Shown: in pieces, positions 1-64,000 of the stretch | Position numbering within the stretch: position 1 is the first letter of the stretch | Layout: each line of letters opens with the position of its first letter | Assembly (NCBI GenBank): GCA_019057795.1 | Contig: JAHLWS010000074.1 | Location: 21,725 to 85,724 of the forward strand | From: Promethearchaeota archaeon | GTDB taxonomy: Archaea > Asgardarchaeota > Lokiarchaeia > Sigyniarchaeales > SOKP01 | DNA length: 64,000 bases | Direction of reading: 5' to 3' | The notes under the pieces: model-generated | Databases searched by the model: none | Told to the model about the DNA's origin: nothing | What the model saw: the letters and a program-made list of their open reading frames with translations, nothing else | Program-made: the position numbers and the translations under genes

Positions 1-3000
1 AATTTTGGAACTACGAGAACAGTTTGGAATTTAGGAGGCACCCATACTTTAAATCCTATACCTTACCTTCAGCAACCCAACTTGAATACCTTTATTCCGA
101 TAAAGAATTCAAACGATATTCATTTAAATCCGATAACAATTGACAATCTTAACGAGGATACTATAAAAGACGGCGTTATTAAGTTGGCTCTCATTTCCTA
201 CGTTCTTCCAAGTAATGGAAGTTCGTTCTCGTTTGATCGCGCTGATCCGTTTACTCCCATTAGCGTGAGTCAAAGTATTGACCTTGTTGAATCGTTATTT
301 ATCGGAGAATCCGTTCAGTTGATGCATCCTGATTCAAGCATAGAAACCTCTTTGGAACTTGACTCCGGGACTTATCGAGCTGATTTGTCTGGATTGGATA
401 TAGGAGAGATCGTTGCAGTTAAGGGGATTTACGTCGATCCAGATTCCGTAATTCAGCAGTATCCAATCGAATATTTCTGGATTACCGATAGCAACGAACT
501 AGCTTTCAATTCACCGATGAAGCACCTATTTTCCAACGTTTCAATCGAATACGTACCCCAATTACCGCTCACGGAGAATTATCCAGCGGAATTTCCGGGT
601 TTCTACTATCTTCCTAATTCTACGATAGTGGGCTCTACCACGTTCACGGAGCCATATTTCGTTACCAATGTTGAGGACGATACGACATTTTTTGGAACGT
701 ATGTGCACCCCGACATTCCCGTAGGTTATAGCTTAAGCCACAATGAATATGGATGGTACGTAGTCTTCGATCAATCGGTTTCTAATCCCCGAGGTGCAGT
801 CCGCTTTGCCAAGATCAATAACACTTATATTTCCATATTCTCAATAAAAGATACCTTGGCGTACAAATATAATATTTTGGATTCAGCGTCGGATTTTGCC
901 GGAGGAACCCTTAATTTAATTTTAAAAGCCGGATTTAACGACGTGTTTTATTCGGAGTTATCACAAGTAGCGTGCAACGATTATAAAGTAAAAATTACAT
1001 TTTTTAAGAGGGATATTAATGGTATAGAGACAAATATTGGGACGGTTTATAAATTATTAGACTCTTCACAATTAGGTTTTCACAGTTATAATTTAGAAAT
1101 TTCCCTTTCGGAAATTACAGAAGGGATAGGATTACTCGTTGATGTGATAAGTAGAGATTCTGAAAGCGAACTTTACGTTACCGTAGAATCGATAATAAGC
1201 AACTCCAGAGTGGACGGAAACTTATTTAAGGGCTTTTTTGCTCAAGAGATCGTAGAAGCAAGCCTCATTATTGACACTCCCGATTCGGAACTATTATTTG
1301 ACGATATGAAAGTGGAGACGCCTTATATAGAAATACCTCAACTGAGCATTCCGTTGACCAAAATTGCGAAAGCCACTTATCAATTTGATTTAAGTTCGTT
1401 AAAATATAATTTTGATTTTGATATCACAGAGATCCGCGCCGAAGGAGTACCCCTTTCGCAGCAAGATTACGAGTTCGATCTTTCTCAAAATATAGTTGTT
1501 TTAAAAGGGGATTATCGAGAATATTCCGGCTTACTTTTTGCTGATCTGTCATATAAAGCGTTTGAATGGAACGACGGATTCGTTTCTACGCTGGAACCGA
1601 TTTCGTTCAATTTTGCTACCAATTATACGGATAAAATCGCCAAATATTTAGTATTTGACATCAATTTTGACTCAGCCGGAATTCCTGGTTATCAATTGGA
1701 AAAAGTTGATACCGCTTCAGGAAGAGTTGTAATGGCAGAAGAAAGCAAAGACGCGACCTCATTATTGCTGTATCTCTATAATTTTATAGAAGATAAATGG
1801 GAGTTTATAGATTTTGTAGTGTACGATACATATCTCGGCTCATTTACATATGTTGCGGATAGATTGTTTACCACTTTCGAAGATTATTTTAACTCCACAG
1901 GAACAAGTGAATTTGAAGTAAAGCTCATGCTCGCCGTTGATGAGACGGTTGGAGACTGTTTCTCGTCTTCGGTGGGGTTTATTATAGACCAAATTAGCGC
2001 AAATATATACTTTAAATCTCCTAATGTCGAACATTCTGTGAGACCAGAAGTAGTTTTTGACGTCGATTTAACCAAATACTTTACCGATTCAAACATCTAC
2101 GTTGATGAAGTTCAGTTAAAGCTGGATTATATCAGCAAAATAGATAGTTCTTTTGCGTTTTCAGAACACGCTTTAATTGAAGAAAACTATAATTTTTACG
2201 TTTTAAATAAATTTTTAGAATTTGAAGAGGTAGAATTGATTGACAGATCAATAATCCTTTCAAGAAATGCGTTAAATGACTTATTATTATACGATTCTAA
2301 TAACGAAAAGTATTTCGTTCAAATAAAAATCGAGTACGATTGGAATTGTATCCTTGAAATGAACATTGAGTTCGACTCGCGCTTGGAAATTAAATCTTCC
2401 TTACAATTGCTCGATTATGCGCTAACCGTTTCTTATACCGAATACGAGATTACGCGAATATCTGCGCAAGAGACGCGTTCTCCTTACGAATTGACGGCGA
2501 TCTATGCCCCTGGTTACGTTCAGAATGCTACGGGTTTTGTTATATTAGAGACAGACAACATCGTAGATATCGGAACGCTAGCCGGGTTTTTGCGAAACGC
2601 GGATTCGCGTCAGAGACTAATGCTTCGTCAGCAATTATATTATCAATTTTCTGAAAGTACAGATGGGCCCATTGCTCTTTTATTAGATCAAACCTACACC
2701 GATATTAATTTACGATTTGTAAGCCCACTAGGAGAATTAACGCGACCGCAAGATTTTATTTGCGATAATACATATTTCCAGTTTATTGTAGACCACGAGG
2801 TCGTTTCTGTCGAATTACTGTTCTTTAACGGTACCGATTACGAACAAGTCGGATTTTTCGAACAAAGCTTTTTATCGCAGATTTTATACGAATACGGCTG
2901 GAACAATATTTCAGGTGCAACCGAAAAAAATACGGGCGATTTTGTCCAGATAAAGATAATATTAACTGATATTTTTAACAATAAAAACGAAATTATTTAC

Positions 3001-6000
3001 GAATTTTTAGCCGATTTTGATAGTCCATCCCCAACCATTTCTATTGCGAACGGCGTTCAGAGTTTTGAGACCGCCCCAGCAAATCCTCTTACCGGAATTT
3101 CGTTTGAAAGCGGAGAGGATATGGCAATAGCTCGTTGGGAGTTCAAAGATGGTTCGGGAACGATAGCAACTGATACTTACGGCACGAATCACGGAACTTT
3201 ATATAACATGGAAGACGCTGATTGGCAAGAAGGAATTCTAGAGTTTAATGGAACCGACGAGTATATTCAAGTTGCAAACGATAACTATCTCCAATTTGGT
3301 TACTCCGATAGCTTTTCGATTATGGCTTGGATTAAGACCGACAGCGACGGAACAATTATTCGTTCTGAAGGCTCAGTTAGCGGAGCTTACGGATTAGCAG
3401 TACAATCGGGAAAAGTTAATTTTCTTATTGAAGATCAAGATTATAATCTTCTTTCATTTACAGGGAAAACCTTAGTAAACGATAATGAATGGCATCAGAT
3501 TATAGGCATTCGAGATACTTCTACCAATAATTTGATTATTTGCGTGGACGGAAATTACGATTATTCAATAACGGATACTACCGTAAGTTCCCTTGACACG
3601 GGCCAAGATATATTTATTGGAACAACTAAGATCGGAACGCAATTTTACGATAACTTTAGCGGATCGATTGACGATATTTGCATATTTAATTACGCTATAT
3701 CTTCTGATGTTGTAAGCAACCTGTTCTTTTTTCAGATCGAAAGCGATAAAATGGAAAATGCGTGGTTTAGATTCGATGAAGGAATAGGAAACATCGCCCA
3801 CGATAAATTAGGTATCGACGCCTATATTTATGGAGAGCAAAATTGGATCGGGGGTTCAAGCGCAAGATGGGGCGATTACGCGGTCGATTTTAACCCGCAA
3901 GAATACGTCCCACAACAAGGTCTCGATGAAGATTTTGACGTGATTGAAGGAAGCAGCGATTGGCAGGGCGATTTAAGCCAGCAAAATGGTGATTATATCA
4001 AGTTCACCTCGTCAGGCGATCAATTTATCGGAGATCAAGAGTTATGGGACGAGGGCTTCTCTCAATCCGAATCTCACTTACAAAATTCGTTCTTACCCGA
4101 CGCTTATTCCAGTTTTCAGAGCTGGAATCCGCTTTATATGACGAATGGCTTCCCTACAACTTCAGTCGTAAACGATTGGATAGACTGGAGCTTAATTAAC
4201 AATAATCAAGCGTATACATCTTCTTCTTGGAACGGTCTTGGAAATTTTAATTCTCACTTAAATTATGGAACGTATACCGATGTTCCAGCTCAAGATCTGG
4301 TCCCAAGTGGAGATTTTGACATGATAAATTACGAGAATTCAGACTGGGCTGGGGATTTGACTACAAATGACGATTACACAAACTTCACATCAATTCCAGA
4401 CGGGTTTGATTACGACCACGCCAATCACGAGCCATACTACGAGAATTTATGGAACGCAACTACATCTGAAGAAGCAGGTCATTATCCTGGTACTTATAGT
4501 TTTAGGGGCGAAAATGGAAAAACAGATTTAGATATAGATTTTGTCGATAGTTTAAATACTGGAGGCTCAGTTGAGATAGTTTCTGAGTATCAAAATCATA
4601 AGAGCGTGTTGCATCTTACTGAAACTATTACTTATAGAGGATTTTATCATTTTTTCGATTCAAATCAGATTTCTGGAACAATGGAATGGTGGAGTTTAGC
4701 ACCTCAGAACGACGATTATTGTATTGTGAATATTATGGAGGGAGGTTCATTAAGGATGCGAATTGCGTTTGACGATGACGGAGGTTCAGCAAATATTGAA
4801 TACAACGATGGAGCTTGGCATAATATTATGGCTTATTCTATAAATACTTGGTATCATTTTAAAATTGAGTTTGATTGTTCTACAGATACATGGGACATTT
4901 ATATAAATGGCGTTTTGAAAATAAACGATGCTTCGTTTAGCGGAGATGCGAGTTATATTGATAGGATTGATTATGATAACGAATTAGATGCAGAATCGTA
5001 TTACGATGCTTTTGGCTTTTCTTGGGATTCTAACTATACTTTAGGAGATAATTGGCATTACGATTATCATCAAGGAAGTCAAACGTTTGAGAATTATAAT
5101 ACAAGTTCTTATGGAGATTATTATGGAACTTACTCTTTTACAGATGATACAGCTGGAGGCAATCCAACAGGATGGGGTATAAGTGAAACTGGTGGAACTG
5201 TTAATGTCGTTGCTGAAAAAGACAATCACAAAAAAGTCTTAGAATTATATGACGATGATGCTGAAAATAGGGTTAGTGCCCTTAATAGTTTTACAATTCA
5301 GACAGATGCAACTATTGAGTTTTGGTGGGCACATGAAGCATCCTTGTCTTATCATCACTATCTTCATCTGAGAATCAGAGAAGGTGGTACTGAGCGCGTT
5401 AGAATTTTGTTTAGTTATCAAGCAGTAGGACAAATTGTGAGCCATGATGGAAGTGCTTATGTGTCAATTGTTACAGGTCTATCAAGTAATACATTCTATC
5501 ATATAAAATTAGTACTAGACGATTCTGCAAATACCTTCAAATGTTATGTTGATGGAGTAGATAAAGGGACATTCGATTATTTTTCTAATTCGATAGTAGG
5601 GATTGATAGCATTTATATGCTGACAAGAGGTGGTAATAGTGGTGGAGCTTTTACTCATTGGTTTGATGCATTTGGATATTCTGGGGATAATTACGAGATA
5701 GGAGATAACATTAATCCTTATGGAATATTGCCAGAATTAAAAAACGATGGTTGGAATATTGATGCAGGAGCAGGTAGTTCAGTAAGAATAACTGGAGAAG
5801 ATACATCTCATAAAAAAAATCTTGAACTTTTATTACCAGTTGATAGTTATGCTGGATTATACAACGATTTTGACAGTGGCCAAACGTCTGGAACGGTAGA
5901 GTTTTGGTTTAAAACTACTGATTATTGGGATCCGAATCAAATGCACGTAGAAGACGGGTCGTCGGCTGATTCTCTTTATTTTTGGGTTGACGAAGGGCAA

Positions 6001-9000
6001 TTTCGATATACCGACGATTCAGGAACTCATAACATAGTTGCTTGTGCGAACAATGTTTGGCATCACGTTAAGCTTAGCTTTAATTTAACAACTGGAAGTC
6101 CTACAACTAACTGGTGGGCCTGTTGGATTAACGACGTATATTACGGGTCTTATGTTGACGGATTTAACGGAGATCCTTCTGCAATGGACAGAACTATGTT
6201 TAAGTCAGATGGACACGTTACGCCTCATTGGATGTATATCGATGCCGTTGGTTATTCGTGGGACCCCAATTACGAAATAGGAGATAATTATCTGTTTAAT
6301 ATTCATTATAAGAATCACATTTACGCTCCAGGTGGTACAAATGCCGCGTGGACTATGGACCCATTATATATGCAAAGTGGCTTTCCTGATAAGACGGTAA
6401 ACGAAGGTTTTAGCGGCTGGACTCCGAACTCTGATTCGGATTATACAACGGTATCTTGGGACGGGAACGGGAACTTTGATAACGCCGTTAAGAAAAGAAA
6501 CGTAGCGAGCGTCACGCACGACGCATCTTGGGGTTCGGGGGCAATGTCCAATTTCTATACCGATAATGATCAATATTACAACATATATCGGTCAACGTAT
6601 AATAATTTGGATAGTGGTTCTTATAGGTTGGTATCTGATAACGGAAATACGCTTACCGATGTAATTCCTTCTGATCAGGGAAATTATCAAGAGCAGAGAG
6701 ACGATACGGGGTGGTCTCAATATACTGATGATAGTAAGGTTAGACGCTTTAGATATACTCGCCAGACTACATTGCCGGGCTGGACGCTTGAAGTTTATGA
6801 CGAATACAGCGTTTCTGCAAGCGTGTCTAATCCCCCTTCAGGGAAGTCGTGGGTTGCTCAAGATTTGTCTATAGAATTTAGGGAAGCTACTTGGAAAATT
6901 TATGGAGGTTCAGGTTCATGGATTTACCATCAAGCTTATCATGATACTAGTGGGTGGGTGACTCTAGGCTCTCGACAATTGTCAACGTCTGATTCTTATA
7001 CGTCTTATTCATATAATAAAAATCCTAATGATTATATGGATGAGAGCAAGAACGTAAGAATGAGAGTTAAGATCGTGGTTCCGTGCGCGAACTACGGTGT
7101 CTTTGTGGAGCGCGCGAAGTTTCAGTATGATATTGACCTTTGCGGAGTTCTAGTGCATTGGAAAGCAAACGAGGTTGACCCCAGAATTAATTTTGAATCC
7201 GGTTTATTTAACGGAGCACGTGAATTCAGATTATTTTTTCAGGGAATAACCTCTCAAGGGATTGCGGATTTATATGTGTTAGAAGGCGAATATTGGGTAA
7301 AGCGGATTAGTGATATTGGTTCAGCAAGTTGGAAGACGGTGTCGAATGTGTTAATTTATAACGTAAATGATATAATGCTCGAGCTCGGGAATGCAGGGGA
7401 CGTGCAAACTCTTACTATTGATTATCTATATCTATATTGCGAAGATACGGGATCTATACATCAAGCACAGTTAGGCAAGACGATTACGGATCCGTTCCTA
7501 AACCAATACGATTCGTACGGCAATTATCAGAAAAAATACGACGTTACGGTATCGTTTGAATACAAGTTTGCGAAAGCGGTAAACGATCTTTCATATTACT
7601 CTGCGTGGGTTGATATTCCCGGTACCACTGATTCGCTTCCCGCTACGGGGGTATGGACAACTAAGGAATATACCTTTGAGTTTGACTCCACCTCAACAAG
7701 CGGTTTTGACATCGTATTTAGGACCAAAAACGGCTATTTAGATTTACAAAACATGAATTACAATTTCAAGTTCAAATGCCTAGATACATCGGGCCACATT
7801 AGGCTGTTTCAATCGATCGAGGCCGATTATCCATATCAAGATACCTTATCGCAGTTTGTTAAAGATAACGGTCATTTCTACCTCGATTTTACCTACAATT
7901 TTGTCACTTCTGATGACGATCTTACCTATTATAACTCATACGATAGAACATACAAACTTGAAGTAATTGCAACAATAAAGGCGGATGGAGCATGGCAAAC
8001 CGCTATTCCACTAAATCAAACAAGTACTCCTACTTCAGGAACATATAGATTTGACGTGAGGGGATATATGGACAGTCAGGGTTGGAGCACCTTTGAAGAT
8101 ATAAAGCTAGAATTCGTGGTTTCAGGAGACCCATCTTCGTTAACCGTAAGCGATGTTTCGCTATTTGATTATAGAGCTTGGCGTCCCGCCGAATTAGAGT
8201 TCACCATAGACGCGAATATGCCTGATCTAACCGCAGATGACTCTCTTGACCGCGTGGAACTTTTCTATAGATACGACACCGACCCAATTATCGATACTTT
8301 CGGTCTTTACGTTTATAATTACATTACTTCTGAATGGGATTTAATTAACGGCGAGCAACCTACCAGCGGATTCTTTGAGAGCTCGTTTAATCTCACAAGC
8401 GACCATTACGACGCGAGCCATAACATGCAATTCAAGATTAACGGTACATATGGAGTTGTGTTTGAATTTGGTAAACAATTTGATTTTCTGTTGGATAAAT
8501 TTTACGTGGAATACGATTGGACCAGAACTTCAGGAGAGATTTACGCCGATTTAATAAACACGATATACGATCCTCTCCTTAATCGATACGATTCGTTTGA
8601 CGATTATAAAAAACTGTATAACATTTCTATCAATTTTGATTATCAATTCAATACGCAAGATGCAAATTACGGGGATTTTGCCAAGTTTTACGTTGAGACC
8701 ACCGAAGGCTCTTTTGAAATATTTGATTTAACGAAAGACGGACAGGTAAATAACTTACAATGCTCTTTTGAATTTAATTCCACTTCTCGAGCTGATTTTG
8801 ACGTTAAATTTAGAATTTCAAACGGAGATTTAGATTTAAACAACTTCCAGATAGAGGTAACATTCAAATGCTTTAAAGACGATGTTTCGGGTGATAGATT
8901 ATTAGAACAAATATTTGAAGCCGATTATGAAGGCAGTTTAACTCAAGAAGAGAAAGAAATTGCTAATTTTTATTGCGATATTTATTACAACTTTACGACC

Positions 9001-12000
9001 GTGGATGATGGATTATCGTACGTTAACAGTTACGGCGGAAACGATAAGTTGGAAATTATTTATGGTGTGAAAGCAGATGGACAGTGGTTTTCGCAAGTTT
9101 ATTCTACCAGCATCTCCGAATCAAAAGATCCGCTTACATTTAATGTCAGAGATTTTATGGATCAACAAGGAGTTTTCGTATTTGAAGATTTTAACGCCAC
9201 ATTTGTTTTGAGCGGAGATCAATCCGCTTTAAACGTATCCCAATTACGTTTCTACGACCACGAAATAGACCCTGCAGTTGTACATTTCACGGTCGAAACT
9301 CCAGTCAATATAAACGCTCCTGCCGAAGGGATAGAACTGCATTACGCACTTCGCACAAATATAACTCAACAAGATCGATTTAATCTAAAAGTTAAGATAT
9401 GGAATTACGCAACCAGTCAATGGGATTTAATATCCTATTTATACGGAACCGATATTCCGGATTCATTTGAGAAGTTTATCTTTGTCTTGGATAGTTGTTA
9501 TTGTAATCCTGATAATAACATCGTTAATTTAAGCTTATATGCTGAAAATTACGTTGATTTATTTGAGATTCATTTAGATTTACTAAAAACCGTCGTTGTA
9601 GACTATGTTGAAGCGCCAATATTGATCGATACAGGTTTAACCCCTTTTACTTTTGCTTCTTGGATCAGACTGGATTCTCTGACTGATACAGTTTCGCTAT
9701 ACGGAGAATATAACGACCTTACCAGCGATGCAAGAAACCACATCTATGTAAATGCCGACGGTTCTATTTACTTTGCTCAATCCCTTAGTAGTGCGGCAAC
9801 AAGTAATGCCGGCTTGATGACAACAGGGACTTGGATTCACGTTGTAGTAATTAAGAGCGGAGACGAGATCAGATTTTACAAGAACGGGGAACTATTTGGT
9901 ACTCCGGTAATATATAACGAAGATTATTCTGGGCCAACCCCAACTAAAACGGGAATCGGTTCCAGATTTGCCGACTCTACTTGGTATAACGACCCATTAG
10001 ACGGTAGTATTGACGATTTAAGATTATTCAACCAAAGTCTTACGCTCACAGAGATAAAATGGATTTTCGGATTTGGACAAGGAAGATATAAATCGCTAGA
10101 CCGCCTATCAGGGACAGAATTTCAGTTTGTTCCCTTAGAGGAATACAGAATAATCGATTTAACTACGGGCATTACATCAGAGTGGATCACATTCCACACC
10201 CCTCAGATTAAGAAACTAGACGATTTGGGAGACTTACCCGCCAATTTCTCTATTGAATATCGCGTGTTCGATTTCGCCGGAAACGTCGCGTACAACACAA
10301 CTTACAACAACGGCTTTAAAAACATCTTATTTAGCAGAGAGATTGAAATTCCCATTAGTTGGACCGGCACAGAAGAAAATAAGTTAGACTTAAATGTTGT
10401 CGGGCAAGAGAGAGAATTATTCATTGAAAAAAACCCTCAATTCGGAGATGTCTCAAGTTTAGACGTATACATTAACGGCTTCAGATATGGAACTGCAACC
10501 TTAAATGGGGACAATTATAGATTGTCGTTTGGAAGCGACAATACCAAGAACACGTTAATCGCGTACTCGGATTCGCTAATGAGCAACAACATCTATTCGA
10601 ACATAAATCCTTTAAACCACATAAGCTGGGAGGTAAGAGAGGACGATTCGTTTACCGTGGTAAAACACGTGTTGGTCGATTCCGACATTGTAATTATCAA
10701 TCCACTTTCATACAACGCTTCCAACGCTTTAGATTTGAATCACCTCTACGATAGGGAATTCGGGCTCCCTAACTTCGTGAGGATGAAGCAAGCATACTAT
10801 TACGATTATAATATTACTACAGATGAGAGTGAATTACGCTACTTAGATTACGGGTTCGATTACGGAATAGATAGCGATGGACAAGTAATCTTTCCGGAGC
10901 TCTCCGTTGTTCACGAATTATATAACAATCTTACCACAGTTAAGGATGAGTGCGTTTATTTCGAATACAGCGCCTCGGAATTTAGCAATCAGCTTTCGCT
11001 TAACAACGCGGACGGCTTCTTTATCAACTTTACCATGCCAGCATTATATTACGGACACACCACTATCGACACGCTGGTAGTTTCGTTTAACGACTTTTTA
11101 GGCAATTCCTTTGCGAAAAAGTTTTTTGACCTCGATTTACGAGAATATTTCTTAGATAACGTGAAAGACGACTACGCCGAAGATGTATTCGGTTTAGGAA
11201 AGATGATGGTTATTCCGCTCTATATTAATTTGAGAGAATTAGCCTTTTCCAATCCTAACAATCCGTTCGACCTCACTTTATTGGAGTCTATTTCGTTTAC
11301 AATCTCGGATAGTGAAAGATGGCCTGGTTCGTTCGCGTTAGATTTTGAAGACCAGCAATACGAGGTTACTAATTTGCCTTACCAGAGAGCCGGTATTAAA
11401 GATTTAAAACTATTTAACTTGATCAGCGACTCGATTGAGCCAGACGAGAACGGTTTTGTCACTTCGGAAATTATTTTCAGAACGCCTGATTATTACAATT
11501 TCTTTGGCAAATCGGAACTAAAAATTAAACGGATGAATATTGACATAACCGATGTAAAATTGTTCGATAACGGGCAAGAAATAAATAGTTATCGCGAAGT
11601 TGAATATTCCGATTTTATCGAAGCCTATATGATGCACGATAATAGTTTTGCCCAAATCCCACTCGGCGATCTAATAACATTGCCTGTTTCTCTTGTAAAT
11701 GATACTTCTTTAGAGCCTTTGGCGTTCGGTGCTATGTATTATATTACAAAGTACGATAAAAACGCGCCAACAGGATACTTTCACAAATATTATTACAGCA
11801 AGTTTGAAGTTCCTAAGAAATTAGGCGTTTTCGATCTATTCTTCAACTCCCAAGGCACCCCGCTTCACAACATAACTATTGGGAATAACGATATTAAATT
11901 CACGCTAAACGTAACTCAAGAAGAGCTCTCTAATTACAGTCCTATTTACTTGGAAAATTACGTCGACGAACTTGAGTACGGTCATTCGTTAATCTTGAAA

Positions 12001-15000
12001 GGCGCCGTGCTCGATAACGATCAATACATAGAAGAGGATAAGGAAGTTCACAAATACGAATATATTGAAGCGTTAGACGGGGAGACCGTTCATTACCTCA
12101 ATTTAGTATCTCCATTCGGCGATCCTAACTTTATCGACAGGGAAGAATTTGCGATTTATTACATTAACGATAATTTGGAAATAATTCCGCTTTATACCAA
12201 CCTTAGCGGCGATTATTTCAAACAGAGCGATATTTTAGACAAGAATCCCGTAATAAGCTATATTGACAATAGATTCGCCTTAAACATCTATTGGAACGAA
12301 GATTCCGACAGCTTCATTGATTACGATACTAACATATTGATCAGCTACAAAGTTCTTAAGGGAAGACCGATATCTCCGATGTCTTATAGCTCTTTTGACT
12401 CTTACGGAAATAACAAACGGCAAAACTTGATCGAAATACCGTTTGCCAGGTACGACATGATTACGCGCAGTTGGATTACCGAAGAAGATTTTATTGAACA
12501 ATTCCCTATTAGCAAGATGTTATTAATTAAAGAAGTGACAAGTATAGATATTACAATTGAAGGTCCAGAATTCAACGAAGCATCCGTATTCCGAACGGGA
12601 ATTATCGCGCTTGAAGGCGTATACGTCAATAAGAGCTATTCTAACTCGTTTAAACTTGAAAACTCAACCAAATATTCTTGTACCATCGATCAAGATGGAA
12701 AGTTAGTAATTTCCGGTCTTAATTATACGGAAGGAGATGTCTTTAAAGTCGCCTATTACGCATACGACCCCGTAAAAGTCATTCATTCCCTCAATCGGCC
12801 TAATTCGACCATAGATTATATAAAGATCACAAATGGAACCGGATTTGAATACGAATTTATTCTCAACCAAGATTATAAACTTTCGGTAGATGGTTATCAA
12901 ATTTTCTTCTTAGATTTATGTAATACTATTCTCAAGAGCGGTAATTTCTCTATATACGATACTTTTGAAATTAAATACCACGCCCCCTTATCAAGAAAAC
13001 TCGATCTTTCTCAGAATTTACTTCTAATGCTCCAAGATAGCAGTGGAAACGAAATACCAATTGACAGCGTCCCGATCGACAACTTAGGATTCTTTGAATA
13101 CGAGCAACAATTAAGGATTGATAGCCCCCTTTCGATTCCCCTCGGAGGAGGAAGGACTCTGGTTCACATGCTTCTTTCATACCTTCCATTAAACGTATTT
13201 AACAAGTCTTCGGGTCAATTATTCAATATAACCTATGAGGATCAAGACGTCGGCAAAATTTACGGAATTAAAGAAAGTAATAAATGGGTAAAATATTTCA
13301 CGATTACTACGATTCCGGAGAAGGTCAAGCTCACTATGGTAGAAGATCCCACCCAAAACATGATTATTAATCAAAAGTTCTACGAAGAGCGAGAATACCT
13401 ATTCAATTATAATCCGCTTGAAGCGCTCGAAAAGGACGAAGGATACACAAAAGTAATGATCGACGCTTTAGCAAGGGAAGATTACGAATTTACCTATAAA
13501 CTCACGGATTTCGAAGATAAACCGATAAATAACAGCATTGTTTGGCTTCACATTGGATTTATGCCAAAAAGCGAAACCAAATTCCTTAACGAGCGTACGA
13601 GAATTAACTACGATGATTCTCCAATCTATTTTGAATCGCTCGGTACCGAAGAGGTTACTTTTAGAGGTCCAGGAGAAGGCGCAAATAAGATGTTTGGACG
13701 ACCTCTAACTTACGAGACGGATAATAGTATCACGAATCTCACCGCCTATGGTCCTTACGCTTGGATATACGGAGTGACCGATGAGTTCGGTGAAGTAACC
13801 TTTGATATTTCGTTTGATAACGAATATATTAGAGATTTCATTAATATTTTTGGTAGCATAGAGGGTATAAATTCCATTGACGACATGGTACTCTATACTC
13901 GGGCATTTAACACTTATTTTGACTGGGACGAATTTGCCATTGACACACCTAATCAATACATCTGTTCTGAGAACGGGCAGATTTACGATGGTAGTAACAG
14001 AATTGAGAATTATGATTTTACTGACCTAGTACTTCAAGATAGTGCATATGCCGAAGGTATTATCCGATTACACAGACACGATATTGCGCTTGGACTTAAC
14101 GATTATCTCGTGTACAATTTACCCGATTCCGATATAAATGCTCAATACGATCCGATTACCCTTCACTTATATCTAACCGAAGCAACTCCTATTCCCACAG
14201 GAGCAACACCTACAATTGAATCTCTCACTAAAGTATATAGTAGCTCAGAATTAGAACCAACTTCGTATAACATTCTTGAAGATGATTACTTCTATTACGC
14301 ATCTATAGAATTTTATACGCCTTCGGGTCATTTAGTCAAAACGCTTTATAAAGAAATTAAAGTAAACGAATCTTACGATAGCGGAACTATTACTATTGGC
14401 AATGAGACGGTGAAAGAAATTCTTGACATGCTAGGTCCGGGCATCTCTGCTATGAGAGTTTACGTGTTCGAGACCGAATATTATAAGAGCTCTCCATTAA
14501 TTGGTATCCCAATTGAAGTACGTCCTCCCAACTGGATTAAATTCGGAGAGAAGAACACTCAGATCGACTTAATCGATCCGTTTGTATCTGCGTGGGGTAC
14601 GGCCTATAACAACGAAGAGGAGATGCCATTTGAGAGTATTTACCCCGTCTTAATGGGAGCAATTTGGGTCGATCCCGACTTTAACGGACCAACAGATGAA
14701 GAAGAGCGTTCCATACAGGATTATATTGGAATTAATTTAGATTGTACTATTTACAACGAAGACGGTACTACAAGTACATTCCCATTAAGAGATAATATTA
14801 TGCTTCGACCTGGAAACAACGATGGAGTAATGACTTTCAACGCACCTCTTGGACCAGAAGAGCACTTCCTCATGGGTTTACAATGCGATTTGAATTTATC
14901 TTTTAACATCGACTTTAATAAAGATCAGATTTACGAAGATCAAAGAGATGTTGAAATATTTTTATTAGACTTACGATTAGAAGCGAACCCATCAACTAAA

Positions 15001-18000
15001 GATCCAATAACTACTTGGTCAATATACGATGACGGCTTTAGTTCCGGAGAAATAACGGTACTAACTTCAAGCGAATCAATTTCTCCTCCAGAGTCAGGCG
15101 TAAAATATTTAGGCGGTACAGAAAATGGACAGATTTTCGGTCAAGAAATATCTTTCTTGTACTATAACGATTCCTTAGATTACGGTATTGAATCCGATAG
15201 CGAATTACTTTCGCTTTTAGCCTTAACCGAGATTACCGCGTTAAAAGTGGTCGGAATTAAGGACGGTAGCGAATACGAATTTGTTCAAGGAACCGATTGG
15301 ACTATGCCTTACTATCCTTCGGGAATTCTCTACAACGATTCGATCATTCGCTTTTCAGGAACTAATATACCCGACGAAGGCACAGAATTTTCAATCGTTT
15401 ACAAGCTAAAATTTGATTTCGAATCAAAAAGTTTCGGAAAGATTACTTTAGGTTATACCAATAATTACAATGAAAGTTCGATCGAGCTTCAATTACCGGA
15501 CGGATTCTTACCGGATAGCGATGAAGCCGTAGCTCCTATGTTTACTCGATTTTCAGATAATTTTACGGGCGATGGAACCCAAACTCAGTTTATCATGAGC
15601 TATGGACTTAGCGGAGTATCTCAATGGGACGGAAATTTCGTTATATATAACGAGGAAGAACTAATCTCCCAATTTGGAGCCTTTGATGAAGGAGTTTCTT
15701 CAGGACATCCTACTATCACTTTTACTGTAAAACCTCCTCCTGCCCAATCAAAGATTAACGTCACTTACGGAGTTAAATCTCAATACGATCTTTCTTACGG
15801 ATTCCAGAAAATCAATAAGTCTTATAGCGATTCAATAAGGCTAATGAGTAACGATGACACATCACCTCAAATAATTGACGAAGCTGATAGCGGACTGTCC
15901 ACCCGAGTTCTTGACAATTCGTCTTTGTATATTTCATTGGATAATTCGGAAGAAAAAACAACTCTTAAATTATTACAGGTACCTTTATTGTTTGCTCCTG
16001 AACTTAATCTTACTTTTACTTTTGATCAAATAGTACTGGATTATATCGAATCTTTTGATAACGATTTTAACAACCTTACTATCGAATTTAAATATATTAC
16101 GAAGGATGGATATTACGAATTTTATTCCGACCCAAAAATAATCCCTCTGAATTATTCCGAAATTTCGCCTGATATTATAGGTAATAGTTATTCTATTCTG
16201 TATAACAAAGACCTTCAGCCAATTTACGACATGGTTGGGACTGATAGTATCGATATTGAAATAACGCTATATCAAGCGGGAAATAGTGTTAATTACGCTC
16301 CATATATAATTTTAGAAGAATTTGAATATCTATCCGATACCCACATTGTTGAGATGTACGATAGAATGCCTCGTGATTATTACGGAAACATGGATATAGA
16401 CGCCGTAATTAATACGCCTCATTACTTCCAAGTATTCTCGAAACCATTAGTCGATTGTGAGTGGGGAGATTCGCCGTTTAATCTAATAGACGGAAGCGAA
16501 GTTACGGTAGGGCTTAAAGGCTTGCCTAACTCTTCCTTAGTTTCTTTAGATTACGATGGAGAGACTTATGGCATAGACTATTGGGGTTCGGAGAAAACGC
16601 TTCCAGTAAATCTTGAAAATTTCTTTATGATCCCTAACTTGGGAATGTATACAGATACTTACAACATAGAAGAGACTTCTTATCAAGACGGATATTTAGA
16701 CCTCTATTACGGCTCAGGTACGGAAATCGATGGAGAGAAGCTTTATACCTCGACAATCTATATGGATTACGAAAGTAGTCCAGTCGCCGATTATCGTTCG
16801 AGTATTTTAGATAATACTCCAACTTCATGGGCAACAACATTTGATTTTGCTGATAAATTTTTAACCACTTATGAAATGGAAGTAGAAGGACGCGTATTCT
16901 ATCATCAAGTATTTGATTTAGATACGGATATAAACACCACTTCCGAGATGAACGATATCTTCCCTGATTACAATACAAATATCTATTTCGGTCTGCAATT
17001 ACCTTCCGACCTTGATATTGATGAGATTAGAGAGATCGGTTTACCCTATTCGTACGCGTTATCCATTCAAGGATTTCCAGTCGGAGATTATAAAGACGAA
17101 TATTGTTTCGCACTCCCAACGGATAGCGGAGATTTCAATCCGACCACCGACCCATATCTACTCGAGAGTGATACGGAATACGCTTTAGAATTTGACGAAT
17201 ACGGAGCGCCATACATTCTATTCTTTAAACCGGTTGGAGATTTAAGCACTTATACGGACGCTCAAAATAAGATCATGATCGATTATTGGGCAAATCACGA
17301 ATTTATCGATAATCGCGATTATTACATCCACGAAAACCCAATAGACACATTTATTTCGCAGATCGAATGGGATTACAGCTACGTAGATACTGACAATTTT
17401 AACCTCCACCCCGACTTTACATACGATACCAGCTTTACCGTGAATTATTACGCCTTAGAATGGGAAATTTTCAACGAGGACTATATTAAAGACGGCGACG
17501 ATATATTTACCTTCCAACAGAGAGAATTTTACAACATTTCTGTGTTATATACGGGAGATACAAGCACCGATGAATTTAGCGTACAATATATCGTACCCGA
17601 GGGTCAATATTTAGAAGATCATATAATCTTCCCAACTATCTATGCATTGGCTCAGATTGATGACGATGAGGAAACAATGAGAGTAATTGAAATTTACAAT
17701 AGTTTGTTGCAAAATTATATTTCTCAAAATGCTCCTGATTCGTACAATTATACCGTTGATTTCGCCGAAATTGAAACTTATATTAATACCTATTTCCCAA
17801 GCTATCAATTGGTTGAAAATTCTTTTATGTATATAACCACCGAATATAACTCTACTCTACTGCGATATCCAATGGGCCATACGCCGTTCAATTACGACTA
17901 TTTAGGACCAGATCATTACGCCTACCATATCGCTCTATATATCAACGGTGAGTTTATCGCATATTCAAACGAAACCTTATTTAACGATTACGTGTTAAAA

Positions 18001-21000
18001 GTTGAAGATAATTATATTTATTTCAATAATAAGTCAAGAGGTCAAGCAGGTTATATCGACCCCGATAGTGAAATTCAACTAACTTATAAATTTAAACTTC
18101 AACCTGGATTACTTGATAGAAAACATTTTATGATAATTACCTATCCGTGGACGAATGTTTTTGAAACTGTTTTTGATCCAGTCTTAGGTGACGAACAATT
18201 AACTTATAGAGAAAAATATAGAAAATTAAGCGGAGGCTCCATAATTACGCCTTTTGAATATAGCCTTTCTATTAATACGAAATATACCCTTTACTTAAGT
18301 TATCGCTTAAATCAGAGAGAATATTACGAAGAACGGTTTGAGATAAAATCCGAGTACTATGACAGCGCTGAAGGCGGCTACGTGTATAAATTTATTTCCC
18401 AAGAGCTCGATAATTACATCGATGTGCTTGAGGATGAAAAAGGGGATTCTGTTAACGTCTTTTATTTCGATGCTCAAGGCAAAATGATATTCTTAGACGC
18501 TTCTCATTACAAAGTTACTATTGGTTCGAGACAAATAGTTATTAAAAACGATGGAAACGAATTAGTAGCTTCACACGGAGAATTTTACGTGTCCTTTATC
18601 TCGGACTACAACGATAAAGAACTTTTAAATTATCGCTTTTCTTACGACCCCGCAACGGATATAACAGCAACCTTAGATGTAAATTATTGGGATGTTATTG
18701 ACGCAGAGGGTATAGGCGTTATTCCAAATTTAGACGCGCCTTACTTCATGAACGAAGGAGAGACCACTCTGCAAAACGTTGTGTGTCAAGCTTCTCAAAT
18801 TGCTGCGTATCTTAGCGAAGGAACCAAATTAGAATTTAATTTAGAAGCAGAATTACAGGGATACGACCAACAATTGCTTGATGGAATACGCGATGGCAAC
18901 TATTCAGCGCTCTATATTGATACAAATATTAAAAACATAGATAGTTTAGATAATCTTACTATTGAACTCTACGACTCTTCAGGTATAATGTCTGAATTTT
19001 CTCAGAACATGACCAGAGATGAGTTGATAATGTACGACTACAACATCAAAATTAACTTGCCAACAGATACAAATACGCTAAAAAAGATTAGACTCGTTCC
19101 ATTTTTCAGATCAGATAACGAATATAACGCGGATAATACTATAGGCATTAGCAGAATTCAAGCAATGGTCTGGGATAATGAGCTTGTTTCCTTCATGGAA
19201 GACGATCAAGAGTATATGCACGTGAATTTAGAGCACGATTTAAAGACAGATATAAGCGGATACAAATTAGCTTACATTTATAACGATAAATTACAATACC
19301 TCGCCTACCCTGACGGTGTTTCGATTACATATACCAAGGATATGGATATATACACTTTACATATTCCAAGCGTCTATCTTAACCCTGACACGAACGAAAC
19401 TACGAGATTTCTGGAAGGGCAAGAAATTGTTTTGCGATACAATTCGCCCGTAAAGAAAGGCATAGCTGTCGGTATTGGTAAATTATACTTTGAGAACAAA
19501 GGATATAATTACGACTCGCATCCAGATATTCCTAAAGCAGAATTATTACTGGTTAACGCTAATTCTTCGGATACCAACACTTACGCTTACTCCGAATTTA
19601 TTAACGATTATTATTATCAAGCCCCAATACAGATAACTCCGTTTGATACCGAATATAACGGCAAATATAAAGCTATAAAGATCGATTTGAATATATCCGC
19701 TTTATTAGAAGCAGAAGGTCGTTTTGAACTAGATCTCAGTCATATCGTCTTTTCGGTACCGAATCCTTCTTACGAATTAACCATTAGTGAAGTACTTATC
19801 TTGGAAGAATCGTACAAACCAAACTTACAATATGGAAGTATGGACGAACGGGTATGGCAATATACCGAGGTCGAGATGTTTACCGCAAGCGCTAATCCGG
19901 AAGAGGATTCTTATCAATTAGCCCTAGAAAACGCCCCGTTATTCTATCCTGATACGGAATGGTTAGATTATCTCAATATTTTTGACGAGGATGGCAACTA
20001 CTATACAGCAGGAATCACAGGAGACGACCATCAATTACATTTCGAACCTTCAACTAACACGTTTACTTGGAACCCATCGTTTAACCAGTACCCCGAATAT
20101 TTCGGCATGGAATTCGAAGAGCCGTTATCGATTGAGCCTAATAAAACGCTTTATTTCGGATACGTCACCAATACCTCTTGGGCAGAACCGATCCTAATCG
20201 AAGCGGAGAACATTGATCTCGATTCTATTCGCGTAATTTACGATTATAACTATCTACTGAAACCGGAGTTTTACGATTGGTACGCTACATTGAACCTTAG
20301 TGCCCAACATTCCTACGAGAATATCGCGTATTCCTTTAAAGAAGAATCCGAATATAAGGTTGTTCAGTATTATTACGAGGAGTTTACCGTATATAGCGAC
20401 GCTTCTCAATACACCCATACGTTTGATATAGGCGGGCTTTCTTTTGAAAACGATTTTGTCAACTTAAGCGTGTTTAAAGTGGTTGGTTTAACTCCCACTT
20501 TAGAAACCGAAATTTTGACAAATAACGACAATTTTTCGATTAAATTTAATGCAAATACGAAAGAATTAAATATAACAGATTTGAACTTAGAAAACGGTTT
20601 ATTGAATGTTTTTGATCAAATTACTGCTATTTTAAATTATTCATACGGTCCAATTTCTAGCTTTTCCGAGATTTATTTATCGCCCGAATTTAACATTACT
20701 TACTTAACCGATCCGGAAGAAACCTTCTTTAGCAATGTCGATATCGATTATAACTATCGATCAAAATCGGGCACAGCTCTATTTGGAGAAGGTTCTGCAA
20801 CCATTAATAGCGACGATACTTCATTTGTTCCTATTGATTTCTGTCGAAATCCCGATATGAGCACCGATTATCAATTAAACGGCTACGGTTCGGAGTTATT
20901 TGATAATTTTGAGATTTACCAAGACGAAAGCTCTATAATCTACGTAGCAGACATAGATATGGACGGGGAACCTGACTATAAGCACACGATCGATGTAGAC

Positions 21001-24000
21001 AAAGACGGAAAGATCGATGTTATTAGATACGGCCTTGACGATCCGCAGGGTTCCGGTGAGATTTATTGGCATACGGTTATTCAAGATTTTGAAAGTCGAG
21101 AAATTAAAGTAAAGCGAGAATTAGAAGAAGAGAAAAGAACCGAATGGTTTGACATAGATGACCGCGCATTTGCCTATTACGATTTTAATGTTTTGAAATT
21201 ACTATCAATTGTACTTGGATTACCTTTGTTATCGTATCATATTGCCAAAATGATGCTTCCCGACGTAGACTATTGGGCTCAAAAATCTATTCAGCAATTA
21301 GTCCAGAAACAGGAGTACGTAAAATCTTCCTTCTACAGCGTGACGATTGATAACGACAGGGATGGCTACACCGATTCTCAGATAAATTACGAGAAAACAG
21401 ACGTTAACATATATTACGATATTAGCGAATATAAGAAAACAATTATTGCTGCCAAGCATCAAGATATCGTTACCTATTTAGGAGAGTACATTGCCAAAAG
21501 TATAAGTTCCTTATTCACGGGCTCCCGAGACGATCCGATTTTTAACGACCAGTTAACCGAAGCCCATCTCGACTCTTCCGATTTTGGCTCTTGTAATTTA
21601 TATACCCAGATGAATGCAGCTGTTTTGAACGCGACATACAGAAAATTCTCTGAATATACCCTCTCGTCTTATATCGATACACTTGAGCGCTCCACATTGA
21701 CCGTAATCGGCTGGAACGAAGGAGAGATCGAAGAGCAAAGGATTTATACGGACGATTTTGAGAACGGAGAGATTGAAAATGCGGACGACTTTTTCTCGAG
21801 CTTATCGGCAGAGCATTCGGTCACCGACATTGACACGGGACAAGAAGTTACCGTTGATTTCGACTCAGAATTTCCATACACTCATCCAGCTAATATTAGT
21901 TGGGATTGCGAAACATGGGGTCCCGATAACGTTCCTATTAAATACGACTCCTTGCAGGTGATAGGAGAAGATTATTATTATGCTACAAATAAATTCGAAA
22001 AAGAAATTATTATTAGAATTCCGAATCGATTCTCGTTATACAACGATTTTGGTAAAGTTAGTAAGTTCAGCGTGGAAGACGGCGGTTGGGTTGAGTTTAA
22101 AGTTAAAGGTATGCTTATAACCCCTCCCGATGGTCAAGTATATTATACTTCCGATGTCGATTCCTTTGTTTCCGATTCAGCAAAAGTTAGCGGGTTTTAC
22201 TTCTACGTGGATTCTGATTTGAATGGATTTTTTGAAACAGTTTATATTCTAAACGATTACTATACTTTGGATGCTTCAGGTACTCCAGTATATACCGTTA
22301 TGTCAATAGGAATGAATTACGATGGTATTCACGATTTTGCACCCTACGAACGATTATACGACAGAGAGCTCGTAGTCTCTAATTTCGAGACGTTGACGCA
22401 AGAATCCGTCATGTTTGGAAGCGATTGGATTTACAATTTCAGGCACTTAAAGGACGAAGATCTTTTGAAAGAAACCGAATCTAAATTGGAAGAAAACAAC
22501 TTAAAACCAAAAGACCAAATATTTGAGATTTACAAACTCGTACAAATGAGCGAGCAAAACAGCGAATTTTCCGAGTTATTCTACGAAATTAGGCACAAGA
22601 CTTATTCAACCGCGTGGGAGCAATATAAAGAGCAATTAATAGGAGATATTGCCGAACAAGTGTTCATGTCGGTCACTGCCTCCCTTCTTAGCGCGACGGT
22701 GGAAGCCATCCTTACCGGAGCCACATTTGGTTTCGGATGGCCAGCTGCTAAAGCTGCTGCGACTTTAACTTATATGGGAGTCTATACTTTAATGACTAAA
22801 TTTTACGTCGACATAGACCTCGCCAAAGCAGAAGCTGAAAAGCGCTCTCAATCGTTCTACTCGGTTTCGAGCGAGACTCGTGAGCCTACTTCCCTTAACG
22901 AAAAAAACGCCTTGGATAGGGTTCTCGGCGATAGCATGGCGGCAGCACTTATAGGACATCCTGGCGGATATTACACCGAGGTGAGTGGAGGAGAACCGGG
23001 TAATATGTATACAGGTCAGCTACTAGTAAGTCCTCCCAATCTTTTACGCATGCTTTATTCGTTTGAAGGCTTTTTAGATTTACTTTGGGAAAACCTCTGG
23101 AGCATGGGAGAATCGGACCCCGATGTTTACGCCGCTCTCGATTTTGACGACATTAATTTGGATTACTTTTTACTCACTAGCGAATTACCCTCTTACAATC
23201 AGAACCCCTATTACACCTACGAGAACGCGGACGGTATTTTTGATTTGTACAACATGTATGCCCTAAACACCTTAGGCTACCTCGAAACTCAAGTAAGTCA
23301 AGCTTCTAACGGGCAGTACGACGCAATTCGAGCGACCTGCATAGACGGAAGACCACAATACGAGTTTATTAATAGCACCTTGTACCAAGCAGTAAGACCG
23401 CAAAGCGTGTTATATAGACCGATCGTGTTAAGCCAAGAAAGGTACGACCAACTACAACCAGCGCCCGGTAGTTTAGTAGTAAAAGCCCGATGTAAAGATT
23501 ATAGCAACACTATCGGAATAGACGCTTACGCAATGGGCGATGTGGAGCGCGAGGTGTACGCGGCAAAAGTTCCGCTCAACGACAACGGTTTTGAGTACCC
23601 TATTCGACACATTTCAATTGACGTGGTAAAGTACAACATTTACACCGGCTTCAGTTATTTTGTTAAGGGTCTTATCGTGAACGAGTCGGATTATTCTATC
23701 GATCTTGGCAACCTCTATTTCGCGAAATCCATCGAAGCGATCGTATCGGAAAAACATAGCGGGTTCGAAGACTTTTTAAGCTACGCGTTAGCACACGAAA
23801 TAATAGAATCGAAAATTTACTTTAACATTCACATAGTTTTTGACGTGTTTATCCCCGACACCACTGAAGAGACAAGCAGGTTGGCTTTAGCCCAAGCAAC
23901 ATCCCATACAATCATGGATTATTTTAATCAGTACGTTTTTGCGGAAGTTTCGGCTAATTCTATTTCAGAGATTGCCTACACAGAGACTATGACTTTCTGG

Positions 24001-26727
24001 TCTACTTTAATCAGCGCTCCCCTCGTGTATTTCGGCTCCTGGGCTATAAAAGGCACGGATAAGATGATGGGCGAGGCATCAGTAAAGTTAATTAAAGCGG
24101 GGGAAATAACTAGAGGACAAGCGATTAAACAAATGCTACTTAAATCATTTGCCGGCATGGCTCTAAGCCCCATTAAAGAAGTATTTGAAGAAATCATTAA
24201 AGACGGGTTTACTGAAGCGTTAGCAGAGAATCTCATCGACATGGCGGGAGGAACGGACGACTTAGGTTTCTGGGTCTCTTCCTTTATTACTTCCAGAAGA
24301 GAAACTACGGGAGCGTTAGGACAATTAGCGCTCGGAGACGCCAGCGTAGCTTTCGGGGACGCCAACCTAAAGACAAAGCTTTCCCTTATTAGCGCGAGGA
24401 TATCGGGGGACGCAAACGCCATCGCAGAGATCACAGCGAGCGTTCAGCAGAACGTAGAGCAAAAGCAGGCAGCTGCGGAGGTAAAACGGCAACAAATGAA
24501 ATCGTGGCAGAAAATGCTAAGTTCCGGATTCTTTAAGGGACTTCTTATGGTGCTTCCCGCGGCTCTTTACGGCTCGTTTAGTTTTGCCGCGTTAAAGGGT
24601 CTTAACAACATGATCGAGTCCACCCAAAGCGCGATACCGAAAGCGTACGCGAAATATAAGTCCGAAGTCCAAGCTTACAGGAAAGGAAAATTGCAGAAGA
24701 TGGTCGGAACGCAAGACGCTTTAATAAACAATTTGCAAGAATATACGAAGAAACCCGCGGAATTAGAAGCTGCCAAACCCGAGATCAACGAGAAATACAA
24801 AGCCACCCAAGATACCGAAAGAGATAACCCTCCTTTAGCGGCATTTCTTTCCAGTCTTAACCCCAATCCAAAGACAGAATCGAAAAAGAGTCTTGCTAAC
24901 AAGTTTTACGAGATTCTTTCCAGCACTTATTTTGAATCTACAGACCAATTTGACGATTCCCAACCTATCGGTGAGGATACTCAAACAAGTAGGATTCAAG
25001 TGGTCGAAAAGAAAGCAGAGACAAGCGATCTCGAAATTTCAATTTCTATCGGTGACGATTTTGAAGGATTATTCCCTGAACTCGACAAGGATGCGATTAA
25101 TTACATTTACTCAAAGTTGTTCGATCCTGAATACGACCAAAACAAGCCTAAAGACGTGTTAGGACAAATAAATTATCGCTGTAGTTTAATTTCAGAAGCA
25201 AGGCAAATCTTAAAATCTACAAAGTATTACGGTTTAGATGTACTTATTGACGAGATAATTAATCCTTACGTTGTAACTATTCTTGAGAACAAGTTTAGTA
25301 AAGGAGAGGAATTTACGAAATTAGAAAGGATAATAATGGATGTTGCAAGCTTTTATATGGGGGGCGCTCAAATTAAACATGATGGAGGGTACGATCTAGA
25401 TACTATAAAAGAATACGAAGAAGAGACGGGTAAGAAAGCGTTTTTGAGCAATAGCCCAACAAAAACTTTTAAAGAATGGTTTAGTGCAAGACAAGTAAGA
25501 GATGAAATCCGGGAGAAGATCGATGGACTTGTAAAGACTGTGGTTAACGATTATATGGAAAGTCTTGATAAGAGCAAACTTAAATTTCGCCAACTACATT
25601 TTCAGGATTATGTAAGCGATCCATCGGATGTAGATAAAATATATAACAACAGAAAAAAGTATTGTTGGACCGGCATAGTCTATCGTATTACGGAATTTAA
25701 AGAAGAGAACGGAAAAATAGTTGAAGGAAGGAAGATATACGGGTTTTCCATGGACAATTTGGAGAGTCGATGGGAGCATTACAAGGAGCAAGCTTTAGAT
25801 CCCAATAGAGATAATCAACCCATACACGATGCTATTTTAGCTATAGCTCAAAAATATGATGAGGGTGAAATTGATAACGATATTGACGATTGGTTTAAAA
25901 GGGAGGTTGTTGAAGTTCATTGGGATGAGAATTCAATGCGTCAAAGAGAGAGGGATTGGATTAAAAAAGATAATACGCAAGACCCCGCTGTAGGATTCAA
26001 CAAACAGCCCGGGGGCGAAGGAGGTCCTAAAATTCATATTCCGATTAGGTTATTAGCTGAGTACATTGCAGAAGGTTTAAAGGTTTCTGAGATTAGCAGC
26101 GAATTGGAAAATCATGGAATATATGTAGCATTAACTACAGTCTATAAAAGAATTAATGAGCGTTATGGAAGTTTTATTGAAGCTAGAAAAAGATTTTTAA
26201 AACCCGTTATAGAACAACTAATTAAAGAAGGATATGAAAAACAAGAAATTGCGGGATGTTTAAAAACTAAATCTAAACATTTTTTCAAAACTTGGATACC
26301 CAAAATGTTCGAAGTCTCTTCTTATACCGCATTGCGAGAACAATATTTACTGGAAATGATATCGGCGATATTAGAGACAGGGATTCAAAGCTTCACTTAT
26401 GAAAAGATACAGTCGTTTTTACCGCAATTTGGAAAACACGAAGTAAAACGCTTGATTATAAATGAGTGGAAAGGGATTATAAAAGCAAATATTCAATTTG
26501 GGAGGGAGATTGCTATTTACTTATTTAGAAGAGGAATGTCGGACGAATATATTTTAAAGGTGCTGGGATTTTCTGAAAGCTATATTTCTAAATCATCAAA
26601 TCGAAAGCGTGCATTTAAAAGGTTATTCAACGGAATGACCGCCGACGAAGCCCGTGAACATTTTACTTCTGAATATAAAAACGTAGAAGATCATTTCAAA
26701 TGGTATTCGGATTTAGATAATTATTAA
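1..26727 (+). CDS. Giant (>=8908 aa, 5'-truncated) surface/secreted multidomain protein with LamG/Ig/jelly-roll modules, hydrophobic helices and a C-terminal GIY-YIG nuclease plus HTH repeats; candidate polymorphic toxin
   Basis: Frame 1 is open from base 1 (NFGTTRTVWNLGG...), so the TTG at 82 is not the true start. Acidic, aromatic-rich and rich in N-x-S/T sequons for most of its length. LamG motifs are present, and the C-terminus has GIVY...IYG...RW...RERDWI...GFN. Confidence 0.9.
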   Translation, partial: NFGTTRTVWNLGGTHTLNPIPYLQQPNLNTFIPIKNSNDIHLNPITIDNLNEDTIKDGVIKLALISYVLPSNGSSFSFDRADPFTPISVSQSIDLVESLFIGESVQLMHPDSSIETSLELDSGTYRADLSGLDIGEIVAVKGIYVDPDSVIQQYPIEYFWITDSNELAFNSPMKHLFSNVSIEYVPQLPLTENYPAEFPGFYYLPNSTIVGSTTFTEPYFVTNVEDDTTFFGTYVHPDIPVGYSLSHNEYGWYVVFDQSVSNPRGAVRFAKINNTYISIFSIKDTLAYKYNILDSASDFAGGTLNLILKAGFNDVFYSELSQVACNDYKVKITFFKRDINGIETNIGTVYKLLDSSQLGFHSYNLEISLSEITEGIGLLVDVISRDSESELYVTVESIISNSRVDGNLFKGFFAQEIVEASLIIDTPDSELLFDDMKVETPYIEIPQLSIPLTKIAKATYQFDLSSLKYNFDFDITEIRAEGVPLSQQDYEFDLSQNIVVLKGDYREYSGLLFADLSYKAFEWNDGFVSTLEPISFNFATNYTDKIAKYLVFDINFDSAGIPGYQLEKVDTASGRVVMAEESKDATSLLLYLYNFIEDKWEFIDFVVYDTYLGSFTYVADRLFTTFEDYFNSTGTSEFEVKLMLAVDETVGDCFSSSVGFIIDQISANIYFKSPNVEHSVRPEVVFDVDLTKYFTDSNIYVDEVQLKLDYISKIDSSFAFSEHALIEENYNFYVLNKFLEFEEVELIDRSIILSRNALNDLLLYDSNNEKYFVQIKIEYDWNCILEMNIEFDSRLEIKSSLQLLDYALTVSYTEYEITRISAQETRSPYELTAIYAPGYVQNATGFVILETDNIVDIGTLAGFLRNADSRQRLMLRQQLYYQFSESTDGPIALLLDQTYTDINLRFVSPLGELTRPQDFICDNTYFQFIVDHEVVSVELLFFNGTDYEQVGFFEQSFLSQILYEYGWNNISGATEKNTGDFVQIKIILTDIFNNKNEIIYEFLADFDSPSPTISIANGVQSFETAPANPLTGISFESGEDMAIARWEFKDGSGTIATDTYGTNHGTLYNMEDADWQEGILEFNGTDEYIQVANDNYLQFGYSDSFSIMAWIKTDSDGTIIRSEGSVSGAYGLAVQSGKVNFLIEDQDYNLLSFTGKTLVNDNEWHQIIGIRDTSTNNLIICVDGNYDYSITDTTVSSLDTGQDIFIGTTKIGTQFYDNFSGSIDDICIFNYAISSDVVSNLFFFQIESDKMENAWFRFDEGIGNIAHDKLGIDAYIYGEQNWIGGSSARWGDYAVDFNPQEYVPQQGLDEDFDVIEGSSDWQGDLSQQNGDYIKFTSSGDQFIGDQELWDEGFSQSESHLQNSFLPDAYSSFQSWNPLYMTNGFPTTSVVNDWIDWSLINNNQAYTSSSWNGLGNFNSHLNYGTYTDVPAQDLVPSGDFDMINYENSDWAGDLTTNDDYTNFTSIPDGFDYDHANHEPYYENLWNATTSEEAGHYPGTYSFRGENGKTDLDIDFVDSLNTGGSVEIVSEYQNHKSVLHLTETITYRGFYHFFDSNQISGTMEWWSLAPQNDDYCIVNIMEGGSLRMRIAFDDDGGSANIEYNDGAWHNIMAYSINTWYHFKIEFDCSTDTWDIYINGVLKINDASFSGDASYIDRIDYDNELDAESYYDAFGFSWDSNYTLGDNWHYDYHQGSQTFENYNTSSYGDYYGTYSFTDDTAGGNPTGWGISETGGTVNVVAEKDNHKKVLELYDDDAENRVSALNSFTIQTDATIEFWWAHEASLSYHHYLHLRIREGGTERVRILFSYQAVGQIVSHDGSAYVSIVTGLSSNTFYHIKLVLDDSANTFKCYVDGVDKGTFDYFSNSIVGIDSIYMLTRGGNSGGAFTHWFDAFGYSGDNYEIGDNINPYGILPELKNDGWNIDAGAGSSVRITGEDTSHKKNLELLLPVDSYAGLYNDFDSGQTSGTVEFWFKTTDYWDPNQMHVEDGSSADSLYFWVDEGQFRYTDDSGTHNIVACANNVWHHVKLSFNLTTGSPTTNWWACWINDVYYGSYVDGFNGDPSAMDRTMFKSDGHVTPHWMYIDAVGYSWDPNYEIGDNYLFNIHYKNHIYAPGGTNAAWTMDPLYMQSGFPDKTVNEGFSGWTPNSDSDYTTVSWDGNGNFDNAVKKRNVASVTHDASWGSGAMSNFYTDNDQYYNIYRSTYNNLDSGSYRLVSDNGNTLTDVIPSDQGNYQEQRDDTGWSQYTDDSKVRRFRYTRQTTLPGWTLEVYDEYSVSASVSNPPSGKSWVAQDLSIEFREATWKIYGGSGSWIYHQAYHDTSGWVTLGSRQLSTSDSYTSYSYNKNPNDYMDESKNVRMRVKIVVPCANYGVFVERAKFQYDIDLCGVLVHWKANEVDPRINFESGLFNGAREFRLFFQGITSQGIADLYVLEGEYWVKRISDIGSASWKTVSNVLIYNVNDIMLELGNAGDVQTLTIDYLYLYCEDTGSIHQAQLGKTITDPFLNQYDSYGNYQKKYDVTVSFEYKFAKAVNDLSYYSAWVDIPGTTDSLPATGVWTTKEYTFEFDSTSTSGFDIVFRTKNGYLDLQNMNYNFKFKCLDTSGHIRLFQSIEADYPYQDTLSQFVKDNGHFYLDFTYNFVTSDDDLTYYNSYDRTYKLEVIATIKADGAWQTAIPLNQTSTPTSGTYRFDVRGYMDSQGWSTFEDIKLEFVVSGDPSSLTVSDVSLFDYRAWRPAELEFTIDANMPDLTADDSLDRVELFYRYDTDPIIDTFGLYVYNYITSEWDLINGEQPTSGFFESSFNLTSDHYDASHNMQFKINGTYGVVFEFGKQFDFLLDKFYVEYDWTRTSGEIYADLINTIYDPLLNRYDSFDDYKKLYNISINFDYQFNTQDANYGDFAKFYVETTEGSFEIFDLTKDGQVNNLQCSFEFNSTSRADFDVKFRISNGDLDLNNFQIEVTFKCFKDDVSGDRLLEQIFEADYEGSLTQEEKEIANFYCDIYYNFTTVDDGLSYVNSYGGNDKLEIIYGVKADGQWFSQVYSTSISESKDPLTFNVRDFMDQQGVFVFEDFNATFVLSGDQSALNVSQLRFYDHEIDPAVVHFTVETPVNINAPAEGIELHYALRTNITQQDRFNLKVKIWNYATSQWDLISYLYGTDIPDSFEKFIFVLDSCYCNPDNNIVNLSLYAENYVDLFEIHLDLLKTVVVDYVEAPILIDTGLTPFTFASWIRLDSLTDTVSLYGEYNDLTSDARNHIYVNADGSIYFAQSLSSAATSNAGLMTTGTWIHVVVIKSGDEIRFYKNGELFGTPVIYNEDYSGPTPTKTGIGSRFADSTWYNDPLDGSIDDLRLFNQSLTLTEIKWIFGFGQGRYKSLDRLSGTEFQFVPLEEYRIIDLTTGITSEWITFHTPQIKKLDDLGDLPANFSIEYRVFDFAGNVAYNTTYNNGFKNILFSREIEIPISWTGTEENKLDLNVVGQERELFIEKNPQFGDVSSLDVYINGFRYGTATLNGDNYRLSFGSDNTKNTLIAYSDSLMSNNIYSNINPLNHISWEVREDDSFTVVKHVLVDSDIVIINPLSYNASNALDLNHLYDREFGLPNFVRMKQAYYYDYNITTDESELRYLDYGFDYGIDSDGQVIFPELSVVHELYNNLTTVKDECVYFEYSASEFSNQLSLNNADGFFINFTMPALYYGHTTIDTLVVSFNDFLGNSFAKKFFDLDLREYFLDNVKDDYAEDVFGLGKMMVIPLYINLRELAFSNPNNPFDLTLLESISFTISDSERWPGSFALDFEDQQYEVTNLPYQRAGIKDLKLFNLISDSIEPDENGFVTSEIIFRTPDYYNFFGKSELKIKRMNIDITDVKLFDNGQEINSYREVEYSDFIEAYMMHDNSFAQIPLGDLITLPVSLVNDTSLEPLAFGAMYYITKYDKNAPTGYFHKYYYSKFEVPKKLGVFDLFFNSQGTPLHNITIGNNDIKFTLNVTQEELSNYSPIYLENYVDELEYGHSLILKGAVLDNDQYIEEDKEVHKYEYIEALDGETVHYLNLVSPFGDPNFIDREEFAIYYINDNLEIIPLYTNLSGDYFKQSDILDKNPVISYIDNRFALNIYWNEDSDSFIDYDTNILISYKVLKGRPISPMSYSSFDSYGNNKRQNLIEIPFARYDMITRSWITEEDFIEQFPISKMLLIKEVTSIDITIEGPEFNEASVFRTGIIALEGVYVNKSYSNSFKLENSTKYSCTIDQDGKLVISGLNYTEGDVFKVAYYAYDPVKVIHSLNRPNSTIDYIKITNGTGFEYEFILNQDYKLSVDGYQIFFLDLCNTILKSGNFSIYDTFEIKYHAPLSRKLDLSQNLLLMLQDSSGNEIPIDSVPIDNLGFFEYEQQLRIDSPLSIPLGGGRTLVHMLLSYLPLNVFNKSSGQLFNITYEDQDVGKIYGIKESNKWVKYFTITTIPEKVKLTMVEDPTQNMIINQKFYEEREYLFNYNPLEALEKDEGYTKVMIDALAREDYEFTYKLTDFEDKPINNSIVWLHIGFMPKSETKFLNERTRINYDDSPIYFESLGTEEVTFRGPGEGANKMFGRPLTYETDNSITNLTAYGPYAWIYGVTDEFGEVTFDISFDNEYIRDFINIFGSIEGINSIDDMVLYTRAFNTYFDWDEFAIDTPNQYICSENGQIYDGSNRIENYDFTDLVLQDSAYAEGIIRLHRHDIALGLNDYLVYNLPDSDINAQYDPITLHLYLTEATPIPTGATPTIESLTKVYSSSELEPTSYNILEDDYFYYASIEFYTPSGHLVKTLYKEIKVNESYDSGTITIGNETVKEILDMLGPGISAMRVYVFETEYYKSSPLIGIPIEVRPPNWIKFGEKNTQIDLIDPFVSAWGTAYNNEEEMPFESIYPVLMGAIWVDPDFNGPTDEEERSIQDYIGINLDCTIYNEDGTTSTFPLRDNIMLRPGNNDGVMTFNAPLGPEEHFLMGLQCDLNLSFNIDFNKDQIYEDQRDVEIFLLDLRLEANPSTKDPITTWSIYDDGFSSGEITVLTSSESISPPESGVKYLGGTENGQIFGQEISFLYYNDSLDYGIESDSELLSLLALTEITALKVVGIKDGSEYEFVQGTDWTMPYYPSGILYNDSIIRFSGTNIPDEGTEFSIVYKLKFDFESKSFGKITLGYTNNYNESSIELQLPDGFLPDSDEAVAPMFTRFSDNFTGDGTQTQFIMSYGLSGVSQWDGNFVIYNEEELISQFGAFDEGVSSGHPTITFTVKPPPAQSKINVTYGVKSQYDLSYGFQKINKSYSDSIRLMSNDDTSPQIIDEADSGLSTRVLDNSSLYISLDNSEEKTTLKLLQVPLLFAPELNLTFTFDQIVLDYIESFDNDFNNLTIEFKYITKDGYYEFYSDPKIIPLNYSEISPDIIGNSYSILYNKDLQPIYDMVGTDSIDIEITLYQAGNSVNYAPYIILEEFEYLSDTHIVEMYDRMPRDYYGNMDIDAVINTPHYFQVFSKPLVDCEWGDSPFNLIDGSEVTVGLKGLPNSSLVSLDYDGETYGIDYWGSEKTLPVNLENFFMIPNLGMYTDTYNIEETSYQDGYLDLYYGSGTEIDGEKLYTSTIYMDYESSPVADYRSSILDNTPTSWATTFDFADKFLTTYEMEVEGRVFYHQVFDLDTDINTTSEMNDIFPDYNTNIYFGLQLPSDLDIDEIREIGLPYSYALSIQGFPVGDYKDEYCFALPTDSGDFNPTTDPYLLESDTEYALEFDEYGAPYILFFKPVGDLSTYTDAQNKIMIDYWANHEFIDNRDYYIHENPIDTFISQIEWDYSYVDTDNFNLHPDFTYDTSFTVNYYALEWEIFNEDYIKDGDDIFTFQQREFYNISVLYTGDTSTDEFSVQYIVPEGQYLEDHIIFPTIYALAQIDDDEETMRVIEIYNSLLQNYISQNAPDSYNYTVDFAEIETYINTYFPSYQLVENSFMYITTEYNSTLLRYPMGHTPFNYDYLGPDHYAYHIALYINGEFIAYSNETLFNDYVLKVEDNYIYFNNKSRGQAGYIDPDSEIQLTYKFKLQPGLLDRKHFMIITYPWTNVFETVFDPVLGDEQLTYREKYRKLSGGSIITPFEYSLSINTKYTLYLSYRLNQREYYEERFEIKSEYYDSAEGGYVYKFISQELDNYIDVLEDEKGDSVNVFYFDAQGKMIFLDASHYKVTIGSRQIVIKNDGNELVASHGEFYVSFISDYNDKELLNYRFSYDPATDITATLDVNYWDVIDAEGIGVIPNLDAPYFMNEGETTLQNVVCQASQIAAYLSEGTKLEFNLEAELQGYDQQLLDGIRDGNYSALYIDTNIKNIDSLDNLTIELYDSSGIMSEFSQNMTRDELIMYDYNIKINLPTDTNTLKKIRLVPFFRSDNEYNADNTIGISRIQAMVWDNELVSFMEDDQEYMHVNLEHDLKTDISGYKLAYIYNDKLQYLAYPDGVSITYTKDMDIYTLHIPSVYLNPDTNETTRFLEGQEIVLRYNSPVKKGIAVGIGKLYFENKGYNYDSHPDIPKAELLLVNANSSDTNTYAYSEFINDYYYQAPIQITPFDTEYNGKYKAIKIDLNISALLEAEGRFELDLSHIVFSVPNPSYELTISEVLILEESYKPNLQYGSMDERVWQYTEVEMFTASANPEEDSYQLALENAPLFYPDTEWLDYLNIFDEDGNYYTAGITGDDHQLHFEPSTNTFTWNPSFNQYPEYFGMEFEEPLSIEPNKTLYFGYVTNTSWAEPILIEAENIDLDSIRVIYDYNYLLKPEFYDWYATLNLSAQHSYENIAYSFKEESEYKVVQYYYEEFTVYSDASQYTHTFDIGGLSFENDFVNLSVFKVVGLTPTLETEILTNNDNFSIKFNANTKELNITDLNLENGLLNVFDQITAILNYSYGPISSFSEIYLSPEFNITYLTDPEETFFSNVDIDYNYRSKSGTALFGEGSATINSDDTSFVPIDFCRNPDMSTDYQLNGYGSELFDNFEIYQDESSIIYVADIDMDGEPDYKHTIDVDKDGKIDVIRYGLDDPQGSGEIYWHTVIQDFESREIKVKRELEEEKRTEWFDIDDRAFAYYDFNVLKLLSIVLGLPLLSYHIAKMMLPDVDYWAQKSIQQLVQKQEYVKSSFYSVTIDNDRDGYTDSQINYEKTDVNIYYDISEYKKTIIAAKHQDIVTYLGEYIAKSISSLFTGSRDDPIFNDQLTEAHLDSSDFGSCNLYTQMNAAVLNATYRKFSEYTLSSYIDTLERSTLTVIGWNEGEIEEQRIYTDDFENGEIENADDFFSSLSAEHSVTDIDTGQEVTVDFDSEFPYTHPANISWDCETWGPDNVPIKYDSLQVIGEDYYYATNKFEKEIIIRIPNRFSLYNDFGKVSKFSVEDGGWVEFKVKGMLITPPDGQVYYTSDVDSFVSDSAKVSGFYFYVDSDLNGFFETVYILNDYYTLDASGTPVYTVMSIGMNYDGIHDFAPYERLYDRELVVSNFETLTQESVMFGSDWIYNFRHLKDEDLLKETESKLEENNLKPKDQIFEIYKLVQMSEQNSEFSELFYEIRHKTYSTAWEQYKEQLIGDIAEQVFMSVTASLLSATVEAILTGATFGFGWPAAKAAATLTYMGVYTLMTKFYVDIDLAKAEAEKRSQSFYSVSSETREPTSLNEKNALDRVLGDSMAAALIGHPGGYYTEVSGGEPGNMYTGQLLVSPPNLLRMLYSFEGFLDLLWENLWSMGESDPDVYAALDFDDINLDYFLLTSELPSYNQNPYYTYENADGIFDLYNMYALNTLGYLETQVSQASNGQYDAIRATCIDGRPQYEFINSTLYQAVRPQSVLYRPIVLSQERYDQLQPAPGSLVVKARCKDYSNTIGIDAYAMGDVEREVYAAKVPLNDNGFEYPIRHISIDVVKYNIYTGFSYFVKGLIVNESDYSIDLGNLYFAKSIEAIVSEKHSGFEDFLSYALAHEIIESKIYFNIHIVFDVFIPDTTEETSRLALAQATSHTIMDYFNQYVFAEVSANSISEIAYTETMTFWSTLISAPLVYFGSWAIKGTDKMMGEASVKLIKAGEITRGQAIKQMLLKSFAGMALSPIKEVFEEIIKDGFTEALAENLIDMAGGTDDLGFWVSSFITSRRETTGALGQLALGDASVAFGDANLKTKLSLISARISGDANAIAEITASVQQNVEQKQAAAEVKRQQMKSWQKMLSSGFFKGLLMVLPAALYGSFSFAALKGLNNMIESTQSAIPKAYAKYKSEVQAYRKGKLQKMVGTQDALINNLQEYTKKPAELEAAKPEINEKYKATQDTERDNPPLAAFLSSLNPNPKTESKKSLANKFYEILSSTYFESTDQFDDSQPIGEDTQTSRIQVVEKKAETSDLEISISIGDDFEGLFPELDKDAINYIYSKLFDPEYDQNKPKDVLGQINYRCSLISEARQILKSTKYYGLDVLIDEIINPYVVTILENKFSKGEEFTKLERIIMDVASFYMGGAQIKHDGGYDLDTIKEYEEETGKKAFLSNSPTKTFKEWFSARQVRDEIREKIDGLVKTVVNDYMESLDKSKLKFRQLHFQDYVSDPSDVDKIYNNRKKYCWTGIVYRITEFKEENGKIVEGRKIYGFSMDNLESRWEHYKEQALDPNRDNQPIHDAILAIAQKYDEGEIDNDIDDWFKREVVEVHWDENSMRQRERDWIKKDNTQDPAVGFNKQPGGEGGPKIHIPIRLLAEYIAEGLKVSEISSELENHGIYVALTTVYKRINERYGSFIEARKRFLKPVIEQLIKEGYEKQEIAGCLKTKSKHFFKTWIPKMFEVSSYTALREQYLLEMISAILETGIQSFTYEKIQSFLPQFGKHEVKRLIINEWKGIIKANIQFGREIAIYLFRRGMSDEYILKVLGFSESYISKSSNRKRAFKRLFNGMTADEAREHFTSEYKNVEDHFKWYSDLDNY
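3121..3723 (+). other. Intact LamG/concanavalin A-like domain in the giant protein
   Basis: ARWEFKDGSGTIATD...LEFNGTDEYI...FSIMAWIK...NDNEWHQI...FSGSIDDICIFNYAIS. Confidence 0.9.
4480..6288 (+). repeat. Three ~190-aa lectin-like beta-sandwich protein repeats
   Basis: Shared motifs YxGTYSF, HK(S/K)xLxL, SGT(M/V)E(W/F)W, W(Y/H)H(F/I/V)K, DA(F/V)G(F/Y)S(WD)xNYxxGDN. Confidence 0.85.
7450..9600 (+). repeat. Tandem duplication of a ~360-aa block (7450-8526 and 8530-9600)
   Basis: TITDPFLNQYDSY/TIYDPLLNRYDSF; FKC..RL..IEADY; KADGAW/KADGQW; VVSGDPSSL/VLSGDQSAL; YNYITSEWDLI/WNYATSQWDLI. Confidence 0.9.
25666..26025 (+). other. GIY-YIG endonuclease-like domain near the C-terminus of the giant protein
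   Basis: WTGIVYRIT...KIYGFS...LESRWEHY...RQRERDWIKK...GFNKQPGG follows the GIY / YIG / Arg / Glu / Asn order of I-TevI-type catalytic domains. Confidence 0.8.
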
Positions 26728-26789
26728 TACTCCTTTTTTTTATATAAGAATAAGAAATTCTTTTTTATTGGTGATAAAAAATTCATATT

Positions 26790-35880: not shown

Positions 35881-36849
35881 TTGATGAAAATGAGTCCTAA
35901 TATCATTTGTTTGGGAGAAATTTTAGTTGAAATTATGAGATCTGAAAAGGATACTCATCATGGAATAATTGGGGCTTCTTATAAGGGACCATTTCCAAGT
36001 GGAGCTCCTGCTATATTTATAGACTCGGCTTCTCGAATGTCTAAATCATTTAATTTATCTACAGGGTTTATTGGTGTTGTTGGAAACGATGAATTTGGAG
36101 AAGTAGTTCTTAAAAAATTAAAATCTGATGGGGTTGATATTTCTAAAATACGGATCGATAATTCAAAAACTACTGGAATAGCATTTAATCAATATAATTC
36201 AGATGGCACTCGAAAATTTATTTTTGCTGCTGGAGCGGCAGGCCAAACTTCTCCAGATGATATTGATGAGGAATACTTTTCAAATATAAAATGCCTTCAT
36301 ATTATGGGTAGTGCTCTTTCTATAAGTGAATCATCAAGAGAAGCTTGCTATAAAGCGATTGAAATTGCTAAAAATCAGAATCCAAAAGTAGTTATCTCAT
36401 TTGATCCAAATCTAAGACCGGAAATGCTTGAAATTAAGACAATTATTACTATCTCTAAACCTGTCCTTGAGAATACGACTATATTACTACCAAGTGGTGA
36501 AGAAGCAAAAATGCTAGCTGGTATTAAAAGTGCTGAAAAAGCTTGTAAAAAATTGCTTAAAATGGGACCCAAATTAGTAGTCTTAAAACAAGGAAAAGAT
36601 GGTTGTACCATATATTCTTCAGAAGAAACGAATGGAATAAAAATAGAAGGTTTTGAAGTAGAAGAAATTGATCCTACTGGAGCAGGAGACTCATTTGATG
36701 GCGCCTTTATAGTTGGATATTTAGCAGGATGGAATTTAAAGATGATAGGTAAATTCGCTAACGCTGTTGGTGCCTTAAAAGTGAAATGTTTTGGACCAAT
36801 GGCTAATAATTCATATGAAGAAGTATTGAAATTAATGGAAAGCGCTTAA
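35881..36849 (+). CDS. PfkB/ribokinase family sugar kinase
   Basis: GPFPSGAPAIF, GVVGNDEFG, SFDPNLR, DPTGAGDSFDGAF. Confidence 0.95.
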   Translation: MMKMSPNIICLGEILVEIMRSEKDTHHGIIGASYKGPFPSGAPAIFIDSASRMSKSFNLSTGFIGVVGNDEFGEVVLKKLKSDGVDISKIRIDNSKTTGIAFNQYNSDGTRKFIFAAGAAGQTSPDDIDEEYFSNIKCLHIMGSALSISESSREACYKAIEIAKNQNPKVVISFDPNLRPEMLEIKTIITISKPVLENTTILLPSGEEAKMLAGIKSAEKACKKLLKMGPKLVVLKQGKDGCTIYSSEETNGIKIEGFEVEEIDPTGAGDSFDGAFIVGYLAGWNLKMIGKFANAVGALKVKCFGPMANNSYEEVLKLMESA

Positions 36850-36851
36850 AA

Positions 36852-38837
36852 TCATTTTAAATGTAATGAAAAGACCTTAGCTCTAACCATTTGATTATTT
36901 TTAATAATGTAATATCTAAAACCTGGTGGCTTAAATTTGAACTTTGCTGAAAGCGGGCCGAGTGCTTGTGTTTGAAATACAAAGGGTTTATTTACGTCAA
37001 ACCAAGCCTTTAGTTCAAAAGGATCTTTAATTTCTTTAAATTTATCTCGATACCGGGAAGTGTAAATTTCACAAGGTGCTTCGATATAAATTGGGAAAAA
37101 CCAAAAACCAAAATTTATTCTATCGGTTTCTTTTGCTTCTTTTAATCTATACTCTTTTAAAGTATGTGTGTGGCCACACATAATGAAATCTACTTTCCTC
37201 CTAATGACTTTATCTGATCCAGTAAAGATTCTCAAAAGCGTAGCCCAATTATACATTATTGTTTGATACTTTAGGTTTAAAACCATATCTAACCTTCCAG
37301 TATCATTGCATTTTCTTAAATTACTTTCGTAAAAATCTGACCAACTTAGCGGTCTACCTTTAATCTTTAATTTTTTTCTATATTTTCTCTTTTTAAGATA
37401 ACTAAGATTGGGAGAAACTGGAGGTGTATGCATAACAACAATAATTTTCTCATTATGAGCCAATCTTATATATGCACGTAATAAGTCAACTTGATATTCT
37501 TTAATTCCCTTGGTACTTGGTCCACCTTTTAACAAGTCATGCATATCTGCGAGTGAGTCCTGACCTGTATCAAGAAATATGAAATTATATTGATCTCCTA
37601 TTTTAAGCTTAAAATTAAGATTAGGGTTTATATACCGAAAATAATCTTTTAAAAATTTATCTTTAGATCGAAGGGCAGTAAAGTAATTAAAAAATTTGAT
37701 GTCGTAATATCCTTTCACATCTGAATGCGTCAAACCAAATATTTTATGAATCTGGCCAAATTTAATGCCGTAGTGCGATTTACGATAATCGTGATTTCCA
37801 ATAGTGGTAAAAACCGGAACCATAATTTCTTGTTTATTAACGAACTCCTGATCATTTCCTAAATAGGGAGGTTCTTTTAAACCCTTATTCAATCCAAGTA
37901 ATATATCAATAAAAACATGAAAATTATTCTTGTAATGATAATTTCCTCTCGCGATGTTAAGATAATCTATTAAATCACCCGTCATTAGAATGAAATCTAA
38001 ATTTTTTTGCGAAACTTTATTATTGGCAAAATTAATTAATTTTCTCAGATTATAATTAAAATTATATTTTGCTGTTCTTAATTCCTCGTATCTATCATCT
38101 TGGAATTCTTCCTTGAGTTCAAAATCTCGCGTTAAGATAAATTGGTTTATTTTTGATTTCTTTTTTTCGTTACCGCTACAATTTTTTACTTTCGCTTCTA
38201 CACTCTGCCTTAGATAATTTAAAATAAAGTCATTTCTCCTAGCAATATGAAAATCTGTAGCGTGAATAAAGCTAAAATCTTTCCAATCTTTATCGTAAAT
38301 AGCGATACTATGGTAATTAACTTTATTTTCGCTCAAGTTTGGGACATCATGAACGATATCAAACAATAAACAATCTCTTTTAGAAACTTTTAACAAATTT
38401 TCAATAATTTTAATATCTTGTATTTGAAACCTTACTCTGTAAAGCTCGCTTCTTTTTCCAAAAACATCGTCAAATTGAAAAACACAATTATTAATATCCC
38501 ATACTACGCAATTTAACTCCTCTAAAACTGGCTGATCTCTAAAATCTAACTTTTTAATTTTTTCTATTTCAACCATATGTAAAGCTATTAGATCTCCTCG
38601 TCTTTCCGAAAAATCGCCGTTATCTTTTAAAATTGGTTGGATATAGATGTTCAAATGAAAGTGTTCTAAAATTTTTTTTGTTGAATGAGATGGAAATGCT
38701 ATTACTAGAGCTTCGAACGACAAGTTCTTAAATGGAACTTGGTCTCGATTTTTGTAATCTCTTAAATTTAATAAAATTGGATTTCCTAAATTTGGTTTAA
38801 TAATAATTGGATAATTTCCAAGTTGTATATCAATCAT
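36852..38837 (-). CDS. Calcineurin-like metallophosphoesterase with a long N-terminal extension
   Basis: TDFH, TGDLID, GNHD, MHTP, CGHTH motifs. Confidence 0.9.
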   Translation of the reverse strand: MIDIQLGNYPIIIKPNLGNPILLNLRDYKNRDQVPFKNLSFEALVIAFPSHSTKKILEHFHLNIYIQPILKDNGDFSERRGDLIALHMVEIEKIKKLDFRDQPVLEELNCVVWDINNCVFQFDDVFGKRSELYRVRFQIQDIKIIENLLKVSKRDCLLFDIVHDVPNLSENKVNYHSIAIYDKDWKDFSFIHATDFHIARRNDFILNYLRQSVEAKVKNCSGNEKKKSKINQFILTRDFELKEEFQDDRYEELRTAKYNFNYNLRKLINFANNKVSQKNLDFILMTGDLIDYLNIARGNYHYKNNFHVFIDILLGLNKGLKEPPYLGNDQEFVNKQEIMVPVFTTIGNHDYRKSHYGIKFGQIHKIFGLTHSDVKGYYDIKFFNYFTALRSKDKFLKDYFRYINPNLNFKLKIGDQYNFIFLDTGQDSLADMHDLLKGGPSTKGIKEYQVDLLRAYIRLAHNEKIIVVMHTPPVSPNLSYLKKRKYRKKLKIKGRPLSWSDFYESNLRKCNDTGRLDMVLNLKYQTIMYNWATLLRIFTGSDKVIRRKVDFIMCGHTHTLKEYRLKEAKETDRINFGFWFFPIYIEAPCEIYTSRYRDKFKEIKDPFELKAWFDVNKPFVFQTQALGPLSAKFKFKPPGFRYYIIKNNQMVRAKVFSLHLK

Positions 38838-38959
38838 AGTTTAGTCGTAAAATATTAAGTGAAATTAACCTAATAATTATTATTTGATTTCCTATATTAA
38901 AATTATATATTTACAGAATTTAATAATAATACATCGACTATTAAAGAAAGGATTTTAAA

Positions 38960-40429
38960 ATGGAAAGGTTATACCAACCGGATTTTAGTTCTATTTTTGG
39001 AGCAAGATACGCAAACGCGTTTATCTACGGTCAAATAGACTCGCTAATTTGGCCAATTTTTAGTGATATCGGGCGCTCAGACGCTTTAAAAAAACTATTA
39101 GAACTTAAGAATAAGGATGGGCACAATTACTTCTATCACAGGCAAATTAGTTTAGAAGACGAAAAAGTAGAACTTTTTAGCTCAGATATAACATATGGAT
39201 TAGTTCAAGCTATGAATTTACAAAGATCTTACGGTATTACTAATGAAGATGCAATCTCAGTAGTAAAAAAAGAACCAGATTTATTTAAAGCAATATTATC
39301 TTTTGATCTTAACAGTAATGTGATTTCAGAGATAAAAACTATCGAAAATCAAATTCCAGTTGTCGGTGTAGTTATTTATCCTTCTTTTATTAAATTAGAT
39401 ATTAATAACCCAAATAATCAAAACTTAAACGCCTTAATCAATTATTGCAAAGACAATGATTATTTCGTAAAAATTGATATTGGAAATATGAATTTTCAAG
39501 AAAATCATCCAGAATACACTACATATGACAAAATAAAGGCGTTTTTATCAAATAATTCTGATATTATTATAATTTTGAGTGGGCTAGATTTTTCTGGAGA
39601 TTTTATGTTATACTATCAACTTTTAAAGCTATACAATAACTTATGGATTGAAATCGAGCCACGATGTTTTGGAGGTATGACACCAACTAGTTGTTTTAAA
39701 CAAATTTTTTCGCTAAAAGGTTTTATTCAAAACACATGGCATAGAATTACAATAGGAAGCGCCACTCCAACCTTGGAAATTGCTCAAATGAAAAGAGGAT
39801 TATTAGAAGCTACTGAAGTGTTAAATTTTTCTCATAAGCATATATTAAGGACATGGGCTTTTAGAAATGTAAACAGATTAAATCTTATTAATTTTAAAAG
39901 TGAAATTGAACCTAATTTATTTAAACCAATTAAAGAAATCAATCAAATTAACAGAATTGAAAACAATAATGAATTGATTATTGAATATAAATTAAAATTG
40001 AGAAGCTATGCGATAACTCAATTATTATTTTTAACTGATATTATAAAAGAAATCTTTAAAAGAAGTTTAGAAGAAAATCCAGATTTAAAAAGTGGAGAAT
40101 TATTCATTAGATCTTACCATACTACCACCAGTTTAATTATTAATGAACATGAATATGGGAATTATCTTGATTTACATTACATGTTTGCTGAAATCTCTTC
40201 CAGAGACAGCGCCCCATTCCTGCATACCGTAAGAGCACTCGAAAATCGTGCGGATTTTAATCACTACGATCACGAATTGGCAAGCACTTATGGAAGCCGA
40301 CAATTGACATTACCAATAGTCGATGGAAGGTTGGAAATTGGCGGACGCGAAAACCTCTATATCTTAGTAACCTTTGGTCCAAGAACATTTCACATATATA
40401 TTAAGATTAAATTGATTAAGGAAAAATAG
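38960..40429 (+). CDS. Degenerate amidohydrolase-like domain fused to a C-terminal YjbQ/UPF0047 domain
   Basis: C-terminal HTTTSLIINEHE.G..LDL and LPIVDGRLEIG..E match YjbQ. The N-terminal GVVIYP...NLWIE...RITIGSATP pattern resembles Amidohydro_2. Confidence 0.65.
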   Translation: MERLYQPDFSSIFGARYANAFIYGQIDSLIWPIFSDIGRSDALKKLLELKNKDGHNYFYHRQISLEDEKVELFSSDITYGLVQAMNLQRSYGITNEDAISVVKKEPDLFKAILSFDLNSNVISEIKTIENQIPVVGVVIYPSFIKLDINNPNNQNLNALINYCKDNDYFVKIDIGNMNFQENHPEYTTYDKIKAFLSNNSDIIIILSGLDFSGDFMLYYQLLKLYNNLWIEIEPRCFGGMTPTSCFKQIFSLKGFIQNTWHRITIGSATPTLEIAQMKRGLLEATEVLNFSHKHILRTWAFRNVNRLNLINFKSEIEPNLFKPIKEINQINRIENNNELIIEYKLKLRSYAITQLLFLTDIIKEIFKRSLEENPDLKSGELFIRSYHTTTSLIINEHEYGNYLDLHYMFAEISSRDSAPFLHTVRALENRADFNHYDHELASTYGSRQLTLPIVDGRLEIGGRENLYILVTFGPRTFHIYIKIKLIKEK

Positions 40430-41034
40430 ACATCATGCTTTCAAGTAGCTCTGCCATAGCAACTGAAAAAGGTCTAACTAAAGATCAGCAAAGACTTATT
40501 TAGACTATAAAACATGCTATGAGATGGATTCAAAAAAAAAATCCAAAATATCATTCTAACCTAGAAAATTTATTAGGAAAAAATTATATACTCTATTTTA
40601 ATGAAAAGCGAAATAAACGCGCAAATCCACCGAAAGTTGTTTGAAAATCGAGCTAAATATTCCCCCCATTTTGCTTTCATCGTAATTTATGCTAAATCTT
40701 AAGTGTTTTATAATAATTGGGGCAACATATTCTGAGTTTAACGATGAAAAAAATCAGAGAAAATTTATCTTTCTAAAGACACTAATATATAAATTTATTG
40801 CTCGAAATTTAGGCTATAGAGTAGTAAAATAAAATGAAGTCAAAAGTTTAAATAGGTGAAATAAGTATATTTTATAAAGAAATTAAGTTGAGCTAGAAAA
40901 TGGTTATTTATTTATATCAACATTTATTTGAACAAAAAGTAATCAATTTTCTATATTTAAACAAAAATTAAATTTAATTTCATATTCTAATTTTAATTAT
41001 ATGAAAATAAAAATTTTAAATTAAAAAATCTAGT

Positions 41035-42495
41035 ATGACTGACGAAATCAAAGAAGAACCGGAAAAAACAGAAGATAAATCCGAAAAAGACATTGAAAAA
41101 GTTGATAAAGAGTATTTATCAAAAGCTAAAGATTCAAGAGATTTAATAGATAAAAAACTTAGAACTTTTGAAAATAGTATTGAAGATATTTCTGATACAA
41201 TAAAAAATGGTGAAGCTGAACAGGATAAAAAAGAAATAGAAAAAAAAGATTATGAAGAGATTGACGAAGAAATTCGAGATGCGCAAGAAAAACTAGACTC
41301 AACTAAAAAAAAATTAGATGATAAGGAAGAGTATTTAACTGCAATTGAAGAAACTATTAAGGCACTTGAAGAGAGATATAATCGAAAGAACGAAGAAATG
41401 AAAAATTTAGAAGACCGTTTAGAGATAATTACAGAGAGTAAAGATAATTTAGAGGAAGAATATAAAGAACTATTAAAAATTAACGAACAATTAGTCAAAA
41501 CCTACGAAACTAGACAAGTAGATTTGATTGTTTTAACTGATAGTGTAAAAGAAAAAGTATCTAAACAAGAAGAACTACGAACAATAACTTCAAAACTCAA
41601 TCATGAAATTCGAGAAAAAGAAAACCTAATTAATAAACAAGAAGAAAATACTGAGGCTTTAAATAAAAAAATCAAAAGCCTAACAGCTGAAAACGAGACG
41701 CTAAAAGTTTCAATAGGAAAAAATAAATTTGAATTAGACCATACAAACAAAGAAATTGAAGTAAAAGGAGAAGAAAAAAAGTTATTATCAGAACAAATTG
41801 AGAAAAAAGAAATTCGAATTAAAACTATTGAACAAGAAATTCAGGATTATCGAGATGGATTTCCTGAGATGGAAAAACAAAGAGAAACATATGAAGAACT
41901 TCTAGCGAAATATAAAATCCAGCTAACAGAAAAACAACAACTATTAATTGAGATAGAATCACGAATACAGCAATTAAATGATAATTTACAATCAATAGAT
42001 GAGCAAATTACAAGTAAAGAGAGTTTGTTTAAGGCTAACGAAAAGAGATTAGAAGACATCAAACAAGATATTGAAACTTCCAATCTTGAATATATTGAAA
42101 GAGAAGGGCGACTAAGCTCTCTTACAGAAAAAGTAGAATATTTGCAAATAGAACACGATAAACTTATTAAATCAAAAGAAGTAATAGACCAAAGTACAAA
42201 TGATGCTAGGACTATCCTTCAAAAACTGAAGTTAGACCTCGAGACTCAAGAAGAAGAAATTAGAGATAAAGAAAGTAGAATACATAGATTAGAATTTTTA
42301 TCGTTAGTTTATAGATTATCAAAGTTTTTTGGTGGAATTCTAATAGGTGTTGGTGTTCTCATAATAATTTTATCACTACTCAGTCTTATGGGAATTTTGA
42401 ATCTTGGTGAAATGGATATCGTAATTTTTCTCATACTTATAATCTCTGGAGGTTTCTCCATTGCAAGTGGCATTTTCCATCTAGAAAAGTCTTAA
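41035..42495 (+). CDS. Long coiled-coil protein with two C-terminal TM helices
   Basis: About 420 aa of E/K/L heptads, no Walker motifs, then two hydrophobic helices. Confidence 0.85.
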   Translation: MTDEIKEEPEKTEDKSEKDIEKVDKEYLSKAKDSRDLIDKKLRTFENSIEDISDTIKNGEAEQDKKEIEKKDYEEIDEEIRDAQEKLDSTKKKLDDKEEYLTAIEETIKALEERYNRKNEEMKNLEDRLEIITESKDNLEEEYKELLKINEQLVKTYETRQVDLIVLTDSVKEKVSKQEELRTITSKLNHEIREKENLINKQEENTEALNKKIKSLTAENETLKVSIGKNKFELDHTNKEIEVKGEEKKLLSEQIEKKEIRIKTIEQEIQDYRDGFPEMEKQRETYEELLAKYKIQLTEKQQLLIEIESRIQQLNDNLQSIDEQITSKESLFKANEKRLEDIKQDIETSNLEYIEREGRLSSLTEKVEYLQIEHDKLIKSKEVIDQSTNDARTILQKLKLDLETQEEEIRDKESRIHRLEFLSLVYRLSKFFGGILIGVGVLIIILSLLSLMGILNLGEMDIVIFLILIISGGFSIASGIFHLEKS

Positions 42496-42549
42496 TTTTT
42501 AATCCGTAAAATTTTCTTATTATGAAATTACAAACTATAAGGAAAAAAA

Positions 42550-44421
42550 ATGAATGAGACTAAACCTAAAGAAGTTCTGCCAAAAAGAACATTAAAATTA
42601 TCTCAGGGGATAATATATGGTGTTGGATGTGGAATAGGGGGGTCTATATTCGTATTATTAGGTTTAGGAATCGAATACGCAGGGTCCGGTATATTACTGA
42701 GTTTAATTTTGGGAGGAATTTTAATATTTTTTACTGGATTAAATTACGCTGAACTCTCAACTAGTTTACCTATTGCTGGAGGCGCTTACAACTTCAGTAA
42801 GGAAGGTATTGGGGGATTCTTAGCGTTTATAATTGGCTTTTTTTTATGGATTGCTAATGTCGCTACATGTTCCTTTGCAGCGCAAATCTTTGCTTTAGTA
42901 TTTAACGAAGTTTTCATTAAATTAAATATTCCGATTCACAATACTTTTATTACGGTAATAGCAATTTTACCTATTCTATTAACAAGTTTAGTAATTTTTA
43001 GAACTCAAAAAGTCGCAATTAAATCGTTATTAATATTTACATTCGTATTAATTGGGATGTTTGCGTTCTTTATAATATCTGGATTAATAATAACGCCATT
43101 TACAAATCCAAATATTGTTCTTACTCAAATAAAATTTGAGGGTATAATACCTGCTTTTTTATTGTTATTTATTTTATTTACTTCAATAACTTCAAATTTA
43201 GCGTATTTAAATCCCGATTTAAAAAATCCTTCTAAAAATATTCCAAAAACTAATATTTATGCTATTTTATTGACAATAATTATATATTTATTGATTACTT
43301 TCATTGCATTGATAAACTTAGGAGAAAATCCAACCGAATTAACTGAAAACCCCGTTTTATTAGCCAATGTGTTTGAAAGTGTTCTTGGACCATTTGGGTT
43401 TTATTTTATGGTTATTGCTGCTATTATTTCGACATTAATAGCAATAAATGCCGCGTTAGGTTCAGCAGTCAGCATTATTACTGCTTTAGCGAGAGATCGG
43501 TTTATTCCTAAAAAAATTCTGGAAACGAAAAAAAGGCCAGATATGCCTGCTTTAGGTTTATTAATCACTATTATTTTGGTTGTTTTATTCGTACTTTTCG
43601 CTGATATTGGGTTTACTGCAGAAATTACTAATTTTATTTACTTCGTAGGTTTAGCATTTGTAAATTATGCTGCCGTAAAATTAAGGAGAACGAGAAAAGA
43701 GTTAGATCGTCCATTCAAAGCGCCTTTTTTTCCGTTTTTACCAATTTTTATTTCCATTTGTTTTTTGGTCTTTGCTGTAATATTGGGTGTTATCATGTCA
43801 ATAGAAGCCCTAATTCTAGGCCTTATTATTTTTATTATTGGAATTGCATTTCATTTATTAACGATTGCAGATAAATCGTCAATCAATTTAACGTTAACTG
43901 GCATTAAATTCTTCTTTTTAACCGTATTGGGAATTTTTATTTGGGTGATAAATAACTTTTCAGATGTGAACCCAATTTTGATACAAATAAATAGAATTTT
44001 GATTGGCGTGTGTGTATTTACTATTGTGACAGTGATTCTCGACTTAATGCCCATCAGAGAATTAGCCTATTATTATGTTAAGAAAATGGATAAAGAAAAG
44101 GTCGCAATTAATATAGGCAACGCTCAGATCATTGATTTAGGAAAAAAAAGATCCAAAATAATTCATTTAATAAATTTAGTTATCGCAATTATGCAATTTA
44201 TTGCATGTGGTATTATTTTTAGTATAGCATATTTTCTATTCAATAATTTATTTTCAATCCAAGATATCGTTCTTATTATCGGTACTTCCATTACTAATAT
44301 TCCCAGTACATCCGGCACGGCTCTTTTTATTTCGATACTAATAGTTTTTGGATTATCTCTCTTCTTTTGCGGGATTTTGTCGTGGCAACGAATTAGGGAA
44401 TTTAAATCTCTAGGGATTTAA
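42550..44421 (+). CDS. APC family amino acid permease with extra C-terminal TM helices
   Basis: GCGIGGSIF, NYAELSTSLPIAGGAY, LKNPSKNIPK, ALARDRFIP, RPFKAPFFP. Confidence 0.9.
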   Translation: MNETKPKEVLPKRTLKLSQGIIYGVGCGIGGSIFVLLGLGIEYAGSGILLSLILGGILIFFTGLNYAELSTSLPIAGGAYNFSKEGIGGFLAFIIGFFLWIANVATCSFAAQIFALVFNEVFIKLNIPIHNTFITVIAILPILLTSLVIFRTQKVAIKSLLIFTFVLIGMFAFFIISGLIITPFTNPNIVLTQIKFEGIIPAFLLLFILFTSITSNLAYLNPDLKNPSKNIPKTNIYAILLTIIIYLLITFIALINLGENPTELTENPVLLANVFESVLGPFGFYFMVIAAIISTLIAINAALGSAVSIITALARDRFIPKKILETKKRPDMPALGLLITIILVVLFVLFADIGFTAEITNFIYFVGLAFVNYAAVKLRRTRKELDRPFKAPFFPFLPIFISICFLVFAVILGVIMSIEALILGLIIFIIGIAFHLLTIADKSSINLTLTGIKFFFLTVLGIFIWVINNFSDVNPILIQINRILIGVCVFTIVTVILDLMPIRELAYYYVKKMDKEKVAINIGNAQIIDLGKKRSKIIHLINLVIAIMQFIACGIIFSIAYFLFNNLFSIQDIVLIIGTSITNIPSTSGTALFISILIVFGLSLFFCGILSWQRIREFKSLGI

Positions 44422-44460
44422 TTTTGTATGAATTAATTAATAACATTTTTATTCGAGAAA

Positions 44461-45195
44461 ATGAGCTTACCAAAATTAAATTTACATATACATACCACTT
44501 ATTCAGACGGTAAAAATACTGTTAATCAAATTGTAAAAACAGCTATTAAATTAGGTTTAGATTATATTTGTATTACTGACCATTTTTCAAGTTCGTGGAA
44601 ATCCAAAATTATACCCACACTTAATAATTTAGATAAAATTGAGAGGTATTTAGAAGAAATTTCTCACTGTCAGGCTTACATTTTAAAAAAAAATAGAAAA
44701 TTATATATTTTTAAGGGAGTCGAGATTGATATAAGCAGTTCCGAGAGCTTTATAATAAATAATATCCATCCCTATAAATTCGATTTAATCTTATTCGAAT
44801 ACCTTGAAAACCTTGAAGGAATCGCTTTTATTAAAAACTTAATTGCAACTTGGAAGAGGGATCGGCGTAATCGTAATAAATTCCCTCTATTGGGGCTTGC
44901 TCATTTTGATCCTTCTTTTTTTATGTTAGGTGGTTTCAATGTTTTGTTAGGTTTTTTAAAACAATATAACATAATAATTGAGTTTAATTCGAGTTATCCT
45001 CGTTTTTACTCTCGGAAATACGAAACTTTTTTTAATAAAGTGAAAAAAAATGGTATTATGGTTTCAATTGGATGTGATTCTCATCATTTGGCTAATTTAA
45101 AAGATGTTGAGGGGGCGTATAAGATGATAAAATACTACAATTTAGAGGACAATCTAAAGAATTTAATTAAATCCTTGGAAATGAGAAAAAATTAA
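44461..45195 (+). CDS. PHP domain protein
   Basis: LHIHTTYSDG, ITDH, GVE, AH, GCDSHH. Confidence 0.9.
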   Translation: MSLPKLNLHIHTTYSDGKNTVNQIVKTAIKLGLDYICITDHFSSSWKSKIIPTLNNLDKIERYLEEISHCQAYILKKNRKLYIFKGVEIDISSSESFIINNIHPYKFDLILFEYLENLEGIAFIKNLIATWKRDRRNRNKFPLLGLAHFDPSFFMLGGFNVLLGFLKQYNIIIEFNSSYPRFYSRKYETFFNKVKKNGIMVSIGCDSHHLANLKDVEGAYKMIKYYNLEDNLKNLIKSLEMRKN

Positions 45196-45215
45196 GAATT
45201 TTAAAACGGGGGATA

Positions 45216-45608
45216 TTATCTATGGATTCTGTTGAGATAATCCAAATAAAATTTAAAAGCTCTTTCAAACGCGATATCAATTAATATTTCGCTTTGATCT
45301 TTAGGATACGATAACATGCCTTTTAAGCGTTCTTTACCAAAGTTAAATATTTCCTTAAAAGCTATTAATTTGTCAGAAATAGGGAAATTAACGATCTCAG
45401 CAACTGACATATTATGATTCATTTGCCATTCGTTTAAAGCAAACCAAATATTGCTTCTCATTGCTAGTTCGGGTATTGAGATTTGCTCACAAACTAGATT
45501 CGTTATTACTCTTATCAACTTTAGCTGTTCTGGTTTAAAATTAATTCTTGCGTAATCAATTTGAATGCTTATAATCTCATCTTTATTAAAATTTAACGCA
45601 TATGTCAA
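45216..45608 (-). CDS. Hypothetical protein
   Basis: 130-aa ORF filling an intergenic gap, with GAGGA just upstream of the TTG start. Confidence 0.7.
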   Translation of the reverse strand: MTYALNFNKDEIISIQIDYARINFKPEQLKLIRVITNLVCEQISIPELAMRSNIWFALNEWQMNHNMSVAEIVNFPISDKLIAFKEIFNFGKERLKGMLSYPKDQSEILIDIAFERAFKFYLDYLNRIHR

Positions 45609-45823
45609 AATGTCCTCAACCTAACTTATCCTATATAATATTTCAACCTTCGCGAATATAAAGGTATAGGAATAATTATTCCCTAAAAATGAATTAGAAT
45701 TTACCTTTATAAAGTAACTGATTAATTTGGATAAACATGTCAATATTTAGAATTTATTTTTTTAAGAACAGTAAAAGGAACAAAATGAATTACTTTTTTA
45801 TTTACAAAAATTATTTTATTTGT

Positions 45824-46573
45824 ATGGAACTAGAAGAAAAAATTGAATTAGCCGCAACTTGGATTTTCGAATCTAAAAACTTAGTAGTTTTTACTGGCGC
45901 CGGGATCAGCACAGATAGTGGTCTACCGGATTATCGTGGACCCGATGGTGTATGGACTCGTCGCGACAAGGGTCTTCCACCTCCAAAATCCCCTCCTTGG
46001 GACCAAGTTCGTCCGAATCAAGGTCATTACGCAATTGTGGAACTGTTAAAGATGAGGAAACTTGATTACTTAATTTCTCAGAATGTAGATGGACTCCACG
46101 CGAAATCTGGGATTCCTTTCGAAAAACTTGCAGAACTCCACGGTAATTTATATTTCATGCAATGTTTGAAATGTGGAAAAAAATTAACATTTGAAGATGC
46201 GGGATGGAACAAAAAGAAATGGGGTCAAGGATATAGGACTGGAATAGTTCGAAAAAATCAGCCAAAATGTTCCAATTGTGAAGGGAGGCTTATTTCAAGC
46301 ATTGTTAACTTTGGAGATTCTTTACCAATGGACGAACTCGAAGAATCAATGAGAAGATCTGAAAAATCGGATGTATTTTTTGTAATTGGTTCATCTTTAG
46401 TTGTAACACCGGCGGCAAGCATGCCTGGAATTGCGTGGAGAAATGGCGCAAAATTAATAATTTTAAATATGGGCGAAACTCCTTACGACGACGAAGCTGA
46501 CTTGAGATTTTTTGAGCAAATTGGAGAAGTTCTTCCTAATATAGTTGATAGAGTAAAAGAATTGATGGAATAA
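45824..46573 (+). CDS. Sir2 family NAD-dependent deacylase, class IV (SIRT6/7)-like
   Basis: TGAGISTDSGLPDYRGPDGVWT, SQNVDGLH, LAELHGN, two CxxC, GSSL. The likely start is MELEEK at 45824. Confidence 0.92.
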   Translation: MELEEKIELAATWIFESKNLVVFTGAGISTDSGLPDYRGPDGVWTRRDKGLPPPKSPPWDQVRPNQGHYAIVELLKMRKLDYLISQNVDGLHAKSGIPFEKLAELHGNLYFMQCLKCGKKLTFEDAGWNKKKWGQGYRTGIVRKNQPKCSNCEGRLISSIVNFGDSLPMDELEESMRRSEKSDVFFVIGSSLVVTPAASMPGIAWRNGAKLIILNMGETPYDDEADLRFFEQIGEVLPNIVDRVKELME

Positions 46574-46923
46574 GATTAAAATCTCTTTATAAATAGGTAT
46601 TATAAAGGTTAATCTAATAATCTAATCTATTTAATTGAGAATAACAGAATAGTTATTGGAGTTGATAACTTAAAAAAAGCTCTTGCCGTTTTGATGAAAA
46701 AATGAGAAAGAGTATTTTTAATGAGATAGTTCCTATTAAAATAAGGATCTATAAAATAACTTAAGCTAAAGTATTATATTTCTCTATTTTTTTAATTTAT
46801 TGCATTTAAGGGGAATTTAAAAGAAAAAATTAAATACGGAGATGACATAATTAAGCATTAGAAAATAATCATCCAAGAATCAAAATCAAAAATAATATAA
46901 ATAAAAATAAGAGAAAATCTAAA

Positions 46924-47304
46924 ATGAAAGATATAGCTGTTATTTTGGAAAATCGTCCCGGAGCACTAGCTGATATGGGAGAAATTCTAGGCAAAAATGG
47001 CATAAACATGGAAGGATTATGTGGAATTCCCTTTAATGAAGGAGCTATCGTTCATATTTTGGTTGAAGATGAAACGGTTACTCGTTATGTACTCGAATCA
47101 GCAGGATTTAAAGTAAGTGCTGTACGTGAAGTGATTGTCATGGATATTAGTCAAACTGCGGGGAAACCCGGGTCTGGTGGGAAGATGGCTCGTAAAATTG
47201 GCAATGTTGGCGTTAATATTGACCTAATCTACTTTGCTGGAAATAACAAGATAGTCATTGGAGTTGATGACATAAATAGAGCCCGAAATGCCTTAGCCAA
47301 ATAA
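46924..47304 (+). CDS. Tandem ACT domain protein
   Basis: LENRPGALA...GINME and KPG..G..ARKIGNVGVNIDLIY. Confidence 0.85.
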   Translation: MKDIAVILENRPGALADMGEILGKNGINMEGLCGIPFNEGAIVHILVEDETVTRYVLESAGFKVSAVREVIVMDISQTAGKPGSGGKMARKIGNVGVNIDLIYFAGNNKIVIGVDDINRARNALAK

Positions 47305-47335
47305 TTAGAATGAATATATTTATAAAAAGAAAGTC

Positions 47336-48997
47336 TTATTTTAAAATTCCATAAATTTTTTTATTTCTATCGTATTCTTTCAGAACTTTTCTCCCTTCTT
47401 TGTTTGAAAGAGAAAGCGTTATAATGCTTGATCGACTCAATGACCCTGCAAAAATTTCTTGATCATCTGCAAAAACAACAATATTACTACTGGCAAATTC
47501 CGGATTTGCTTTTAATATTACTTTTTGCTTTTTTATTTCAACATCTAACAGAATTCGCTCCTCCTTTCTCTTTTTAGTAATTTGTCGCCCTTTATAATGC
47601 TCTTTAGTTTTATAAGAATCCTTAAGGCCAATAGGATTTATTGGGTTAATTACTATATCTTGACCGAACGAATAAATTTCGTAAGCAAGACGATCCGTTT
47701 TAAAATCTCTAACTTCCACAACGGGTCTTGCCAAATCTTTGTCTCTAAATCCGTGAGGTACTTTAACGGTCATCTTGAGGGTTAGAACAGCAGAGATGTC
47801 TCCCCCTTTAATAAATATAATAGTGTCTATTATTGACGGGAGCATGCCAAGCTCTATTCGACCAATAAAGCGCTGTATTGCGTCGATGGCCGAAGAAGAA
47901 TGAACTACACCTACCATTCCGACACCCGATAATCGAAAATCAGAATAAATCTTAAAATCTTCAAAAACACGAACTTCGTCGAATATTGTATAATCCGGTC
48001 TAACTAAAAGAAGGATATCGGCAGAGTTTTCAAGGCTTCCTTCTAGCTTGGTGTATTGCGTAATTTCGGGTCTAACTTGTAAATCTCGGACGCTTTCTAA
48101 AGTTTTTACTACTTTATTTTGGTCTAAATAAAAGTTTGCTAAAGCAGCTGAAAATGTGCTCTTACCAGCTCCAGGAGCTCCAGCTACTAAAATACCTTCT
48201 GCTTTTTCTAATCTTTTATGTAATCGAGCATCAATTGAATAATCTGATAATGTGAGATTAACAAGTGGATGGACAGCAGTAATTTCAACAACGTTAGAAA
48301 ACGGAGGGCGCGTTATTACAATTCTAAATTCTCGTAACTGAGCAACGACGGCACCAAACTTCTCTATTTCCACGAACGAGCGATCGTCCTCCCTTACCAT
48401 TTCAATTATTTCCATTGCGACATCTTCTATGTCTTTTGCTGTTAAGGGTTCCTCCCTTATTTTTTGTAGGTACCAGTTTCCAGGACTTCCTTTCTTAGCG
48501 TAGGGGGGTAGATCTTGTTTAAGATGGACGCTCATAGTGGTTTCATCAAAAAAATCTAGTAATTTAAGTGAAAGTGGTTCCTTTTCTTTTAACGCTTTTT
48601 TTTCCCATGCGAATAATACTTCTAATCCCTCAAAAACCCCTACATCACCTTGAATTCGATCTGCTGTTATAAGTACGGCATTGTTTTGAAGAGCTTCCTC
48701 TCTAATCAACGCATCAAGCTCACCACCTCGAGCTAGCTTTATTTCCTCTCTCGTTGGTCGTCTCCCTACGATGAGCAAATTAATCTTTTTTTCATTGTGA
48801 AACTTGCGTAATTCTTTCAATACATTTAATCCAAAAAATCCAATCTCTTTTTGGATATTAGTCCGATATTCAACTTCCGCAACAACTATATTGCAAATAA
48901 TAATTTCTGGTTTTTCCCCTAACTCTCCATCTTGGATTAAATTAAGGATTTGCCCATTAAAAATTACAGATGTATCACATAAGAACTTATCTTGCAT
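47336..48997 (-). CDS. PINA-type ATPase (PIN domain plus ATPase; Holliday-junction branch migration family)
   Basis: PIN DTSV...ITAD; Walker A GAPGAGKS; RPDYTIFDEVR; DAIQRFIGRIELG; DLARPVVEVRDF. Confidence 0.9.
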   Translation of the reverse strand: MQDKFLCDTSVIFNGQILNLIQDGELGEKPEIIICNIVVAEVEYRTNIQKEIGFFGLNVLKELRKFHNEKKINLLIVGRRPTREEIKLARGGELDALIREEALQNNAVLITADRIQGDVGVFEGLEVLFAWEKKALKEKEPLSLKLLDFFDETTMSVHLKQDLPPYAKKGSPGNWYLQKIREEPLTAKDIEDVAMEIIEMVREDDRSFVEIEKFGAVVAQLREFRIVITRPPFSNVVEITAVHPLVNLTLSDYSIDARLHKRLEKAEGILVAGAPGAGKSTFSAALANFYLDQNKVVKTLESVRDLQVRPEITQYTKLEGSLENSADILLLVRPDYTIFDEVRVFEDFKIYSDFRLSGVGMVGVVHSSSAIDAIQRFIGRIELGMLPSIIDTIIFIKGGDISAVLTLKMTVKVPHGFRDKDLARPVVEVRDFKTDRLAYEIYSFGQDIVINPINPIGLKDSYKTKEHYKGRQITKKRKEERILLDVEIKKQKVILKANPEFASSNIVVFADDQEIFAGSLSRSSIITLSLSNKEGRKVLKEYDRNKKIYGILK

Positions 48998-49217
48998 AGC
49001 TTTTTGGTAAATTTAATATTTTCTTCTTTATGGCTTCTATTTGTTATATATTTATAAAATTATGAATCTTTGTATAAATTTATTAATAATGTGTAAAAAC
49101 AATTCAATTTTATTGTATAGAAATGAAAATTAACTACTAAAAAAATTATAATTAAAAAAGCCTTATAGTAGTGTAAGATAAATGTAACTAAATAAAAAAT
49201 GAAGTTTAAATATAGAT

Positions 49218-49856
49218 TTAGAAAATATCATAATTTTCCAATACATCCATCCAATTATCAAGATAATTTTTGCTACTTCTTTCTTTTTTAAATTTTCTTT
49301 GTTCTTCTTCAGACCAGTGAGGAGGTGCTTTACCATTGCGTAAGTATTCCCAAGAGATAATGAAATTTCTTTCCCAAAATTTCCAATTTTTTTCTACCCT
49401 AATATTATTATCTATATCATCGTTTTTAGTTAAACACGCAAAGTTGACCAGTCTATTATCAGAATGAATTGTAAAACCAGTAACGGGATCATGTCTGATA
49501 TGATGTAACAATGCCCATTCGCGTGGTATTTTATTACCTGTCATCCAATCTCTTTCACAAGCTAAATCCCAAACGATTCTAATCATAACATTTCTTTGGA
49601 AAGACGATAATTTAGTTGTTCTATTTGATGGCATTATTGCGTTTTTAAACAATGCCTCTATATCAATTGGGGATATTCTCCTATTGGTTTCTAAATAATC
49701 CTTAATATATTGCAAAACATGATGATTGTCGGGCACCTTTAGAGCAATAACTGTTAATAGAGCTTCTGCAATATAACTATAGAAATCAAAACCATAATTG
49801 ATATATCTTTTAACTAAATATTGACGTTTATACTTATAATCTAATGGAGCTATCAT
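49218..49856 (-). CDS. HNH-like nuclease domain protein, possibly 5'-truncated
   Basis: RDWMTG...LLHHIRHD...DNRLVNFACL...NN fits a beta-beta-alpha HH-N-N pattern. Confidence 0.55.
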   Translation of the reverse strand: MIAPLDYKYKRQYLVKRYINYGFDFYSYIAEALLTVIALKVPDNHHVLQYIKDYLETNRRISPIDIEALFKNAIMPSNRTTKLSSFQRNVMIRIVWDLACERDWMTGNKIPREWALLHHIRHDPVTGFTIHSDNRLVNFACLTKNDDIDNNIRVEKNWKFWERNFIISWEYLRNGKAPPHWSEEEQRKFKKERSSKNYLDNWMDVLENYDIF

Positions 49857-49871
49857 TTCACTAAGATAATT

Positions 49872-50510
49872 ATGATAGAAAAAATGAATGAAGAATATTA
49901 CTCATACATAAAAAAGTGGTTTAAAAAAGAGGCTGGATATTATCATATTTTAGTTGATATTCCCTCTTCAAGGTTAAGAGATAAATTTGTAAATATTGTT
50001 AACGCGAAAAAAGGTTCGAGAATACTGGATGTTGCAACTGGCACAGGAGGACAAGCGTTTGCATTTGCGAGAAAGGGTTACGATGTTGTTGGTGTTGATT
50101 TATCAGAGGACATGGTGAAAGTAGCTAATTCGCTAAATAGATACAAAAATTTAAAATTTAGAGTTGCCGATGCTACAAGTCTACCCTTTGAGAATAATTA
50201 TTTTGATGTCTGTTGTATATGTCTTGCCCTACACGATATGCCTTTGGCTATAAGAAAGAAAGCACTAGAAGAAATGGTCAGGGTCATTAAACCAAGGGGA
50301 ATCATCGCCATTTTTGATTATAGTTTGCCTAAAAACAAGATTTTAAGATATTTGGTTTATTACCTTGTTAAATCTCACGAGACTAAATATTATCCAGAAT
50401 TTATAAAATCTAATCTTAAAGTGTTGCTTAGAAAACATGGGATTAAGGTAGAAAAAGAAATTCCAATATTAGGATTTGGAAAAATTTTAAAATGTTTAAA
50501 TGAAAAATAA
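49872..50510 (+). CDS. Class I SAM-dependent methyltransferase (UbiE-like)
   Basis: ILDVATGTG, GVDLSEDM, ADATSLPFENNYFD, EMVRVIKPRG. Confidence 0.92.
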   Translation: MIEKMNEEYYSYIKKWFKKEAGYYHILVDIPSSRLRDKFVNIVNAKKGSRILDVATGTGGQAFAFARKGYDVVGVDLSEDMVKVANSLNRYKNLKFRVADATSLPFENNYFDVCCICLALHDMPLAIRKKALEEMVRVIKPRGIIAIFDYSLPKNKILRYLVYYLVKSHETKYYPEFIKSNLKVLLRKHGIKVEKEIPILGFGKILKCLNEK

Positions 50511-50548
50511 TTTTGTTGCCCGCCCCAAACGGCAATTATCTACCATAT

Positions 50549-51154
50549 TTAATCTTCGTTGGTTTCTATTTTATTCATAATTTCGAATTTAGTCACGCTA
50601 TAATATATCGGTTTACTCAATCTATCAACAGTAGCAACAATCAGGTCTTTACGAGAGCTCATTGCTACGCGAGACATTTTGTCCAATTCTTTCAAATCTA
50701 TTGGATACCCTTCAAATACGGGGTAAATCAAGAACTTAGCAGAATCCTTTTCGAAGTCAGCCCCTCGCTTATACACTCGAAAGTCAATGCCTTCTCCATA
50801 TCCTGCTCGAACAATATATCCCCTTTTTCGCAAATCCATATATATAATATATTTTTGCCAAAGACGGTCGTCAAACTGGCTGAAGTACTCTAGCAAACCT
50901 TCAAAATCGTATAGAGCATTTTTCTTATCGTTTTCAAGATACAGTAAAACCCGATTTCTTTCGCATAAGAGTAATACTTCGATAGGTTCTAAGACTAAAA
51001 TATCTTCAGCGTCATCTTTTTTTACGAGCGTACCAATATAAGAACCTTTATAAAATTCTTCAATACATTCCTTGTCTGAAATTACTACTTTATCGTCCTT
51101 TATTATTCCTTCAAATTGGACTTTTTCAGGTTTTTCGTTAGTTTTTTCGTTCAT
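50549..51154 (-). CDS. endA: tRNA-intron (splicing) endonuclease subunit
   Basis: LEPIEVLLL; YMDLRKRGYIVRAG..G.DFRVYKRG; RVAMSSRKDLIVA. Confidence 0.88.
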   Translation of the reverse strand: MNEKTNEKPEKVQFEGIIKDDKVVISDKECIEEFYKGSYIGTLVKKDDAEDILVLEPIEVLLLCERNRVLLYLENDKKNALYDFEGLLEYFSQFDDRLWQKYIIYMDLRKRGYIVRAGYGEGIDFRVYKRGADFEKDSAKFLIYPVFEGYPIDLKELDKMSRVAMSSRKDLIVATVDRLSKPIYYSVTKFEIMNKIETNED

Positions 51155-51270
51155 GTTCTATTATACCATAGCATTTCATAATTAAAGAATTTAATTCTTT
51201 AAACGAATAGAACTCCAAGATTAGGAAAGCAAAAAAAAAGAATAGGCTCATACCTTTTTTTTTTGTAAAA

Positions 51271-52152
51271 TTATTTCGATGATTTAATTACAAAATCGAC
51301 TAATTTTCCTAATTTTTTAACGTTAGCATATATTTTAGGTGAGTTTTCTTCCAAATAGGCCTTAAAAACTTCCCAACTTTCATTTTTACCGGAAGGTGCT
51401 TTAGATAAAAACTTTTTAACATCAGTAAAATCACTAGAATATATTAGAGCATTATCCACTCTATTAGCATAATCGCTTAATAGAAATAAGTAATAATCGT
51501 TGAGATCCCAAGGATTCATAACATGATCTGGTTTGTTTCCATCTCCAGCTTTTCTGCTCCTTAGCATTCGCGTGTCTACTTGTGTTGGCAAAACCATATT
51601 AAAATTAATATTTTCTTTTTTGTATTCAGCAACTAAAACGCTTTGGATTCCTACAACGGCATATTTAGAGGCTACATAAGCGGCAAATTTAGGCATACCC
51701 ATTGAATAAGCAGCGCTCCCAGTAATTATAAACCTCGCTTTTTCATTTTTATCGTCTTTTTTCAAATAAGGATACGCGGCTTTAAAAGTATGAAATACAC
51801 CTAAAACATTTACATTTATTATGTTCGCAAATCTTTCATTATCAAATTCGTGTGTATTACCCATCCGAGAAGCGCCTGCGTTGGCGACAACCCCGTTTAA
51901 TAACCCAAGATTATCGTGAAAAAATTTAAACGCATCAGCAACTTCATCGTAATTTGTGATATCAGCAGTTTTAACGGCGATATTAACGCCAGACCCTAAA
52001 GACTCGATTTCTTGCTTTGTATTATTTATTTCTTCAAGCGTTCTTGCTAATAGTCCAATGTTAGCGCCTTCTCTTGCGCAAGCTATAGCTACTGCTTTTC
52101 CAATACCTCTTCCCGATCCAGTAATTATTATGTTTTTACCTTTTAATAACAT
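51271..52152 (-). CDS. Short-chain dehydrogenase/reductase
   Basis: TGSGRGIG, ANAG, YVASK. Confidence 0.93.
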   Translation of the reverse strand: MLLKGKNIIITGSGRGIGKAVAIACAREGANIGLLARTLEEINNTKQEIESLGSGVNIAVKTADITNYDEVADAFKFFHDNLGLLNGVVANAGASRMGNTHEFDNERFANIINVNVLGVFHTFKAAYPYLKKDDKNEKARFIITGSAAYSMGMPKFAAYVASKYAVVGIQSVLVAEYKKENINFNMVLPTQVDTRMLRSRKAGDGNKPDHVMNPWDLNDYYLFLLSDYANRVDNALIYSSDFTDVKKFLSKAPSGKNESWEVFKAYLEENSPKIYANVKKLGKLVDFVIKSSK

Positions 52153-52205
52153 AATAAAAAAATAGTAAGAGTAAAAAAAAAATTAACTAAATTTTATGAT
52201 TTAAT

Positions 52206-53570
52206 TTAAGTTTTCATCTTTGCTTTTTTTTCCATGTGGATTTGTTCTAATTTTACCCTCATATCTTTAAGTTTTTCACCATGGAGAGGATAGAAATACA
52301 TAAAAATCAGACTAATTGCAGTGACAATGGCGGGTATAAGCAAGAATAAAATGTCAATACCTATCAATGTGAAAGATGATTGTATATCCGATCCTGAATT
52401 ATATAGAAATAGTTCTAACACTATTGTCGCAACTATTGGGCCTAAACTAGCTGCTGGTTTTGTGAAAAGAGCGTTCATACCCAAAAGCATCCCTTCTCTA
52501 CGGGTTCCTTGGTTAATCTCGTCCTCGTCAGCAGATAAGTACATGGTTGGGACCACAAATACGCCATAACCTCCAAAAAAGGTTGATATAATTAGCCCAA
52601 TCATAGCTAACGATGAACTCTGAACAATCACTAATAGTACAAACGAAATGAGCATGCCTACAACTTTTAGAGCCCCAAATCTCAATATAATATTGCGCAT
52701 GCCCCATTTTGGCCTTAATTTCATACAAAGAATGTTTGAACCATAACCCACAAGAATGAATATTACGAAATATATGATGGTTGAATTATCTCCAAGTATA
52801 AAGCTCCATATAAAAAGATAGCTTAGTCCTATTGAACCTAAGAATGTGACACAAAAGTTAAATCCTATAAAAATTAAGAACGACTTTAACTTAAACATTT
52901 CTTTAATAGACTTCCATAGAGGAAATACCTCATCTTTTTGGTATTCTGGTTTTTCTTCGCATAAGTATGCCGTCAACCAAAGAAAAAGTGTAGAAATAAT
53001 AGCTATTCCAATCATTAAGAATTGGAAACTTTGAGATGTAGGTTGCATATCTCCTAATATCAGAAAAAACGGAACTACAAAGATTGCCCCCAAAACTAAA
53101 GATAAGAAGTGGGCTTTATTCCTTTCGTCAAGGTCCGAAGTCATTTCAGGTAATAACGCCATCCATACAAGAACAACAAGCGTAAGCATAGTATCAAACA
53201 AACAAATGCTTATAACATAATGAAAAAATATTATTATTTGATTATCGAAACTCCACGGAAACCAAACCAATAAGAATGTTAGAGCCCATATTGGTGCGCC
53301 GTATTTAATATATATGATTCTACGACCACCCCATTTTTTGCGGTTTGTTCGATCAGAAAGCTGTCCCAACAACGGGTCGTTTAAGGCATTAATAGTCATG
53401 TAAATTATTTGTCCGAGAATAAATAGACCTGGAAGTAGCTGTAAATCGTCGTAAAAAAGTTCTACATATTTTAGACTAAATATATATGCTAGTAAACCCG
53501 ATGGTATTGCGCCAATTGCATACCCCCATAAATTTCGAGAGCTTATTTTATCTTTTACGATATTTGACAA
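52206..53570 (-). CDS. MFS transporter, GPH (MelB-like) family
   Basis: NALNDPLLGQLSDRT..KWGGRR, ALLPEMT...ER, DEDE...G.RREG; 12 TM helices. Confidence 0.92.
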   Translation of the reverse strand: MSNIVKDKISSRNLWGYAIGAIPSGLLAYIFSLKYVELFYDDLQLLPGLFILGQIIYMTINALNDPLLGQLSDRTNRKKWGGRRIIYIKYGAPIWALTFLLVWFPWSFDNQIIIFFHYVISICLFDTMLTLVVLVWMALLPEMTSDLDERNKAHFLSLVLGAIFVVPFFLILGDMQPTSQSFQFLMIGIAIISTLFLWLTAYLCEEKPEYQKDEVFPLWKSIKEMFKLKSFLIFIGFNFCVTFLGSIGLSYLFIWSFILGDNSTIIYFVIFILVGYGSNILCMKLRPKWGMRNIILRFGALKVVGMLISFVLLVIVQSSSLAMIGLIISTFFGGYGVFVVPTMYLSADEDEINQGTRREGMLLGMNALFTKPAASLGPIVATIVLELFLYNSGSDIQSSFTLIGIDILFLLIPAIVTAISLIFMYFYPLHGEKLKDMRVKLEQIHMEKKAKMKT

Positions 53571-53703
53571 TAAAGATCTCCTAATTTTTTATTTAATTTT
53601 TTTTTAAAATGTAGATTAATTTCATTCCAAGAACATATATAGTTTTATATTTCTACTAGAAATGCTAAAATTAATGTTTTATAGAACAATTTATTACTTA
53701 ACT

Positions 53704-54279
53704 ATGGCAGATTTAGATTTTTACGAGACACTATTGAATAGACTAAATGGCGCTAAAAAAGTAGTTTTCATGGGGATTGGAGAAGAAAAACTTAGAGACG
53801 ATGGCGTAGGTCCTTATATTATTAGCAAACTTCTATCTTATTCGGATAAAAGAGTTATATTCATAAACGCTGGAATTGATCCAATGGCAAGAATAGATGA
53901 TGTAGTAAGTTTTGAACCTTCACATTTGATTCTTTTAGATACTTGCACATTAAACAAACCTCCAGGGACCGTTGCAATATTAGAGCGCGATAATATTTGC
54001 GATTATGTGCCAATTTCTACCCACACTATTCCTGTACATATTGTAATCGATCTAATCGTTGAGAAATTACCCGATTTGAATGTTTTTATGATTGGCTTTG
54101 TTCCAGAAAGCCTTGAAGGATTTACGGAGCTAAAGTTATATAAACAAGACGAATTATCTCTAGACGATCGAAGCAATAATATCGATTTGCCCTTTTTTGA
54201 ACCTCAGTTAACTAAAACGATTGTAAAAGAAGCGGATAAATTAATAGAAATAATTAAAAAATTGATTAAAGCGTATTAA
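53704..54279 (+). CDS. hycI: Hydrogenase maturation protease (HycI-like)
   Basis: MGIGEEKLRDDGVG, LILLD, STHTIP. Probable start MADLDF; the ORF track starts at 53662. Confidence 0.85.
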   Translation: MADLDFYETLLNRLNGAKKVVFMGIGEEKLRDDGVGPYIISKLLSYSDKRVIFINAGIDPMARIDDVVSFEPSHLILLDTCTLNKPPGTVAILERDNICDYVPISTHTIPVHIVIDLIVEKLPDLNVFMIGFVPESLEGFTELKLYKQDELSLDDRSNNIDLPFFEPQLTKTIVKEADKLIEIIKKLIKAY

Positions 54280-54282
54280 AGG

Positions 54283-54459
54283 CTAAGAGCTTTTGGTAAA
54301 GTGATCTACTATTATATCGATAGCATTTGAAATTAACTTTTTTTCATTGTCACTTAGATCTTCTTTAAATTTTTCGAGAAACTTTATTACCTTATCTGCT
54401 TCTCTTAAATTTCTCAAGTGATCAGAGCCTTTCTTATTTAACGAGCCACCCCACGCCAT
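54283..54459 (-). CDS. Unlisted 58-aa small protein (MAWGGSLNKKGSDHLRNLREADKVIKFLEKFKEDLSDNEKKLISNAIDIIVDHFTKSS)
   Basis: ATG preceded by a GAGGT Shine-Dalgarno; fills the gap directly downstream of the flavoprotein gene. Confidence 0.7.
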   Translation of the reverse strand: MAWGGSLNKKGSDHLRNLREADKVIKFLEKFKEDLSDNEKKLISNAIDIIVDHFTKSS

Positions 54460-54489
54460 GATTTTACCTCAAATTTTTCGAAATTTAAT

Positions 54490-55881
54490 CTATTTGTCAG
54501 GATCGGATAATACCTTTCTAAACGGTCGCAAAAATTCTTGCATCATATTTATTTTGTTCCTTAATTTATCAATTTTCATTAATGGAATTAATTTTTCGTT
54601 CAATTTCTTTGCGCGCTCATCATTTTGTGGAAAAGTATCATATACTCCATGCGTTTTGTAATATTCGTGATCAGCTAAAAACACAAACCGGTTCCTTCCA
54701 TAAACATCGTCTCTAAACATTTTCATAGCTGCCTCCCCGAGAAAAGTTCGTGGTCCTATATAATTAGCTACGGAAAAATCGATTGCTTGCTTTGCAAAAT
54801 TATACAACAACGCATCAATATCTTCGGATTCACCGAATTCATCCGTAATAAAATTTAAGTAATTCGAGTCTTGGTATTCTACATGTGCTTGTAGCATCTC
54901 TTTAAGGTTAGGAATCTGGCTAATTGGGCCTGAGATGATATGTCCTAATTGTTTTCCGATTATAGTAGGTGTATGGTTATTAAAAAAGGCTCTATCATAG
55001 ATTAATTTCCATTTTGACGATAAATAACGGTCTTTAATAGTCCCGGCAAATATTAAAATATCTGCTTTCATGACCTTATTAGTCCAAAAATCTGTAAAAC
55101 CATCTTTGTCTTTATATATGCACTCGTGATTGTATCCACATTTAGCACATCCTATACACGGTCCTTTTATATCGATATCATCAATGTTTATTATTTCGAC
55201 ATCGTTAGCAAATGATTCTCTAAACCTCTTAACCATTTTTCCTAAATTTGTAGATTCGCTCGTATCCTCTGAAACAATTAATACTTTCTGCCCTTGAGTA
55301 TCTATTTTTTCTTCTTTTGTTGTTGAACTCTGAGGGATATAATCAAACTTTCTATGGTTTAAAGGCTGAAATTGTCTAGTTGTAGGAAAATTATTTTCGA
55401 TAGTCTCAAAAAACTTTTCAGTAAAAATCAACCAACGGTGTCTTCTTTTTGGATATAGCAAATCCCAACTATCAGCAGCAAAATATCCAAAAAATTTCAT
55501 GCCTAGATCGTCGCAAATTGCGCGAATATAATTTTGAGCAGTATGATCGTAAAAATGTATTGAAGTTGAGAGAGACATTACGTATTTATCCTTAAAAAAT
55601 GATTCTGCTTCCTTTTCGAATATAAGCTCAATAAAACGCTTATATTGGGAACATACCAACATAACATATACGGGAAACCCCCAAATTATACCGTCTGAAT
55701 CTCCTACTTGTTGTAAAATATTTTTAAATCTTTCCTCATTTTTCTCAATCTTTTTAATTGTTTGTGCGATGTTTATTATGTTATATTCGTGTTCTGGATG
55801 TTTTTTCTTTATGTATAAGATATATTGCATAGTGACGCTCTCAGCGCCTTTCGGGCTTCCATTCAAAATAGTTATTTTCAT
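54490..55881 (-). CDS. Tandem flavodoxin-fold NAD(P)H-dependent FMN reductase / iron-sulfur flavoprotein
   Basis: MKITILNGSPKG; second domain with CIGCAKC....C..KD. Confidence 0.85.
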   Translation of the reverse strand: MKITILNGSPKGAESVTMQYILYIKKKHPEHEYNIINIAQTIKKIEKNEERFKNILQQVGDSDGIIWGFPVYVMLVCSQYKRFIELIFEKEAESFFKDKYVMSLSTSIHFYDHTAQNYIRAICDDLGMKFFGYFAADSWDLLYPKRRHRWLIFTEKFFETIENNFPTTRQFQPLNHRKFDYIPQSSTTKEEKIDTQGQKVLIVSEDTSESTNLGKMVKRFRESFANDVEIINIDDIDIKGPCIGCAKCGYNHECIYKDKDGFTDFWTNKVMKADILIFAGTIKDRYLSSKWKLIYDRAFFNNHTPTIIGKQLGHIISGPISQIPNLKEMLQAHVEYQDSNYLNFITDEFGESEDIDALLYNFAKQAIDFSVANYIGPRTFLGEAAMKMFRDDVYGRNRFVFLADHEYYKTHGVYDTFPQNDERAKKLNEKLIPLMKIDKLRNKINMMQEFLRPFRKVLSDPDK

Positions 55882-56118
55882 TATTAATTACACCATTCTA
55901 TTCCGTATTAAATTCCATTTATTTCAAAATTAAATCGAGTATTATATTTAATTTAAGATCTTTATTAAACCATAAGGATTTAACATTATTATCTAAGTTA
56001 ATGCTGATAAGAATTAAATTCCAGACTTAAGGATAAGCTAAATGCTTCAATTCAGATTATTTTTCTTATAGTAAATGATTTTCCAATATATTTTTATATC
56101 TATCTAATAATACAATTT

Positions 56119-57342
56119 TTAAAAGAAGTTAATCCATAAGAACCACAAGGAAATAATTGCTAATAATGCTGTAAAACCTAAACCTACCCAGGAAAACAAA
56201 ACATTTTTAACATAATTAATTTTAAAATTTACGGCTTCATGAGGACATAATTCCACGCAGCAATAACAAGTTATACATTTTTGCTTATTCCATTTTGGAA
56301 TATTACCTTTCTTAATTTCTTTTGGAGGAATAATAGCATCTACAGGACAATTTTCCCAACATGTAGCACATAACTTACATTTATTTGGATTGAATTTAAC
56401 TGTTGCTCTAAAAATAAGATTTCCAAGATAATTTGCTAGCCAGCGAGGTAAAGGAGCAGATACAGGTCTAATTTTGGGTTTTTTAAACTTCCTATATACA
56501 TCTTGAACAGAATTACCAAGGATTTCAATATTATCCATATTCATTGTTCCTAATCTTTTCTCTTCAGCTTTTTTAAGATGGATCACATCGTTAGGATTCA
56601 TTCCTGTGATTTTACAAACTATTGTATCTAAAGCTACAGGATCATATCCTGCAATAATGACATCTAATTTCACAACATCGCCCGCAGATGGACCCTGACC
56701 TTCTTGACATAGATATCCATCTATTACTGTCAGATGCGGTTTAGACACTGAATATATATCTGCTAATGCAGCAGAAAAGTGATCAATCAGAGCTGATTTA
56801 GCGTGTGTTCTTGCTTTATTACCCAATAAAATGGTTCCAAACATATTTTTGATGCAACAAGTAAGCAAACACTGACCATGGGTCTTAATTTTTGGCAAAT
56901 TAATAATGATATCGGCTTTTTCGAGCAAGATTGAACTAGTAATCTCATTTATTTCTAAGGGATCATTAACAACATAAATCTTCCTTTCAGTTTTTTCAAA
57001 TGGTATGCACTCTACACCTTCTTCATTGCATAACGCCTTTAAACCGCTTTCTTTCATCGCAACTTCAGTAGCACCTGGTTTTTGAGTCCCAGACGAATCA
57101 CAAAGATAGATCTTCTTGGGATTATATTTCTTAACCCAGTGAATTACGGCCTTTACTACTTCAGGATGAGTCGTAGCAGCTCGCTCGGGAGGTTTTGCCC
57201 CAAGTATATTTGGTTTTAATAGTATAACTTGGTCATTTTTCATAATTTCTCCAGCATTTATTAGTTCTAGAGCTTTATAAACTGCTTTTTGAACATTCTC
57301 AGATTGTATTTTCTGTATTGCAATTTTGCTTTTATCATACAT
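56119..57342 (-). CDS. DUF362 domain protein with a 2x[4Fe-4S] ferredoxin and a C-terminal TM helix
   Basis: LLKPN, TTHPEVV, NLPKIKTH, KNMFG, EGQGP..G, DPVALD; CKLCATCWENCP and CITCYCCVELCP. Confidence 0.92.
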   Translation of the reverse strand: MYDKSKIAIQKIQSENVQKAVYKALELINAGEIMKNDQVILLKPNILGAKPPERAATTHPEVVKAVIHWVKKYNPKKIYLCDSSGTQKPGATEVAMKESGLKALCNEEGVECIPFEKTERKIYVVNDPLEINEITSSILLEKADIIINLPKIKTHGQCLLTCCIKNMFGTILLGNKARTHAKSALIDHFSAALADIYSVSKPHLTVIDGYLCQEGQGPSAGDVVKLDVIIAGYDPVALDTIVCKITGMNPNDVIHLKKAEEKRLGTMNMDNIEILGNSVQDVYRKFKKPKIRPVSAPLPRWLANYLGNLIFRATVKFNPNKCKLCATCWENCPVDAIIPPKEIKKGNIPKWNKQKCITCYCCVELCPHEAVNFKINYVKNVLFSWVGLGFTALLAIISLWFLWINFF

Positions 57343-57538
57343 AATATATATCGTATTTTTCTACTAAAGATTATATATATTGTAAAGTTCACACCATTTT
57401 AAAAATCAGAGTAATTTATGTGAAAATTGTGAAAATTTTTCCCCATAAGTAATTTTTCTCTTAATATTCAACCAAAATAATATTAAATAATAACAATTAG
57501 AACAAACAAAATAAACAAAAATTTTTAAGTAGAAAATA

Positions 57539-58132
57539 ATGACAGTGACTTTCGCGTATTTTTTTGATATGTTTTTCTTCACTAACTTAGTTGAAGGTAT
57601 AGCTCTCATACTTTTATACTCGATGTTTATCCTTTCTTCAAGAAATCAACCTCGAGAAAATAAATCCGACCAGCTCTTGAAGAGAGCAGGCATTATAGGA
57701 ATAATATTTTCCGTTTTCAAATTAGTCCGTCCAACAATAGTATGCACCCCTCCCGATTATGGTGTCTGTCGAATATATGGATTCTCAGTTGGACTTATAT
57801 CTTTTGTTCCCGTGCTCGTCTGCCTGGGTGCTTCCTTATTCTTACTTGGGAAACGTAATAAGGAAAAGTACGGACAGATATTAATCGCTTCAGGAATTTT
57901 ATGGATAGTGGCTTTTTTCGGATATGCTATTGGACTTGGAGCTATAATGTTCGGTATGTGGATGCTTATATCATTAGGCTTTTTGTCATACCTTTCGATT
58001 CCCGCATTTATATTAATGATAATACATGGAACAAAATTTACCGATAAATATTTCGTCTTGGCAGGCTTTTTTTACATTATTTCCTGGCTGGCTGTGATAT
58101 TTATTCCGTGGCTACCAATTCCACTTATTTAA
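57539..58132 (+). CDS. Hypothetical integral membrane protein
   Basis: About six hydrophobic helices. Confidence 0.75.
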   Translation: MTVTFAYFFDMFFFTNLVEGIALILLYSMFILSSRNQPRENKSDQLLKRAGIIGIIFSVFKLVRPTIVCTPPDYGVCRIYGFSVGLISFVPVLVCLGASLFLLGKRNKEKYGQILIASGILWIVAFFGYAIGLGAIMFGMWMLISLGFLSYLSIPAFILMIIHGTKFTDKYFVLAGFFYIISWLAVIFIPWLPIPLI

Positions 58133-58420
58133 ATTCTCAAATCTTTTTCTTTTTTTTTCTATAATCTGTTTTTAATTACGATAATAATTTAGTAATTTCC
58201 AAGTTAGTTTTTTTTTATTTTCAAGCAGTAAAGTGTCGAGCAAACCTTTATATTATAAATATTTATACAAAGATTTATTTTGAGAAAACGAGAAGAGTTA
58301 GATCTTACTTATGTGAGATACCCTCTCTGCTGCGGTATTTGCGGCGACCGAATGGAAAACTTCGTTTATAATATGAAATAAAATAAAAAAGAAAAATAAT
58401 AACAAAAAAAAGTATAAATA

Positions 58421-58675
58421 TTACAATCCGCCAGCCTGCGTTGCCATCACGGTTATCACGTCCTTCTTAGGGTGTATGCCAATCTTGGCGAACTTAAGCT
58501 GGTCAGGAAGGACTTTTCCTTTAAATATAAATTGAATTGCTAGAATAGGATTCAATTTATATTCGCGTTGAACCGTTTTTTTGATTTCCGCTATAGATTG
58601 ATTTGGATCCACTTCGATGAGCTTGATTGCCTGATCCGGGGGCACTCCAGTCAATCTGAAACGATATTGAGCCAT
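58421..58675 (-). CDS. Ubiquitin-like protein precursor (ends ...QAGG-L)
   Basis: 84-aa beta-grasp pattern: VDPNQSIAEIKK, QFIFKGKVLPD, di-Gly followed by one extra residue. Confidence 0.88.
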   Translation of the reverse strand: MAQYRFRLTGVPPDQAIKLIEVDPNQSIAEIKKTVQREYKLNPILAIQFIFKGKVLPDQLKFAKIGIHPKKDVITVMATQAGGL

Positions 58676-58829
58676 AAATTATCACTTTTTGTTTATAATT
58701 TTAAAAATTTATGTTTAATACTCTAATAGATAAAATATAGTTAAATCCTACGGTATTTTTTATTGAACTGGAGTTTAAAGTTTCGTTAAAAGCATTCTTC
58801 TTAAGCTTCAATAAGATTTTCTATTGTGT

Positions 58830-59018
58830 TTAAAACCTGAAAGGTTCGGGAGGAGGACCTGGAGGATGTGGTGGTGGACGCGGCCCTGGATGAGGACTTG
58901 GTCTCGGTGGAAACCTTCCAAATCTGTCTTCAATAGAAGAAATTCTTTGCTCTATTTGATATAGTCTTTTTTCGATTGCTTTAATTCGTTCTAATAAATT
59001 TGGGTTTTCTATCGACAT
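58830..59018 (-). CDS. Small coiled-coil protein with a polyproline tail
   Basis: LLERIKAIEKRLYQIEQRISSIE followed by PPRPSPHPGPRPPPHPPGPPPEPF. Confidence 0.75.
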   Translation of the reverse strand: MSIENPNLLERIKAIEKRLYQIEQRISSIEDRFGRFPPRPSPHPGPRPPPHPPGPPPEPFRF

Positions 59019-59235
59019 TTTTATATTGATTTTAATTATTTAATTTGGATTATGTTATAAATTTCAAAATCCAATTTATTATTACAAATTAGACATTTAA
59101 ATTTTATGCTAATTTGGAAAGTTAATTGGTTTAAAAACAGGTTTCAATCCACATTTTTTTATAAGTATTAAGATATCGAAACTAAAGTATAAGTATAGGT
59201 AAAAGTATAAATAGTTCAATTTCTTTTTTATATTT

Positions 59236-60579
59236 ATGTCCATATTTTCTTTACCTAAGGAAGTCAAAGCTAAAGTACTATCAGAAGTTAAAAAAATTAA
59301 TAGATACGATTTAAGAATCCTATATTTATTAAAGAATTTAGGCTCACAACGTTTTACAGATTTGATAGAATATGCTGGATTGAGCAGGTCTACGGTCTCA
59401 AAATATTTGAAAAATCACGAAAAGAAAAATATTATTGAAAAGAAGTTATTTAAAAATCAAGTAACCAATAGACAAGAGCAGCGTTATTTTATAACTGAAT
59501 TAGGCATTGAAATGTTAAACGAGGAGCATATTGATACATCGGAAACATTTTATTTTAATGAAATGAATAGTTATATTTCACAATTATCAGACTTAGTTAA
59601 CTTTTATAAAGAAATTGGAGTAGCTGACTCGATAATATATCAAATCCTAAAAATGGCTTCAAAAGTTGGAGAAAACTTTTTTATATTGGAGAAGGATAAG
59701 GATTTCTTTTTAACATTGTTTTACATCTTTTTAAATTCGGTTTCTACAAGGGATTTTAAATTTGAGATAAATGAATTTTGTAAGCATTACGATGTAAAGA
59801 GATTAAGGATTGATTTCTATGTCGATAAGATAATGTCAAATAATTTGGGTTACTACATTTTTACTCGTGGAGAAGACATTTTTTTCTTTCATGCTGACGA
59901 TATAATTGGAACTACTACATTGCGCTTGATAAAGGATAGGTTAATCAAAGAAATAATACACATTAATTTAGATGGTTATCGAAAAATTTATGATCTTGAC
60001 AAAATGGCAGAAAAAATAGCCGAAAATCTATTGAAGATGAATCTAATATGGGAAGCGGATGAAGATGCTAAAATAGGTGGTATTAGAGAACCTTTTGAAA
60101 TGCTAATTGAAAAAATGTTAATTAAAACGGCTTTGGATATGGGTTTTTCAAGACCGTTCTTAATGGATATGATTCTTCAATCTGAAAAAATGCGAAAGTC
60201 TAAGAGAGGTGTAAATTCACTAATTGACATTATTGAAGGGTCTGAAAGATACGAAGACTTAAACTTGGTGTCTATTTCTGAATTTAAAAGTTTAGATATG
60301 GACGAAATTTTAGAGCAGATTCAAGGGTTTTGTCCCAATTGTGGAAAAACAATTTTAAAGAAAGACTTATCAACGGTTTGTTCCAAATGTAGTAAAAAAC
60401 TTGAGGAAACAGAATTAATTAGAGATATCAACGAAGCAAATAAAGTTAGTATGCGGTTTAAGCAAATTAAACTTAAAGAAGAAGAAATCATAGAATGTCC
60501 TAACCCAAATTGTAATTACTATGTAAAATCTAGCTGGGATGTCTGCCCTGAATGTTCAACTCCTATTAGAAAGGATTAA
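59236..60579 (+). CDS. Winged-HTH regulator-like protein with C-terminal zinc ribbons
   Basis: RFTDLIEYAGLSRSTVSKYL...YFITELG; CPNC..CSKC and CPNPNC..CPEC. Confidence 0.8.
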   Translation: MSIFSLPKEVKAKVLSEVKKINRYDLRILYLLKNLGSQRFTDLIEYAGLSRSTVSKYLKNHEKKNIIEKKLFKNQVTNRQEQRYFITELGIEMLNEEHIDTSETFYFNEMNSYISQLSDLVNFYKEIGVADSIIYQILKMASKVGENFFILEKDKDFFLTLFYIFLNSVSTRDFKFEINEFCKHYDVKRLRIDFYVDKIMSNNLGYYIFTRGEDIFFFHADDIIGTTTLRLIKDRLIKEIIHINLDGYRKIYDLDKMAEKIAENLLKMNLIWEADEDAKIGGIREPFEMLIEKMLIKTALDMGFSRPFLMDMILQSEKMRKSKRGVNSLIDIIEGSERYEDLNLVSISEFKSLDMDEILEQIQGFCPNCGKTILKKDLSTVCSKCSKKLEETELIRDINEANKVSMRFKQIKLKEEEIIECPNPNCNYYVKSSWDVCPECSTPIRKD

Positions 60580-60701
60580 CACTGAATTTCTTTCTATTTA
60601 AACACTATTTTATAATAAATCTGTAAAGAGTCGATTTTTTAATATAGCTTAAAATAAGATTAAATATCCCTAAATCACAAAAATCTTAGCTAACTTGGAA
60701 T

Positions 60702-62366
60702 ATGCTTGAAATTCAATTATTTTTGGTGATATTGATAATTTGTATTACTTTATGCTCAACTTTCGTTATAACTCATAAAGTAAAAGAATTTAAGATAAAT
60801 GATTATCTTAAATTAAAGTTGGAACAGGGACGGACTAATATTTATGTTAAGAATAGACCGTTTAGACAGTGCATGTTTCTTCTATTAAATATTCCTGTTG
60901 ATCGAGTTAGAGATTATGATATGATCGACTCGATTGATGAAGCTGCGGAAAAGTTAGACAGGTCTATGGAAAGAGATCATAGAGTACGAAGTCAGATATC
61001 CCCCGAAGAAGAATTTATGGGTCATTGCTCTAATATACAAGCATGGGCAGATAATGATTACGATACAAGAATTTTGCATAGAAATTTAGCATTTCCTCTT
61101 TTAAAAAGGTTAACTGATGTTGGAGACCCTATAGCTTTAAGAAAATTTAAAGAAGAAATAGCGATGCGATATGCAAGTGGTTACCCCTCAGTTATGCAAT
61201 TTTTAACGCATAATGGGTATTTAACTTATCTTAATCCTGATGAATTTGAAAGTATGCTTGATGACATTAAGCTTCCTATTATAGATGATTTAATTAAAAC
61301 CCTAAAACCCTTAATTAATGATTTGCAAAATCCAAATAATATATCGCGTATACAGTATGTAATTAATAGGTTATTAAGATTATTTAACTTCCAACATGGC
61401 TATTTGTTATTATGTCGAGTTGTAAAAGAGATTCCAGAAAAATTACGGCAGACATTTGTAGAAATTCTTTATAACCGGTTTAGACATAGTAAAAGATTTC
61501 AAATGACTGAATTTATAAAAAAGGTTGTTAGTAATTTCGAAGAAATTGACTTCAAGTATTTCACTTATGAAAAAAGAATAGTAGGTATCCAAATTAACCA
61601 AAATTTGAGCGTTAATAGAAAAAAAATTAAAATAATTTTAGATATAGAAGGGCTAAACAAAGAGAATTCGAATTTAGGAGAATTGGATTTAAGTATAAAC
61701 GCGATCTCAAAAATAGATGGCATTGAAAACCTTTCAAAGTTAACGGACTTGAAATTAAATCGTAATCAAATTGATGAGATTAGCGGTTTAGAAAAACTCC
61801 AAAATTTAAAAGCATTAGATTTAAGTAATAATAAAATCACAGAAATTAAGGGCTTAGAAAAGCTTATAAATTTAAAGAAATTGACCCTTAAAAATAACCA
61901 AATTTCGGAGATAAACAAACTTGATAAACTGATTAATTTAGAATACCTTGACTTATCAGGAAATTCGGATATTAGCGAAATACCCGAAGTGTTAAATGAA
62001 CTACCATCCCTTAAAACTTTAAAATTAAAGGGATGCAACATAAGAAAATATCGTGATTCAACATCAAAATATTTTTGGATGGGTCAAAATTATCGATGTT
62101 ATTCAAATTTTACTATTGAAGATATTTCTCAATACGAGCAAACCCATACTAATAATGCTATTTATGGAAACACACCATACAAACATTTTCTGGTTTGGTT
62201 ACTAAATGCTAAATCTATAATGAAAAATCTTAACTGTAATTATAGAGATCTCAACAATTATGAAAAAAGTACAAATAAAAGCGCTATATGGAGCGGTAGA
62301 CCTACAAAAGCTTTTTTAAAATGGCTATATAATCAGAAACAAACGAGAATTACCTCATTCAATTAA
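60702..62366 (+). CDS. LRR protein with a Lokiarchaeia-type N-terminal domain and two short C-terminal repeats
   Basis: EFKINDYLKLKLE, EEEFMGHCSNIQAW, DTRILHRNLAFPLLKRL; SDS22-like LxxLxLxxNxIxxIxGL repeats. Confidence 0.88.
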   Translation: MLEIQLFLVILIICITLCSTFVITHKVKEFKINDYLKLKLEQGRTNIYVKNRPFRQCMFLLLNIPVDRVRDYDMIDSIDEAAEKLDRSMERDHRVRSQISPEEEFMGHCSNIQAWADNDYDTRILHRNLAFPLLKRLTDVGDPIALRKFKEEIAMRYASGYPSVMQFLTHNGYLTYLNPDEFESMLDDIKLPIIDDLIKTLKPLINDLQNPNNISRIQYVINRLLRLFNFQHGYLLLCRVVKEIPEKLRQTFVEILYNRFRHSKRFQMTEFIKKVVSNFEEIDFKYFTYEKRIVGIQINQNLSVNRKKIKIILDIEGLNKENSNLGELDLSINAISKIDGIENLSKLTDLKLNRNQIDEISGLEKLQNLKALDLSNNKITEIKGLEKLINLKKLTLKNNQISEINKLDKLINLEYLDLSGNSDISEIPEVLNELPSLKTLKLKGCNIRKYRDSTSKYFWMGQNYRCYSNFTIEDISQYEQTHTNNAIYGNTPYKHFLVWLLNAKSIMKNLNCNYRDLNNYEKSTNKSAIWSGRPTKAFLKWLYNQKQTRITSFN

Positions 62367-62399
62367 AACAGTTATCTTTTTTTTAGATGAGTTTTAAAT

Positions 62400-63341
62400 T
62401 TAAGAAAATTCCAACATTTTCTTAATTGGATTTAAAGCTCGTTTAGCAATTTCAGATGGAACTTTTACTTCAAATGTTGGATCATCTAAGTGTTCGAGAA
62501 CATATTTTGTTAATTCAATAGTATTCTTCTTCATATTATAACAGATCATCTTGTCTTTTGCGAGATAAAACTTTTTATTTGGAAAATCTTGAGCCATTCT
62601 TTCTAACAATCCTAACTCCGTTCCGATAATAAATTGAGTTTCTTCTGAAGGACTTTTTTTAACCCTATTATACATTTGAGCCGTCGACCCTATAAAATCA
62701 GCTAGGTGCCGAACTTCCCTTTCGCATTCCGGATGTACAAGAAATTTAGCGTTGGAATGTTCTTGCCTTATTTTTTTAACATCTTCAACAGTTAATAAAG
62801 TATGAACGTAACAATGACCTTGCGGAGGGCATTTAATGCATTTTATATGCGATTTTTCTTCGACATAATCCGCTAAATTTGCATCTGGTCCAAATAAAAC
62901 CGCGTTTGTATTAAACTCTTTACTAATCTTTTCTACAATTTTAACTGCGTTTGACGATGTACAACAAATATCGGATTCTGCCTTAACTGCAGCTGTACTG
63001 TTTACGTAAGTTACAACAGGAAGTCCTGGATTTTCCAATCTGAATTTTCTAACCATATTTTCGTCCAAAAAAGCGGCCATGGGACAACAAGCCTCTGAAC
63101 TAGGTAATAAAACGCGTTTATCTTGGTTTAAAATAGATGCTGTTTCAGCCATAAAATCTACGCCTGCAAAAATAATATATTCCGTGTTAGCTTCTTTTGT
63201 AAGTTTAGATAACTCAAGAGAACCACCTAAATGATCCGCCACTTCCTGAATTTCGATAGGCTGGTAATAGTGAGCAAGTAAAATTACATCGTTTTGCTTT
63301 TTTAATTTTAAAACATCTTCTTGTATTTGTTTTAGAGTCAT
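62400..63341 (-). CDS. nadA: Quinolinate synthase
   Basis: LAHYYQ, GVDFMAETA, CPMA, YVNSTAAVKA, CTSSN, CYVH, HPEC, GST, IGTE, C..MK. Confidence 0.97.
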   Translation of the reverse strand: MTLKQIQEDVLKLKKQNDVILLAHYYQPIEIQEVADHLGGSLELSKLTKEANTEYIIFAGVDFMAETASILNQDKRVLLPSSEACCPMAAFLDENMVRKFRLENPGLPVVTYVNSTAAVKAESDICCTSSNAVKIVEKISKEFNTNAVLFGPDANLADYVEEKSHIKCIKCPPQGHCYVHTLLTVEDVKKIRQEHSNAKFLVHPECEREVRHLADFIGSTAQMYNRVKKSPSEETQFIIGTELGLLERMAQDFPNKKFYLAKDKMICYNMKKNTIELTKYVLEHLDDPTFEVKVPSEIAKRALNPIKKMLEFS

Positions 63342-63470
63342 CTTTTTTCTTTGATATTTTCTGATTAATTCCTATACTTTGTGTATGGATGGGCAAAAAA
63401 AAAGTTTTCGTTTAATGGTATCACGTAGATATTACAGCTTATTATAACAAAATTTGGCGTTTTTAAATTC

Positions 63471-64000
63471 ATGGACTTTAGTAGACGCGTCAAAAAAGAA
63501 ATCGTGAAGATCTCTGCCGATCAATATGCACCAAAAGCGTGCCCATCTTGCGGAAGTAGTGAAATTACAATAAGAACAAGCCATAAAAGGATAATATCCG
63601 AGCTTGGAAATATTAATACCGAATTATATATAGAACTTCATGTAGCTACCTTTGAATGTGAGAGTTGCAGGGCTAAATACACGCCAAAACATGAGGATTA
63701 CCCTAAAGGGTACCTATATTCAAGAAGCGTAATTCAAACTGCCCTGTCTCTCCATTTTCAGGATAATGTCTCGGGAAACAAAATTGCTGCTCAGCTTGCG
63801 AAATATTTTAACGTTCAGATACCCCCTAAGACGATTTATTCATGGATTAATGCTTTAACTGAAGATTTCATGAAAAGCGAATTTAAAAACGATCCTGAGA
63901 AGGCATTAGAAGCGTATAAAGCACTCACAATCGATGGAACGGGTTTTAGTTTAGGAAATAAACTGTTAGGAAAAAAAAAAAATGTGCCCTTAGCATCGGC
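63471..64000 (+). mobile_element. Transposase-like gene (Zn finger, HTH, start of DDE), truncated by the window end
   Basis: My translation: MDFSRRVKK...CPSCGS...FECESC...SGNKIAAQLAKYFNVQIPPKTIYSWI...LTIDGT; open to base 64000. Confidence 0.7.

What the first reader, a model, noticed from the sequence alone, without database searches (positions are those of the whole stretch)
3013..10293. Russian-doll (mirror-nested) domain architecture: an out-and-back protein stalk
Seen, outgoing halves in order: Ig-N (DFDSPSPTISI...ISFESGED, 3013), an intact LamG, LamG2-N (3751), B-N (EDFDVIEGSSDWQGDL...DYIKFTS, ~3900), C-N (NPLYMTNGFP...SWNGLGNF, ~4020), B'-N (GDFDMINYENSDWAGDL...DYTNFTS, ~4280), three lectin repeats, C'-N (DPLYMQSGFP...SWDGNGNF, ~6300) and a core (6500-7440). 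The returning halves follow in exactly reverse order: C'-C (7450), B'-C (8185), C-C (8530), B-C (9271), LamG2-C (9601) and Ig-C (EYRI...EWITF..P...IEYRVFDFAGN, 10141-10293). Inference: each domain folds from one outgoing and one returning segment, at least six levels deep. That would make a two-stranded side arm projecting the core at its tip. Standard HMM scans would miss this.
Basis: partly seen in the sequence, partly recalled or inferred. Interest (0 to 1): 0.92.

Follow-up and report, generated by a model that had tools for sequence, protein, structure and literature searches.

The report
Six-deep nested domain side arm
A giant surface protein of an Asgard-type archaeon carries a 2,335-residue side arm built from domains inserted inside domains about six levels deep, an extreme case of a known way adhesins hold binding domains away from their shaft.

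Summary

- **Setting.** Window 1-26727 is part of one 13,771-aa ORF.
- **Ig level.** A paralogous 11,241-aa ORF in the same genome is colinear with it. It carries the Ig-like domain unsplit. Window halves joined versus paralog give 51% identity over 90 aa with one gap, E 2e-29. So nt 3121-10125 is one insertion into a loop of that domain.
- **LamG2 level.** The C part matches PDB 4qvs only from residue 54. The N part joined to the C part aligns across the junction with an unsplit LamG.
- **C type.** AlphaFold2 of a related 1,131-aa nest was compared with solved structures. It places the short N piece and the X piece 435 residues later in one CBM-like jelly roll. Y is a separate domain.
- **B type.** The evidence is evolutionary only. 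B is contiguous elsewhere in the same protein, and an ortholog splits it with 163-170-aa guests at the same junction. AlphaFold never placed the B N-piece with confidence.
- **Relatives.** Three further nests in related genomes keep the same mirror order.
- **Precedent.** Split domains that project ligand-binding domains are known in RTX adhesins, and a six-level nest is known in cyanobacterial RNA polymerase Si3. This scan reported similar nests before on other DNA, in an Asgard protein and in phages.

Verdict: a new, extreme variant of a known kind.

The parts
1..26727 (+). Part of one giant ORF. It is 13,771 aa between stops on contig C74, and the window starts at residue 4864.
   Evidence: It is colinear with a paralogous 11,241-aa ORF on contig C77.
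3013..3120 (+). IgN: the first strands of an Ig-like beta-sandwich, the outermost host.
   Evidence: It is contiguous with IgC in the paralog (HMM hits 5416-5450 and 5456-5506). The joined halves give 51% identity over 90 aa, E 2e-29.
3121..3738 (+). LamG1: an intact LamG jelly roll and the first guest inside the Ig domain.
   Evidence: Pfam Laminin_G_2 matches aa 1113-1226, 40 bits.
3748..3909 (+). LamG2-N: the first two strands of a second LamG.
   Evidence: It aligns to the N terminus of LamG1 (E 0.02) and to unsplit LamG domains.
3904..4020 (+). B-N (BN1): the N piece of a B-type domain.
   Evidence: BN HMM gives 3e-16. The joined BN+Z profile matches contiguous B domains as one hit.
4021..4266 (+). 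C-N (gap1 + CN1): the N piece of a C-type CBM-like jelly roll.
   Evidence: The homologous piece co-folds with X in the AF2 model.
4276..4398 (+). B'-N (BN2).
   Evidence: BN HMM gives 5e-11.
4468..6312 (+). Three ConA-like lectin repeats of the sialidase-CBM-like / Laminin_G_3 kind. They are lateral guests.
   Evidence: Pfam PF22585 and PF13385. The homolog's lectin domain matches 5mqs_A with Z 19.8, rmsd 2.9, 168 aligned.
6322..6498 (+). C'-N (CN2).
   Evidence: CN1 versus CN2 gives E 4e-6. The HMM gives 6e-22.
6499..7449 (+). Core at the tip, 317 aa. It has no Pfam family. It may be a B-like domain followed by a small beta domain.
   Evidence: Homologs exist in P0004, P0013 and G004. hhalign against the B profile gives E 0.006, which is weak. 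The Atlas search gave only unnamed clusters.
7450..8172 (+). X2 (7450-7779) completes C'. Y2 (7780-8172) is a separate beta domain.
8173..8526 (+). Z2: the body of B'.
8536..9258 (+). X1 (8536-8871) completes C. Y1 (8872-9258) is a separate beta domain.
9259..9594 (+). Z1: the body of the outer B.
9595..10095 (+). LamG2-C: the body of the second LamG.
   Evidence: Pfam Laminin_G_3 has its best stretch at aa 3201-3353. PDB 4qvs_A is matched at residues 54-219 of 227, E 7.5e-13.
10126..10293 (+). IgC: the remaining strands of the Ig-like host.

Best explanation
Window nt 3121-10125 (2,335 aa) is a single side arm. It is inserted into a loop of one Ig-like domain of a giant surface protein from an Asgard-type, probably Lokiarchaeia-like, archaeon. 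The loop lies between the second and third strands of that domain.

The arm is built by recursive domain insertion: Ig[ LamG1, LamG2[ B[ C[ B'[ lectin x3, C'[ core ] ] ] ] ] ]. Each host gives one to five N-terminal strands on the way out and the rest of its fold on the way back. The chain therefore leaves and re-enters the shaft at one point, and the core sits at the far end. LamG1 and the three lectins hang off the sides, and a Y domain follows each C on the return path.

Shown or strongly supported:
- The Ig and LamG2 domains are split.
- The C-type N piece and X form one CBM-like jelly roll.
- B has an insertion hot spot between its N piece and its body.

Inferred:
- The arm is a fairly stiff projection carrying five ConA-like sugar-binding domains and an unknown tip, used to bind partner cells or surfaces.
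- Folding must proceed from the inside out. The core folds first, and the Ig domain folds last, 2,335 residues after its first strands emerge.

The arm is an accessory feature. The paralog lacks it, and only 2 of 41 other genomes of the genus have its returning X, Y and Z domains.
For: **Ig.**
- The C77 paralog is colinear with the C74 giant along nearly its whole length (35-84% identity).
- It bridges the arm: A 5801-5904 matches B 5349-5452, and A 8220-8500 matches B 5427-5706.
- IgN and IgC hits are adjacent in the paralog.
- The joined halves give 51% identity over 90 aa, E 2e-29.

**LamG2.**
- The C part matches 4qvs_A only from residue 54.
- The joined halves align at 5-211 versus 7-226 of an unsplit LamG, across the junction, E 1e-7 to 4e-7.
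- A LamG[B] unit with the same insertion point lies in the N-terminal part of the same protein.

**C type.**
- In the AF2 model of G008:C47, the CN piece (residues 150-190) has pLDDT 78-90 between poorly modelled flanks.
- 49 of 50 top structural matches are single jelly rolls with model range about 148..728 but only 97-137 aligned residues. Examples are 5w6h_A (Z 11.6, rmsd 2.4, 118 aligned) and CBM15 1gny_A (125 of 153).
- P0035 has the second half of CN directly abutting X.

**B type.**
- The joined BN+Z profile hits contiguous domains over profile positions 2-142. It scores 63.8 bits against 44.0 for Z alone.
- The ortholog P0045 has 163-170-aa guests where the window's protein has 6-10 aa.

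**Grammar.**
- G004 reads IgN CN BN CN BN CN core XY Z XY Z XY IgC.
- G008:C23 reads IgN CN BN guest Z XY IgC.
- G008:C47 reads L2N BN CN BN BN W Z Z XY Z L2C.
- P0004 lacks the LamG2 and outer-B halves on both sides.

**Organism.** The genome has four actin-family genes, best E 3e-132. Homologs come from Loki's Castle sediment.
Against: - No model of the window's own arm could be made.
- Both AF2 models are of homologs, with low pTM (0.38 and 0.34).
- The B-type N pieces were below pLDDT 50 in nearly all of both models. In model 1, structural alignments place the second strand of BN next to the lectin domain rather than next to Z.
- Z-like domains also occur in tandem without any BN (P0016 and P0017). 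Z may therefore be a complete fold on its own.
- LamG2 was poorly modelled (pLDDT 35-66). Its split rests on sequence alone.
- The fold-search tool reports only the first and last aligned residue. The CN+X composite is therefore inferred from ranges and aligned lengths, not from a contact list.
- Sugar binding and adhesion are inferred from fold families only.
Confidence: 0.75

Rival explanations
1. Partial nest. Ig, LamG2 and the two C-type jelly rolls are truly split, giving four levels. The B-type N pieces are only tethers or edge strands, and Z is a self-sufficient domain. The architecture is still out and back, but shallower than six.
For: - BN was below pLDDT 50 in nearly all of both AF2 models.
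- Several structural alignments include the second strand of BN with the lectin domain.
- Z-like domains stand alone in tandem arrays.
- Z1 alone matches a phage baseplate domain: 9eui_D, Z 9.0, rmsd 2.4, 104 aligned.
Against: - BN and Z are separated by only 6-10 aa in contiguous copies. The joined profile matches them as one unit, with up to 20 extra bits from BN.
- BN and a full-length Z always occur as a matched, properly nested pair.
Confidence: 0.2
2. Linear string. All the 'halves' are small independent domains or linker motifs. The mirror order comes from cassettes inserted repeatedly into linkers. The chain runs straight and there is no side arm.
For: Pfam recognises none of BN, CN, X, Y or Z, so their domain limits are not known independently. 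The pTM of both models is low.
Against: - The Ig domain is one 90-aa unit in the paralog.
- LamG2-C lacks the first strands of its fold.
- CN and X superpose together on single CBM domains.
- A lectin sits inside X in P0036 and inside CN in P0035 and P0027.
Confidence: 0.04
3. Assembly artefact or decaying pseudogene.
For: The genome is a draft of 87 contigs with 7.5% contamination.
Against: - One open frame of 13,771 codons without a stop.
- The copies are only about 40% identical at the protein level, so they are not collapsed DNA repeats.
- The same grammar occurs in three other ORFs from two other genomes and in metagenome proteins.
Confidence: 0.01

Closest known systems
Ig-like 'split domains' of RTX adhesins such as AhLap and MpIBP (PMC12077191; PDB 9CSE named there)
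   Same: An Ig-like extender domain of a giant adhesin is interrupted after its first strand(s). A ligand-binding domain, often a CBM, buds out sideways from the shaft before the fold is completed. AhLap also has a three-level case, beta-roll[vWFA[insert]].
   Different: - In RTX adhesins each split domain carries one guest of about 150-300 aa. Here one Ig-like domain carries 2,335 aa nested about six deep, with four host families.
- The organism is an archaeon.
- Pfam found no RTX repeats. A type I secretion signal was not looked for.
- The B, C and Y families have no Pfam match.
Si3 insertion of cyanobacterial RNA polymerase beta' (PMC10895346; six-level nest described in PMC13114784)
   Same: Recursive A1-B1-C-B2-A2 insertion reaches six levels and gives an elongated arm.
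   Different: - Si3 repeats one small domain family inside an enzyme and spans about 550-690 aa.
- Here two unrelated families (B and C) alternate inside LamG and Ig hosts in a surface protein. The nest spans 2,427 aa.
- The guests are far larger than their hosts. [quoted passage not shown]
Nested split domains reported earlier in this scan (e1-5296627, a Thorarchaeota-like Asgard surface protein; e1-5326105 and e1-5320722, cyanophage fibre proteins)
   Same: Giant surface or fibre proteins with balanced-bracket nesting four to seven deep.
   Different: Those are self-nests of one small domain. I did not compare the sequences, so whether the Asgard case uses the same B or C families is unknown.

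Membership tests
Nested (discontinuous) domain insertion, A1-B-A2 | The host domain exists unsplit in a homolog, and the two halves are colinear with it. | tested here: met
   - Ig: the paralog is unsplit, 51% identity over 90 aa, E 2e-29.
- LamG2: colinear with an unsplit LamG across the junction.
- B: contiguous copies match the joined profile at positions 2-142, and an ortholog is split at the same point.
- C: the second half of CN abuts X in P0035.
Nested (discontinuous) domain insertion, A1-B-A2 | The two halves pack into one compact fold in a structure. | tested here: inconclusive
   - It is met indirectly for the C type in a homolog. CN and X superpose together on single CBM jelly rolls, with Z up to 11.6.
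- It was not obtained for B, where BN was mostly below pLDDT 50, or for LamG2, which was poorly modelled.
- It could not be tested for Ig or for the window's own arm, because of the 1,200-aa limit and the absence of contact output.
Laminin_G_3 / LamG (PF13385, PF02210) | Profile match above Pfam's gathering score. | tested here: met
   PF13385 scores 159.9 bits over four stretches, the best at aa 3201-3353. PF02210 scores 40 bits at aa 1113-1226.
Sialidase-like CBM (PF22585) | Profile match above the gathering score, and the fold. | tested here: met
   The match is 29.3 bits against a cut-off of 27 in the long scan and 27.1 for repeat 1 alone, so it is marginal. The homolog's lectin domain matches sialidase BT_1020, 5mqs_A, with Z 19.8, rmsd 2.9, 168 aligned.
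RTX adhesin (split-domain adhesins) | [quoted passage not shown] | tested here: not met
   Pfam over all 8,908 residues in the window lists only LamG and CBM families and no RTX repeat family. The secretion signal was not looked for. The organism is an archaeon. The arm resembles these adhesins in how it works, but it is not a member.
Si3 / HABAS (sandwich-barrel hybrid motif) nest | It sits in the trigger loop of RNA polymerase beta' and is built of sandwich-barrel hybrid motifs. | tested here: not met
   Pfam finds no RNA polymerase domain in the protein. The hosts here are Ig-like, LamG and CBM-like jelly rolls.
CBM-type galactose-binding-like jelly roll (for C = CN + X) | Fold match that covers most of a solved CBM domain. 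| tested here: met
   Matches include 8xmz (110-111 of 137), 1gny CBM15 (125 of 153), 9mui (108 of 127) and 7ay3 CBM36 (111 of 124), with Z 7.6-10.4. These were obtained on a homolog model. No sugar-binding residues were examined.

The most novel reading that the evidence does not exclude
B and C are two undescribed 'host' domain families of Asgard archaea. They alternate by inserting into each other's hot-spot loops and so build extensible side arms on giant adhesins. This arm would be the largest heterologous nest yet described: a 92-aa host carrying 2,335 aa, six or seven levels deep. During export, six half-domains would have to stay unfolded until their partners emerge hundreds to thousands of residues later, so the arm would have to fold from the inside out.
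Probability: 0.5. Interest if true: 0.72.

Novelty: new variant of a known kind. Interest (0 to 1): 0.6.

Why it matters
The arm pushes a known building principle, the split domain that projects a binding domain, far beyond described cases in depth and in guest-to-host size ratio. It does so in Asgard archaea, whose cell-to-cell contacts are of wide interest.

- It supplies natural examples of very long-range discontinuous domains for testing structure predictors and folding models.
- It defines three beta-domain families (B, C/X and Y) that profile libraries miss.
- It marks the core and the five ConA-like domains as candidate ligand-binding heads to test.
- The arm is present in one of two paralogs and in few genomes of the genus, which suggests a variable adhesion specificity.

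Tried and rejected
- **Search among giant proteins.** A homolog search of the arm among proteins of 4,899-15,589 aa found nothing. The exhaustive representative search then found 43 relatives.
- **First alignment.** Alignment A1, built for the window's own C' nest, put the short N pieces on the X columns. It was dropped, so no model of a window-own segment was made.
- **Pairwise BLAST.** Joined B halves against contiguous B aligned only the Z part. A profile was needed.
- **LamG2-N alone against PDB.** No match at E up to 10.
- **Pfam.** No family for X, Y, Z, BN, CN, the core, the paralog's Ig region or the contiguous B region.
- **Atlas searches.** The shape search with model 1 and the feature search with the core gave only lectin matches or unnamed clusters.
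- **Fold search of model 1.** The list was filled by the lectin domain, so it said nothing about B or C.
- **Glycosylation sites.** N-x-S/T sites are not enriched in the arm: 19 against 27 +/- 4.5 in shuffles. This gives no support for an extracellular location.
- **Core as a B-type domain.** hhalign gave E 0.006 but probability 6%. It is kept only as a lead.
- **Model files.** Models do not reach the script box, so no contacts could be measured.


Full report
**What is there.** The window opens inside one reading frame that runs to nt 26727. In the genome it is a 13,771-codon ORF on contig C74, and window residue 1 is residue 4864. The genome is a 4.95-Mb draft with about 30% G+C. It has four actin-family genes, best E 2.8e-132, and the window carries an archaeal PINA-type ATPase. 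Relatives of the protein come from Loki's Castle marine sediment. I read it as an Asgard archaeon, probably Lokiarchaeia-like. That is an inference.

**Check of the observation.**
- C-N and C'-N are 37.5% identical over 48 aa, E 4e-6.
- The two returning units align at 34-48% identity, E down to 3.5e-22.
- The three lectin repeats are clear.
- B-N and B'-N are short, but their motif recurs in 19 homolog segments.
- Pfam sees only Laminin_G_3, Laminin_G_2 and a sialidase-like CBM. The other pieces have no family.
- Given the order of the six N pieces, 1 of 180 orders of the C pieces is the mirror order.

**Level 1, the Ig-like host.**
- The same genome has a second giant ORF of 11,241 aa on contig C77. 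It is colinear with the first at 35-84% identity over nearly its whole length.
- The alignment jumps the arm. Full-protein 5801-5904 pairs with paralog 5349-5452, and 8220-8500 pairs with 5427-5706.
- In the paralog the IgN and IgC profiles hit adjacent stretches, 5416-5450 and 5456-5506.
- The window's two halves joined align to the paralog at 51% identity over 90 aa with one single-residue gap, E 2e-29.
- So P0001 aa 1041-3375 (nt 3121-10125) is one insertion into one loop of one small domain.
- 'Ig-like' rests on size and motif only. Pfam does not name the domain.

**Level 2, LamG2.**
- The C part matches PDB 4qvs_A at residues 54-219 of 227, E 7.5e-13. It therefore lacks about the first 50 residues of the fold.
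- The N part aligns to the first 50 residues of LamG1.
- Joined, the halves align at 5-211 versus 7-226 of an unsplit LamG from another ORF of the genome, across the junction at residue 54 (E 4e-7, 1e-7).
- The same protein holds a simpler copy of this layout outside the window. LamG N strands lie near full-protein 915-960, a contiguous B domain at 978-1121, and a Laminin_G_3 body at about 1150-1295.

**The C type.**
- Homologs always read CN, BN, guest, Z, X, Y.
- P0035, a complete 599-aa protein, has no B, and the second half of its CN runs straight into X.
- I folded the 1,131-aa nest of a related genome, G008:C47, which reads L2N BN CN BN BN W Z Z X Y Z L2C. The model is poor overall, with mean pLDDT 61 and pTM 0.34. 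Even so, CN (model 150-190) reaches pLDDT 78-90 between flanks below 50.
- Comparison with solved structures gave the useful readout. In 49 of the 50 best rows in each of two searches, the match is a single CBM-type jelly roll. Its model range is about 148..728, yet only 97-137 residues are aligned. Examples are 5w6h_A (Z 11.6, rmsd 2.4, 118 aligned), 1gny_A CBM15 (125 of 153) and 8xmz (110-111 of 137).
- X is only 107 residues (624-730), and every range starts in CN. So CN and X together form one jelly roll around a 435-residue insert.
- Y is a separate domain.
- The tool gives ranges, not contacts, so this is strong but indirect.

**The B type.**
- AlphaFold did not help. BN was below pLDDT 50 in nearly all of both models. 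In model 1 some alignments place its second strand beside the lectin domain.
- The evolutionary evidence is better. A profile of joined BN+Z pairs matches two contiguous domains in the N-terminal part of the same protein as single hits. One covers profile 2-142 at 63.8 bits, against 44.0 for Z alone. The other covers 7-145 at 46.6 against 41.3.
- The ortholog P0045 is colinear with that region in three blocks, at 41-42% identity and E 3e-19 to 8e-68. It carries guests of 163 and 170 aa exactly where the window's protein has 6-10 aa between BN and Z. One guest is DUF4082.
- So BN|Z is one unit with an insertion hot spot. Whether the BN strands are integral to the sandwich is not shown.
- Z-like domains without BN also exist.

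**Grammar in relatives.** Only 2 of 41 other genomes of the genus have the returning X, Y and Z domains of the arm.

| Protein | Order of pieces |
|---|---|
| G004 | IgN CN BN CN BN CN core XY Z XY Z XY IgC |
| G008:C23 | IgN CN BN guest Z XY IgC |
| G008:C47 | L2N BN CN BN BN W Z Z XY Z L2C |

P0004 has IgN, then CN BN CN core XY Z XY, then IgC. It thus lacks both halves of LamG2 and of the outer B. Lectins also sit inside X (P0036), inside CN (P0035, P0027) and between X and Y (P0018, P0027). Pairs come and go together, and the brackets always balance.

**How it most likely works.** If each host is a compact domain, the chain must return to where it left. The arm is then a branch on the shaft.
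- Its spine is Ig, LamG2, B, C+Y, B', C'+Y.
- LamG1 and the three lectins are side guests, and the 317-aa core is at the end.
- Five ConA-like domains and CBM-like hosts point to sugar binding and adhesion. This is inferred from folds only.
- Folding must run from the core outwards.

**Comparison with the known.**
- RTX adhesins use Ig-like split domains to project ligand-binding domains from the shaft, with crystal structures available (PMC12077191).
- A six-level nest is described for cyanobacterial Si3 (PMC13114784, PMC10895346). The same survey finds inserts usually smaller than their hosts.
- Earlier notes of this scan report similar nests in another Asgard protein and in phage fibres.
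- This case is therefore a new and extreme variant, not a new kind.

Noticed in passing
G000 contig C77, ORF from nt 67769 (11,241 aa); outside the window: A second giant ORF is colinear with the window's giant protein at 35-84% identity. It lacks the whole side arm. Identity rises to 60-84% in the C-terminal third.
   Followed up: partly
G000:C74, full-protein aa 770-1300 (upstream of the window; loci L002, L005): Two contiguous B-type domains and a simpler LamG[B] nest lie here. The ortholog P0045 carries 163-170-aa guests, one of them DUF4082, inside both B domains.
   Followed up: yes
L025 (G004:C75), ORF aa 578-2388: A six-level nest without any LamG: IgN CN BN CN BN CN core XY Z XY Z XY IgC.
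   Followed up: partly
P0036, P0035, P0027, P0018 (metagenome homologs): The ConA-like lectin domain is a promiscuous guest. It is found inside X, inside CN, between BN and Z, and between X and Y.
   Followed up: partly
window 4399-4467: A short motif after B'-N (FDYDH..NH.PYYE.LW) resembles the start of the C-type N piece in P0004 and P0005. The three lectins may lie inside C'-N.
   Followed up: no
window 4001-8000: GC skew is markedly positive here (0.20 and 0.12), against about 0 in the rest of the ORF. I have no explanation.
   Followed up: no
window 24900-26727: [quoted passage not shown] Earlier notes read it as a GIY-YIG-like nuclease with HTH repeats. Pfam found nothing in residues 4401-8908 at E up to 0.1.
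   Followed up: no
G000 contigs C31, C71, C68, C65: Four actin-family genes are present, best E 2.8e-132, full length. This fits an Asgard archaeon.
   Followed up: no

Follow-up and report, generated by a model that had tools for sequence, protein, structure and literature searches.

A genuine, mobile mini-domain shared by a giant protein and an LRR protein of a Loki-type archaeon

The window analyzed here, a stretch of 64,000 nucleotides, raises the question whether a 30-residue motif shared by a giant protein and a distant LRR protein is more than a chance resemblance and, if so, whether it links the two. All three copies claimed by the earlier note are present at the positions it gave, one in the giant protein and two at the C-terminal end of the LRR protein (Table 1).

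Table 1. Features of the two carrier proteins (window coordinates).
Feature	Position	Strand	Remarks
Giant ORF	1..26727	+	5' end beyond the window
Mini-domain copy of giant	25381..25500	+	core 25390-25482, exact translation YDLDTIKEYEEETGKKAFLSNSPTKTFKEWF
GIY-YIG-like region	25654..26016	+	directly downstream of mini-domain, not part of module; motifs GIVY...IYGFS...RW..Y
C-terminal helical repeats of giant	26044..26676	+	not part of module; Foldseek
LRR carrier protein	60702..62366	+	Pfam LRR matches; same-architecture orthologues
LRR mini-domain copy 1	62109..62207	+	divergent subtype, YEQTHTNNAIYGNTPYKHFLVWL
LRR mini-domain copy 2	62235..62339	+	near family consensus, YEKSTNKSAIWSGRPTKAFLKWL

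Measured between stop codons in the genome, the giant ORF is 13,771 aa long (C74:7136-48448), and the HMM envelope of its copy covers aa 13324-13363, about 410 aa upstream of the C-terminus. Across the 12 rows of an alignment, the GIY-YIG-like region keeps R, E and N invariant; its AlphaFold2 pLDDT is 85-92, its identity being confirmed by neither Pfam nor Foldseek. The modeled repeats behind it resemble tandem helix-turn-helix DNA-binding domains: Foldseek matched AraC-type domains with probability 1.00, TM (target) of 0.62-0.74 and rmsd of 2.6-3.6 over about 110 residues, at E-values of only 0.06-0.3. The LRR carrier is composed of an N-terminal hydrophobic segment, a conserved domain of about 260 aa without a Pfam match, leucine-rich repeats (LRR_4 at 5.6e-20, LRR_8 at 3.4e-14) and the two terminal mini-domains; Pfam gave no match beyond aa 452. 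Its orthologues P0015, P0049 and P0087 are identical in architecture.

An HMM built from the three copies, run on six-frame ORFs of this genome, found seven more and converged at 10 on iteration. A stricter, independent profile was built from 196 copies of database proteins, excluding orthologues of the giant tail and all LRR-family copies, and searched against 61,311 ORFs. It recovered the giant copy with 31.9 bits (E 2.5e-7) and LRR copy 2 with 41.6 bits (E 2.2e-10), while the top match in a reversed database reached 11.5 bits. LRR copy 1 scored only 13 bits (E 0.2); adding copies from orthologues of the LRR protein raised it to E 1.2e-6. Being detected only with such copies in the model, it is classed as a divergent first copy specific to the family. 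The subtype recurs as first copy in LRR-protein orthologues, and the nearest relatives of LRR copy 1 are the LRR-family copies in P0039, P0087 and P0015. Judged by these scores and by hundreds of further matches, the similarity exceeds chance.

From 227 unique copies we derived the family motif [YF]E.ETGK.A[IV]W.G..T[KE].[FY]..W. The consensus proposed earlier comes near it, except that Pro preceding T-K (SPTK, RPTK, TPYK) accounts for a minority of 9% at this position, occurring in the giant copy, several LRR-family copies and the second repeat type of array proteins. The giant copy is divergent, with AFLSNSPTK where AIW[R]G[K].TK is usual, and therefore has neither Trp nor Gly in the loop. 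No match to the motif came from Pfam, NCBIfam, PHROGs or PDB sequences; it belongs to no named family.

The source genome encodes 16 copies across 13 ORFs, and the motif is present in 40 of 41 relatives. A library of 1.84 billion proteins yielded 404 clusters at E<=1e-3, in which the longest arrays comprise 7 copies. Among 300 other genomes sampled from the phylum, it occurred in all 75 from two families of the source genome's order and in none of the remaining 225. In these sets, the mini-domain is confined to a single order of Asgard (Loki-type) archaea.

The mini-domain is promiscuous, residing on many unrelated cytoplasmic proteins, mostly at their ends. RNA polymerase A' (the largest subunit) bears it at the C-terminus in 22 of 22 genomes checked; other carriers are response regulators, an ABC ATPase, LRR proteins and small GTPases, and a conserved protein of 44 residues consists of it alone. 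Membrane-protein carriers have it on cytoplasmic tails: where topology is readable, it is found on the side rich in Lys/Arg, presumably the cytoplasmic one, a placement that is hard to reconcile with an exported toxin tip. There is no support for a specific link between a toxin-like giant tip and LRR proteins, as the 13 ORFs include RNA polymerase A', an ABC ATPase and two response regulators. Moreover, the mini-domain is absent from the LRR protein adjoining the giant gene (26790-27710), and homologues that other genomes encode of the giant's GIY-YIG-like/HTH tail do not have it either. The motif does not link these two proteins exclusively.

What stands of the original proposal is a genuine and mobile mini-module, for which an interaction or nucleic-acid-binding role is still the best reading. 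Most likely, it acts as a tethered module, either for nucleic acids or for docking; tethered nucleic-acid binding in particular is the best prediction, a tentative one at slightly below even chances. AlphaFold2 modeled the giant copy (72-row alignment, pLDDT 83.4) as helix, extended loop and helix, with no clear fold match. The mini-domain is like the Lsr2 DNA-binding domain in spacing, a likeness that none of the sequence tests bore out.

The mini-domain that the earlier note had reported as shared by the giant protein and a leucine-rich repeat (LRR) protein is genuine, and it is broader than was supposed there. Translation of the segment in the giant open reading frame (ORF) gives exactly the 31 residues that had been quoted, and the two remaining copies are present, likewise as quoted, at the C-terminus of the LRR protein; all positions are collected in the table. 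Pairwise identity among the copies amounts to just 21-26%, so that any statistics must rest on profiles. An HMM built from the three copies and run against the six-frame ORFs of the host genome (4.95 Mb, 31% GC) recovered seven further copies. Iteration of this search converged at ten copies, and a broader profile revealed 16 copies in 13 ORFs of the same genome.

For an independent assessment, a profile was derived from 196 database copies, leaving out the orthologues of the giant's tail and all copies of the LRR family. This profile scores the giant copy with 31.9 bits (E 2.5e-7) and LRR copy 2 with 41.6 bits (E 2.2e-10), while the top score on the reversed ORF set is 11.5 bits. LRR copy 1 reaches 13 bits (E 0.2) on the independent profile. 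Adding the first copies of orthologous LRR proteins to the model improves this to E 1.2e-6; only then does LRR copy 1 become significant, and it thus represents a divergent subtype. The giant copy retains Y-E, T-G-K, A, T-K, F and W of the signature, with the loop Trp replaced by Leu and the Gly by Asn. LRR copy 2 retains everything save the G of T-G-K, which is Asn.

A search of 1.84 billion cluster representatives with the ten-copy profile returned 404 proteins (clusters) at E<=1e-3, 36 of them at E<=1e-10, with arrays of up to seven copies. The shared micro-domain extends well past the three copies from which it was first recognised. The family consensus deduced from 227 unique copies reads [YF]-E-x-E-T-G-K-x-A-[IV]-[WY]-x-G-x-x-T-[KE]-x-[FY]-x-x-W within a module of about 30-35 residues. 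Both aromatic positions of helix 2 are aromatic in 100% of these copies and the position before E in 99%. The polar residues with the highest conservation are K18 (87% K, 7% R), T27 (92%) and K28 (70%), and A20 (90%) and G24 (86%) are well conserved, too. An Arg in the loop occurs in 42% of the copies and is missing from the giant copy and LRR copy 1. The conserved positions are mostly hydrophobic and may be structural only.

The statement that no named family covers the motif holds as well: Pfam, NCBIfam, PHROGs and PDB sequences are all without a match. No model and nothing relevant was obtained for the motif segments from Pfam-A (to E 10), NCBIfam and PHROGs, and PDB sequences gave chance matches only against the family profile (E>=0.1). 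The ESM Atlas holds no usable match for two proteins that carry the module and are described below, a stand-alone protein and the N-terminal domain of an array protein. In the sources, carriers are named "hypothetical protein" or "leucine-rich repeat domain-containing protein", originating from "Promethearchaeia archaeon" or metagenomes. No description of the module was found in the literature on RNA polymerase extensions of Lokiarchaeota/Lokiarchaeia and on Asgard Lsr2.

As to its distribution, the mini-domain was identified in 40 of 41 relatives, and the single negative genome is 66% complete. In a sample of 300 further genomes drawn evenly from the phylum, two families of the same order are positive throughout (68/68 and 7/7 genomes), while none of the other 225 genomes, including two from other orders of the class, contains the module. 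A third family of the order is positive in 4/4 genomes. Among the genomes searched, the module is thus confined to one order of the Promethearchaeia (Lokiarchaeia, Asgard archaea), where an undescribed module resides in nearly every genome searched.

Positions of the module, its carriers and accompanying features (G000, host genome; C, contigs; L, loci; aa, amino acids)
Feature	Position	Remarks
Giant ORF	window 1-26727 (+), from the left edge of the window; C74:7136-48448	13,771 aa stop to stop in the genome; one copy
Module copy in the giant protein	window 25390-25482	31 residues
Hydrophobic segments of the giant ORF, near N-terminus	aa 298-460	about six, strongly hydrophobic
Ala/Gly-rich segments of the giant ORF	aa 12417-13053 (window about 22660-24570)	weakly hydrophobic, before the tail
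GIY-YIG-like region of the tail	window 25654-26016	downstream of the module
HTH-like repeats of the tail	window 26044-26676	
Tail region with homologues	window 25654-26676	homologues at L028-L036
Second tail copy in the host genome	L041 (G000:C21:95764-96672)	TAA-interrupted
LRR gene adjoining the giant gene	window 26790-27710	without module
LRR protein	window 60702-62366	two copies
Hydrophobic segment of the LRR protein	window 60702-60790	LFLVILIICITLCSTFVIT
LRR copy 1	window 62109-62207	
LRR copy 2	window 62235-62339	
Two tandem HisKA-REC genes	L001:2038-3081, L001:3279-4283	on C70
ABC ATPase		module at N-terminus
RNA polymerase A' (Rpo1N)	L006:998-3976 (G000:C82:104997-107975)	module at C-terminus
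RNA polymerase A', other loci	L146, L147, L150-L169	
Stand-alone protein	L002:1094-1225 (G000:C66:20093-20224)	44 aa
Stand-alone protein, other loci	L170-L178	
Two array-protein fragments	L004:1-792 (-), L005:3-230 (+)	at contig ends
Array protein, example	L148:38-1270	
Three large paralogues	L037:9-3686, L038:56-4477 (-), L039:3-3323	1107-1474 aa
Further ORF		184 aa

The 13 carrier ORFs of the host genome differ widely in architecture. In the tandem paralogues on contig C70, each protein combines the mini-domain, a segment that reads as a putative ribbon-helix-helix (RHH), a HisKA domain and a receiver domain, and the pair is kept across the genus. Array proteins start with an N-terminal domain of approximately 165 aa without a Pfam match, followed by alternating repeats of type A (YE..T.K.A.W.G..TK.F..W) and type B (Y/F..KTG..PYYKG..T..Y..YL) that are separated by Lys/Pro-rich linkers. 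In the host genome only two fragments of the array gene are seen, both at contig ends, which is probably due to a break of the assembly at the repeats. The three large paralogues have a common internal divergent copy, LYRQETGRRPIYSRKKTKGYSQWL, and one of them carries a LAGLIDADG_3 domain. The smallest carrier, MAKKKAEG.PKLESLK.QY.EETGKNAIHCGKLTKGFQEWKKKK, consists of little more than the module: a Lys-rich N-terminus, the mini-domain in an AIHCG variant, and a KKKK end. This protein is kept in at least eight genomes, where its gene neighbourhood is not kept beyond close relatives. As it is conserved on its own, the module works as an autonomous unit.

Database carriers show a similar diversity. 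Among the best 147 proteins, Pfam domains comprise Response_reg (10 carriers), LRR (8), HisKA (6), Ras/Roc/Arf, RNA polymerase Rpb1 domains and zinc ribbons (3 each), NosD/beta-helix and SHOCT (2 each), and NUMOD3, ribosomal eL13, a Na/Pi cotransporter and a dNMP kinase (1 each). Grouped by likeness to carriers of the host genome, 21 are of the response-regulator type, 14 of the array type, 10 of the LRR type, three of the polymerase type and two of the ABC-ATPase type. Single-copy carriers have the module mostly at the extreme N- or C-terminus; the others are tandem arrays, along with a few internal copies. Altogether, the module is a real, unnamed, promiscuous, mostly terminal and autonomous mini-domain.

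What stands out most is that, throughout the order, this module is fused to RNA polymerase A', the largest subunit of the enzyme, and to many proteins of signalling. We compared the A' (Rpo1N) genes of 22 genomes from two families. In 22 of 22, a conserved core extends to about residue 875 and is followed by an extension of 95-320 residues that bears the module at its end. In the family of the host genome, the tail has one copy after a Lys/Pro/Thr-rich linker. Within the second family, genome G030 shows one copy, and G032 and G025 show three copies on acidic or Ser-rich linkers.

Such a spread of carriers bears directly on the coupling that had been proposed, in which the shared module could tie the nuclease-like ("toxin-like") tip of the giant protein to the LRR protein 37 kb away; such a tie might serve, for example, in toxin-partner or toxin-immunity recognition. 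The two proteins do lie on one contig and have in common a minority variant of the motif, Pro-Thr-Lys. However, eleven further ORFs of the genome bear the module, and the two proteins are not linked in a specific way. Database proteins (known as protein sequences alone) likewise combine LRRs with two copies at the end, and the LRR gene directly adjoining the giant gene is devoid of the module. Beyond its orthologues, the closest kin of the giant copy are ordinary consensus-type copies rather than copies of the LRR type. Homologues of the giant's tail in other genomes lack the module, too. We regard a dedicated coupling of this kind as very unlikely, and the proposal of a special tie at this locus is removed.

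The tail itself deserves a closer description. Its GIY-YIG-like region shows GIY and YIG motifs and invariant R138, E198 and N215 in a 12-row alignment, whereas the second Tyr is not conserved. Pfam has no match to this region, and none of the Foldseek matches listed is a GIY-YIG structure. An AlphaFold2 (AF2) model of the tail reaches a mean pLDDT of 78.2, with blocks of mostly 74-93 over the helical repeats. The repeats resemble the AraC-type double helix-turn-helix (Foldseek probability 1.0, TM 0.62-0.74) at E values of just 0.06-0.3. In this 12-row model the mini-domain obtains pLDDT values of 32-54 with three covering rows, and that part was left unused.

A survey of 100 further genomes of the family found homologues of the tail in 22, and some of the ten that were inspected are ORFs of 404-480 aa. 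The matches start after the module, with the exception of one short match over the mini-domain region in genome G204, and none of the ten inspected homologues contains the module. Only two database proteins, the orthologues P0107 and P0065, keep it before the tail; P0065 (444 aa) begins at the mini-domain and is 62% identical to the giant's tail. Since tail homologues elsewhere do without it, the module is an add-on to the particular tail of the giant and does not form a conserved cassette with it. The scattered occurrence of tail homologues resembles the pattern of a mobile, homing-endonuclease-type gene, and the second tail copy in the host genome is interrupted by a stop codon. The giant ORF has hydrophobic segments near its N-terminus and weaker ones before the tail, with a middle part of 11,000 aa. 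The module, presumably cytoplasmic in membrane carriers (see below), suggests that the C-terminal tail may face the cytoplasm.

In the LRR protein, a hydrophobic segment at the start is also found in one orthologue, P0087, but not in P0015/P0049. The segment is possibly a membrane anchor; alternatively, the difference may come from how start codons were called. The N-terminus is acidic and continues with the hydrophobic segment and then HKVK, which by the positive-inside rule suggests an N-out/C-in anchor and a bulk of the protein in the cytoplasm. Membrane carriers in the database have the module beside Lys/Arg-rich flanks or at a signal-less N-terminus (P0012, P0023, P0120, P0121, P0125/P0157, P0077, P0136). 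In P0113 the membrane side is ambiguous. Judged from these flanks, the module presumably lies on the cytoplasmic side in membrane carriers.

For the fold of the mini-domain, AF2 was applied to the giant copy with a 72-row alignment. The resulting 51-residue model has a mean pLDDT of 83.4, and blocks that span the motif exceed 90. Two helices (13-23 and 35-50) are joined by a loop of 11 residues that forms short beta bridges. The domain is thus predicted to consist of a helix, an extended loop and a second helix, with three conserved aromatic positions as part of its small core. Foldseek revealed no match to the PDB at E<=0.001 for this model. VIA-align against 48,161 chains gave generic helix hairpins only, with a top Z of 3.9; the domain is too small to name its fold or to call it new. 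Weak fold matches include the PKA D/D domain and Mozart1 (Z 2.8-3.3, not discriminating). Readings as a WW domain or a villin headpiece were dropped, as the AF2 helices are spaced otherwise and Pfam has no match.

What does such a module do at the ends of so many proteins? Our leading reading, held tentatively and short of real confidence, is that the tethered module most likely anchors its carrier to nucleic acid, a function that we infer from context. The target would probably be the DNA of the AT-rich genome. Contacts might involve the conserved lysine of T-G-K, the loop with its Gly (often R-G-K), the Thr-Lys pair that opens helix 2, and the basic flanks. Under such a mechanism, the giant and the LRR protein would be two among many carriers and not a specific pair.

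Nucleic-acid binding is favoured for three reasons. Many carriers with a readable function work on DNA or RNA; both the stand-alone protein and the linkers of the arrays have a strongly basic character; and conservation among polar residues is highest for Lys and Thr at the Gly-containing loop and the helix start. As to the first, the module is found at the end of RNA polymerase A', at the N-terminus of the HisKA-REC proteins before the segment read as RHH, and in front of the GIY-YIG-like/AraC-like HTH tail. Zinc-ribbon, NUMOD3, ribosomal eL13 and LAGLIDADG proteins are further carriers of this sort. Several observations speak against this reading, however. The module matches no DNA- or RNA-binding family by sequence or fold in Pfam, PDB and structure searches. 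For many carriers, among them LRR proteins, Ras/Roc/Arf GTPases, an ABC ATPase, a Na/Pi transporter and surface proteins of the beta-helix type, a connection to nucleic acids is not evident, and the linkers of the RNA polymerase tails in two genomes are acidic, not basic. Insertion into DNA in the manner of an AT-hook is not the function of the whole family, because the loop Arg is present in only 42% of the copies and absent from the giant copy and LRR copy 1.

The carriers without evident connection to nucleic acids, and the multivalent arrays, are explained at least as well if the mini-domain is a protein-protein docking or "sticker" module, which associates with itself or binds a common hub and thereby co-localises its carriers, with the arrays as multivalent scaffolds. 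The great functional diversity of carriers and the position of the module, mostly at a protein end on low-complexity linkers, are in agreement with docking. So are scaffold-like proteins with up to seven copies and disordered linkers in between, and the RNA polymerase tails that bear three copies joined by acidic linkers. In a hairpin of some 30 residues, about eight hydrophobic positions may expose an apolar face, and most of the weak fold matches are to helix hairpins that serve in docking or dimerisation, although they do not discriminate. No partner is known, though, and the stand-alone protein has no conserved gene neighbour. Its Lys-rich ends, like the array linkers, look more like those of nucleic-acid binders. 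Docking is a possibility that we take seriously but consider less likely than not.

A third reading, in which the mini-domain binds phospholipid head groups at the membrane interface and holds carriers at the inner membrane face, draws on the abundance of Trp, Tyr, Phe and Lys in the module. Many carriers have a membrane anchor and bear the module on a cytoplasmic tail, in P0113 and P0045 a few residues from the membrane segment, and the LRR protein of the window has its N-terminal hydrophobic segment. Yet RNA polymerase A', the response regulators with a putative RHH and the nuclease-like tail are not expected at a membrane, the aromatic residues are predicted in the core and not on an exposed amphipathic face, and helix 1 is acidic. 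Lipid binding therefore strikes us as quite improbable, and both this reading and the coupling of giant and LRR protein are less likely than a nucleic-acid or docking role.

Whatever it binds, the module could serve as a common address tag by which the polymerase, the putative RHH regulators, GTPases, LRR proteins and the tails of surface proteins are gathered on chromatin or on an array-built scaffold. We think this unlikely, but if true, it would amount to a lineage-specific, multivalent organiser of transcription and signalling in archaea close to eukaryotes. In function, such an organiser would be similar to polymerase tail repeats or to membrane-chromatin tethers of the LEM/HeH type. Asgard archaea are studied for the origins of eukaryotic cell organisation. 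A DNA-binding module would imply a new class of archaeal nucleoid-associated proteins together with a new polymerase-DNA contact, and a docking module a protein-sorting or scaffolding system.

Among known systems, small two-helix modules of the SAP, HeH and LEM families offer one comparison. Their extended loop likewise contains a conserved Gly; they are promiscuous and often sit at protein ends, and some of them tether membrane proteins or enzymes to chromatin. The likeness would lie in the helix-extended-loop-helix pattern, a topology that AF2 predicts for the present module. The cores differ, being aromatic here and Leu-rich there. Pfam models of SAP, HeH, LEM and Rho_N gave no match at E<=10 in segments of 87 aa and 94 aa, and none of these families is among the best fold matches.

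The C-terminal DNA-binding domain of Lsr2 (PF23359; PDB 2KNG and 6QKP) is another comparison. With about 35-40 residues it is similar in size, and like our module it has two helices, a loop of about 11 residues with a Gly flanked by basic residues, and an aromatic residue five positions before the Gly with which helix 1 ends. Both domains are tethered by a flexible basic linker and occur in an AT-rich or AT-targeting setting. The minor groove of DNA is the binding site of Lsr2 and likewise of H-NS, MvaT and Rok (PMC9410896). One might thus read the mini-domain as a distant member of this family that binds the AT-rich minor groove likewise. The spacing is the same, with the aromatic residue five before the Gly and G-x2-[AV]-x3-G-[KR]-[IL]-[PT] leading into helix 2. 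hhalign chooses exactly this register, the predicted topology is helix-loop-helix, and the genome is AT-rich with 31% GC.

The sequence tests for such a membership fail, however. PF23359 (cut-off 26.9 bits) matches no copy, and its best hit in the genome (E 1.7) lies elsewhere, whereas the same search detected Lsr2 in a Mycobacterium genome with 72 bits as a positive control. Conversely, with the HMM of the family, scores on 120 Lsr2 proteins stay at about 0 bits. hhalign of the 227 copies against 21 diverse actinobacterial domains yields a probability of 0.13% (E 0.45). For the M. tuberculosis domain on its own, which has the same sequence as PDB 6QKP and 2KNG, the probability is 0.36%. The positions of R-G-R hold R in 42%, G in 86% and K or R in 56% of the copies, and S-N-S in the giant copy. 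In the structural comparison of the 51-residue model, Lsr2 is not among the best 50 of 48,161 chains, the top Z for any chain being 3.9, a comparison that does not discriminate for so small a model. As the sequence tests fail and the loop Arg, at 42%, is lacking in the giant copy, membership in the Lsr2 family is unsupported, and we consider it improbable. For the copies that bear R-G-K, e.g., on RNA polymerase, an Lsr2-like mode of action is possible. Further differences are a module core of Tyr/Phe, Trp, Phe/Tyr and Trp, a loop Arg that is not conserved, and the occurrence in arrays and on dozens of protein types in one Asgard order, in contrast to Lsr2 in Actinomycetota.

Two more comparisons concern the placement of the module rather than its fold. 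For the copies on RNA polymerase A', and for these only, an analogy may be drawn to the alpha-CTD of the bacterial enzyme, which interacts with AT-rich upstream DNA and with activators: in both cases a polymerase subunit ends in a small helical module that is attached by a flexible linker. Here the subunit is another one (A'/Rpo1N) and the fold class differs, and no sequence or structural similarity to alpha-CTD was found. SHOCT and SEC-C motifs are unrelated in sequence and widespread in bacteria, while our module occurs in one archaeal order among the genomes searched. They nevertheless resemble it in their general habit, comprising 20-40 residues, occupying the extreme ends of unrelated proteins and sometimes forming stand-alone mini-proteins.

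Follow-up and report, generated by a model that had tools for sequence, protein, structure and literature searches.

A GIY-YIG nuclease and helix-turn-helix tip as an exchangeable C-terminal cassette of a giant protein in a Loki-type Asgard archaeon

The last ~350 residues of a giant protein from a Loki-type Asgard archaeon (Promethearchaeota) comprise a GIY-YIG domain followed by four DNA-binding repeats. Across the giant-protein family, C-terminal tips form a polymorphic set of exchangeable cassettes, of which this tip is one allele; conserved junctions, copies that are truncated or orphaned, and an LRR gene serving as dedicated partner belong to the same system. The features in the window (the whole 64,000-nucleotide stretch analysed) are as follows.

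1–26727, + strand: giant ORF, part inside the window
20888–24915, + strand: stretch duplicated in G000:C66:22283-28382 (87% nucleotide identity)
22501–24933, + strand: conserved core, common to all family members examined
24934–25359, + strand: pre-tip segment A, beginning at junction 1
25351–25365, + strand: junction 2, motif FYMGG
25381–25482, + strand: ~30-aa mini-domain immediately after junction 2
25591–25668, + strand: helical lead-in ahead of the nuclease domain, kept in stand-alone family members
25669–26010, + strand: GIY-YIG nuclease domain (model residues 27–140) with Tyr, Tyr/Gly, Arg, His, Glu and Asn motifs
26032–26670, + strand: four HTH units of ~50 aa each (R1 26032–26178, R2 26179–26328, R3 26329–26481, R4 26482–26670)
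26671–26727, + strand: conserved C-terminal end (…WYSDLDNY) and TAA stop
26790–27710, + strand: LRR partner gene, 306 aa, cytoplasmic

Profile and model evidence confirms that 25669–26010 encodes an I-TevI-type GIY-YIG nuclease fold with putative cleavage activity. A 58-homologue profile matches the I-TevI catalytic domain (1LN0) over its entire length (E 1.9e-5), and PHROG 'homing endonuclease' families match at 8.9e-6 and 4.7e-5. Pfam GIY-YIG is matched by 15 of the 58 homologues; the window tip's own sequence gave no match to it at E<=1. The AF2 model of the tip nuclease (pLDDT 92) superposes on 1LN0 over 90 of 92 residues (Z 9.6, rmsd 2.3 Å) and also resembles T4 EndoII (Z 6.7) and the UvrC GIY-YIG domain (Z 5.7), and the top BFVD matches are phage GIY-YIG/intron endonucleases. 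Because of these profile, PHROG, Pfam-of-homologues, model and BFVD matches, the assignment is beyond chance, and the fold whose absence the earlier note named as fatal to its reading is present. The motifs it listed are all encoded in the giant's frame (translation of 22501–26727): the Tyr of GIVY (25681–25683), the Tyr (25738–25740) and Gly (25741–25743) of IYG, the Arg of ESRW (25768–25770), the Glu of RERDWI (25948–25950) and the Asn of GFN (25999–26001). The domain's His codon lies at 25777–25779. Across the family, the catalytic residues are conserved at Tyr31 (48/49), Arg60 (49/51), Glu120 (54/55) and Asn137 (55/55).

About four HTH-like repeats had been proposed, and four helical units were modelled. 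R3 and R4 together superpose on AraC/MarA-type double-HTH domains (Z ~10). The repeats are genuine helical HTH units that may confer DNA sequence specificity.

The giant ORF encodes 13,767 aa in a single frame, from G000:C74:7148 to window 26727. The protein carries five strong N-terminal TM helices (aa 300–454), and its body contains Laminin_G_3, Laminin_G_2, sialidase-CBM and Big_13 domains. Its assignment as a membrane/surface protein, with the GIY-YIG and HTH tip fused in frame at the C-terminus, is supported, as the earlier note had envisaged. No intron or intein was found in this uninterrupted ORF. Since the frame is continuous and this giant-tip fusion recurs in other genomes, no intron is needed, which answers the concern that the domain might lie in a spliced one.

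The giant's paralogues and orthologues have the body in common and diverge completely at two conserved junctions. The core (residues 1–811 of the giant's last 1408 aa; GC3 0.48) includes two Gly/Ala-rich, moderately hydrophobic segments (22660–22734 and 24514–24594). Tip types I and II part at junction 1 (window ~24934). Segment A also occurs in the giants of G046, G018 and G050, plus P0004 and L039, and past junction 2 four giants carry tips with no relationship to one another. In the second, 5´-truncated giant copy of the same genome (G000:C66), homology ends at junction 1 and is followed by a different tip with its own LRR gene. Free-standing tip genes (G051:C164, P0005 and P0079) start at the junction 2 Met (ATG 25357–25359). 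Synonymous divergence is 1.49 for the core versus 0.26–0.52 for the tip and LRR.

The LRR partner protein comprises a ~140-aa N-terminal domain and then LRRs, and no TM helix or signal peptide was found in its 306 aa. In all four contexts where this tip type occurs and the DNA downstream of it could be read, this LRR gene lies 62 bp downstream of the tip. The divergent GIY-YIG tip of G046 adjoins a 30%-identical relative of this partner.

A captured homing endonuclease had been one suggested origin. Other members of the nuclease family do behave as mobile homing-endonuclease-like genes, without the LRR gene, as in the case of a 2.4-kb stretch inserted between porGD and porA, which 2 of 12 congeneric genomes carry. 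That part of the suggestion stands, but a one-off capture does not, the tip being an exchangeable cassette; the genomic context of the copies, the junctions and the LRR gene shift the reading accordingly.

No earlier description of a giant-protein scaffold bearing such cassettes was found. Genetically, an exchangeable tip that travels with its own partner gene is the hallmark of bacterial contact-toxin systems. The favoured reading, held at about even odds, is that the tip and LRR gene form a polymorphic-toxin-like effector cassette, which would have been recruited from homing endonucleases, with the LRR partner as putative inhibitor and with putative delivery.

The open frame spans the window from base 1 to base 26727, and the tip, which is the exchangeable C-terminal cassette of the encoded giant protein, is located at its 3´ end. 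A start ATG was identified at G000:C74:7148 on the same contig (G000 denotes this genome and C its contigs), which gives a single unbroken frame of 13,767 aa. The N-terminus of the giant comprises approximately 300 soluble residues followed by five strongly hydrophobic helices (aa 300-454; KD 2.4-3.1), and by the positive-inside rule the chain beyond these helices is predicted to be extracellular. The body contains Laminin_G_3, Laminin_G_2, sialidase-type CBM and Ig-like domains. HINT, Rhs/YD, FHA, PAAR and LXG modules were not detected in the giant by Pfam, whose matches in the body were restricted to lectin-type, CBM and Ig-like domains; the Pfam absence of these known modules leaves room for a new delivery route. 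Named homologues of the giant belong to Promethearchaeota (Asgard, Loki-type archaea). The genome measures 4.95 Mb, the GC content near the giant gene is ~30%, and the neighbouring genes have 27-33% GC. A scan for sigma-70 promoters and terminators showed no enrichment, and this bacterial model is not meaningful for an archaeon.

Coordinates of the C-terminal region of the giant, its partner gene and related copies in the same genome
Window 22501-26727, plus strand: last 1408 residues of the giant (reference residues 1-1408)
Window 22501-24933, plus strand: core (reference residues 1-811)
Window ~24934, plus strand: junction 1
Window 24934-25359, plus strand: pre-tip
Window 25351-25365, plus strand: junction 2, FYMGG, with its Met at 25357-25359
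Window 26790-27710, plus strand: LRR partner gene, 306 aa, 62 bp 3´ of the tip
G000:C21:95474-97869 (L007 974-3369): stand-alone GIY-YIG/HTH paralogue insertion, 2,396 bp, 26% GC, exactly between porGD and porA
G000:C66:22283-28382 (L089/L030): 5´-truncated second copy, 2,033-aa open frame, possible TTG start at C66:22313
G000:C77:96494-101491 (L031): third giant paralogue, open frame of 11,241 aa, type II tip

The tip was first described in the earlier note as a GIY-YIG nuclease followed by HTH-like repeats, and all of the motifs quoted there are present in its translation (GIVY, IYG, SRW(EH), RERDW and GFN). Searches of the tip itself with Pfam and NCBIfam gave no significant family. Pfam GIY-YIG (PF01541) gave no match at E≤1, and the tip scores below the gathering threshold of this family (22.6 bits), which is exceeded by the relatives P0015 (27.5 bits) and P0046 (24.6 bits). 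An exhaustive HMMER search of 1.8 billion proteins yielded 75 representative relatives of the nuclease module, and the stand-alone homologues that the earlier note had proposed to look for were found. Among the 58 aligned relatives, 15 match Pfam GIY-YIG at E≤0.01 and many also match HTH families. Because the tip has no Pfam match of its own, its membership in the GIY-YIG superfamily rests on the profile, the transitive matches and the fold. PHROG homing-endonuclease families match the tip directly (8.9e-6 and 4.7e-5), and the profile built from the 58 sequences aligns with the whole I-TevI catalytic domain (1LN0), motif by motif, at E 1.9e-5.

The predicted fold, whose absence would have spoken against the earlier assignment, was recovered by both the profile and the AF2 model. 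Single-sequence AF2 prediction of the tip was useless (pLDDT 45), and a good model was obtained only from the 58-sequence alignment (pLDDT 92, pTM 0.74). Model residues 27-140 (window 25669-26010) superpose on 1LN0 with a Z score of 9.6 and an rmsd of 2.3 Å over 90/92 residues, and weaker superpositions were observed with T4 EndoII (Z 6.7) and the UvrC N-domain (Z 5.7). The nuclease model contains the core of the GIY-YIG superfamily, a three-stranded sheet with flanking helices in the order beta-beta-alpha-alpha-beta-alpha. These structural matches came from VIA-align and not from Foldseek, which returned nothing at E≤0.001 for the multi-domain tip model against the PDB. The top BFVD matches of the model are phage GIY-YIG/intron endonucleases. 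Four residues, Tyr31, Arg60, Glu120 and Asn137, are conserved at 96-100% across the nuclease family. The second Tyr of the tip directly precedes the Gly, one residue nearer than in I-TevI.

The nuclease domain is followed by four ~50-residue three-helix units (26032-26670), in agreement with the approximately four repeats counted earlier. The last two units (R3 and R4) match the double-HTH DNA-binding domains of AraC/MarA with Z ~10. A profile match to the 'CAP repeat' of 8VD6 was discarded as uninformative, as 8VD6 is a de novo designed repeat protein. The continuous frame, the terminal position and the lack of a Hint domain rule out an intron or intein. A segment of ~30 aa immediately after FYMGG (25381-25482) was observed in all junction-reaching tips of this type, including the free-standing tips. 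The tip resembles I-TevI-type enzymes (phage T4 I-TevI, PDB 1LN0/1MK0; PHROG 7168 and 314) in its N-terminal GIY-YIG domain of ~110 aa with Tyr/Arg/His/Glu/Asn motifs, and in the tethering of this catalytic domain to a separate, modular DNA-binding region with HTH units. The identity to I-TevI is only ~16-18%, and the DNA-binding part of I-TevI comprises a zinc finger, a minor-groove helix and a single HTH, whereas the tip has four tandem HTH units.

Relatives of the giant were collected within the genus by using the 900 aa preceding the tip as the query, which recovered giants of 9,240-14,552 aa and two more paralogues in this genome. Nine relatives share the C-terminal 1408 aa as far as residue ~811 (window 24933) and then diverge completely. 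Beyond the core, at least six types of tip can be distinguished, which range from 240 to 970 aa, and the three paralogues of this genome carry three of them. The giant family thereby retains its body and exchanges the final 450-970 residues. Two nested junctions can be recognized. Junction 1 is preceded by ...NPNPKT..L.NKF, and junction 2 is located at ...LERII.DVASFYMGG; four giants share a further ~145 aa past junction 1 and diverge after FYMGG. At junction 2, this genome has the GIY-YIG/HTH tip, G046 has a divergent homologue, and G018 and G050 have unrelated tips. The G046 tip, which terminates a giant of 12,880 aa, is 21% identical to the tip described here (hhalign probability 96%, E 2.6e-9). 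Another member of the giant family is represented by the fragment P0027, the GIY-YIG tip of which belongs to yet another subgroup. The other tip types have no match to Pfam or PDB profiles and no recognisable toxin domain. Tips of type I (L030/L032/L035) and type II (L031/L034/L036) share a C-terminal 'RHH…H..Y' that appears HNH/AHH-like by impression. The type V tip and, in its first ~120 aa after the junction, the tip of L037 (G018:C185) likewise give the impression of an S24/S26 peptidase (LexA/signal-peptidase-like beta-barrel), and Pfam gave nothing for them.

The LRR protein encoded downstream of the tip comprises an N-terminal domain of ~140 aa followed by LRRs and has no hydrophobic segment. 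In all four readable contexts of this tip type (this genome, L040, L041 and G051), the LRR gene lies 62 bp after the tip, and it is 81-86% identical where the tip is 66-82% identical. A full-length LRR relative of 30% identity adjoins the 21%-identical tip of G046. No LRR gene was found within 1.5 kb of the stand-alone nuclease loci (0/11). A separate LRR family of 286 aa accompanies the type I tips. Among the type II tips, L034 is followed by an LRR gene, and L031 and L036 are followed by small Zn-finger genes; at L031 these are two tandem 113-aa genes, which are 80% identical to each other and each have a Cys-rich, Zn-finger-like end, and a relative of them follows the type II tip in G020:C114. 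The correspondence between LRR and tip types is imperfect, since L034 and L037 have different tips and 50%-identical LRR genes. A 5´-truncated LRR gene with no adjacent tip was observed at G051:C221:18221-19000 (L074 6228-7013; residues 49-303, 81% identity).

Comparison of the giant with L039 indicates that the C-terminal block has a history of its own. L039 is homologous to reference residues 518-1408, with stop codons before this region, and lies at a contig edge, so that it is possibly an assembly chimera. The dS value falls from 1.49 in the core to 0.26-0.52 between junction 1 and the stop codon and to 0.25-0.36 in the LRR gene, which shows that the pre-tip, the tip and the LRR gene were exchanged later than the divergence of the core. 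GC3 falls from 0.48 in the core to 0.31 where dS drops; the pre-tip and tip have values of 0.31-0.33 and the LRR gene has 0.29, compared with 0.37 for the giant body. The dN/dS values of the nuclease domain (0.275), the HTH array (0.51) and the LRR gene (0.2-0.37) indicate that all three are functional and that the HTH array evolves fastest. Comparative sequence data demonstrate that the tip and the LRR gene downstream of it move together as one unit and that both are under purifying selection. These values also bear on the possibility that the tail is catalytically dead, a GIY-YIG relic acting through its HTH array only, for example as a membrane-tethered transcription regulator. The tip reaches no Pfam GIY-YIG score, its second Tyr is one residue out of place, and half of the tail consists of HTH units that resemble AraC/MarA regulators; but all other catalytic positions (Tyr31, Arg60, Glu120 and Asn137) are retained and near-invariant in the family, no other part of the tip is as constrained as the nuclease domain, and a dedicated inhibitor-like partner gene would be unexpected beside a harmless regulator. 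A dead tail is thus considered very improbable.

Truncated and orphan copies were observed in this genome and elsewhere. The homology of the second copy (G000:C66) starts abruptly at giant residue 11,823, extends over 4,029 nt with 87% nucleotide identity (window 20888-24915) and stops at junction 1. Beyond junction 1, this copy has a type I tip, behind which lies an LRR gene of 286 aa that differs from the partner gene, and its upstream genes are unrelated. In G051:C164, the tip occurs as a free-standing gene of 457 aa that begins with the junction Met codon and precedes the LRR gene, and there is no giant upstream of it. Orthologues of its flanking gene were examined in 13 other genomes, and the 1.5 kb around them contains neither a tip nor an LRR gene. 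The relatives P0005 and P0079 also begin at the junction Met. In two metagenome contigs (L041 and L042), the tip is reduced to its final 153 aa and is preceded by an unrelated gene. L041 has an intact LRR gene behind this remnant, and L042 ends too near the tip remnant to show any LRR gene. Within the region 2871-6883 of L042 (JABUBN010001399.1), the remnant follows a short ORF that resembles the truncated N-terminus of another nuclease gene. About 2.3 kb further upstream, the opposite strand encodes a P-loop ATPase of 409 aa, so that the region may be a defence island. Truncated and orphan copies, one of which is in this genome, could serve as a source of alternative tips.

Four features were observed here: the tips vary at conserved junctions, some modules occur as orphans, the partner genes are tightly linked, and cassettes were exchanged recently. 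In combination, these features define the polymorphic toxin systems of bacteria. On this basis, the region 25357-26724 is read, with about even confidence, as an exchangeable effector cassette that was recruited from homing endonucleases and for which the LRR protein would be the inhibitor. The recruited nuclease would act as a DNA-damaging effector (toxin), and the HTH array would give it the DNA affinity, and possibly the site preference, that the GIY-YIG domain alone lacks. The cytoplasmic LRR protein would bind and neutralise the nuclease and would thereby confer immunity or inhibition. The Gly/Ala-rich hydrophobic helices that precede the tip may help it to cross the membrane into a neighbouring cell. 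Several observations argue against the effector reading. An array of four HTH units is typical of site-specific homing enzymes and not of known toxin tips, and the closest relatives in structure and sequence are phage homing endonucleases and not Tox-URI toxins. Free-standing tip genes with their own start could be ordinary cytoplasmic proteins, the LRR types of L034 and L037 do not track the tip types, and the other tips have no recognisable toxin domain. The displacement of the second catalytic Tyr by one position and the uncertain number of membrane passes before the tip also count against it.

The mobility of the nuclease family is central to a second explanation. The family is restricted to this lineage: the nuclease module is present in 13 of 24 genomes of the same genus and in 4 of 16 other genomes of the order. 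Most family members have 380-1,500 aa with unrelated N-terminal extensions, and two classes have Zn-ribbons. The stand-alone paralogue on G000:C21 separates porGD from porA, and among 12 congeners this insertion is carried by this genome and G009 only; the other ten have a gap of 28-32 bp with no insertion, some with a 97-98% identical flanking protein. Such an insertion is the behaviour of free-standing homing-endonuclease genes. The C21 copy contains an in-frame TAA 64 codons 5´ of its first ATG, and its GIY motif lies 5´ of that ATG, which may reflect decay of the copy or translation from a non-canonical start. In a maximum-likelihood tree (midpoint-rooted, with G046 on a long branch), giant-borne modules occupy at least three places amid the stand-alone modules, which suggests that the tips of giants were repeatedly recruited from the nuclease family. 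A related-locus search for the cassette found none in genome contigs or viral contigs, and a first metagenome scan gave the same result. In their free-standing position between conserved genes and their presence/absence polymorphism, the members of the tip's family are similar to I-TevI-type enzymes; the tip differs in being fused in frame to the end of a membrane protein of 13,767 aa, where I-TevI-type genes are intron-borne or free-standing, and in having a dedicated LRR partner gene. An insertion of this polymorphic kind between conserved genes was observed only for the C21 paralogue.

The cassette could thus be a selfish two-gene module, in which the homing endonuclease would cut empty or differently tipped giant alleles near the junction and be copied in, with the LRR gene as passenger, by double-strand-break repair. 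The in-frame fusion would then be a by-product or a means of borrowed expression, possibly from the junction Met. The porGD/porA insertion polymorphism, the best sequence and fold matches to phage homing endonucleases and the drop in dS across the cassette are consistent with this mechanism, as are the two GIY-YIG/HTH modules among the four junction 2 tips and the free-standing tip that starts at the junction Met in a variable region. An Asgard precedent is provided by the HeimM2 mobile element of Ca. Heimdallarchaeum (Wu et al. 2022, PMC8813620), which is inserted between conserved genes and contains the gene of an LRR protein together with that of a homologue of homing endonucleases. HeimM2 belongs to a different Asgard class, has an endonuclease of the rRNA-intron type and no fusion to a giant, and is likened to the cassette by description and not by sequence. 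However, the apparently non-nuclease tips of types I, II, V and VI occupy the same junctions, which points to general exchange points and not to the homing site of one enzyme. A homing enzyme that is translated only after 13,300 codons would gain little from this position. Moreover, the clearly mobile stand-alone members have no LRR gene, whereas the giant-tip type had one in every readable context, and in L041 the LRR gene is intact (dN/dS 0.28-0.37 against the reference LRR gene) beside the 153-aa tip remnant. A selfish module is therefore regarded as unlikely, although it retains appreciable weight.

The topology of the giant raises a third possibility. The stretch that leads from the extracellular body to the tip contains three weakly hydrophobic segments (KD 1.6-1.8, compared with 2.4-3.1 in the N-terminal anchors). 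It is uncertain how many of these cross the membrane, and an odd number of passes would place the tip in the cytoplasm of the producer. In that case, the tip may be the cytoplasmic output of a giant surface sensor: a nuclease held by the LRR protein and freed on the cell's own DNA or that of an invader upon contact or attack, with a role in defence, in an abortive-infection-like response or in signalling. This arrangement would follow if all three weak segments span the membrane. The proportion of charged residues in the tip (32%) is also similar to that in the cytoplasmic N-terminus (31%) and unlike that in the body (21%), and signal peptides and TM segments are absent from the LRR protein and from the products of the free-standing tip genes. 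Toxin/immunity pairs with a cytoplasmic immunity protein share these features, however, and N-glycosylation sequons do not tell inside from outside, as their density does not separate the body (119 observed and 117 expected) from the tip. No PADLOC defence model matched the tip, the LRR protein or the other tips. The polymorphism of the tips and the orphan cassettes are hard to explain for a purely internal output. A cytoplasmic output is accordingly rated as quite improbable.

The effector reading can be compared with systems that are known from bacteria. Zhang et al. 2012 (PMC3482391) list Tox-URI1/2 (GIY-YIG) toxins and Imm-LRR immunity proteins among the components of polymorphic toxin systems in bacteria. 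As in CdiA-CT/CdiI, Rhs and WapA, a huge surface protein with a fixed body has a C-terminus that varies from a conserved motif onwards, a partner gene is located directly downstream, and truncated or orphan tip and partner modules are found elsewhere in the genome. The giants differ from these systems in their archaeal (Asgard) host, their unrelated scaffold and their two nested junctions. The tip of the giant also has a long HTH array and is nearest to homing enzymes, and the toxicity and immunity proposed here are putative. We know of no export or delivery route for archaeal giants of a polymorphic-toxin-like kind. Unrelated giant genes have been noted across Asgard archaea (Wu et al. 2022). 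A literature search found no paper on polymorphic giants or GIY-YIG tips in Asgard archaea. The 2019 mBio survey by Makarova et al., which is reportedly the key survey of archaeal polymorphic toxins, lay outside the scope of this search.

Taken further, the effector reading would imply that Loki-type Asgard archaea possess a contact-dependent effector system on surface giants of 11,000-14,500 aa unrelated to bacterial toxin scaffolds, with tips that include DNases derived from homing endonucleases, possibly sequence-specific and released into adjacent cells, and with LRR proteins for immunity. This broader proposal is tentative, and we lean against it at present. If it is true, the system would be an archaeal counterpart to CDI/Rhs and to the teneurins of animals, whose architecture is toxin-derived. 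On the effector reading itself, the giants would follow the genetic grammar of bacterial contact competition on a scaffold without detectable relation to Rhs, CdiA or LXG proteins. The repeated recruitment of a homing-endonuclease family as a protein tip would link selfish DNA to inter-cellular conflict. The tethered array of four HTH units may direct the DNase to particular sites; this would be unusual among toxins and could provide a modular DNA-targeting nuclease. The tip/LRR pair (457 and 306 aa) is small enough for direct biochemistry. Asgard archaea are the closest prokaryotic relatives of eukaryotes, and to our knowledge very little is known about their interaction with neighbouring cells. 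If the effector reading holds, the giants and their exchangeable tips would provide a concrete, testable candidate for such cell-cell interaction.
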